A stretch of 30,039 nucleotides of DNA, from assembly GCA_049509275.1 (NCBI GenBank), contig JBELAB010000001.1, positions 1 through 30,039 on the forward strand. Direction: 5' to 3'. The position numbers and the translations under genes are program-made. A model generated the notes under the pieces. The model had not been told where the DNA came from. It made no database searches and saw nothing but the letters and a program-made list of their open reading frames with translations. This stretch comes from Syntrophobacteraceae bacterium. GTDB taxonomy: Bacteria; Desulfobacterota; Syntrophobacteria; Syntrophobacterales; Syntrophobacteraceae. Shown here in pieces: positions 1-30,039 of the stretch (position 1 is its first letter; every line of letters begins with the position of its first letter).

Positions 1-109
1 CCGTAAAAGCCATTCCGTCCGCCTAAGGATTCGAATTATTTCCTGAAACTGTTTCTATAGCGGAAAAACGCCAGTTTGTAAACCTGCCATTCTCAAAAGC
101 CAACAACAC

Positions 110-136
110 CTGTCCTCCCTGTTCTGTCCTCCCTGT
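110..136. repeat. Two copies of the 13-nt unit CTGTCCTCCCTGT (period 14)
   Basis: Exact copies at 110-122 and 124-136, about 50 nt upstream of the RHH gene start. Confidence 0.7.
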
Positions 137-188
137 CCTTGTTTATGCGCATTTATTAGGAGACATTGCAGGAGAGGAGAGCGAACCA

Positions 189-419
189 ATGAGGATTACG
201 GTCAACATACCTGATGCCTTGAATGAGAACCTGAAGCGGGAGGCATCCAATCGCGGTGTCTCGGTCTCACGCCTGGCCAGTGAAGCTTTGAGCCACTACA
301 TTCTCGATTCGAGAAGAAAAGCCCTTGGGAGAAAAGTTCTAGAACTCGCCGGGAAGGCGGGCGTATCTGAGCAAGCGGATACCATCCTGCATGAAGGAAG
401 ACGCGATGATAGGGCTTGA
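189..419 (+). CDS. Ribbon-helix-helix (CopG/VapB-like) antitoxin
   Basis: 76 aa; N-terminal MRITVNIPDALNENLKREASNRGVSVSRLASEAL fits the RHH pattern; GGAG-rich SD upstream; overlaps the downstream PIN gene by 14 nt. Confidence 0.75.
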   Translation: MRITVNIPDALNENLKREASNRGVSVSRLASEALSHYILDSRRKALGRKVLELAGKAGVSEQADTILHEGRRDDRA

Positions 420-794
420 TACGGGTCTTTTCGTCGAACTTCTGCGCAGCGGCCCTCAAGCCGTAGCCCTATGGGAGCAACTAATAGAGGGCGAAAAGGA
501 GGCGCTCGTCTCCTGCCTCACACTTTTCGAGATCGAGCGGCTCGCCTTGAAGGGGGCAATATCAGAGGGGCCGAGGTCCTGCTCGAAGGCATCCAGGCAG
601 TCTGCCGGCTTCATTGGATACACACACCGGAGCTGGTTTCCCAGGCTGCTCGCATAAGCCCCGGGATCGGGATTTCCGCATTGGACTCGCTCATCCTTGC
701 AGCCTTTCTCGCCGAGAACGTCGCCACCGTGTACACTACCGATTCCCATCTTGAATTATACCGGAAAAAGGGGATTGAAATCGCCAGGCTCTAA
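406..794 (+). pseudogene. PIN-domain (VapC-like) toxin split by a 1-nt frameshift
   Basis: ATG 406 frame gives MIGLDTGLFVE...LFEIERLALKGAISEG; the next frame (ORF 471..794) continues AEVLLEGIQAVC...ALDSLILA...TTDSHL. The four PIN acidic residues are divided between the two frames. One extra G in the G4 run (567-570) or G5 run (552-556) restores a 129-aa ORF. Confidence 0.8.
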
Positions 795-824
795 GCGACA
801 GGCGCCGCGCTTTCTTCCGGCCAT

Positions 825-852
825 CCAATTGGCCATAGTGAGGCCCAATTGG
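825..852. promoter_or_regulatory. Two CCAATTGG palindromes 20 bp apart upstream of the macrodomain gene
   Basis: CCAATTGG at 825-832 and 845-852, just upstream of weak sigma70-like elements (TTGCTT 860-865 / TAAAGT 882-887). Function is inferred. Confidence 0.25.
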
Positions 853-976
853 CAAAAGTTTGCTTTGGCGGCGAGGAATTTTAAAGTAATATCAGGTTAA
901 AGAAAATCTAATCTGCACGGCGTCTTGCGCAGCCCTCTTTTTTTCTGCGGTCCACGTGAAATAGAGGAGGAGACAG

Positions 977-1513
977 ATGGAAAAAACAATCCGCAACAGT
1001 AAACTAACACTTGTCCAGGGCGATCTTACGGAACTGGCGGTAGATGCAATCGTCAATGCCGCCAACTCAGGGCTTCAGTTAGGGGGCGGCGTTGCCGGCG
1101 CCATCCGGACCAAAGGGGGCCCGAGCATTCAGGAGGAGTGCAACCGGATAGGCCCGATCCGGGTGGGCGAGGCCGTTGTTACCGGAGGCGGCAATCTTAA
1201 GGCCCCCTACGTAATTCATGCAGTCGGCCCGTCGTACGGCGAGGGCGACGAGGACGAAAAGCTGCGGAACGCAACCCTCAACAGTCTTAAGCGCGCAAGT
1301 GAAAGGGGAATGAAATCCATTGCATTTCCAGCCATCAGTACCGGTATTTTTGGCTTCCCCAAGGACAGGTGCGCCCACATCATGTTGAAAACCGTTTCTG
1401 AATTTCTGGAAAGCCAGGAAACGAATTTGGAAAGGGTAATCCTGTGTCTATGGTCCGGAGACGACCTCAAGTTGTTCGAGAAAACTCTAGGTGAAGTTAG
1501 AATTGGCGAGTGA
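977..1513 (+). CDS. Macrodomain protein (ADP-ribose-binding/hydrolase, YmdB/AF1521-like)
   Basis: GDLT..AVDAIVNAAN..GGGVAGAI, VIHAVGP and AISTGIFG motifs; SD GAGGAG; 178 aa. Confidence 0.9.
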   Translation: MEKTIRNSKLTLVQGDLTELAVDAIVNAANSGLQLGGGVAGAIRTKGGPSIQEECNRIGPIRVGEAVVTGGGNLKAPYVIHAVGPSYGEGDEDEKLRNATLNSLKRASERGMKSIAFPAISTGIFGFPKDRCAHIMLKTVSEFLESQETNLERVILCLWSGDDLKLFEKTLGEVRIGE

Positions 1514-1578
1514 GAGGTGAGGGGACGATGTCATCTCCGGCCAGCCTCCTTTCAGTGTTATATTCAGGAGAGGATATT

Positions 1579-2214
1579 TCACGGGATCTTGAACAATACC
1601 GGGAGTATGCGGGCTTCATGCAGCTTTTGTATCAGTTGCACTGCTCCATAAATCCAGATGAAATAACTGGCGTCCAGGAGAGCTTTTCTTAGTTGCTTCG
1701 TTTTGATCGTGCAAGTGTCGGGTTCCGAGTAGAGGGACATATTCGGGAAAAATCTGGGCACCCGTTCCATGTACGATTGAAATTGCGGGCCGTGCACCGC
1801 CTTCATACCCGCTTCCTCCGAGCGGATTATGAAAGGGTAATAAAGCCCGAATGAGAGCGTGAACAAAGCGATAATCAGAAGGCTTCCGGAAGCGAGCCCG
1901 ATTCCGGCGACGCCGATCAGGCTGAACAGGTAGAGCGGATTTCGCGTTACCGAGTAAGGTCCAAATTCCACCAGGGTGCTTGTCTTATGGCCGGAAATGA
2001 AGATAGAGCTCCAGACCCTGCCAAAAGCGCAGACTATGACGCAGGCAAGGCCTGCGAAATCAATGAGGATCTGCCGAAGACCGTTCTCAATCCTGTTGCC
2101 GCTTGCCATCAGCAGCAAAAAGACTAACAGGGCGAACAGCCTCGTGTGGATGATTCGCACTTTCGAATTTGATCCGGCGCCAAAAAAGGTCATTTCTGCA
2201 ATTCCATCAAGCAA
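1579..2214 (-). CDS. Isoprenylcysteine carboxyl methyltransferase (ICMT/PEMT)-family membrane protein
   Basis: Several hydrophobic helices; GPYSVTRNPLY, EEAGM..HG..F..Y...VPRFFP motifs. Start uncertain (2214 or a nearby downstream ATG). Confidence 0.8.
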   Translation of the reverse strand: MLDGIAEMTFFGAGSNSKVRIIHTRLFALLVFLLLMASGNRIENGLRQILIDFAGLACVIVCAFGRVWSSIFISGHKTSTLVEFGPYSVTRNPLYLFSLIGVAGIGLASGSLLIIALFTLSFGLYYPFIIRSEEAGMKAVHGPQFQSYMERVPRFFPNMSLYSEPDTCTIKTKQLRKALLDASYFIWIYGAVQLIQKLHEARILPVLFKIP

Positions 2215-2375
2215 GGCCTTAGGCCGTTTTTTTCCAAAGTCCGCCGAAACTTATGACAGGATGACTGCATATAGAAAAGAGGAGAGGAAAACAAGTGAAT
2301 TTCGTCGAATCTTGATTTTGTGAACCCATCTTTGAGGTGGTGTCGAATTCGGCGTCCCATGCCGGAGGAAAATGG

Positions 2376-2405
2376 TTGACATTTTATTGCAATCCATATT
2401 ATTAA
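2376..2405 (+). promoter_or_regulatory. Candidate sigma70 promoter for the acs cluster
   Basis: Perfect TTGACA at 2376-2381, followed by TATTAT (2397, spacer 15) or TATTAA (2400, spacer 18); neither spacing is ideal. Confidence 0.35.
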
Positions 2406-2447
2406 GTATTGGTTCCATCGCCCAAGAAGGGAATGAAGGACGTTGCT

Positions 2448-2502
2448 CGCTCTTATTTGCGCTCATTTTCACGCTCTTATTTGCACTCATTTTCACGCTC
2501 TT
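2448..2502. repeat. 24-nt tandem repeat (about 2.3 copies) with 12-nt sub-period
   Basis: CGCTCTTATTTGCGCTCATTTTCA (2448-2471), CGCTCTTATTTGCACTCATTTTCA (2472-2495), CGCTCTT (2496-2502). Confidence 0.9.
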
Positions 2503-2700
2503 TATAGGGATCAAGGCGTCCGGTTCCATTCGTTTGGGCATTTCCTCGTGTTGAATGCGTCGGATGCATCCTCGTGGAACCGGGCATTAACCATGAGAGC
2601 TTTTCAGGCGCCCCCGAAGGAAAGCACTTTCGGTCTGGCAGGAAAGAATCGCAAGGTTTTGGCTCAAAACATCTGATGTGCGTTTTCGGATATGTGTTCC

Positions 2701-2741
2701 GCTGATTCGGGTTAGGGAAGCGCTAAGGCGCCTTAATCAGC
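2701..2741 (+). other. Predicted stem-loop just upstream of the acsD RBS
   Basis: GCTGATT (2701-2707) pairs with AATCAGC (2735-2741), enclosing an inner AAGCGC-TAAG-GCGCCTT hairpin. Confidence 0.4.
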
Positions 2742-2784
2742 TCGCGGATTAATGTTAAATAGACTCTTAAGAAGGAGGCTGAAC

Positions 2785-3729
2785 TTGACATTTCAACCAT
2801 CAAAGCAGGTTTATTCGGGAAAGATCACGGAGGTAACCCTGGGAAGTGGAGACAAGGCGGTCACGGTTGGCGGGAAAGGGGTTTATTCCTTCCATTCATT
2901 CGAGGGATCCATCCCGAATGCTCCCAGGATTGCAATGGAGGTCTGGGACAAAGATCCGAGCGAGGACTGGTCCGAGGCGGCCAAGGCCCCTTTCATCGGC
3001 GTGCTTGGAGATCCGGCGGCCTGGGCGCGCAAGTGCGTACAGGACTACGGGGCCGAGATAATTGTGGTCCAGACGAAAAGCGCCGATCCGAACGGTGACA
3101 ACCGGTCGGCCGGCGATGTAGCCGCAACGGTTAAAAAGGTGGTGGACGCCGTTGATGTGCCCGTAATCGTCTGGGGTGTTGCCAATCACGACAAGGACGT
3201 CGAGGTTATGAGGCAAGTTGCGGAAAGTTGCTCGGGCCGCAGAGTTGCATTATGTCCGGTCGAAGAAGGTGACTACAAGCAGATCGGGGCTGCATGTCTG
3301 GGCTACAAACAGGTGACTGTCGCTTCTACCCCCATTGACGTAAACCTGGCCAAGCAGCTCAACATTCTGCTCGGAAACCTCGGGGTAAGTTCGGACGACC
3401 TGTTAATCGACCCGACTACGGGCGGGATCGGATATGGGCTCGAATACACCCATTCGGTCATAGAGCGCATCGAACAGGCTGCACTCACCCAGGAAGACGA
3501 AAAACTCCAGCAGCCAATTATCGTCAATGTGGCGAACGAGACGTGGAAGTGCAAGGAGTCGAACCTGAGCGCCCAAGACGCTCCGGAGCTCGGAGATCCT
3601 GCCAAACGCGGTGTTTTGATGGAAGCGGTCACAGCCGTTGACTTTTTGATCGCCGGGGCTGACGTGGTGGTTATGCGCCACCCTGAGGCGGTAAAGCTGG
3701 TGAGAAACTATATAGCCAAAATGATGTAA
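2785..3729 (+). CDS. acsD: Corrinoid iron-sulfur protein small subunit (CdhD/AcsD)
   Basis: YSGKITEVTLG..VTVGG, PRIAMEVWD, DPAAWARKCV, TPIDVNLAKQLN, GYGLEY motifs. TTG start at 2785 chosen for its AAGGAGG SD (2772-2778); the ORF track starts at 2752. Confidence 0.92.
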   Translation: MTFQPSKQVYSGKITEVTLGSGDKAVTVGGKGVYSFHSFEGSIPNAPRIAMEVWDKDPSEDWSEAAKAPFIGVLGDPAAWARKCVQDYGAEIIVVQTKSADPNGDNRSAGDVAATVKKVVDAVDVPVIVWGVANHDKDVEVMRQVAESCSGRRVALCPVEEGDYKQIGAACLGYKQVTVASTPIDVNLAKQLNILLGNLGVSSDDLLIDPTTGGIGYGLEYTHSVIERIEQAALTQEDEKLQQPIIVNVANETWKCKESNLSAQDAPELGDPAKRGVLMEAVTAVDFLIAGADVVVMRHPEAVKLVRNYIAKMM

Positions 3730-3804
3730 TCTTGCGGAAAATCGGCTGCGCAAGTGATTTATTGGTAAAATGAACCTCCCCAGGAAGGGGAAAAGAGGTG
3801 CTAC

Positions 3805-5793
3805 ATGTCTGATGAGAAGAAACCAGTTTCAATTGTAGAAGAAAAGAAGGCGAAAAAGATAGACTTTCGAGAGATGACCAGTTGCCCGACCACTCTCCAG
3901 ATGCTCAAAAAGATGGAGGCGGACGGGAATGAATCCATGTTTAACCGCGCGGCCGAAATGAAGCCCTGTCCCATCGGCGCCGAGGCGGCCTGCTGCAAGC
4001 ACTGCTTCATGGGGCCCTGCCGCCTTAACTCCAGGGATCCTTATGCCAGGGTCGGAGTCTGCGGGGCGACCATCGACACAATCGCCGCCCGGAACTTCGC
4101 GCGCAATGTGGCCGCTGGCGGGGCCGCTCATACAGACCACGGCATGGCTATGCTGGATATTTTCCGCGAAGTGGTGAACGGGAGAATTTCTCATTTCAAG
4201 ATTCAGGACGAAAAGAAACTCAAAAATGTCGCAGGGAGCATCGGGATCGCGACCGAGGGCAGGTCGGTCAAAGACATAGCCAACGACCTCTACGCGGAAC
4301 TGGAACGTACATACACGCAGGTCGAAGGGGAAATTCCTTTCGCCAAGCGCGTTCCCCCGAAGACCCTGGAGGTGTGGCGCAAAGCCGGGATCGTTCCGCG
4401 AGGCGCGATGCGCGAGATCATGGAGTTGATGCACCGTTCTCATATGGGCGTGGATCAGGACTTTAACAATATCGTCAAGCAGTGCTCCCGCACGGCCCTC
4501 GCCGATGGATGGGGCGGGTCGATGGTTGCAACGGAGATCTCGGATATCCTGTTCGGCACGCCCTCACCCAAGGTGGCCGGCGTAAATATGGGGTTTCTGA
4601 AAGAAGACCAGGTAAACATTATGATTCACGGCCATGAGCCGCTTCTTTTCGAAGGCATGATCGCCGCTGCGAACGATCCCGCCAATCTGGAGAAGGCCAA
4701 AGCCGCCGGAGCAAAAGGACTCAACCTGCTCGGCATGTGCTGTTCGGGGGCGGAAGTGCTTGGACGCCACGGTATTCCCCATGCTGGAAATTTCGTTTCA
4801 GCCGAGCCGATTATCGCGACAGGCGCAGTCGACGCAATGGGTGTGGACGTCCAGTGCATCATGCAAGCCCTGCCGAAGATCGCTGAATGTTACGGGACAA
4901 AGTTTTTTACGACCAACCCGAGGGCCAAAATCGAAGGCGCCACCCACATCGAATTCCATGAAAACGATCCATTGGGCGCACCGAACCAGATTATCGACCT
5001 GGCTATCGAGCGTTTCGCCAACCGGACTGCGAGGATCGTCATTCCGCAGCGGCAGGACTGGGGCGTACACGGCTTCTCGAGTGAATATATTACCTACATG
5101 CTCGGAGGAGAGTTCCGCGGCTCCTATGTGCCTTTGAACGATAACATCATCAACGGCCGGATCCGGGGCGTAGCCGGTGTTGTCGGCTGCACCAATCCGC
5201 GCGTCAAGCAGGACTACCTGCATGTAGAACTGGTTAAGGAACTTATCAAGAACAACGTTCTGGTGGTTCAGACCGGATGCTCGCAGATCGCGCTCGCCAA
5301 GGCCGGCCTCATGAAACCGGATGCGGCGGTGCTTGCCGGCGAAGGTCTCCAGGAAGTATGCGAGACCGTCGGAATTCCGCCTGTCTTGAGCCTGGGGTCC
5401 TGCGTAGACAACAGCCGCATACTTATTGCATGCTGCGAGATGGTTCGGGCCGGCGGACTCGGAGACAAGTTGTCCGACCTGCCGGTTGCGGGCTGCGCCC
5501 CAGAGTACATGAGTGAAAAAGCGATCTGCATCGGGCAGTATTTCGTGGCTTCGGGCGTTTATACCATTTTCGGAGTGACCTTTCCGACCGTGGAGGGCAC
5601 AAAGTTCCACGATCTGCTCTTCAGTGGCCTCGAGGAACAGGGCTTCGGAAAATGGGGCTTCTCGAACGATCCCATCGAAATGGCGCATTTGATGATTGAT
5701 CATATCGACAAGAAGAGGGCCGCGCTCGGCCTTTCCGAACAACGCGAACGGAAACTTTTCAGCATGGAAGACCGCAGAGCGGCTGAAGGTTAA
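3805..5793 (+). CDS. cooS: Anaerobic Ni-Fe carbon monoxide dehydrogenase catalytic subunit (CooS/AcsA)
   Basis: CPIG..AACCKHCFMGPC (D/B clusters), CGATIDTIAARN, HGHEP, MCCSG, DVQCIM, GCTNP, TGCS, GSCVDNSR (C-cluster ligands); 662 aa. Confidence 0.95.
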   Translation: MSDEKKPVSIVEEKKAKKIDFREMTSCPTTLQMLKKMEADGNESMFNRAAEMKPCPIGAEAACCKHCFMGPCRLNSRDPYARVGVCGATIDTIAARNFARNVAAGGAAHTDHGMAMLDIFREVVNGRISHFKIQDEKKLKNVAGSIGIATEGRSVKDIANDLYAELERTYTQVEGEIPFAKRVPPKTLEVWRKAGIVPRGAMREIMELMHRSHMGVDQDFNNIVKQCSRTALADGWGGSMVATEISDILFGTPSPKVAGVNMGFLKEDQVNIMIHGHEPLLFEGMIAAANDPANLEKAKAAGAKGLNLLGMCCSGAEVLGRHGIPHAGNFVSAEPIIATGAVDAMGVDVQCIMQALPKIAECYGTKFFTTNPRAKIEGATHIEFHENDPLGAPNQIIDLAIERFANRTARIVIPQRQDWGVHGFSSEYITYMLGGEFRGSYVPLNDNIINGRIRGVAGVVGCTNPRVKQDYLHVELVKELIKNNVLVVQTGCSQIALAKAGLMKPDAAVLAGEGLQEVCETVGIPPVLSLGSCVDNSRILIACCEMVRAGGLGDKLSDLPVAGCAPEYMSEKAICIGQYFVASGVYTIFGVTFPTVEGTKFHDLLFSGLEEQGFGKWGFSNDPIEMAHLMIDHIDKKRAALGLSEQRERKLFSMEDRRAAEG

Positions 5794-5885
5794 GCCGGAC
5801 CGGTCCTGTGAAGTCAGTCCGTATCTTAATTCCGGCTTGAAGCCGGCAGCGTTGCGAGGAAAAACAGAAATTAAGGAGTTTAGTT

Positions 5886-8105
5886 ATGTCCAGGTTAGTC
5901 TCTTTTGCAGCGATCCAGGGGGCCTACAATATAGTTTCCAAGGCTGAAGGCAAATTCAAGCAAGCCATGGATAAGTTTGGGCCGAACCAGCCGATAGGGT
6001 TTCCCAATACGGCCTATTATCTTCCCATCATTTACTCGATTCTCGGCATCAAAATTGAAAAACTGGCCGACGCCGAGCCTGTAATAACAAAATGCCGAGA
6101 GCTTCTGCCTCCGCACATCAAAGCCCAGCACAACATTCACCTTCCTTACCTGGGAGGAACGCTGGATGCCGGAATGGCAGCCATTCTGGCTGAAGAAGTG
6201 GTTGAAGCGATCCGGTATGTAGAAGACCCAGATTTTTATCATCTGGGTGAAGAATGCGATCCGGAAAACGGAAAAATCTGGCTTGGCGCCGCCGACGATA
6301 CCATTATGAGAAAGAGGGGTATCGAATTCGTTGACGGCAGCGCTCCCGGTTTTGCCGCAATCGTCGGCGCGGCCCCCAACCCGGAAATCGCGAAAATGAT
6401 CGCGGAAGACTATCAGAAGAAAAATCTCTATATTTTCATGTGCGCGAATCAGACGGGCACCACGTTTTCCGAACAGCTCGTCGAGGCAGGCGTGGAAATC
6501 GGGTGGAACACGCGGCTCGTGCCGTTCAGTCCCGATATTTCCGGAGCAGTGTTTGCGCTCGGTTTTGCAAACCGGGCCGCCATGGCCTTTGGCGGGGTTA
6601 AGCCCGGAGATTTCAAAACCGTTCTGAAATACAACAAAGACCGTATCTTCGCCTTTGTGAACGCTTTAGGCGATGTGAACGCCGAGTGGGCCGCCAACGC
6701 AGCCGGGGCGATCAACTGGGGCTTCCCGACAATCGCAGACACCGACATTCCCGAGATCCTGCCAACCGGTGTATGCACGTACGAACATGTTGTCTCCAGC
6801 GTCCCCTACGACCAGATGACGGCAAAGTCGATCGAAGTCCGCGGACTCAAGGTGACCATTACCGAAATACCGATCCCTGTTGCATACGGTCCGGCTTTCG
6901 AGGGCGAGCGCGTGCGCAAGGACGACGTCTACCTCGAATGCGGCGGCGGAAAGACAGCCTGCTGCGAACTGGTCCGAATTGCCGATATGGATGCGGTTGA
7001 AGACGGCAGGGTGGATGTTATCGGCCCGGATATCAAGGACGTGTCCGCAGGTACGCATTTGCCGATGGCGGTAGTGGTCGAGGTTGCCGGCCGCAAGATG
7101 CAGGCAGACTATGAGCCGATCCTCGAACGCCAATGTCACCACCTGATAAACTACGCCCAGGGCATTATGCATATCGGCCAGCGTGATATAGCCTGGTACA
7201 GAATTTCAAAGCAGGCGGTCGATAAAGGATTTACCCTCGAACACATAGGAAAAATCCTGCACGCTAAATATCATCAGGATTTCGGCGCTATTTTTGACAA
7301 ATGCCAGGTCAAAATCTATACAGACGATGCCAAGGTCAAAGAAATCCTGCCTGTTGCGCAGAGTGCATACAGAACACGCGATGAGCGCATCGAGGGCATG
7401 ACGGACGAAGGTACTGAAACATACTACTCCTGCACGCTCTGTCAGTCTTTTGCCCCGACGCACGTCTGCGTGATAAGCCCCGAACGCACGGGCCTTTGCG
7501 GCGCCTATAACTGGCTCGACTGCAAGGCCTCTTTTGAAATCAATCCTACGGGACCCAACCAGCCCGTTCAGAAAGGTGAAACCCTGGATCCAAAGCTGGG
7601 CAACTGGAAGGGCGTAAACGACTTCGTCTTTAAGGCATCCAGGCAGTCGATTTCGAGCTACAATTTCTACAGCCTGGTTTACGACCCGATGACCACCTGC
7701 GGGTGTTGCGAGTGCATCGCAGCGATCCTGCCGATGTGCAACGGAATCATGACCGTAAACCGTGACTATGCAGGCATGACCCCCAGCGGCATGAAATTTA
7801 CCACGCTTGCCGGTACGATCGGCGGCGGAAACGTTACGCCGGGTTTTGTGGGTCACAGCAAGTATAATGTAACTCAGCGCAAGTTTATCTCAGGGGACGG
7901 CGGTCTCCATCGGCTTGTATGGATGCCCAAGATGTTTAAAGAAGAACTTCGAAGCAGAATTGTCAAGCGCGGCGAGGAAATGGGCATTCCGAATTTCGTC
8001 GATATGATCGCAACCGAAGAAGACGGCACTACCGAAGACGAGGTTTATGCATTCCTGGAAAAGTCGGGGCATCCCGCTTTGACAATGGAAAGCATTCTCG
8101 GCTGA
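5886..8105 (+). CDS. acsB: Acetyl-CoA synthase subunit
   Basis: FPNTAYYLP, AFEGERVRK, CTLCQSFAP, CGAYNWLD, PMTTCGCCEC (A-cluster ligands); 739 aa; SD AAGGAG. Confidence 0.95.
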   Translation: MSRLVSFAAIQGAYNIVSKAEGKFKQAMDKFGPNQPIGFPNTAYYLPIIYSILGIKIEKLADAEPVITKCRELLPPHIKAQHNIHLPYLGGTLDAGMAAILAEEVVEAIRYVEDPDFYHLGEECDPENGKIWLGAADDTIMRKRGIEFVDGSAPGFAAIVGAAPNPEIAKMIAEDYQKKNLYIFMCANQTGTTFSEQLVEAGVEIGWNTRLVPFSPDISGAVFALGFANRAAMAFGGVKPGDFKTVLKYNKDRIFAFVNALGDVNAEWAANAAGAINWGFPTIADTDIPEILPTGVCTYEHVVSSVPYDQMTAKSIEVRGLKVTITEIPIPVAYGPAFEGERVRKDDVYLECGGGKTACCELVRIADMDAVEDGRVDVIGPDIKDVSAGTHLPMAVVVEVAGRKMQADYEPILERQCHHLINYAQGIMHIGQRDIAWYRISKQAVDKGFTLEHIGKILHAKYHQDFGAIFDKCQVKIYTDDAKVKEILPVAQSAYRTRDERIEGMTDEGTETYYSCTLCQSFAPTHVCVISPERTGLCGAYNWLDCKASFEINPTGPNQPVQKGETLDPKLGNWKGVNDFVFKASRQSISSYNFYSLVYDPMTTCGCCECIAAILPMCNGIMTVNRDYAGMTPSGMKFTTLAGTIGGGNVTPGFVGHSKYNVTQRKFISGDGGLHRLVWMPKMFKEELRSRIVKRGEEMGIPNFVDMIATEEDGTTEDEVYAFLEKSGHPALTMESILG

Positions 8106-8113
8106 TAGAGGAC

Positions 8114-8144
8114 CCGGGCGCAGATATTACGGGTCTGCGCCCGG
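8114..8144 (+). other. Intercistronic 11-bp perfect hairpin between acsB and acsC
   Basis: CCGGGCGCAGA (8114-8124), 9-nt loop, TCTGCGCCCGG (8134-8144), followed only by TTTC. Confidence 0.7.
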
Positions 8145-8186
8145 TTTCATATGAGCAATTAGATTCTTACCAGGAGAGAAAACAAC

Positions 8187-9539
8187 ATGGGCCTTACCGG
8201 GATTCAAATCTTTAAGTTGCTGCCCAAGACCAATTGTGGAGAGTGTGGGGTTCCAACCTGCCTTGCTTTTGCGATGAACCTTGCCTCGGGCAAGGCCGAA
8301 CTGGAAAAGTGCCCCTACGTGTCGGAAGAGGCCAAGGAAAAACTCGCTTCCGAATCGGCGCCTCCCATTCGGCCGCTCACAATCGGGTCCGGCGAATACG
8401 CTGTAAAAGTCGGCGGCGAAACAGTGCTTTTCAGACATGAGAAAACTTTTGTCAATCCACCGGGCTTTGCCATTCTGGTCTCAACTGATGAAGATGAGGC
8501 TTCGGTTGCCGGAAAGATCGACCGGTTCAAGAAATCGCAATTTGACCGGGTTGGACTTAAACTTCGGGCTGAGATGTTTGCGATAAAGGATGCCAACGGT
8601 GACGCAGCAAAGTTTTGCGCCTTGGCTAAGAAGATTTCTGATGGGACCGGGGTGGCGATGATTTTCATGTCCGATTCGGTTGATGTCCTTACTGCGGCCG
8701 CTGATTCATTCAAAGAAAAGAAGCCGCTGCTTTATGCGGCAACGCCGGAGAACGCCGAAGCGCTCGGAAATCTCGCCAAGGCTGCCGGGTGCCCGCTGGC
8801 GGTTAAGGGAGACGGCTCTCTGGAGAGCGTTATCGCACTTAGCGAAAAGCTGTCCGCGATGGGGCTTAAGGACATCGTCATCGACACCGGGACCCGGAAC
8901 CTCAAGAAAGCTTTCGAAGAACAGATCCTGATCCGCCGCGCCGCCCTCAAGGACAGGTACCGGCCGCTCGGGTTCCCAACGATCATCATGGCCAATGAAA
9001 TTGGTGACGGGATCATGGACGAGGCCCTTGTGGCAGCCACTTTCGTGGCCAAATACGGGGCGATAATCGTTCTGAGCGACATCCAGCCGCACGTGATTTT
9101 CCCTCTTCTTCTCGGGCGGCTCAATATCTACACCGACCCGCAACGGCCGATGACAGCCGAGCAGGGAATCTATCCGATTAACAATCCCGACGAGAACTCT
9201 CCGGTTCTCGTGACGTGCAACTTCTCGCTGACCTACTTTATCGTATCCGGTGAAATAGAGTCCAGCAGGGTGCCGTCGTGGCTCTGCGTTCAGGACACCG
9301 AGGGACTTTCGGTCATGACCGCGTGGGCCGCCGGCAAGTTCTCGGGTGAAAGCGTCGGGACCTTCATCAACAAGAGTGGAATCAAGGATAAGGTAAAACA
9401 CAAAAACCTGATCATCCCAGGGTATGCGGCCGGTATAAGCGGTGAGCTGGAAGAAGAACTCGGCGCGGGCTGGACCATCTTGGTCGGTCCAAGGGAAGCC
9501 AGCCAGATCCCCAAATTCCTCAAAAGCATGAAGGCGTAG
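8187..9539 (+). CDS. acsC: Corrinoid iron-sulfur protein large subunit (CdhE/AcsC)
   Basis: LPKTNCGECGVPTCLAFAM...CPY [4Fe-4S] motif, GGETVLFRHEKTF, IYTDPQRP, NFSLTYF, TAWAAGKF; 450 aa. Confidence 0.95.
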   Translation: MGLTGIQIFKLLPKTNCGECGVPTCLAFAMNLASGKAELEKCPYVSEEAKEKLASESAPPIRPLTIGSGEYAVKVGGETVLFRHEKTFVNPPGFAILVSTDEDEASVAGKIDRFKKSQFDRVGLKLRAEMFAIKDANGDAAKFCALAKKISDGTGVAMIFMSDSVDVLTAAADSFKEKKPLLYAATPENAEALGNLAKAAGCPLAVKGDGSLESVIALSEKLSAMGLKDIVIDTGTRNLKKAFEEQILIRRAALKDRYRPLGFPTIIMANEIGDGIMDEALVAATFVAKYGAIIVLSDIQPHVIFPLLLGRLNIYTDPQRPMTAEQGIYPINNPDENSPVLVTCNFSLTYFIVSGEIESSRVPSWLCVQDTEGLSVMTAWAAGKFSGESVGTFINKSGIKDKVKHKNLIIPGYAAGISGELEEELGAGWTILVGPREASQIPKFLKSMKA

Positions 9540-9554
9540 ACGGGAGATGAAGGA

Positions 9555-10439
9555 ATGAAGCTAATAGGTGAAAACCTCAACATAATGAGTATAAAGTATG
9601 GGGCCGCGCTGAAAGCAAAAGAGGCCAAACCGCTTCAGGAGCTTGCAATTGAACAGGCTAAAGCCGGAATGGACTATGTGGACCTCAATATCGGTCCGGC
9701 GGGAAAAACGGGCGTGGACCTGATGACATGGCTCATCCCGGTTATCGAAGAAGTTGTGGATGTTCCACTTGCGCTGGATACCTCAAACGTCAAGGCGATA
9801 GAAGCCGGCCTCAAAGCATGCAAGAAGTGCCGGCCGCTTATCAATTCGATTATGGTCCGCCCCGAGAGAATGGAAGCCCTCCTTCCGCTTGCCGCCCAGT
9901 ATGACGCTGAATTTGTCGGTCTGCTCTGGGGACCCGAAGGAATGCCCAGGGACGAAAACGAACGCGGAGCGCTTTGCGCCGAACTGGTGTTTAAGGCCAC
10001 GGGCGAATTCGGTATAAATCCTGAGCGTATCTATGTCGATCCTATCCAGACGCCGGTCAACGTGCAGCAGATTCAGATCATGAGCGTTCTGGAGTTCATG
10101 AAAATGTTCGAGGATATCGCGCCGGGGTGCAGAAGCACTATCGGGCTTTCGAATGTGTCCAACGGTCCGCCCGATCACCTGCGCCCGATACTTAACCAGG
10201 TAATGCTGATGATTCTTAAGCGGCATGGACTGTATTCGGCGATTGTGGATTGTTTCGACACCAAGCTCCACGAAATTGCCCGAGGCAAACGTCCGGAGCT
10301 GGAAGCTCTCGTCCAAAAGGTCGAGGATGGACAACCTGTTGATATGAACACCATTTCAGACGAGGAGCGCAAATACGTAAAGACGGCCAAAGTAATCCTG
10401 GGCCAGACACTCTATTCCGATTCATGGCTTGAAATCTGA
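9555..10439 (+). CDS. acsE: Methyltetrahydrofolate:corrinoid Fe-S protein methyltransferase
   Basis: Pterin-binding barrel motifs LIGENLN, DLNIG, LALDT, INS, VDP, GLSNVSNG; directly after acsC. Confidence 0.88.
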   Translation: MKLIGENLNIMSIKYGAALKAKEAKPLQELAIEQAKAGMDYVDLNIGPAGKTGVDLMTWLIPVIEEVVDVPLALDTSNVKAIEAGLKACKKCRPLINSIMVRPERMEALLPLAAQYDAEFVGLLWGPEGMPRDENERGALCAELVFKATGEFGINPERIYVDPIQTPVNVQQIQIMSVLEFMKMFEDIAPGCRSTIGLSNVSNGPPDHLRPILNQVMLMILKRHGLYSAIVDCFDTKLHEIARGKRPELEALVQKVEDGQPVDMNTISDEERKYVKTAKVILGQTLYSDSWLEI

Positions 10440-10456
10440 AATCTGCTACAGTACAG

Positions 10457-10497
10457 GCCCGCCCTACCTGCACAAAGCGGTGAGGGCGGGCTTTATT
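10457..10497 (+). terminator. Probable intrinsic terminator after acsE
   Basis: GCCCGCCCT (10457-10465) pairs with AGGGCGGGC (10483-10491), followed by TTTATT; the 17-nt loop can form extra pairs. Confidence 0.6.
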
Positions 10498-10577
10498 CGT
10501 TCTCACGACGTCCATCCCACCGAAGTGCGGTTGCCATTGAGTCTTTCCACCGGAAAGTTTAATTCAGGGGTACGCTT

Positions 10578-13337
10578 ATGCCAAAGTATGTATATTTTTT
10601 TGAAAACGGAAAAGCCGATGGCGACGCCACAATGAAGGCCCTGCTGGGCGGAAAGGGCGCTAACATTGCAGAGATGGCCCAATTGGGCATCCCCGTGCCT
10701 CCCGGTTTTACAATCACTACCGAGGTTTGCACATATTATTATCAGCATGGCTTCGAGTATCCGGCCGAATTAAAAGACCAGGTCGAAGAGGCCCTGCACA
10801 GGCTCGAGGAGCTTATGGGGCGCAAATTCGGCGACTCTGAGAATCCTCTGCTTGTTTCGGTGCGTTCCGGTGCAGCCCTTAGCATGCCCGGAATGATGGA
10901 CACGATCCTCAACCTCGGTCTCAATGATCATACAGTAGCGGGTCTGATCAAGCAGGCGGGGGGGGACGAACGGTTCGCATATGATTGCTATCGGCGCCTC
11001 ATCGAGATGTATGGGGATGTGGTGCTCGATTTGAAGCCCCAAACAAAAGATGAGCGAGATCCCTTTAGCGTGTTGATCGAGGAAGCGAGAAACAAACGTG
11101 GCGTTGAGTTCGACAATCAGCTTGCCGCCCCGGACCTCAAGGAATTGATCCAACGTTACAAAGGGTTGATTCGCGATCGAAAAAAGGTGGAATTTCGCCT
11201 TGATCCCTGGGATCAGCTTTGGGGGGCCATCACGGCGGTTTTCGGATCGTGGCAGAATCCCCGGGCGATTGCCTATCGCGAGCTCAACAACATTCCGGAT
11301 TCCATAGGCACGGCGGTAAACGTGCAATCCATGGTATTCGGGAACCTGGGTGAGGATTGCGGCACGGGCGTGGCCTTCACGCGCAATCCGTCCACAGGCG
11401 AGAATGTACTTTATGGCGAGTACCTGATCAATGCCCAGGGCGAGGATGTCGTTGCGGGCATCAGGACCCCGCTGCCAATTAACAGGCGCCAGAAAGGCGA
11501 TGGCTCTGATCTGTCTCTCGAAGAAACTATGCCCGAGATATATGCCGAACTCGAAGGCATTCGCACCAAGCTGGATCGTCATTACCGGGATATGCAGGAC
11601 GTCGAGTTCACTATCGAAAGAAATAAACTCTGGATGTTGCAGACCCGGAGCGCCAAGCGAACTGGTTTCGCCTCTTTTAAGGTTGCCGTGGATATGGCCC
11701 GGCAGGGTATCATAAGTAAGCAGGAAGCACTGATGCGGATAGAACCCGATCAATTGGACCAGCTTTTGCGGCCCACATTCGACCCCAAGGCTAAAAACGA
11801 CGCGATCAAGGAAGGCAATTTGTTGACCAGAGGTCTCAACGCGGGTCCGGGAGCGGCAACAGGCCGAGTGGTGTTTAATGCTCACGATGCCGAGGAATGG
11901 GCGATGAGGGGCGAGATAGTTATACTCGTGCGTCTGGAGACCTCCCCCGATGATATTCGCGGTATGCACGCCTCGCGCGGAATTTTGACTGCGCGTGGCG
12001 GAATGACCTCACATGCGGCCCTTGTCGCCCGTCAGATGGGAAAAGTCTGTGTGGTCGGCTGCTCGGACCTCGAAATCGATTACCGCAGCCGGAGGATGAC
12101 TATTGGTGACCGTGTAATCAGGGAGGGCCAGTACCTGTCGCTCGACGGTTCAGTCGGGGAAATTTATGCCGGCCAGATTCCCACACGGCCCTCGGAAGTG
12201 CTCCGGGTTATCATAGACAAAAGTCTCGCGCCGCAAAGGTCTCAGATATACCAGGATTACGTGGCCATGCTGGGATGGGCGGACGAGTTCCGCCGCCTTG
12301 AGATCTGGACCAATGCTGATCAACCGAACCAGGCCGAGGAAGCCATAGCTTTCGGGGCTGAGGGAATAGGGCTCACCCGCACAGAGCACATGTTCTTTGA
12401 AGGTGACCGGATCGATGCGGTTCGCGAAATGATTCTTGCTGAAAACACTCAGGGACGCGAACAGGCTTTGGCCAAGCTGCTGCCGATGCAAAAAGAGGAT
12501 TTCAAGGGCCTGTTCAAGGTCATGAGAGAAAAACCGGTAACTATTCGAACACTTGACCCTCCCCTTCACGAATTTCTCCCCACCGATGATAAAGATATGC
12601 ACAAGCTTGCAACCAAGATGAATATCCCTTTTGAGCAGCTTTACGCCAAGGTGGTCAGTCTGCATGAGGCTAACCCGATGCTTGGCCATCGAGGATGCCG
12701 CCTTGGAGTGACCTACCCGGAAATAACCCGGATGCAGGCCAGGGCGATTATGGAAGCCGCCTGCGAGGTTGCCAGGGAAGGAATGGACGTGCGTCCTGAT
12801 ATAATGATTCCTCTGGTCGGCGACGCTGGTGAGTTCAAAAATCAGAGGGATGTGGTGGAAGCCGTTATCCGCGAGGTTATTGAAAAGTATGGAGTAGACA
12901 TTGAATACCACATCGGGACTATGATCGAAGTGCCGCGCGGGGCCATGACCGCCGACGAAATCGCCGAGTACGCGGAATTTTTCTCTTTCGGGACCAACGA
13001 TCTGACTCAGACTGTATTCGGTATCAGCCGTGATGATGCGGGCAAGTTTCTTCCGGCCTATGTAGCAAAAAAAATATGGGAGCACGATCCTTTCGCCCAG
13101 CTCGATCAGAAGGGGGTGGGCGGGCTTATGGAGATCGCCGTTAGAAAAGGACGTTCCGTCCGGCCTGGTATCAAGATAGGTATTTGCGGCGAGCACGGAG
13201 GCGATCCAAGTTCTGTCGAGTTCTGCCACAGAATAGGGCTCGATTATGTCAGCTGCTCACCATACAGGATCCCGATTGCTACTCTTGCCGCCGCCCAGGC
13301 TGCCATAAAGGAGAAATTCGAAAAGACGGATTCCTGA
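10578..13337 (+). CDS. ppdK: Pyruvate, phosphate dikinase
   Basis: LLGGKGA, VSVRSGA..SMPGMMDT, GEDVVAGIRTP, GGMTSHAA (phospho-His), GIGLTRTEHMF, NPMLGHRGCRL, SFGTNDLTQ, GICGEHGG; 919 aa. Confidence 0.97.
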   Translation: MPKYVYFFENGKADGDATMKALLGGKGANIAEMAQLGIPVPPGFTITTEVCTYYYQHGFEYPAELKDQVEEALHRLEELMGRKFGDSENPLLVSVRSGAALSMPGMMDTILNLGLNDHTVAGLIKQAGGDERFAYDCYRRLIEMYGDVVLDLKPQTKDERDPFSVLIEEARNKRGVEFDNQLAAPDLKELIQRYKGLIRDRKKVEFRLDPWDQLWGAITAVFGSWQNPRAIAYRELNNIPDSIGTAVNVQSMVFGNLGEDCGTGVAFTRNPSTGENVLYGEYLINAQGEDVVAGIRTPLPINRRQKGDGSDLSLEETMPEIYAELEGIRTKLDRHYRDMQDVEFTIERNKLWMLQTRSAKRTGFASFKVAVDMARQGIISKQEALMRIEPDQLDQLLRPTFDPKAKNDAIKEGNLLTRGLNAGPGAATGRVVFNAHDAEEWAMRGEIVILVRLETSPDDIRGMHASRGILTARGGMTSHAALVARQMGKVCVVGCSDLEIDYRSRRMTIGDRVIREGQYLSLDGSVGEIYAGQIPTRPSEVLRVIIDKSLAPQRSQIYQDYVAMLGWADEFRRLEIWTNADQPNQAEEAIAFGAEGIGLTRTEHMFFEGDRIDAVREMILAENTQGREQALAKLLPMQKEDFKGLFKVMREKPVTIRTLDPPLHEFLPTDDKDMHKLATKMNIPFEQLYAKVVSLHEANPMLGHRGCRLGVTYPEITRMQARAIMEAACEVAREGMDVRPDIMIPLVGDAGEFKNQRDVVEAVIREVIEKYGVDIEYHIGTMIEVPRGAMTADEIAEYAEFFSFGTNDLTQTVFGISRDDAGKFLPAYVAKKIWEHDPFAQLDQKGVGGLMEIAVRKGRSVRPGIKIGICGEHGGDPSSVEFCHRIGLDYVSCSPYRIPIATLAAAQAAIKEKFEKTDS

Positions 13338-13415
13338 TAATACATAGCGGTTTCAACGGTTGTGGTCAAATTATGAGGCTGATAGGCGCCCCTATTCTGA
13401 TCTGATGGAGATCAC

Positions 13416-14351
13416 ATGAAAAACACAACTTGGCTTCGCCGCTCCATAATCTCTGTTCCTGCAAACCGCGAAAAGATGCTCACCAAAGCATTCAAACTCG
13501 ATGCTGACGTTATCATGCTGGACCTTGAAGATTCCGTTCCGGTCAACGAAAAAGAGGAGGCCCGCAAACGGGCTATCTCCACATTGAGGGAACAGGATTG
13601 GGGAGGGAAGCTCAGGTCGCTTCGCATCAATGCGATGGATACGCCGTTCGCCTACCGTGATATAATTGATATAGTTGAGGAAGCGGGCGAATATGTCGAT
13701 ACGATGGTCGTCCCAAAGGTCGATGACCCGGCGGAAATAAAAGCGATCGACTATCTTCTGACCCAGATAGAGCTTCGGATGGGCTTTAAAAGGCCCATTG
13801 GGCTTGAACCTTCAATAGAAACGGCATCAGGAATGCTAAGGGCCGGGGAGATCGCATTGAGCTCGCCGCGGGTTGAGACGCTTGTATTTGGGGTTGCCGA
13901 TTACAGCGCTTCCCTGACCATGTTGAGTAAAGGTGTCAGCGGTCACGGTGAGCAGGAGGATTTCTACCCCGGTCACAGGTTCCATTTTCCATTAAGCTAT
14001 ATGGCAATGGCGGCGAAGGCTGCGGGTCTGCCAGCTATCGACGCCCCTTATGGGGACTACAAAGACCCCGAAGGTCTGAGGCGTTCATGCCTTATGAGCG
14101 CCGCCCTGGGGTACGACGGCAAATGGGTGATTCACCCGGATCAGGTTGCAATTGTAAATGAAGTCTATTCTCCTTCTGAGCAAGACTTCCAACGTTCGGC
14201 CAGGATCCTTGAGGCCTATGAACAGGCTCGGGCGGCCGGGGTGGGATCGCTCGCCCTGGATGGGAAAATGGTCGATGCCGCGTCCATACGCGTCGCTCGG
14301 GTGATTTATGCTCAATGGGAAGCGATGAACAGGCGTTCGACCAGGCCCTGA
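13416..14351 (+). CDS. CitE/HpcH-family CoA-ester lyase (malyl-CoA lyase-like)
   Basis: RRS..SVP, LDLEDSV, RIN, VPKV, IET, FGVADY, GKWVIHPDQV, DGKMVD motifs; 311 aa. Substrate cannot be set from sequence alone. Confidence 0.85.
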   Translation: MKNTTWLRRSIISVPANREKMLTKAFKLDADVIMLDLEDSVPVNEKEEARKRAISTLREQDWGGKLRSLRINAMDTPFAYRDIIDIVEEAGEYVDTMVVPKVDDPAEIKAIDYLLTQIELRMGFKRPIGLEPSIETASGMLRAGEIALSSPRVETLVFGVADYSASLTMLSKGVSGHGEQEDFYPGHRFHFPLSYMAMAAKAAGLPAIDAPYGDYKDPEGLRRSCLMSAALGYDGKWVIHPDQVAIVNEVYSPSEQDFQRSARILEAYEQARAAGVGSLALDGKMVDAASIRVARVIYAQWEAMNRRSTRP

Positions 14352-14360
14352 CCCATCATT

Positions 14361-16079
14361 GTGACAAATCATATGGCAGAACCGATATCTAAAATGAAGC
14401 CAAATAAGTCAAAGACGATTGGCGCTAAGTCCGTAAAGCGTGGCCATGAAAATTTGACCAGGCATTTGGAGCTTCAGATACTCTACGATATCTTTTCTGC
14501 TCTCAACAGTTCACCGCATCTTCAGGATGTTCTAAAGCGCGCGCTTTCAAATATTCTCGGGACCCTTAAGTTCAAGATGGGGGCCCTGTACCTCGTTAAA
14601 GAATCATCGGGTGAAAAGTGGCAGCTCGAGCTTTCGGCCCATCATGGCTTCTCGCCCACCATGCTCAACGGTATCCAGTACCTGACCATGACCTCAGAGA
14701 TGATGGGCAGTTACAGAGATAAGGACCCGATCAGGCGGTTCCCCATCTCAAAGCTTACTTTCGCCGCCCTGCGCGCGCGCACGAAAGACGAGAGAATCGA
14801 TGAAATCATCAGCATCGCTCTTATGTCACACAAAAATGTAGTAGGGCTGCTTTATGTCACCAATGACGGAACATATAAGTTAGGAGCAGGGCATAACGAA
14901 CTTCTAAGGGCCATCGGAAACCAACTCGGGGTTTCCATTCAGAATGCGATGCTCTTCGACTCGGTGGAACGTGCGAAGTGCGAACTGGAGATCAGCTTTG
15001 ACGCCATTCAGGACGCCATTTTCCTGATTGATAACAGGATGCGGATTTATCGAGTGAACCGCACCAGCGAGATGGTTTACGGGCCGAACCTGGTCGGGCA
15101 AAAATACCCTCTGGTACTCTACGGGACCGAGCAGCCCCATGTCGAGTGTCCCATCTGGGCATGCCTGTGGGGTGCTCAGCCCATTCGCCGGGAGGGGCCC
15201 CACCCGCGCTGGGGAGGCTACTACCACTATCAAGCATTTCCTGTGCTCAACGTGGCCGGAGACCTTGAGCGGGTGATCTATTATGAAAAAGACGCCACCC
15301 AAGCCAGGAAACTCGAACAACGCCTTCAGCAGTCGGAGAGGCTCAAGGCGCTGGGGACGCTGGCCGCTGGAATCGCACACGAAATTCGAAACCCGCTGGC
15401 TACCATAAACTTCAATACCCAGATGCTTCGGCGCGAACTGGAATTACGACCGGCCCAACAGGAGATGTTAGACGACGTATCCGAGCAGATACGCAAGATG
15501 GACCGTATCATTCAGCAGGTGCTCCATTTCGCGCGGCCTCGCGATCCTCAGTTCGTGCCCGGCAGCCTGAATGAAGTCGTGCGCCACTGCCTGGATATGT
15601 CCAAGATGTACCTCATAAAGGCCCATGCTGAAGTTTCAGTCGATCTGTGGCCGGACCTGCCCCCCACCGTCATGGATTTCAATCAGATCTGCCAAGTATT
15701 GATGAACCTGATAATCAATTCCATCGAGGCGATGCCGGGGGGCGGAAAATTGAGGATAAGCACTTCATTGCACCAGGAGCAGGGGCAAATCTTTGAGATT
15801 CAGGATTCGGGGACCGGTATCCTGGATGAAGACAAAGGCCGCATCTTCGACCCTTTCTTTACGCGAAAACCTGAAGGGACAGGAATGGGTCTCAGTATAT
15901 CAAGGCAGATAATCGAGAAACACGGTGCTCTTATTGAACTGGCTTCCACTCCGGGACAAGGAACCACTTTCCGGCTGATTTTCCCCATGGGGACCAATCC
16001 GATTCCAGCGGTTTCGGACCAGCCGCCGGAGCCTTCAGCCGAGACGGTTAAGGTTCTGGGCACGAAAAAGAAAAAATAG
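14361..16079 (+). CDS. GAF-PAS sensor histidine kinase (cytoplasmic, no TM helix seen)
   Basis: GAF (LLRAIGNQLGVSIQNAMLF), PAS (FDAIQDAIFLID..IYRVN), H-box AHEIRNPL, N-box NLIINS, DSGTGI, FDPFFTRK, GTGMGL. Start could be GTG 14361 or ATG 14373. Confidence 0.92.
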   Translation: MTNHMAEPISKMKPNKSKTIGAKSVKRGHENLTRHLELQILYDIFSALNSSPHLQDVLKRALSNILGTLKFKMGALYLVKESSGEKWQLELSAHHGFSPTMLNGIQYLTMTSEMMGSYRDKDPIRRFPISKLTFAALRARTKDERIDEIISIALMSHKNVVGLLYVTNDGTYKLGAGHNELLRAIGNQLGVSIQNAMLFDSVERAKCELEISFDAIQDAIFLIDNRMRIYRVNRTSEMVYGPNLVGQKYPLVLYGTEQPHVECPIWACLWGAQPIRREGPHPRWGGYYHYQAFPVLNVAGDLERVIYYEKDATQARKLEQRLQQSERLKALGTLAAGIAHEIRNPLATINFNTQMLRRELELRPAQQEMLDDVSEQIRKMDRIIQQVLHFARPRDPQFVPGSLNEVVRHCLDMSKMYLIKAHAEVSVDLWPDLPPTVMDFNQICQVLMNLIINSIEAMPGGGKLRISTSLHQEQGQIFEIQDSGTGILDEDKGRIFDPFFTRKPEGTGMGLSISRQIIEKHGALIELASTPGQGTTFRLIFPMGTNPIPAVSDQPPEPSAETVKVLGTKKKK

Positions 16080-16118
16080 ATCTGGTTCCGGGCTGGTCAA
16101 CAGAAGTTTTAATAAACA

Positions 16119-16889
16119 TCAACTTAATAAATCATCTTTACGACATCTTAAAAGGGAGTGCCCTTTTGTTTCAAAAGCCTCTTCGTGTATGTCCCGATCA
16201 TAAAACAGGCCCCTGTCCTGTCCATCCAATCCCGCAACACCTCCCGAGAATTCATCGGGCTCAATGCCCGGCTCATTGATCTCGATTCGATCGACAATAG
16301 ATGAAAACCCCATCGAATCGGTAAGTGTCTGGAGAACTAGATCGTGTTCGGCCTCACTTTCAATCGTGCCTTCCAGAAAAACAACTCCCTTCTTCAAGAA
16401 AATCCTGAGTTCTTCCGTGTCGATTCTCTCGTCGGTTTGCAGGTGCTCATAGATCAGATGGACTACCTGTTCATTAGCCAAACCCAGGTATTCATCGGGG
16501 ACCTTTCCGGAAGCGGCCGCTTCATACGTCTGCGGCAAGCTCCTATGCTGCTTTTCATAGTCGCGGGCGCACTCTACGCAAAGTCGCGCCCAAGGTATCA
16601 CCTGCAACCTTTTCGGCGCTATATCGTCCCCACATGACTCGCAAACCCCATAATCGCCCAGCGACATCTTGATCAGCGCCAGATCGATCTGCTCGATTTC
16701 GATTTTCCCATTCTCGTCGAGTTTGTCGTAAGGCTTGGTAATGCTGGCCTTCTGAGCCTCTTCTTCCAACTCTATGGCGGGCTCTTCGAGTTCCTGCCAG
16801 GCCTCCGCAAGCCTGCGAACTCTTTCCAGTATGCTGCTGCGACTCTCGAGAAGCATATTTCTAAGGAAAAGTACTTCTTGCTTGCTCAT
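16119..16889 (-). CDS. DksA/TraR C4 zinc-finger protein fused to a C-terminal BON domain
   Basis: Coiled coil then YGVCESCGDDIAPKRLQVIPWARLCVECA (C83, C86, C104, C107); residues ~138-205 fit BON (KGVVFLEGTIES...GFSSIVDRIEI); SD AGGAGG. Confidence 0.8.
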   Translation of the reverse strand: MSKQEVLFLRNMLLESRSSILERVRRLAEAWQELEEPAIELEEEAQKASITKPYDKLDENGKIEIEQIDLALIKMSLGDYGVCESCGDDIAPKRLQVIPWARLCVECARDYEKQHRSLPQTYEAAASGKVPDEYLGLANEQVVHLIYEHLQTDERIDTEELRIFLKKGVVFLEGTIESEAEHDLVLQTLTDSMGFSSIVDRIEINEPGIEPDEFSGGVAGLDGQDRGLFYDRDIHEEAFETKGHSLLRCRKDDLLS

Positions 16890-16937
16890 TTTTGAATCCT
16901 CCTGCGCACGACAACAAGAAATAACTACATGCGACTA

Positions 16938-16966
16938 AAAATAAGAAGCCTGTAAGAATAATTCAA
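16938..16966 (-). promoter_or_regulatory. Candidate sigma70 promoter for the DksA-BON gene
   Basis: Minus strand TTGAAT-N17-TATTTT, about 50 nt upstream of the ATG. Confidence 0.4.
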
Positions 16967-17277
16967 GTTTATCCGGAAAAATATCGAAATCACTGCGAGA
17001 TCAGGTGTAAACCAGTTGCACTTCGTTGACATCGGCACGGCCGCGTATTGCAGTAATCTCCTCCTGAATTATAGCGCTACCGAGGGTTACAGGAGGACCT
17101 CCAAACCCCCAAAATTGTTGAATTTCCCCACATGCCTCTTGAAAATCGACTTTAGATAACGTATTTATCTCACCACGGAGGGTGGGACCGGACCCATCTG
17201 GACTAATTGGTATCCGCGTGGCGAATCTGTTAAAACACAACTGAACACCGGTTCGGACTGAGTTCCGGGGGAGTTCT

Positions 17278-18225
17278 ATGCTCAGAGGATTGAATCCGGG
17301 CTTTTGGATTAGTCTGATTGCACTCCTATTGATCTGCGGATGCTCAAAAGCATTTGTTAACACTGAGCAGCTCGAGCCCATGAATGATGAAGCACAAGCC
17401 GCGCCTGTTGCCGAGCCGATTCCAAAAGCGCATTATTCCCCGAACGCGCCCGTGAAGCTGGCTGGAAAGGACTTGTCCACCCTAAGCCGCGCAATAACCG
17501 ATAAGGAAGTGCGAAAGCTGCAGCAGAAGGACCCAGACCTGGAATATTACTGTTGCATCGAAATTCTTTGCCGCCTGAACCACAAGGATAAGGAATATAT
17601 ACTCGAAGATATGAAGCTAAAGCATCCCCTGACTGTGCCAAAGAATTTCTCTTCCTACAAGGACTGGTCGCCTCTTCCCGGAAACATTGCAGGCGCGGGC
17701 AAGTTACCCAAGTTAATTCTGCTGGTAAAAAATATCCACTTTCTTGGATGGTATCAGAACGGCAGACTGGTTGACGATACCTATGTGTGCACAGGAAAGA
17801 TGAATACCTGGACGAAAAGGGGACTATACAAAGTGAAGGCAAAAGATCCCAATCACATGTCCACCTACCCGAACGCTTACGGCTATCCCGCTTTCATGCC
17901 TAACGCCCTGCACATCTACGACCGTGTTTGGATTCACACCGGGGATGTGACCGGACCAAATTGCTCGCACGGCTGCATAAACGTTCCGATATTCCCCGCC
18001 GAAAAGCTATATAATTGGACCGACGTCGGGACTGCGGTCCTGATTACGGAATCTTTGAAGGATTTGGGCCGCGACATCAAGACCGCCCGTTTGGACAAAC
18101 TCAATCCGCAAAATGCCCAGCCGGTAAAAGAAAAGGGCAAACAGAATGATCGGCAGAAATCCGCGAATAAAACGCCGAAACAGTTTCCTGGAAACGGCAA
18201 CGAAGTCACAATGGGAGGAATTTAG
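17278..18225 (+). CDS. L,D-transpeptidase (YkuD-family) lipoprotein
   Basis: Signal peptide ending LLICGC (lipobox-like); WIHTG...SHGCINV catalytic motif; Lys/Gln-rich tail. Confidence 0.85.
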   Translation: MLRGLNPGFWISLIALLLICGCSKAFVNTEQLEPMNDEAQAAPVAEPIPKAHYSPNAPVKLAGKDLSTLSRAITDKEVRKLQQKDPDLEYYCCIEILCRLNHKDKEYILEDMKLKHPLTVPKNFSSYKDWSPLPGNIAGAGKLPKLILLVKNIHFLGWYQNGRLVDDTYVCTGKMNTWTKRGLYKVKAKDPNHMSTYPNAYGYPAFMPNALHIYDRVWIHTGDVTGPNCSHGCINVPIFPAEKLYNWTDVGTAVLITESLKDLGRDIKTARLDKLNPQNAQPVKEKGKQNDRQKSANKTPKQFPGNGNEVTMGGI

Positions 18226-18228
18226 AAA

Positions 18229-18897
18229 ATGGAAGTCAGCAGGCGAATTCTTTGGCGTATCGGGCTTTATTTGTTTTTAGGGGCACTTGTTGGCACAGCC
18301 CTATGTTCATGTTCGCTTTTCCAATCACAGATAACTCCACGGCCCCTGACAAAGATCAACCCGCCGCCTGTAATCCCTCCGGAATGCGAGCTTCCCTACC
18401 AATCGGTAGACCTTGATTTTCCTTTATCCCTTATCACCAATCCCAAGATCTACGTATTAAAAGAGGAACGCCGGCTCTGGCTGATCCAAGATAATACGCT
18501 CGTTCGCGAATTTCACGTCGCACTTGGACCCAACCCGAAAGGGGACAAATACTTTAGAGGCGACGGCAGAACCCCCGAGGGAGCATACTTCGTCTGCAGC
18601 AAGAACTCTTCCAGCCAGTTTTATAAGTCGCTTGGAATAAACTACCCCAATCCGCGCAATGCGCAAAACGCCCTTTCATGCGGCATGATTTCCAATAACG
18701 ACTACTGCTTGATCAACCAGGCAAATGACTCCATGAGGCTGCCGCCATCCAACACGGCCCTGGGCGGACAGATATTCATCCATGGAGGCGGCTGCCAAAA
18801 GGACTGGACCCTGGGCTGCATAGCAGTGCAGAACAGCGCCATAGACGAATTGTTCAGCGTAGTCAGGATCGGCACACCCGTTTTTATAATGCCCTGA
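18229..18897 (+). CDS. L,D-transpeptidase/carboxypeptidase-family lipoprotein (YafK/DpaA-like)
   Basis: Lipobox-like LCSC; VLKEERRL, GDK..RGDGRTPEG.Y, LGINYPN, IFIHGG..WTLGCIAV. Confidence 0.85.
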   Translation: MEVSRRILWRIGLYLFLGALVGTALCSCSLFQSQITPRPLTKINPPPVIPPECELPYQSVDLDFPLSLITNPKIYVLKEERRLWLIQDNTLVREFHVALGPNPKGDKYFRGDGRTPEGAYFVCSKNSSSQFYKSLGINYPNPRNAQNALSCGMISNNDYCLINQANDSMRLPPSNTALGGQIFIHGGGCQKDWTLGCIAVQNSAIDELFSVVRIGTPVFIMP

Positions 18898-18966
18898 GCG
18901 ACCCGAACCTGCCCCCGCCCCCCCTCAGTTTGGGGTTATTATGCGCTCTATGAATGCAACCTGGTA

Positions 18967-19461
18967 TTAGAACGGTATATCGTCGTCCGGGGCCCCCGTA
19001 TTGGCAGGCAGCTCTTCTATTGCGGAGCGCCCGGCGGGACCGGGGTTTCTCACCTGGTTCTGGCCGCCGGCAGTCCCCTGGCCCTGCCCTTGCCCCTGGC
19101 CTTGTCCCTGGCCCTGGCCTTCCGCGCTCCCAAGCAACTGGATTTCCCTGGCTATAATATCGGTAAAATAGCGTTTCTGACCTTGAGGGTCATCCCACTG
19201 GTTGGTCCGAATGCTGCCTTCAACATAGACCTGCCGGCCTTTGGCCAGATAATTTCCGCAGAATTCAGCCGTTTTGCCGAAGGTAACTATGCGGTGCCAT
19301 TCCGTTCGCTCTTCCCGGTTGCCTTCTGCTCCCGCAGAGACATAATCGTTTGTTGCGAGGTTGAATTTTGCAACTGCGACTCCGTTGGGACTGTATCGGA
19401 TATCCGGGTCAGCCCCCAATCTGCCGACTAATATTACCTTATTGACCGTCCCTTTAGCCAT
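18967..19461 (-). CDS. ssb: Single-stranded DNA-binding protein
   Basis: VNKVILVGRLGADP, TEWHRIV, KGRQVYVEG OB-fold motifs; acidic tip DDDIPF. Confidence 0.97.
   Translation of the reverse strand: MAKGTVNKVILVGRLGADPDIRYSPNGVAVAKFNLATNDYVSAGAEGNREERTEWHRIVTFGKTAEFCGNYLAKGRQVYVEGSIRTNQWDDPQGQKRYFTDIIAREIQLLGSAEGQGQGQGQGQGQGQGTAGGQNQVRNPGPAGRSAIEELPANTGAPDDDIPF
19075..19119 (-). repeat. (Gly-Gln)7-Gly coding repeat in the SSB linker
   Basis: Degenerate 6-nt repeat using mixed codons GGC/GGA/GGG and CAG/CAA. Confidence 0.85.
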
Positions 19462-19518
19462 TTCTTACCTTCCCCTTCCAGCGAAATATGCCGTCGAAAA
19501 TACCTGGGTTCCAAACTC

Positions 19519-19527
19519 AATATATCA
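19519..19527 (-). promoter_or_regulatory. Candidate extended -10 promoter for ssb
   Basis: Minus strand TG-A-TATATT, about 60 nt upstream of the ssb ATG; no good -35. Confidence 0.3.
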
Positions 19528-19632
19528 TGAATCAAAAAGGAGAAAAATCATACGGAATTTTTTCAGGCCTCGCTCCGCCCTGGGCTTATTAGCCTAGCAT
19601 CGAGTATCTGATTTGCGCCCTCCGGCTTCCGA

Positions 19633-19661
19633 TTGACTACCGCCTGGAAACAGTTTAGAGT
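19633..19661 (+). promoter_or_regulatory. Candidate sigma70 promoter for the plsC-rnj-ftsK-lolA operon
   Basis: TTGACT (19633-19638), 17-nt spacer, TAGAGT (19656-19661). Confidence 0.5.
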
Positions 19662-19730
19662 AAATGGCTGAAAACAACCCGGAAATTTATTTCCAATGCT
19701 TTGATGCACCTCGCTCCAATCTGGTGAGAA

Positions 19731-20483
19731 ATGAGATTATTGCGCTCGGTTTTCTTTTACATTACTTTATTTTTTTCCACCATAATTCTGGGGATTCTGG
19801 TTGTAATAGTCTCTTTTATAAACAAGGCATGGCTGATTTTTCTGGAAAAGTCATGGGGCAACGCAAACCTTTGGGCCGCCGGGGTAAAGGTTAACGTCAC
19901 GGGTCTTGAAAATATCAATAACCAGGGCCCTTACATATTCGTCAGCAATCATCAGGGGTGGTTCGATATTTTTGCCGCAATCGGGAAGTTGCCGTTCCAT
20001 TTTAGCTGGCTCGCAAAAGTGGAGCTTTTCAAGGTCCCGGTCCTTGGAGCCGCGATGTCCAGGGCGGGCTATGTCTCAATCGACCGCAGGGACCGCAGGA
20101 AAGCGATGAACAGCCTCAACAATGCCGCCGAAGTGATTCGGCAGGGGACTTCAATATTCATCTTCCCTGAAGGCACCAGAAGCGCTGACGGGGTAATCAG
20201 AGATTTCAAGAAAGGCTGGCTTGTCATGGCCACCAAATCGCAGCAGCCCGTCGTCCCCATCAGCATCAGCGGATCTTATCGCATTCTTCCCAAAAAGAGC
20301 TGGACGATCTATCCGGGGGAAATCCGGTTTTCAATAGGCAAGCCGATTCAGACCGCAGGCAGCGACAACGTAAACCGAGACCTCCTGCTGGAACAGATCC
20401 GGGAGGCGATCCGCGCCAATTTGACTTTTGAAGAGGCGGGAGGCGGCTCCGAAGTTGAGCCGGAAATCAAGAGGACCGATTGA
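19731..20483 (+). CDS. plsC: 1-acyl-sn-glycerol-3-phosphate acyltransferase
   Basis: SNHQGWFD (HX4D), AKVELF..P.LG, IDR, IFPEGTRS motifs. Confidence 0.9.
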   Translation: MRLLRSVFFYITLFFSTIILGILVVIVSFINKAWLIFLEKSWGNANLWAAGVKVNVTGLENINNQGPYIFVSNHQGWFDIFAAIGKLPFHFSWLAKVELFKVPVLGAAMSRAGYVSIDRRDRRKAMNSLNNAAEVIRQGTSIFIFPEGTRSADGVIRDFKKGWLVMATKSQQPVVPISISGSYRILPKKSWTIYPGEIRFSIGKPIQTAGSDNVNRDLLLEQIREAIRANLTFEEAGGGSEVEPEIKRTD

Positions 20484-20484
20484 C

Positions 20485-22185
20485 ATGACGGGGATAAAAC
20501 CTGCCGCGATGCCTGAAAAACTGACCGGCCCCGCTTTAAAAGTCATCCCCCTGGGTGGTCTGGGCGAAATAGGCCTCAACATGATGGTGCTCGAATATGA
20601 GGATACCATCGTGATTGTCGACTCCGGCTTGATGTTTCCCGAAGAAGAGATGCTGGGTATCGATATAGTAATTCCCGATTTGAGTTATCTTCTCAAAAAT
20701 AGAGACAAGGTGGCCGGCCTTGTCGTAACGCACGGCCATGAAGACCACATAGGCGCGGTTCCCTTCCTTGTTCGCGAACTGCCCATCCCGATATACGGAA
20801 CAGCCCTCACTCTTGCCCTGATCAAGGAAAAACTCCGGGAGCACAACTTGCTCGACAGAGCGGACCTTGTTCAGATCGTCCCCCGCCAGGTCATTGAGAT
20901 AGGGCCGTTCGGTTTCGAATTCATCCGGGTCTGCCACAGCATTCCCGATGGCGTAGGGCTTGCCATCCGCACCCCGGTCGGGGTCCTCATCCACTCGGGC
21001 GACTTCAAGATCGACAACACGCCCGTAGATGGCAAAAGGTTTGACATCGCGCGGCTTGGCTCCTACGGTGAAGAGGGCGTTCTGGCCCTTTTTTCCGATT
21101 CGACCAACGTGGAGCGCGAGGGTTACACGGTATCCGAAAAGGAAGTGGGCGCCACGCTTCGCAAAGTCTTCCAGGAAAAGCAGGGAAGGGTAATAGTCGC
21201 CGTATTTGCAAGCAACCTGCACCGGATACAGCAGCTTATACATATTGCGCGCGAGTTCGGGCGCAAGGTCCTGCTCAACGGCAAATCGATGGTTACAAAC
21301 GTTCGGATCGCGCGCGAACTGGGCTATCTCGATTTTACGAAGGACGATGAGATATCGATTCAGGAACTTCAGCACATGCCCGACTCACAGGTGATGATGC
21401 TGACCACCGGTACGCAGGGCGAACCGATGAGCGCCCTGAGCCGGATGGCTTTCAACGATCACAAGAAACTCAGAATACAGGAAGGGGATACGATAATCCT
21501 GTCCTCTAAGTTCATTCCCGGTAACGAGCGTACCATTCACAACATTATAAACCACCTGTGCAGGAACGGGGCCGATGTAATACACGAGCAGGTCAAAGAC
21601 ATCCATGTCTCGGGACACGCGTATCAGGAAGAGCTCAAGACACTTATAAATATTGTCCAGCCCCGCTATTTCATCCCGATTCACGGCGAATACCGCCATC
21701 TTATGAAGCACAGGCAACTGGCGATGTCCCTGGGTATGCCCCCCGCCAACTGCCTTTTGATAGAAAACGGCGCCATTATATGCCTGGGCCGGGACACGGT
21801 GTATACAGAAGACAAAATTGAGGCCGGCAGGGTTTTTGTCGACGGCAAAGGGGTTGGCGACGTAGGAGGCCTCGTGCTTCGGGACCGAAGGCACCTGTCT
21901 GAAGACGGGCTTGTAATAGCATCGCTGGTGGTAAACAAGGAGACTCACGAAATTCTGAGCGGCCCGGACATATTCAGCAGAGGTTTCATTCACGAAGAGA
22001 CAAAACCGGAAATCCTCTCTGAAGCCAAGTGCGTAGTATTCGAAGCCATCGACAGGCAACTGGAGGAGGACCACCAACTGGACTGCGTGCTTCTCCAGGA
22101 GGAAATACGCCGCGAACTAAAGCGCTTCTTCAACCGAATCCTGGACAGGAGGCCGGTTATTTATCCTATCGTGGTGGAGATTTGA
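20485..22185 (+). CDS. rnj: Ribonuclease J
   Basis: IPLGGLGEIG.NM, THGHEDHIG, HSGDFKID, FASNLHR, GTQGEP, HVSGHA, PIHGE. ATG 20485 (SD GAGGA) preferred over 20428. Confidence 0.95.
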   Translation: MTGIKPAAMPEKLTGPALKVIPLGGLGEIGLNMMVLEYEDTIVIVDSGLMFPEEEMLGIDIVIPDLSYLLKNRDKVAGLVVTHGHEDHIGAVPFLVRELPIPIYGTALTLALIKEKLREHNLLDRADLVQIVPRQVIEIGPFGFEFIRVCHSIPDGVGLAIRTPVGVLIHSGDFKIDNTPVDGKRFDIARLGSYGEEGVLALFSDSTNVEREGYTVSEKEVGATLRKVFQEKQGRVIVAVFASNLHRIQQLIHIAREFGRKVLLNGKSMVTNVRIARELGYLDFTKDDEISIQELQHMPDSQVMMLTTGTQGEPMSALSRMAFNDHKKLRIQEGDTIILSSKFIPGNERTIHNIINHLCRNGADVIHEQVKDIHVSGHAYQEELKTLINIVQPRYFIPIHGEYRHLMKHRQLAMSLGMPPANCLLIENGAIICLGRDTVYTEDKIEAGRVFVDGKGVGDVGGLVLRDRRHLSEDGLVIASLVVNKETHEILSGPDIFSRGFIHEETKPEILSEAKCVVFEAIDRQLEEDHQLDCVLLQEEIRRELKRFFNRILDRRPVIYPIVVEI

Positions 22186-22186
22186 C

Positions 22187-22260
22187 AGTGAACCGTGAAC
22201 AGTGAACAGAAGAAAGAGCGAAAGTGAAACGCTTTTGCTGTTCGCTGCTCACTGCTCACC
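22187..22260. repeat. Heptamer-repeat hairpin, copy 1
   Basis: Left arm AGTGAAC CGTGAAC AGTGAAC; right arm GTTCGCT GCTCACT GCTCACC; inner stem AAGAGCG/CGCTTTT. Confidence 0.8.
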
Positions 22261-22278
22261 GCCTTATTGAGGCTCCTG

Positions 22279-24480
22279 ATGGATCGAAAAAAGCACGAAA
22301 TATGGGCTTTATGCCTTTTGACGATCTCGCTTCTGGTCGTCTTCAGTATTTTGTCCTACCACGAGAAAGATCCCACTATTTTCACTTCTTCGAAAGATTT
22401 TACCAGCAACTGGGTAGGCGCCTTCGGGGCCAACATTGCCTGGCCGCTGATCACCTTTTGGGGACTGGGCGCCTACGGGCTGGTAATTGCAGGTTTGTGG
22501 GCAAGCTGGCGTCTTTTCAGGGAACCCGTAATCGAACGGATGTGGTTCCGGCTTTTGGGTATCGCTCTTCTGATCCTGAGCTCAATGACACTTGGAGCCA
22601 TGCATTGGGAAGCGGTCCCTTTCCTGGGACAGGAATTCAAAATAGGCGCCGGCGGAGAAATCGGCAGGATCCTCGCTGAATTTCTTGACGACCGGCTTTC
22701 GGCGCTGGGTTCGCATACGCTTCTAATCGGGATGTTTCTCATTGCTCTTCTGCTTTCCACCCCCCTCACGCTAAAAGCCATACTCCAGGGGATTTCAGCA
22801 TTCTGGGGCAAGACGACCAATCGGTTTCGCAGAGACAGGCAAGCAGCACAAGGCGGGCAACCGGGGTCCGAATCGCTCGATGCGCCCCCGATTCGAGTGA
22901 AAAATAAGCAAAGACTTCCCTTGCCGACCGTCCAAACAGAGCTGTTCCAAAAGAAGCAGGCCCGCAGCGGATCCATTTCGGCGGCATCCCCTGCCGTACA
23001 TCGGGACCAATATGGGCTTCCCGATCTCACCCTGCTGGACACCTATGAAACAGACACCGCCAAACCCGATTGGAAGCGACTCGAACAAAACGGCGCCGTT
23101 CTGGAAGAAAAGCTGGCCGACTTCGGCGTCCAGGGAAAAGTGGTTGGTATCAATCCCGGGCCGGTAATTACGATGTACGAATATGCTCCAGCGCCCGGAA
23201 TCAAGATCAGCCGGATCGCCGGCCTTGCCGATGACCTGTCGATGGCCCTCAAAGCCATCAGCGTGCGCGTGGTCGCCCCCATACCGGGCAAGGCGGCTGT
23301 GGGAATCGAAATACCCAATCTCAAGAGAGAACTGGTGTCCCTTAAGGCCGTACTCGAATCGGAGATATTCTCTCTGGCCGTCGCCCCGCTCACGATCGCC
23401 CTGGGAAAAGACATAAACGGCCATCCGTTTGTGACCAATCTGGGCAGAATGCCTCATCTGCTCATAGCCGGGGCCACAGGGACCGGTAAAAGCGTCTGCA
23501 TCAATACGATTTTGCTCAGTCTGCTCTTCAGAAACACACCCGAAGAGCTGCGGCTCCTTCTGATCGATCCCAAAAGGATCGAGCTCAACAGCTTCGAAGG
23601 CATACCCCATTTGATCCACCCCGTGGTAACCGACGCAAAAATGGCCACAAGGGCCCTGCGGTGGGCAGTCGAGGAAATGGAGCTTCGCTACAAGATGCTG
23701 GCCGACAAGAATGTTCGCAACATCGAAACGTATAACCGGGTGCTCGCCCGCGAAAAACCACAAAAGGGAAAAGAGATGGAAAAGGAATCGGCGACGGGTG
23801 AGATTTCCGATGCCGGCCTTCAGCACTACAGGCTCCCTTACGTGGTAATAATAATTGACGAGCTTGCCGACTTGATGATGGTTGCCTCCCGTGAGGTTGA
23901 AGAGTCTATCACGCGCCTTGCGCAGATGGCGCGCGCGGGCGGCATCCATCTCATCCTGGCCACCCAGAGGCCTTCGGTGGACGTTCTGACCGGGATAATC
24001 AAAGCCAACATCTCCACGCGGATTTCCTTCCAGGTCTCATCGAAAATCGACTCAAGGACCATTCTGGACGGTTCGGGCGCCGAAGCTTTGTTGGGCTCAG
24101 GCGATATGCTGTTCCTTCCGCCCGGCACCGCGAAGCTCCAGCGCATACACGGGGCCTTTGTCTCCGATGCCGAGATCGTGAAGCTCACCGAGCACTGGAA
24201 GGCGCAGAAGCTATTCGATGACCCGCTCAAGGGAAGGGTCGACCTGCGTGAGGAAGCGGCGGCTGCGGAGATCGCACAAGAGGAAATGGACGAAAAATAC
24301 GAGGATGCGGTCCAGATCGTTTTGGAAACCAGGCAGGCCTCGATATCCATGCTGCAAAGAAGGTTGCGGGTGGGTTACAATCGAGCCGCCCGTATGATAG
24401 AAGTAATGGAACAGCAGGGGATAGTGTCGCCTTCGGACGGAATAAAGCCAAGGGAGGTCCTCGGCAGGCGGCTGTCCTAG
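22279..24480 (+). CDS. ftsK: DNA translocase FtsK
   Basis: N-terminal TM region, GPVITMYE, RVVAPIPGK, Walker A GATGTGKS, IIIDELADLM, ATQRPS, gamma domain LQRRLRVGYNRAAR. ATG 22279 chosen as start. Confidence 0.95.
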   Translation: MDRKKHEIWALCLLTISLLVVFSILSYHEKDPTIFTSSKDFTSNWVGAFGANIAWPLITFWGLGAYGLVIAGLWASWRLFREPVIERMWFRLLGIALLILSSMTLGAMHWEAVPFLGQEFKIGAGGEIGRILAEFLDDRLSALGSHTLLIGMFLIALLLSTPLTLKAILQGISAFWGKTTNRFRRDRQAAQGGQPGSESLDAPPIRVKNKQRLPLPTVQTELFQKKQARSGSISAASPAVHRDQYGLPDLTLLDTYETDTAKPDWKRLEQNGAVLEEKLADFGVQGKVVGINPGPVITMYEYAPAPGIKISRIAGLADDLSMALKAISVRVVAPIPGKAAVGIEIPNLKRELVSLKAVLESEIFSLAVAPLTIALGKDINGHPFVTNLGRMPHLLIAGATGTGKSVCINTILLSLLFRNTPEELRLLLIDPKRIELNSFEGIPHLIHPVVTDAKMATRALRWAVEEMELRYKMLADKNVRNIETYNRVLAREKPQKGKEMEKESATGEISDAGLQHYRLPYVVIIIDELADLMMVASREVEESITRLAQMARAGGIHLILATQRPSVDVLTGIIKANISTRISFQVSSKIDSRTILDGSGAEALLGSGDMLFLPPGTAKLQRIHGAFVSDAEIVKLTEHWKAQKLFDDPLKGRVDLREEAAAAEIAQEEMDEKYEDAVQIVLETRQASISMLQRRLRVGYNRAARMIEVMEQQGIVSPSDGIKPREVLGRRLS

Positions 24481-24497
24481 TTTTCAGAAGGAATACT

Positions 24498-25271
24498 ATG
24501 ACGAATATTACAAATCGTGCGGTTGTGAAAACATGCCTTTGCCGGGCTGCATTCCCATGCCTTCTCGTCTTGCTTCTCTTTTTGTGTTCCGCCGGTCCTG
24601 TTTCTGCCGCCGGTCCCCCCCGGATGCTCGGGGAAATCCTCGCAAAGGCGGAAGCAAATTACAAGAATATCCATGCCTTCACGGCAATTTTCCACCAGAA
24701 GACCACATCGGCGGCAGCGGGGACCCTCAGCGCTGCGGAGGCCCAAGGCAGGCTCTACTATGCAAAGCCGCGGCAGATGCGATGGGAATACGACAAGCCC
24801 GAGGAACAGGTCTTCGTTGCCAACAACCAGTTCGCCTGGCTCTATGTGCGTGCTGAAAACCAGATCACCATGTTCGACGCGGACAAGCTTTTCGCCTCCG
24901 CTCTGGCCCGCACCTTCTTTGAGGGGGCGCTTGGACTTAGGACCCACTTTAACGTGACCGTTGACCCCATCGAGTCAACCCAGAATCTGGCCGTTCTCAA
25001 GCTGGTCCCAAGGCATGAGGACCCGAGCGTCACATTCCTTTATCTGTGGATAGACCTTGTAAGCTACCGGATTTGCCGCATACAAAGCCAGGATATTGTG
25101 GGAAACTCCAACGAGGTCACACTTGAATCCTTTGCGCCCCATTCGAGCCTCGATCCCGCCCTGTTCCACCTGGAGGTCCCGCCTTCGGCGAAGGTTATTG
25201 GCGCCGACGGCCGCGAACTGAGCACCCCCGAAATTGAACAGTTGAAGGCCAGGATTTCTTCCGGAAAATAA
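24498..25271 (+). CDS. lolA: Outer-membrane lipoprotein carrier protein LolA
   Basis: Signal peptide; FTAIFHQK, GRLYYAKPRQMRWEYDKP, AWLY..ENQIT; usual position after ftsK. Confidence 0.88.
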   Translation: MTNITNRAVVKTCLCRAAFPCLLVLLLFLCSAGPVSAAGPPRMLGEILAKAEANYKNIHAFTAIFHQKTTSAAAGTLSAAEAQGRLYYAKPRQMRWEYDKPEEQVFVANNQFAWLYVRAENQITMFDADKLFASALARTFFEGALGLRTHFNVTVDPIESTQNLAVLKLVPRHEDPSVTFLYLWIDLVSYRICRIQSQDIVGNSNEVTLESFAPHSSLDPALFHLEVPPSAKVIGADGRELSTPEIEQLKARISSGK

Positions 25272-25277
25272 ACGGCT

Positions 25278-25814
25278 ATGAACATCAAAACCGTTCTTGA
25301 AAATCTCATCGGGTTCTTTACCGGCGAAGAGATCGATTTTGCACTGATCGGGGCATTTGCGCTGCAGGCATATGGCTATGTGCGCGCCACTCAGGACATC
25401 GACTTCGTGGTGAGGGGTGAAGGGCAGCAAAGGGTCGTTCGGTTCCTTGAATCACTCGGGTATGAAACTTTCTATCGCTCCAAAGGGTTTTCAAATCATG
25501 TTCATCCGCTCGCTAGTCTTGGCCGGGTAGATTTTGTATATCTGGAAGGAGAAACTGCCGGCAGATTATTCTCCGGGACCAAACCCATAATGATTTTCGA
25601 AGGCATTTCAGTCCCCGTGGTAAGGCCCGAACACCTGATTGCCCTTAAGATCTTTGCAATGAAGAACGACCCCGCGAGGACTTTTCGTGAAATGGCCGAT
25701 ATTGAGCAACTCCTGAACCTCACCTCGCAGAGCGTGGATATCGATGAGGTAAAGGGCTATTTTGAAAAGTACGGTCAACTGGAGAAATTCTATGAGCTTA
25801 CCGGAGGAAAGTAA
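25278..25814 (+). CDS. Pol-beta-superfamily nucleotidyltransferase (AbiEii/MenT-like putative toxin)
   Basis: LIGAFALQAYGYVRATQDIDF (G..A...G..R.T.D.D), RVDF, LIALK and distal acidic residue (EMADI); 178 aa. Confidence 0.75.
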   Translation: MNIKTVLENLIGFFTGEEIDFALIGAFALQAYGYVRATQDIDFVVRGEGQQRVVRFLESLGYETFYRSKGFSNHVHPLASLGRVDFVYLEGETAGRLFSGTKPIMIFEGISVPVVRPEHLIALKIFAMKNDPARTFREMADIEQLLNLTSQSVDIDEVKGYFEKYGQLEKFYELTGGK

Positions 25815-26010
25815 GAAATTGCTCAATAAAAAACTTCTTGATCTTGAATCAGGTCTTCCCTTGACCCGGAAAGATTTTCGAGCCATGGAGCGCTCCCGGG
25901 GACGGCATGACCTTGACCTTGCGGGCTATATAATTTGGCTGGAGGAGATCGGCGCTTTCGAAACAAGGAAAGCCGGTGCGAAAATATACGCCGAACGGTT
26001 CGAATTATAG
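25792..26010 (+). CDS. Small 72-aa protein, putative partner/antitoxin of the nucleotidyltransferase
   Basis: ATG 25792 with GGAGA SD, 23-nt overlap with the NTase 3' end; sequence ...LDLESGLPLTRKDFRAM...YIIWLEE...ERFEL. Role is inferred. Confidence 0.6.
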   Translation: MSLPEESKKLLNKKLLDLESGLPLTRKDFRAMERSRGRHDLDLAGYIIWLEEIGAFETRKAGAKIYAERFEL

Positions 26011-26137
26011 CTGGCCGGCGCTGCTATTTACGCATAAATATTTGGTGGGAGAAACGCCTGAAAATTGCTAATGGGGCCGGACCGGCCTTCGCATAAAGGG
26101 AAAGCGTTTGCGGCGATCTTGGGCCACATCTCCCTCG

Positions 26138-26187
26138 TAATTCTGTTTCTGTTAATCCTGAAAATCCTGTTAATCCTGTCAAAAAAA
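26138..26187. repeat. 9-nt tandem repeat array (T/A)AATCCTG(T/A) followed by an A7 run
   Basis: TAATTCTGT, TTCTGT (partial), TAATCCTGA, AAATCCTGT, TAATCCTGT, then C and AAAAAAA. Confidence 0.8.
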
Positions 26188-26213
26188 CCCCTGCTTTACG
26201 GCGAGTGGAGACC

Positions 26214-26261
26214 GCAGAACAGTGAACACTGAGCAGTAAAAATCACTACTCACTATTCACC
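26214..26261. repeat. Heptamer-repeat hairpin, copy 2 (overlaps the cytochrome c stop codon)
   Basis: Left arm GCAGAAC AGTGAAC ACTGAGC AGT; right arm ATCACT ACTCACT ATTCACC; mismatches fall mostly at 7-nt intervals. Confidence 0.7.
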
Positions 26262-26767
26262 CGCATGCTCCTCACGTAACGTACAATGGCCCAGGTTTCA
26301 TCCTTTGTAAGGGTGGCGTAGAGGGCAGGATGCCTATTGAAACCAAACCGGATTTCATAAAAGATTTCACCGTCGCTCTTGTCCTGCACATGAGAACTTC
26401 TGAGGTTCGCGGGCAGGGGGGCGAAACTTTGTCCAACCGTGCCGTTGCCGTCCAACATGGGGCCGTGACACTGTACGCAGTAGAAATGATACCTTTCCCA
26501 CCCCCATGCAACCATTTTGGAAGTGCCGTCGAGCGGGTTTACGAGCTCCATGGGGTTTGCTTCACGTTCCACCCAGATGCCTCCGTCAACCGGGATGGCC
26601 TTTTTGGGCATCTGCGGGAATTCCTCGTTGTAGGCTTGAACTGCCTCGTCGTCCCTCATCTCGGAGTAATTGCAGCCAAACAGGGTGAAGGACGCAAAGC
26701 CGAGCAGCGCAATGAACACAGCGTGGCGCATAAGCGAGTGAGTGAACGCGCTTCGGGCTGTTTTCAT
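26246..26767 (-). CDS. Monoheme cytochrome c lipoprotein (ActE-like)
   Basis: Lipobox LFGC; NP..GWERYHFYCVQCHG..DGNG.VG; DGEIFYEIRFG..HP..ETWAIVRYVR; ATGA overlap with the upstream gene (alternative start 26731). Confidence 0.85.
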   Translation of the reverse strand: MKTARSAFTHSLMRHAVFIALLGFASFTLFGCNYSEMRDDEAVQAYNEEFPQMPKKAIPVDGGIWVEREANPMELVNPLDGTSKMVAWGWERYHFYCVQCHGPMLDGNGTVGQSFAPLPANLRSSHVQDKSDGEIFYEIRFGFNRHPALYATLTKDETWAIVRYVRSMRVNSE

Positions 26768-27051
26768 TTCGGCGCCTCCATCCGTTGCATTTCCGACACC
26801 GGCCCCATGACGTGTTGAGGCTCAACCGAGGCCGCCTCAGGTCCCGGAGCGAGGCCGTTGGGTCTGGCCGGACTATAGGTGAAATAGGCGGATTGGCCCG
26901 GGATGTCGGCGACAACGCTGAAATCCCAGTCCGGAGGCCCTTTGTCACCGATGACAAAATAGATCAACAAACCCCACGCGAGAAACCCTCCCGCTATTGC
27001 CCCGATGATCGACCAGGTCTTAACCCAGCTACATTCTTCTTCTGAGTGCAT
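26764..27051 (-). CDS. Uncharacterised single-TM protein (95 aa)
   Basis: ATG 27051 with GGAG upstream; one hydrophobic helix then GDKGPPDWDFSVVADIPGQSAY; stop overlaps the next start. Confidence 0.65.
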   Translation of the reverse strand: MHSEEECSWVKTWSIIGAIAGGFLAWGLLIYFVIGDKGPPDWDFSVVADIPGQSAYFTYSPARPNGLAPGPEAASVEPQHVMGPVSEMQRMEAPK

Positions 27052-27068
27052 CTCAGGATACTCCGGTC

Positions 27069-27350
27069 TTAAAACCTGCTGCCGTTGGCCCAGACGAAAA
27101 TCAAATAGGAGAAAGCCCACGCTGCTATCAGCAGGTAAGTGTAGATGAGAAATGGACCTATAGGGTTCTTATCCGTGTGGTGTCCGCTCCCGGGTTCGCG
27201 GCCCCCTGTTTTATCGAGTTCCTGTTCGGTCCCGGCTGTGCGTCTTGTCCGGTAACCCGCCCAAGCGGCATAGACCATAATAAGAGATATCCCGCCCAGA
27301 AAGAGGGCGATCATTTCATACTGGAAATCGACCCAGACAAAGAATCGCAT
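27069..27350 (-). CDS. Two-TM protein (93 aa), possibly a heme-less CcoP N-terminal-like module
   Basis: Two hydrophobic helices; the loop ends GHHTDKNPIGPFL; tightly spaced in the operon. Confidence 0.65.
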   Translation of the reverse strand: MRFFVWVDFQYEMIALFLGGISLIMVYAAWAGYRTRRTAGTEQELDKTGGREPGSGHHTDKNPIGPFLIYTYLLIAAWAFSYLIFVWANGSRF

Positions 27351-27362
27351 GTTCGTATCCGT

Positions 27363-27629
27363 TCAATGGTGATAGAGACCAAGCGTCAATGCGGCTGCAA
27401 AGGCGGTAAAGCCTATCGCTGCTATAAAGAACAGGGCGGCAGTGTGCGCTCTGCGTTTTGAGCGGCTTACGGCTGTAATCGGCTGCGATAGAAGGTCTTT
27501 TCCAAGCGGCAGATACCTCGCGCGCTCCTGGTCCGAAAACTGCCCCGCCCGAAGCCCCCAGATGAATGCCGCAAGGCTCACGATCAGACTGATTACGACA
27601 AGAAAAAGCCATCCGGAGTAATAGATCAT
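27363..27629 (-). CDS. ccoS: cbb3 oxidase maturation protein CcoS/FixS-like, with extra C-terminal helix
   Basis: TM helix then FIWGLRAGQFSD...RYLPL, matching the FixS W...GQF.D pattern; ATGA-coupled to ccoO. Confidence 0.8.
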   Translation of the reverse strand: MIYYSGWLFLVVISLIVSLAAFIWGLRAGQFSDQERARYLPLGKDLLSQPITAVSRSKRRAHTAALFFIAAIGFTAFAAALTLGLYHH

Positions 27630-28573
27630 TTGTCCTTCACCACCGGTTCATAGGCCGCGTCGATCCCTCTGGGCTCAGCGTGGGCGTCGGTTTGCCCGAT
27701 AAACGTCACGGCCACATAATTGCCCACGTCCCAAATCTTCTCGGACTGGAGGTCCTTTTTGAAGTAAGGCATCGCTGTGCCCGTGATTCCGTTCATTATC
27801 TGGTAATAGAGTATGCCGCCGGAGATCCCCCTGTCCCTGAGTATCGTAAAATTGAGGGGCGGTGGGTAAAGATAAGGCTGGGCCGGGCCCATGCCGTCCC
27901 CCACCGGACCGTGGCAGCCGATGCAGAAACTCTGGTAAACCCTGTGCCCGCGCGCAAGGCCGGCAGCGGAGGTCAGGTAGGGGTTGGGCAGCTTTCTCCA
28001 GCCTTCCGGAACGTGGGCATGCAGCCATTCGACGTTCTTTTCGGGACCTGACTGGAAGGCTGCCGTCGTTTCGGTTTTCCAGTAATTCTGCCGGGCCATT
28101 CTTTCGTCGGCCAGTTTAAATCCGAGGCTTTGCTTGTAGGCTATGAGGGCCTTGATTTTCTCCGGGCCGAGAAACACCCAGGAAGGCATAAGTGACTCGG
28201 GCCGGGTGAACCTGGGGTTGGCGAAATGGGCCAGGTGCCAGTCGTCAGGATGCTCGCCGCCCTCCTCAGAAAGATCCGGGCCGGTTCGCTCGGTCCCTAA
28301 AAGGTGGGGCGAGTCTGCAACGTAGTCTCCGGATTGCGCTACCCTTTCGGAGCCGATGTCCCAGTCGAAGTTGCGAATGAACTGCGTATGGCAGTAGGTG
28401 CAGCCATTGTTTACATAAATTGAACGTCCTTCTTCCTCGAGCGCCGTGCGCGGCCTGAAGATGTCGGACCCCTGCTCGCTTATCGTAATCCAGGGCAGGA
28501 TCACGAACATGAAGAGCACCGGGGCGAAAATGAGCAGCCCCCCGAGAACCAGTACGGCCGGTGTCATCCTCAT
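27626..28573 (-). CDS. ccoO: cbb3 subunit II (CcoO) fused to a second cytochrome c domain (diheme)
   Basis: N-terminal TM; GRSIY..GCTYCHTQFIR, LLGTERTGPDL, WHLAH..NPR..SLMP (CcoO); then PNPY..GHRVYQSFCIGCHG..TAMPYF. Confidence 0.88.
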   Translation of the reverse strand: MRMTPAVLVLGGLLIFAPVLFMFVILPWITISEQGSDIFRPRTALEEEGRSIYVNNGCTYCHTQFIRNFDWDIGSERVAQSGDYVADSPHLLGTERTGPDLSEEGGEHPDDWHLAHFANPRFTRPESLMPSWVFLGPEKIKALIAYKQSLGFKLADERMARQNYWKTETTAAFQSGPEKNVEWLHAHVPEGWRKLPNPYLTSAAGLARGHRVYQSFCIGCHGPVGDGMGPAQPYLYPPPLNFTILRDRGISGGILYYQIMNGITGTAMPYFKKDLQSEKIWDVGNYVAVTFIGQTDAHAEPRGIDAAYEPVVKDK

Positions 28574-29964
28574 TGTGGTTCTCCCTGAAACGCTTCTCCG
28601 AATATGCTCTCGTCCTGCGCCTGCTCGCCCCGGATTGTCCTGATCACGTTATAAAGGCCGATGAAAGCCGCCCCGACGATGAGCACTCCCACAGCCGCAC
28701 GCAGTATGAAATAGATGTGGATCATGGGCAGCGTGCGGTATACGGTTGTTCCGTTAAGCCAGGCGTTCCCCTGGACGAGGCCTCCGGCCGTGAGCACCAT
28801 GAAAAAACCGGCCATGCCGAGAACGAGCAGCCAGTATTGGACGTCTGCAAGACGGCCGCTATAGAGCGGTTTTCCCGTAATCCTTGGGAGCATGTAATAT
28901 AGTCCCCCCAGTGCGATCATCCCCGAGAAGCCGAAAACCCCTATGTGAGAATGTGCGATAACCCAATTATTCAAATGAGTTACCTTCTGCACGACCGGCA
29001 GCGCCTGAATTGTTCCCTGCGTGGCGGTGAGCATATACCAGACCAGGCCGGCCGCTACGAACCTTCCGCCGATATCTGCGTGGAAAAACCCCAGTCTGCC
29101 CCGCATCGTGAGCCAGAGGTTCACCAATACGGTAAAAACGGGGATGATCATCGCGATGCTCCCGGACACGGCCATCGTCTTCAGCCAGACCGGTATGGGC
29201 GCCTGAAGAATGTGATGCGCCCCGATATGAGTGTATATGACCAAAATGGTCCAGAAGCCGACAAGCGAGAGAACGTGGCTGTACAGCGGACTGCGGGCCA
29301 CCCTCGGCACGATGTAGTAGGCTATGGCGATAGCAAGAGGGGTTAAGAAGAGCCCCACGATGCCATGCCCGTAAAACCAGGCCAGAATGGCGTCAGGCAA
29401 CCCGGTTATCGCGCCTTTCATGTTAAAGACGGCGTGTCCGAAAAAGTAGATCAGCCAGGTATATACGAGGGCCGCAAATATATACCAAGTTGAGACGTAC
29501 ATTATCTTTTCCCGCCGGTTGGCCGCAGTCTGAAGCAGGTTCATGAACATGAGCGCCATTGACAGCAAAACCCCTACGTTTGCCGGCCAAATCCATTCGG
29601 CGTACTCCCTGCCCTGGGAGTACCCGAGATCGAGCGCCACGACACCCGTAAGAATGGACAGGTTCCAGATCCACAGGGAAATCTTCCCGAGTTTTTCGCT
29701 CCAAAGCGAGGTCCGCAGCACCGACGGGAGTATGTAGTGGGCGGCGCCAAGAAGAGCTGTGCCTGCGAAACCGAAGATCATCGTGGTGGTGTGCATCGGG
29801 CGAACCCTGCTGAAAACCAGCCCGGCAATGCCTCCAAAAAGGTCCGGAATGACTAGCCCGGTGGCGGCCGTAATGCCCTCCAGGGTGGCCAGGGCAAACC
29901 AGATGGCCGAACTCAGGAAACAAAGCTTTGCGGTCCCGTTTTCTTCAACTTTTAGAAGCTGCAC
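28570..29964 (-). CDS. ccoN: cbb3-type (C-family) heme-copper oxidase subunit I, divergent
   Basis: RVRPMHT, GREYAE, WFYGH (H 29365-29367), YTHIGAHH (Y 29233-29235; HH 29212-29217), WVIAHSH (28945-28953); about 12 hydrophobic helices; GTG start with GAGGT SD. Confidence 0.9.
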   Translation of the reverse strand: MQLLKVEENGTAKLCFLSSAIWFALATLEGITAATGLVIPDLFGGIAGLVFSRVRPMHTTTMIFGFAGTALLGAAHYILPSVLRTSLWSEKLGKISLWIWNLSILTGVVALDLGYSQGREYAEWIWPANVGVLLSMALMFMNLLQTAANRREKIMYVSTWYIFAALVYTWLIYFFGHAVFNMKGAITGLPDAILAWFYGHGIVGLFLTPLAIAIAYYIVPRVARSPLYSHVLSLVGFWTILVIYTHIGAHHILQAPIPVWLKTMAVSGSIAMIIPVFTVLVNLWLTMRGRLGFFHADIGGRFVAAGLVWYMLTATQGTIQALPVVQKVTHLNNWVIAHSHIGVFGFSGMIALGGLYYMLPRITGKPLYSGRLADVQYWLLVLGMAGFFMVLTAGGLVQGNAWLNGTTVYRTLPMIHIYFILRAAVGVLIVGAAFIGLYNVIRTIRGEQAQDESIFGEAFQGEPQ

Positions 29965-30039
29965 CTGCTTATACCTCGCCGGTTCCAGACTGCTTTAATG
30001 ATGACAGCCCAAATAGCAGTCAAGCTGCGCTTTTTTCTC

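Follow-up and report, generated by a model that had tools for sequence, protein, structure and literature searches.

The window, by which we mean the whole stretch of 30,039 nucleotides analysed here, belongs to an 83% complete MAG from peat and carries on its minus strand, at 16119..16889 in the ORF listing, a gene of 256 codons plus stop that begins with ATG and encodes a fusion of a DksA/TraR-type protein with a BON domain. An AGGAGG ribosome-binding site can be read from the sequence at 16898..16903 on the same strand, 8 nt 5′ of the ATG. The 256-aa product consists of a DksA-like coiled coil and C4 finger (aa 1–117), a linker, one BON domain and an acidic tail, and its net charge is −26 in total, with −11 in the BON domain and −6 in the tail. 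Neither a signal peptide nor a transmembrane segment was detected in it, the maximum 19-residue Kyte-Doolittle mean being 0.8. The original prediction had named the DksA finger, the BON domain, the acidic tail and the missing signal peptide, and all of them were recovered where it had placed them. In the window the gene is convergent to a histidine kinase gene and divergent from a pair of YkuD-type (L,D-transpeptidase-like) genes at 17278..18897 on the plus strand (Pfam YkuD, 1.7e-16 and 2.3e-19).

Because full-length relatives fall into about 150 clusters and contigs from RNA libraries lie over the reading frame, 16119–16889 is not a chance ORF. The named relatives are mostly from Syntrophobacteraceae, many carry a precomputed BON match, and databases label them as TraR/DksA regulators or “DnaK suppressor protein”. 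The stretch is found in many peat metagenomes, and peat RNA-library contigs (two metatranscriptome samples of one study) span 16055–16916 at 99–100% identity; they stop at 16902–16916, which is 13–27 nt before the start codon, with little or no cover on the flanks. Support for transcription as a single gene is weak, since such contigs neither prove where a transcript starts nor show that the neighbours are silent, and DNA may be present in an RNA library. No sigma-54 promoter was found: the motif TGGCAC-N5-TTGCW, with at most two mismatches, matched 6 times in the window where 13.6 matches would be expected, and the interval 16890–17277 has no match on the strand of the gene. The scan for sigma-70 promoters and terminators 5′ of the gene returned nothing convincing. 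A weak TTGAAT-17-TATTTT, spotted by eye at 16966–16938, is below the threshold of the scan tool.

The DksA-like half and its tip

Textbooks pair DksA with ppGpp in the stringent response, and the N-terminal half of the fusion protein repeats the architecture of DksA. The antiparallel coiled coil (aa 1–77; 16659..16889, minus strand) consists of helices 3–35 and 44–77 in AF2 model 2, which was built with a 73-sequence alignment and places an eight-residue loop at the tip (aa 36–43; tip pLDDT 57–68). It is followed by the C4 zinc finger, formed by C83, C86, C104 and C107, and a short C-terminal helix (aa 78–117; 16539..16658, minus strand). Pfam zf-dskA_traR (PF01258) matches aa 78–113 with 56.7 bits against a cut-off of 24.9 (E 2.4e-15); the four cysteines, spaced CxxC-N17-CxxC, are invariant in the 41-member family alignment A1, and the finger was matched in 41/41 family members scanned singly. 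Both the coiled coil and the intact C4 finger that had been proposed are borne out by this match and these helices. The linker (aa 118–137; 16479..16538, minus strand), with L118, P119 and P131 invariant in the columns of A1, begins about where E. coli DksA stops and reaches pLDDT 67–82 in both AlphaFold models.

Modelled residues 1–116 superpose without gaps on RNA polymerase (RNAP)-bound E. coli DksA (5vsw_M, chain residues 32–147) with Z 12.4 and an rmsd of 1.9 Å over 116/116 residues. The register is +31 throughout, so that the coiled coil of aa 1–77 lies on DksA residues 32–108, and 7khi_M, 1tjl and DksA2 fit model 2 equally well. At the sequence level, the matches with a solved structure are the Agrobacterium DksA-like protein 2KQ9, Pseudomonas DksA2 and E. 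coli DksA (2kq9, 4ijj, 1tjl). Compared with the E. coli protein (1TJL; 5VSW, 7KHI), the coiled coil, the finger and the C-terminal helix are shared at 1.9–2.2 Å over 115–116 residues, as are an acidic tip and an alanine two residues past the second acidic residue. The differences lie in the tip, which is E-x-E-E-x-A instead of D-x-x-D-x-A, in Q/I/A for K98/R129/K139, in the missing residues 1–31, and in the 139 residues that linker, BON domain and tail add at the C-terminus.

The tip (aa 36–46; 16752..16784, minus strand) carries E40-x-E42-E43-x-A45-Q46 in the place of D71-x-x-D74-x-A76. A MAFFT alignment and the gapless superposition agree that E40, E43 and A45 correspond to D71, D74 and A76 of E. 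coli DksA, and the sequence reads E40-L-E-E-E-A45, just as the tip had first been described (ELEEEA, aa 40–45). Counted over 75 fused proteins that are 25–90% identical to the query, E40 occurs in 75/75, E42 in 72/75, E43 in 74/75 and A45 in 74/75, which makes the tip the most conserved element of the N-terminal half; since E-x-E-E-x-A is nearly fixed over these proteins, selection clearly acts on the tip. In E. coli DksA, K98, R91 and K139 hold the ppGpp phosphates at site 2 and R129 contacts ppGpp too, and the K98A and R129A variants keep RNAP binding and lose ppGpp binding at site 2 (PMC7676912). Both alignments place Q67 at K98, I98 at R129 and A108 at K139, and of the fused proteins 3/75 have a basic residue aligned with K98, 0/75 with R129 and 2/75 with K139. 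As judged from these aligned residues, the Glu-tip fused family lacks what DksA contributes to the ppGpp pocket.

Taken together, the gapless 1.9 Å superposition, arms of DksA length and the conserved tip make RNAP binding a well-supported inference from the model. Against it, D74 and A76 are functionally critical in E. coli DksA, and D74E inactivates the protein (PMC4010833). Rhodobacter DksA, however, tolerates the corresponding D80E, so that the effect of Asp-to-Glu changes at the tip depends on context (PMC4010833). We also weighed the reading that the fusion protein is no RNAP regulator, with its DksA half defunct, as has been suggested for RSP0166, or kept as a zinc or redox-sensitive scaffold, and that it acts through the BON domain and tail as a protectant against stress in the cytoplasm, a chaperone or a factor of hibernating ribosomes. 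In addition to the inactivating glutamate, this reading can draw on RSP0166, a short Glu-containing Rhodobacter paralogue that fails to complement E. coli dksA (PMC4010833), on the designation of OsmY, the best structural match to the BON domain, as a molecular chaperone by NCBIfam, on distant gene copies that adjoin ribosome hibernation factors and Hsp20, and on a protein of BON domain plus tail that exists without a DksA half in one genome (G311). We nevertheless consider it unlikely: the strongest conservation of the N-terminal half over 75 proteins falls exactly on the tip, which is hard to explain unless the tip acts, the DksA geometry is kept to 1.9 Å including the length of the arms, and unfused Glu-tip proteins exist, so that the N-terminal half would function alone. 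If the protein does not bind RNAP, the strong conservation of the tip needs another explanation.

A Glu-tip clade of the DksA/TraR superfamily

The genome of the window also encodes a 120-aa paralogue with a DPTDRA tip and K/R/K at the ppGpp positions, as well as a divergent 133-aa protein of the DksA/TraR family. Short DksA-like genes sampled across the phylum are mostly of the DxxDxA type; five of them are unfused with a Glu tip, have an E-x-E-E-x-A-Q tip and an IPW motif, and show Asp or His in place of the last Cys. A maximum-likelihood tree was computed from 56 N-terminal domains; its root is not established. A branch with support 94/83 sets the 38 Glu-tip proteins apart, the canonical group makes up one side of a split in 96% of the bootstrap trees, and the 120-aa paralogue groups with E. 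coli DksA (support 99/95). Within the fused set, the five unfused Glu-tip proteins occupy two separate positions, which fits one gain of the BON domain followed by losses, unrooted as the tree is. At E ≤ 1e-8, no matching BON-tail gene was found in the five genomes that hold the unfused proteins.

No curated model of DksA itself claims the fusion protein. The top NCBIfam models DksA_like, yteA and dksA match within aa 1–116, all well below their curated cut-offs, and the DksA equivalogs TIGR02420, NF033459 and NF008045 score 69.4 vs 105, 53.7 vs 115.5 and 30.5 vs 289. Finger and coiled coil make the protein a member of the DksA/TraR superfamily. Since it departs from functional DksA in the DxxDxA motif, in the ppGpp ligands and in its equivalog scores, we file the Glu-tip proteins, on the sequences and their tree, as a separate clade of DksA/TraR and not as degenerate DksA. 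The absent ppGpp ligands, this clade with its unfused members, the canonical DksA paralogue in the same genome, and the ribosome-hibernation and stress genes beside distant copies all go beyond the original prediction.

Other members of the superfamily offer partial parallels. RSP0166 of Rhodobacter sphaeroides, a short DksA-like paralogue, likewise has a C4 finger and a Glu at the D74 equivalent, coexists with a canonical DksA and is induced anaerobically (PMC4010833). It differs in having 105 aa and no BON domain, and the likeness is drawn by the Glu tip, clade placement aside. TraR of the F plasmid (5W1S, 6N57) shares the family finger (E 6e-4), and its model TIGR02419 scores 32 on the fusion protein against a cut-off of 59.7. 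TraR reportedly acts on RNAP without ppGpp, which parallels what the missing ligands suggest for the fusion protein, but it is 73 residues long and lacks a full two-armed coiled coil, whereas the protein studied here has a complete hairpin plus a BON domain. The YteA/YlyA/YocK group of Bacillus (TIGR02890) also belongs to the DksA/TraR family, and some of its members have C-terminal extensions and are linked to general stress or sporulation. The TIGR02890 model matches aa 9–116 (E 5.6e-15) but scores 55.8 vs a cut-off of 134.4, with its positions 6–123 of 159 matched and 124–159 not, and it contains no BON domain.

The fused gene was present in 38/38 genomes of the genus of the window and in 8/16 genera of its family, in some genomes in two or three copies. 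An even sample of 300 genomes from the phylum contains just three others with the fusion (G118, G163 and G221); G311, of the same sample, has the stand-alone BON-plus-tail protein with no DksA half nearby. An arrangement in which a stand-alone BON-plus-tail protein is encoded beside separate DksA-like genes found no support in this sample of the phylum, where 4/300 genomes have this type of BON domain, three of them fused and G311 alone. Holders that could be named are Syntrophobacteraceae, Desulfarculales, Desulfobacterales, a Nitrospinota MAG (L073) and the culturable isolate Desulforhabdus sp. TSK, whose copy is 41% identical; the related loci were found with alignment A1, and the named genomes are therefore biased to close relatives. 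The atlas clusters fall in Thermodesulfobacteriota, with the finger in 100% of members and the BON domain in 31–63%.

The BON domain and the acidic tail

The C-terminal part of the protein holds a single BON domain of alpha-beta-beta-alpha-beta topology (aa 138–206; 16272..16478, minus strand), delimited by Pfam matches across the family and by structural matches, and an acidic tail predicted to be disordered (aa 207–256; 16122..16271, minus strand; pLDDT 33–47, net charge −6). The query alone reaches 18 bits against Pfam BON (PF04972) over aa 146–205, with a cut-off of 27 and E 0.0035. Scanned singly, 39/41 family members match BON at E ≤ 0.01, the best at 4.3e-9, and the cut-off is equalled or exceeded by relatives (P0125 27.0, P0155 36.5, P0234 35.6, L087 35.6). 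Two of these are triple fusions, P0234 (tRNA_edit-DksA-BON) and P0155 (DksA-BON-THUMP), each a singleton on contigs of 3.6–5.2 kb. The C-terminal 139 residues alone, searched against 1.8 billion representatives, retrieved 687 proteins, and the best 148 that could be classified comprise 43 of DksA plus BON, 81 with 2–6 BON domains and 24 with a single one; many of the database entries with a single BON domain are fragments or mis-started fused genes. Proteins with 3–6 BON domains, retrieved at 1e-12 to 1e-17, are the closest sequence relatives of the domain, and relatives with 2–6 domains score up to 365 bits in Pfam.

Two AlphaFold models agree on the order of elements, a helix at 139–152, strands at 161–166 and 169–176, a helix at 179–192 and a strand at 198–204, with pLDDT 86–92. 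Residues 136–212 match BON1 of OsmY with Z 9.0 and 2.3 Å over 74 residues, followed by BonA (Z 8.9), DolP (8.2), ring domains of T3SS (7.3–7.8) and Kbp (6.6). The family-wide Pfam matches, the C-terminal search, both models and the structural matches all speak for a genuine BON domain; the domain had been expected at aa ~138–205, and a confident fold spans 139–204. The tail keeps the motif L-F-Y-D-x-D...E-E-x-F-E in alignments A1, A3 and A4, and as an acidic-aromatic motif preserved family-wide in a segment predicted to be disordered it may serve as a docking element.

Where the domain resides sets it apart from its closest kin. A hydrophobic N-terminus in 63/75 multi-BON relatives indicates that these are exported, and the other BON proteins of the genome are exported as well, one OsmY-like with a signal peptide and one secretin of the CpaC type. 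The best structural matches to aa 136–212, namely OsmY, DolP and BonA (Z 9.0, 8.2 and 8.9), are exported, periplasmic proteins, and the multi-BON relatives have less acidic domains, averaging −3.6 each compared with −10 in the family of the fusion protein and −11 in the query. Kbp (YgaU) of E. coli is the one characterised BON protein without a signal sequence (PMC9481166, PMC7806268). It resembles the fusion protein in that a single BON domain is joined to a second domain and a signal sequence is lacking, but its partner is LysM and not DksA, and the likeness is one of fold only (Z 6.6, 15% identity).

The precedent of Kbp raises the idea, one of the inputs named in the original prediction, that the cytoplasmic BON domain binds K+ or senses ionic strength, shifts its conformation and thereby turns the DksA half on or off when K+ changes in osmotic or dormancy-related conditions. 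The BON domain of Kbp, a protein without a signal sequence, binds K+ via six backbone carbonyls (PMC9481166), the modelled domain matches Kbp and Kbp-based sensors with Z 6.6–7.3, and it is very acidic (−11, family mean −10) with a conserved D-x-R-x-D loop. Against this, the match to Kbp is weaker than those to OsmY, BonA and DolP (Z 8.2–9.0) at an identity of 15–16%, no match to Kbp is found at the sequence level, and K+ sites built of backbone carbonyls are not recognisable from sequence. In Kbp, moreover, LysM stabilises the K+-bound BON domain (PMC9481166), and a Pfam scan with E up to 10 detected no LysM in the fusion protein. On balance we find K+ switching quite unlikely. Self-association or the binding of a partner by the BON domain is equally possible as K+ binding; the BON fold is common to ring-building domains.

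That the BON domain binds phospholipid and tethers the factor to the inner face of the membrane until release is very improbable and the least likely of its inputs. In its favour, lipid binding was the role originally suggested for BON, DolP uses its BON2 to bind anionic phospholipid (PMC7806268), and the conserved divergent neighbours in the lineage of the window are YkuD-type cell-wall enzymes. Against it, a net charge of −11 makes membrane binding unlikely, Trp is missing from helix alpha1 and no part of the protein is a hydrophobic segment. In DolP, lipid binding needs W127 on the extended helix alpha1, phosphatidylglycerol may be repelled by the negatively charged alpha1 of BON1, and BON domains are no general lipid binders according to the same authors (PMC7806268).

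Gene neighbourhoods and the proposed mode of action

The YkuD genes are the only neighbours conserved among orthologues. The pair lies upstream and divergent in 26–27 of 75 loci, all with a fusion protein at least 61% identical to the query, and a peptidase S10 gene is inserted in 16 loci. On the other flank, the orthologues of at least 61% identity switch to yebC-ruvCAB. We considered and rejected the YkuD genes as regulatory targets, given that the adjacency is seen only at ≥61% identity and is interrupted by peptidase S10 in 16 loci; it may be plain inherited synteny. Since the neighbours in the orthologue group of the window are YkuD, peptidase S10 and ruvCAB, with no stress genes among them, this group counts against a stress role.

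Distant copies stand in different company, and the hibernation and stress neighbours described here all belong to copies that are 36–50% identical, paralogous or distant. In 8 Desulfobacterales loci, 7 of which were checked with Pfam, a gene whose product joins S30AE(HPF), a hibernation domain of ribosomes, to a cold-shock domain (CSD) lies directly downstream on the same strand. The copy in G163 is divergent from a gene of the baeRF family (aeRF1-like, 1e-41), for which we do not assert orthology to Balon. Balon is a ribosome hibernation factor and a distant homologue of aeRF1, with genes that are typically found in stress operons with RaiA, Hsp20 and OsmY (PMC10901736). At L044 the copy has Pfam-confirmed Usp and Hsp20 genes on its upstream side, and several other copies have ORFs of the same BLAST clusters nearby. 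The G118 copy is flanked by a CBS-pair gene and an SDR gene, and the G221 copy is near a protein with four BON domains and an HtrA-like protease.

Our preferred reading, to which we give a probability of roughly 55%, is that the protein is a member of the Glu-tipped clade that enters the RNAP channel, acts independently of ppGpp, supplements DksA and takes its input through the BON domain and tail. Judging from structure, arm length and tip conservation, the coiled coil of 33/34 residues would enter the secondary channel of RNAP as DksA does, and E43 and A45 would be placed near the active site and the trigger loop. Because K98, R129 and K139 are replaced by Q, I and A, the protein would then work without ppGpp at the interface between DksA and RNAP. 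It would supplement and not replace the housekeeping DksA of the genome, and the neighbourhoods of the distant copies suggest that the wider family may come into play under stress or when growth stops, alongside ribosome hibernation factors. The BON domain and tail, which start where the C-terminal helix of DksA ends and on that ground are placed outside the channel, might sit at its rim and give the regulatory input that ppGpp gives to DksA; here we speculate that a protein partner, self-association or cation binding is more plausible as the input than lipid.

In sequence and model, then, a ppGpp-independent secondary-channel factor under stress or growth arrest, with BON domain and tail as input, appears most likely. 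The original prediction was of an RNAP-binding factor gated by a membrane, ion or oligomerisation input. Its RNAP part gains from the DksA geometry and the conserved tip; the membrane option becomes unlikely given the acidity of the domain, and the ion and oligomerisation options stand on a par. It had also described the fusion as one not recognised as characterised, which agrees with a literature search that found no paper on a protein combining DksA/TraR with BON and with a 2020 census of BON architectures, none of whose twelve clusters contains a DksA/TraR finger. The fusion protein is thus a real, conserved and uncharacterised variant of the DksA/TraR superfamily, which on sequence and structural modelling probably works like DksA or TraR.

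We know of no role for most DksA/TraR paralogues, and here a coherent clade of them emerges that has its own tip chemistry, in which three Glu plus one Ala replace DxxDxA, and lacks the DksA half of the ppGpp pocket. The BON domain appended in most of its members is cytoplasmic, a location in which only Kbp is characterised so far. If RNAP binding holds true, the clade is a natural experiment on the control of secondary-channel factors by something other than ppGpp, and it would also probe the signals to which cytoplasmic BON domains respond. That HPF-CSD and aeRF1-like genes recur beside the fused gene suggests a joint shutdown of transcription and ribosomes in slow-growing peat anaerobes, which matter for carbon and sulfur cycling and are hard to study by genetics. 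Tentatively, and with the doubt that this wider idea deserves, the fused proteins could be ppGpp-independent regulators whose BON domain and tail sense cations, the state of the cytoplasm or a hibernation partner, so that the shutdown or protection of RNAP is coupled to ribosome hibernation. If such a sensor exists, it would give a cytoplasmic BON domain its first defined job other than that of Kbp, and would imply this coupling in anaerobic Desulfobacterota and other soil phyla.

Other members of the family

The third DksA/TraR paralogue in the genome of the window is 133 aa long and is encoded on the forward strand of another contig (C474, L002:1231-1632); its coiled-coil tip reads D-I-A-D-P-A, and Gln occupies both positions that correspond to the ppGpp-contacting residues R129 and K139 of E. 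coli DksA. In the tree of N-terminal domains its branch is very long (2.09). Short proteins without the fusion also occur in the Glu-tip clade, in which the tip is E-x-E-E-x-A, at loci L095-L099 (genomes G249, G309, G218, G366 and G263); in these the fourth zinc ligand is Asp or His instead of Cys, giving C3D or C3H fingers. A BON domain and tail likewise exist as a stand-alone cytoplasmic protein of 158 aa (L087:115-591, reverse strand, genome G311), a close relative of the fused DksA-BON type, and its gene adjoins one for a Glu/Gln-tRNA synthetase and is oriented divergently to an NMD3-like zinc-ribbon gene.

Domains added to the DksA-BON core

Two metagenomic proteins extend the DksA-BON core with a tRNA-related domain: in P0234 (411 aa) it is an aminoacyl-tRNA editing domain of the YbaK type at the N-terminus, in P0155 (432 aa) a THUMP domain at the C-terminus. 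Each is represented by a single occurrence on a short contig, so a gene-calling artefact could account for either.

Neighbours in the window

Convergent with the DksA-BON gene, and ending 39 nt from its stop codon, lies a gene for a cytoplasmic-looking histidine kinase (14361-16079, forward strand) with HisKA and HATPase_c domains and a long N-terminal sensor region, a neighbour common only to the three closest genomes. On the other side, most of the 388-nt gap to the first of two YkuD (L,D-transpeptidase-like) genes is taken up by a reverse-strand candidate ORF of 126 codons (17001-17381), which overlaps the start of that YkuD gene and is probably not a gene; one RNA-library contig covers 16973-17236 at low depth. 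Further along, the SSB encoded at 18967-19461 (reverse strand) has seven Gly-Gln repeats in a run in its linker, followed by an acidic DDDIPF end.

HPF-CSD genes in Desulfobacterales

At seven listed loci of Desulfobacterales MAGs, the DksA-BON gene is followed each time immediately 3′ by a forward-strand gene whose product of about 176 aa fuses S30AE/HPF, a ribosome hibernation domain, to a cold-shock domain (HPF-CSD); these genes are L048:2426-2959, L053:3528-4064, L055:2528-3058, L056:5794-6324, L060:5170-5808, L061:5778-6431 and L062:5683-6324. Immediately 5′ of the pair, and on the same forward strand, three loci have a gene whose product, roughly 450 aa long, matches no Pfam family (L057:130-1497, L048:218-1552 and L056:3562-4875).

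Follow-up and report, generated by a model that had tools for sequence, protein, structure and literature searches.

At one end of the 30,039-nucleotide window analysed here, which corresponds to an entire contig (C1) of the draft MAG of a peat sulfate-reducing Syntrophobacteraceae member, six closely packed genes are predicted to encode a cbb3-like oxidase. This raises the question of whether these genes form an operon in their own right, as the original prediction had it, or instead belong to a larger assembly. The features concerned are the following.

29993..30039, minus strand: final 15 codons and stop of actA, the gene for the multihaem c-type cytochrome subunit of alternative complex III (ACIII); the remainder lies on contig C51 and in a gap of ~158 nt
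28570-29964, minus strand: ccoN, 464 aa; predicted catalytic subunit I of a C-family (cbb3-type) haem-copper oxidase
27626-28573, minus strand: ccoO::cytochrome c, 315 aa; CcoO with a fused C-terminal monohaem cytochrome c domain
27363-27629, minus strand: ccoS-like gene, 88 aa; FixS domain with an extra C-terminal TM helix
27069-27350, minus strand: g4, 93 aa; hairpin of two TM helices
26764-27051 (from its ATG), minus strand: g5, 95 aa; one TM helix
26246-26767, minus strand: g6 (actE-like), 173 aa; monohaem cytochrome c lipoprotein, encoded by the most distal gene

The description of six minus-strand ORFs joined by three ATGA overlaps (ccoN/ccoO, ccoO/ccoS and g5/g6) and separated by gaps of 12 nt (ccoS-g4) and 17 nt (g4-g5) was confirmed at these coordinates by reading the sequence, and profile matches backed the family assignments of ccoN, ccoO with its cytochrome c, ccoS and the g6 cytochrome c. 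The proposal that ccoN is the first gene, however, did not hold. The window closes with 47 nt that belong to the 3' end of actA, with the stop codon at 29995-29993; the window end reads ...DCYLGCHH before the stop, exactly as at the C-terminus of a 178-aa ActA encoded in a related locus, L015, and only 28 nt (30 nt in L015) separate the actA stop codon from ccoN. The TTGACT hexamer at 30018-30023, previously taken as a weak hint that ccoN comes first, lies inside the coding 3' end of actA, and a search of the minus strand for a sigma-70-like site found none.

Another contig of the same genome, C51, was found to carry actB-actC-actD-actF-actA. C51 aligns to positions 2594-9228 of L015 and the reverse-complemented window aligns from position 9387 onward, placing ~158 nt between the ends of the two contigs; the junction between the two contigs, inside actA, falls in the assembly gap here, and adjacency was read from this relative, which shows 95% nucleotide identity across the stretch. 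In every relative examined, actB-C-D-F-A ends ~30 nt before ccoN, and intergenic spacing in L015 is tight (-11 to +57 nt). The resulting order, actB-actC-actD-actF-actA-ccoN-ccoO::cyt c-ccoS-g4-g5-actE, spans ~10.6 kb. The six window genes quite probably represent the distal half of an 11-gene operon encoding ACIII and a divergent cbb3-type oxygen reductase. On this reading, all 11 genes would be co-transcribed. Weak support comes from contigs of peat metatranscriptomes, which overlap five window genes out of six in part, as well as three gene junctions, leaving most of g4 uncovered, although contigs from RNA libraries might derive from contaminating DNA.

The same succession of actB-C-D-F-A, ccoN, ccoO::cyt c, ccoS-like, g4, g5 and g6 was seen in 51 of 53 related loci, these being contig loci with enough flanking sequence and all coming from Desulfobacterota; cultured carriers include Desulfococcus and Desulfoferrobacter suflitae. 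In a phylum scan, the order was identical in all 16 loci recovered; the g4 model gave no score in five of these, which nonetheless have an appropriately sized gap at that place. In the same-genus genomes examined, the six genes are syntenic, with CcoN identities of 77-97%. The six-gene layout is thus conserved far beyond chance, bearing out the expectation that the small genes travel with ccoN, and the existence of a distinct, conserved C-family oxidase module lacking a dihaem CcoP or a recognisable CcoQ is supported. It is highly improbable, on the other hand, that the six genes constitute a self-contained cbb3 variant with its own promoter and a dedicated lipoprotein cytochrome c independent of complex III. 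They are tightly coupled, and the short gap before ccoN has room for an internal promoter, but actA ends within that distance of ccoN, the putative -35 hexamer belongs to actA, no sigma-70-like site was detected on the minus strand, and act genes, the presence of which just upstream the original prediction had itself named as evidence against such a unit, precede ccoN in every complete locus.

The identity of the upstream module was considered by comparison with solved structures, and all of its subunits match ACIII chains best. ActB (6lod_B, 4e-127; 6f0k_B, 1e-125) is a B1-B2 fusion of molybdopterin-like and FeS modules, ActC belongs to the NrfD family, ActD matches PF11821 (7e-40) and ActF is a second NrfD-like subunit (6f0k_F, 9e-38); all four are present on C51 and in relatives. 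ActA of a relative matches 6f0k_A (1.3e-27), and the protein contains an N-terminal TM helix, four CxxCH motifs and a C-terminal CxxxCH, a putative fifth haem motif. The canonical actABCDEF order is absent, with actB-C-D-F-A and, further on, actE found in all loci examined. Given that the host carries dsrAB, one might ask whether this module is rather a Qrc-type menaquinone reductase of sulfate respiration, its adjacency to the cco genes being incidental. QrcABCD reportedly comprises four subunits, without ActD and ActF, whereas the module contains both. Together with the ActB fusion, the best matches to ACIII chains and a link to cco kept in 51/53 loci, this renders the probability of a Qrc close to negligible, even if Qrc is described as a relative of ACIII that is characteristic of sulfate reducers (Venceslau 2010, as cited in PMC5109826).

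Turning to the oxidase, CcoN matches PF00115 at 1.3e-73, and its best solved structures are cbb3 CcoN proteins (9g6b_A, 2e-62; 3mk7_A, 9e-61), to which it aligns such that the six histidine ligands of haem b, haem b3 and CuB (H58, H200, H250, H251, H338 and H340) are all retained. These residues are invariant across 22 clade members, as is the helix-VII cross-link tyrosine (Y244, in a YxxxGxHH context). In the phylogeny that the original prediction had called for, CcoN falls into a separate C-family clade of its own with 100/100 support, the members of which adjoin ACIII genes. The protein is only ~33% identical to characterised or solved CcoN proteins, scores 261 bits against the TIGR00780 equivalog cut-off of 583, and at the position of the FEGP-motif glutamate contains Gln316, as do 21 of the 22 clade members, the remaining one having arginine. 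In P. stutzeri, the FEGP glutamate hydrogen-bonds the proximal histidine of haem b3. Glutamine at this position also occurs in a second cbb3 type of the phylum and is not unique to the present gene block.

That such a CcoN-like enzyme might reduce nitric oxide or another substrate instead of O2 would be in line with its low identity to characterised cbb3 proteins, its score far under the equivalog cut-off, the glutamine in place of the Pseudomonas-type glutamate, and the side NO-reductase activity that C-family enzymes show. Yet the three CuB histidines and the cross-link tyrosine, typical of O2 reductases, are invariant, no NOR structure matches CcoN at or below 1e-5, as opposed to ~1e-60 for cbb3 structures, and the cbb3-specific CcoO and CcoS are both present. 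A NOR or other enzyme not reducing O2 is therefore very unlikely, and CcoN may be assigned to a divergent cbb3 subfamily that would reduce O2.

The gene following ccoN encodes a fusion in which FixO (residues 21-146; 8e-32) and Cytochrome_CBB3 (residues 206-287; 4.5e-15) domains are recognised and which contains the haem motifs CTYCH and CIGCH; it scores 151 bits against NF011054 and matches 8smr_F and 3mk7_B at about 1e-25. The CcoS-like protein passed the cut-offs of both TIGR00847 (30.4 bits; cut-off 28.35) and PF03597 (28.6 bits; cut-off 23.1), models of 51 and 44 positions, respectively, and its two-helix architecture is kept across the clade.

The claim that no recognisable CcoQ or full CcoP is encoded stood insofar as neither was found, yet a probable CcoP remnant can be recognised in g4. 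PF14715 (FixP_N) was the top Pfam match in 8/12 g4 orthologues, with 16-24 bits against a cut-off of 24.9, the best match (E 3.7e-5; 23.8 bits) spanning the loop and second helix; a precomputed PF14715 assignment exists for 7 of 120 g4 homologues among the matches listed, and the window's own copy gave no match to FixP_N by itself. In sequence terms, g4 is probably homologous to the membrane domain with which CcoP begins, here encoded as a protein in its own right. The suggested redistribution of CcoP thus gained a probable form, with one c domain having been fused to CcoO and the membrane part being provided by g4. The dihaem CcoP model (TIGR00782) has no match in this genome and only sub-threshold matches in three near-complete (97%) same-genus genomes. 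Likewise, no separate ccoP, ccoH, ccoG or CcoQ was found in the 83%-complete genome, which encodes a single haem-copper oxidase, two cytochrome bd oxidases and dsrAB.

FixQ matched none of the six window proteins at E <= 0.1 and, among single orthologues, only one g4 (E 0.045) and one g5 (E 0.14). Searches of Pfam, NCBIfam and the Atlas gave no lead for g5, a protein seen only within this gene block, where it contains the conserved motifs VGDKGPPxWDY..V.DVPGESPY and PQHV. Its family comprises 315 representatives at 50% identity, all of 54-161 aa, and 1,895 clusters at 90% identity, all 'hypothetical' and, where named, all from Desulfobacterota. In the predicted model of g5, a single helix (residues 3-34) is placed with confidence, whereas confidence in the tail is low. 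Together with the two-helix CcoS-like protein, g5 is probably an extra membrane subunit or assembly factor.

The last gene, g6, encodes a protein with the lipobox LFGC and a single haem motif, CVQCH. Its best solved-structure matches are ActE chains (6f0k_E, 1.6e-11; 6lod_E, 4.6e-10; 6btm_E, 1.2e-5; 8k9e_E, 2.2e-5), as compared to only 0.39 for CcoP. By homology, g6 is ActE-like, related to the known monohaem subunit of ACIII, rather than the dedicated lipoprotein donor originally envisaged, which again argues against a self-contained six-gene unit. ActE proteins ligate their haem through His and Met; the methionine of R. marinus ActE aligns with histidine in g6, relatives having Gln, Ser or Thr there, and an invariant methionine is found in the N-terminal segment of the g6 family. 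Electrons most likely enter the oxidase from ACIII itself and not from a separate donor. ACIII clusters often precede oxidase clusters, and ActE can donate directly to an oxidase (PMC5928083).

The encoded system would most likely function as a directly coupled menaquinol-to-O2 chain in this dsrAB-carrying Syntrophobacteraceae member. Menaquinol would be oxidised by ACIII at ActC, with electrons then running through the ActB iron-sulfur clusters and the five ActA haems before reaching monohaem ActE. From there, they would move to the cytochrome c part of the CcoO fusion, on to the CcoO haem c and haem b, and finally to haem b3-CuB in CcoN, the site at which O2 would be reduced. We infer the route and direction of electron flow, as well as a physical supercomplex, which is predicted from the genes, and a physiological role, in which this sulfate reducer from peat would respire under micro-oxic conditions or remove O2; gene content, gene order, homologies, conservation and catalytic ligands were established directly.

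It is possible, if rather unlikely, that ACIII and the cbb3 enzyme are co-expressed yet separate, with the lipid-anchored ActE-like cytochrome serving as a membrane-tethered mobile shuttle, much like cytochrome cy. The placement of the actE-like gene after the cco genes and outside the act block would agree with such a role, as would the anchor (lipobox or single TM) and long linker of ActE-like proteins and the weak, flexible nature of known ACIII-oxidase supercomplexes (PMC5928083). In solved ACIII, however, ActE sits on ActA as a fixed subunit (PMC5928083), and deletion of actA in F. johnsoniae led to the loss of ActE from membranes (PMC8552683), while the strict collinearity of 11 genes and the presence of two small membrane proteins suit a fixed assembly at least equally well.

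Relative to canonical CcoNOQP plus ccoGHIS systems (P. stutzeri 3MK7/5DJQ; R. capsulatus 6XKW), the present oxidase shares the haem and CuB ligands, the helix-VII tyrosine, a monohaem CcoO and a CcoS homologue. It differs in its ~33% identical CcoN from a separate clade, in glutamine replacing the FEGP glutamate, in a CcoS with an extra helix encoded between structural genes, in the absence of a dihaem CcoP, with a c domain on CcoO and a FixP_N-like hairpin as a separate gene, and in CcoQ, CcoG and CcoH not having been found in the 83%-complete genome. The claim of a distinct layout applies to this conserved, divergent module as a whole, whereas ccoS lying beside ccoN/ccoO and the CcoO fusion are not unique to it; NF011054, 'Putative bifunctional cbb3-type cytochrome c oxidase subunit II/cytochrome c', already describes such fusions. 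Gln-type cbb3 clusters elsewhere in Desulfobacterota (L158, L159, L161-L163, L166 and L167) similarly share a ~300-aa CcoO::cytochrome c and the CcoN glutamine, yet are without act genes, g4 and g5, have ccoS ~5 kb downstream, and encode CcoN proteins 30-35% identical to that of the window.

No structural or biochemical study of an ACIII-cbb3 assembly was found in the PDB sequences or literature searched. In the R. marinus ACIII-caa3 (6F0K) and F. johnsoniae ACIII-aa3 (6BTM) systems, ACIII genes are likewise followed directly by those of the terminal oxidase; each of ActA, B, C, D, E and F can be recognised here too, and the haems of ActA and ActE would again form a wire to the oxidase that needs no soluble carrier. 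By contrast, the oxidase here is of the C-family and not the A-family, the actABCDEF order is replaced by actB-C-D-F-A with actE moved past the cco genes, ActA has CxxxCH as its final haem motif, and the canonical distal methionine of ActE is replaced. Whether the layout had already been described was also considered. Co-location of ACIII and oxidase genes, those of cbb3 enzymes included, has been published, namely in Methylacidiphilum (PMC6688271) and in Refojo et al. 2010 (as cited in PMC5928083 and PMC8407424), such that the arrangement is known in outline.

Examination of the ORF list revealed six consecutive minus-strand genes, as claimed in the original prediction, with the following assignments:

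28570-29964, minus strand: ccoN, matched by the Pfam/NCBIfam COX1/CcoN families
27626-28573, minus strand: ccoO, 315 aa with two haem motifs, matched by FixO and by a Cytochrome_CBB3 domain (Pfam/NCBIfam), i.e., ccoO::cytochrome c
27363-27629, minus strand: ccoS-like gene, 88 aa, matched by FixS/CcoS above both curated cut-offs
27069-27350, minus strand: g4, 93 aa with two TM helices, this copy without a Pfam or NCBIfam match
26764-27051, minus strand: g5, 95 aa from the ATG at 27051, with one TM helix, likewise without a Pfam or NCBIfam match
26246-26767, minus strand: g6, 173-aa cytochrome c with a lipobox, matched as a class I cytochrome c

The gene junctions, when read in the sequence, were also as described, with ATGA overlaps at ccoN/ccoO, ccoO/ccoS and g5/g6, and with gaps of 12 nt between the ccoS-like gene and g4 and of 17 nt between g4 and g5. 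A promoter scan returned two promoter-like sites, a number not above that in shuffled sequences and with none on the minus strand, while a terminator scan returned ten terminator-like sites against 4.6 expected, none of which marks either end of the operon. The flank downstream of g6 is not conserved. In a relative (locus L015), positions 13432-14036 hold a small ORF paired with a gene that weakly resembles a BrnT toxin (E 9e-4, short of the Pfam cut-off), whereas positions 25278-26010 of the window hold different, small plus-strand ORFs.

Because the window is the entire contig C1 of a draft MAG (83% complete, 478 contigs), sequence upstream of ccoN is missing from it. In L015, the CcoN of which is 97% identical, five genes precede ccoN, at a distance of 30 nt. 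The best solved-structure matches of these genes are all chains of alternative complex III (ACIII):

ActB: 1057-aa fusion of molybdopterin-like and FeS modules; 6lod_B and 6f0k_B, about 1e-126
ActC: NrfD protein
ActD: PF11821, 7e-40
ActF: 406-aa membrane protein; 6f0k_F, 9e-38
ActA: 178-aa multihaem cytochrome; 6f0k_A, 1.3e-27

Since ActD and ActF are present, the reading that these genes encode Qrc rather than ACIII was rejected. The same genes were found in the MAG itself, on contig C51, namely actB (460-3423), actC, actD, actF and actA (6606-6938, open at the 3' end). Given that C51 aligns to L015 at 2594-9228 and the reverse-complemented window from 9387 onward, the ends of the two contigs lie about 158 nt apart. 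The C-terminus and stop codon of ActA are encoded in the final 47 nt of the window, such that the TTGACT hexamer at 30018-30023, earlier taken as a hint that ccoN is the first gene, falls within actA. CcoN is thus encoded not first but after actB-C-D-F-A, and the six genes are not a self-contained unit. Act genes directly before ccoN are what the original prediction itself had named as refuting it. In short, its observations stood and its interpretation was partly right. At its extreme C-terminus (window 29993-30039, minus strand; L015 8895-9431), ActA of this clade carries a fifth haem motif of the form CxxxCH (CYLGCH or CWLACH) rather than CxxCH.

CcoN matched cbb3 oxidase structures at about 1e-60 with roughly 33% identity, and B-family oxidases at about 1e-12. 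No nitric oxide reductase structure was matched at or below 1e-5. Neither the helix-VII tyrosine nor any of the six histidine ligands varies and, with this tyrosine and the CuB ligands kept, it is unlikely that the protein is a nitric oxide reductase instead of an oxidase. The CcoN proteins of the block form a single clade (100/100 support), separated by a long branch from the two other cbb3 types of the phylum. At CcoN position 316, 21 of 22 clade members present Gln, as opposed to the Glu of the FEGP motif in Pseudomonas-type CcoN; the third cbb3 type in Desulfobacterota has Glu at this position.

The best solved-structure matches of g6 are four ActE subunits (6f0k_E, 1.6e-11; 6lod_E, 4.6e-10; 6btm_E, 1.2e-5; 8k9e_E, 2.2e-5), with CcoP among solved structures scoring only 0.39. 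In ACIII, the haem wire terminates in ActE, a lipid-anchored subunit with a single haem (PMC5928083). The stretch between actD and actF contains no actE here, the gene having been relocated to the distal end of the operon; in Pelobacter and Geobacter, the act clusters are noted to lack actE (PMC8552683). The distal Met of R. marinus ActE (..RNMPAY context) aligns with a His in the genus (codon 26330-26332 in g6) and, elsewhere in the clade, with Gln, Ser or Thr, while a Met in an N-terminal 'RM' segment, right behind the membrane anchor, is invariant among g6 orthologues. Given this replacement and this invariant residue, the sixth haem ligand may come from another position in the ActE-like protein. 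In some g6 orthologues the lipobox Cys is absent and the anchor looks like a TM helix.

For g4, the top Pfam hit in eight of 12 orthologues was PF14715 (FixP_N, the N-terminal membrane domain of CcoP), in a match that spans the loop and second helix (best E 3.7e-5, 23.8 bits against a cut-off of 24.9). Some database homologues of g4 carry a precomputed PF14715 assignment; the window's own g4 is too diverged to score alone against this family. From this resemblance, CcoP appears to have been split into a haem domain that is joined to CcoO and a membrane hairpin that has a gene of its own.

By the same scans, no Pfam or NCBIfam family was assigned to g5, even when every orthologue was scanned singly, and a feature search of the ESM Atlas reached a top score of 0.79 with no named family. 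A profile search of 1.84 billion proteins recovered 315 representatives, all of 54-161 aa. The profile also found 1,895 clusters at 90% identity, every one named 'hypothetical'; three look-ups for the genomic context of distant homologues gave only contigs of under 1 kb. In an AlphaFold2 model built from 14 sequences (pLDDT 66), a single TM helix is predicted with confidence, and the tail behind it, in which the conserved g5 motifs are located, with low confidence.

Within the genus, CcoN was matched in 22 of 24 further genomes (about 20 strongly, two by weak partial matches), and all six genes were syntenic in each of the six loci examined. Across 401 genomes of the phylum, CcoN identity was bimodal, with about 36 genomes at 49-76% and about 35 at 29-35%. 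All 16 loci fetched from the former group kept the order actB-C-D-F-A-ccoN-ccoO::c-ccoS-g4-g5-actE; in five of these the g4 model gave no score, although the space left for the gene has the expected length. When the best 80 genome_contigs loci were considered, 53 offered enough flank; 51 of these contained all 11 genes in the same order and only the ActB hit was absent from the remaining two. Nearly all 80 are from Desulfobacterota, with one binned as Anaerolineaceae. Carriers include Syntrophobacteraceae, Desulfarculales, Syntrophorhabdaceae, Syntrophaceae, Desulfosarcinaceae and Desulfatitalea, as well as an isolate, Desulfoferrobacter suflitae DRH4 (locus L098), in which all 11 genes of the block are present. 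Locus L055 (G298:C1) likewise has the full block, and its g5 orthologue is identical to an NCBI 'Desulfococcus' protein, showing that cultured carriers exist. In a CcoN tree of loci L014-L019 and L051-L066, families f1, f42 and f49 are each divided between two positions within the clade, and the block, present in 22 of 24 genomes of the genus, was found in none of 16 genomes of other families sampled alongside (15 from its order and one from its class). Such splitting of families and patchy presence suggest that the whole block was horizontally transferred within the phylum.

The MAG encodes one haem-copper oxidase, with one ccoO, together with two cytochrome bd oxidases and dsrAB. In this 83% complete genome ccoP, ccoH and ccoG were not found, nor was an above-threshold ccoP detected in three near-complete (97%) genomes of the genus. 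The sequence is present in many peat metagenomes. Two peat metatranscriptome libraries yielded contigs over g6, g5, ccoS and ccoO. Of ccoN a part is covered, and of g4 just the end nearest to ccoS; some contigs bridge gene junctions. These contigs offer weak evidence for expression of the block in peat, DNA carry-over being a possible source.

With gene content and homology of the block in hand, an electron path could be proposed by analogy with the ACIII-oxidase systems of R. marinus and F. johnsoniae (PMC5928083, PMC8552683). Menaquinol would be oxidised at ActC. Its electrons would reach ActE by way of the iron-sulfur clusters in ActB and the haems in ActA, and from there would move on to the CcoO-fused haem domain, then to the CcoO haem and haem b, and finally to haem b3-CuB, the proposed site of O2 reduction. 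The proteins encoded by g4 and g5 and the two-helix CcoS-like protein are candidate interface or assembly subunits. ActE may be held in a fixed supercomplex or may shuttle between separate ACIII and cbb3 complexes. A tentative and rather doubtful proposal is that the block encodes an obligate, stoichiometric ACIII-cbb3 supercomplex in which g4 (as the CcoP hairpin), the orphan one-TM g5 and the two-helix CcoS-like protein form the interface and a re-ligated ActE wires the ActA haem chain directly to the CcoO-fused haem. Such an assembly, passed on horizontally among Desulfobacterota, would provide syntrophs and 'strictly anaerobic' sulfate reducers with a high-affinity menaquinol oxidase that conserves energy.

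A predicted quinol-to-O2 chain, complete and conserved, is encoded by Syntrophobacteraceae that carry dsrAB and by numerous further Desulfobacterota, among them Desulfococcus, Desulfoferrobacter, Desulfatitalea, Syntrophorhabdaceae and Desulfarculales, which bears on how 'anaerobes' of peat and sediment cope with or profit from oxygen pulses. As g4 and g5 are 'hypothetical' throughout databases and CcoN falls below equivalog cut-offs, metabolic surveys may miss or misjudge this ACIII-linked oxidase. A comparative study of ten genomes, including that of D. multivorans, listed a cbb3 oxidase in just one acidobacterial MAG (PMC9448743). The paper on the D. multivorans genome goes no further than the term 'cytochrome oxidase' (PMC5109826). 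Cultured sulfate reducers do carry the full block, and routine annotation may overlook its oxidase.

In the papers searched, no description was found of this CcoN clade as a separate group, of a FixP_N-like protein encoded on its own, of g5 as a family or of the altered ActE ligand position, nor was any structure or enzymology of an ACIII-cbb3 assembly. The apparently split CcoP, the relocated ActE with its altered haem ligand position and the unannotated yet conserved small subunit make the block a defined target for study. As to known systems, ACIII clusters are often followed by oxidase clusters, according to a passage in PMC5928083 that cites Refojo 2010, ACIII-caa3 'superoperons' have been described (PMC8407424) and ACIII genes are co-located with cbb3 genes in Methylacidiphilum (PMC6688271). 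The legend of Fig. S8 in PMC2330069 refers to 'cbb3 clusters syntenous with anaerobic organisms', including FeS, nrfD and cytochrome genes. A second cbb3 type of Desulfobacterota shares both the Gln in place of the FEGP Glu and the CcoO::cytochrome c fusion, so that both traits were rejected as signatures of the block; the fusion also has a name in NCBIfam, NF011054. Unlike the block, this type is encoded without nearby act genes and without g4 or g5.
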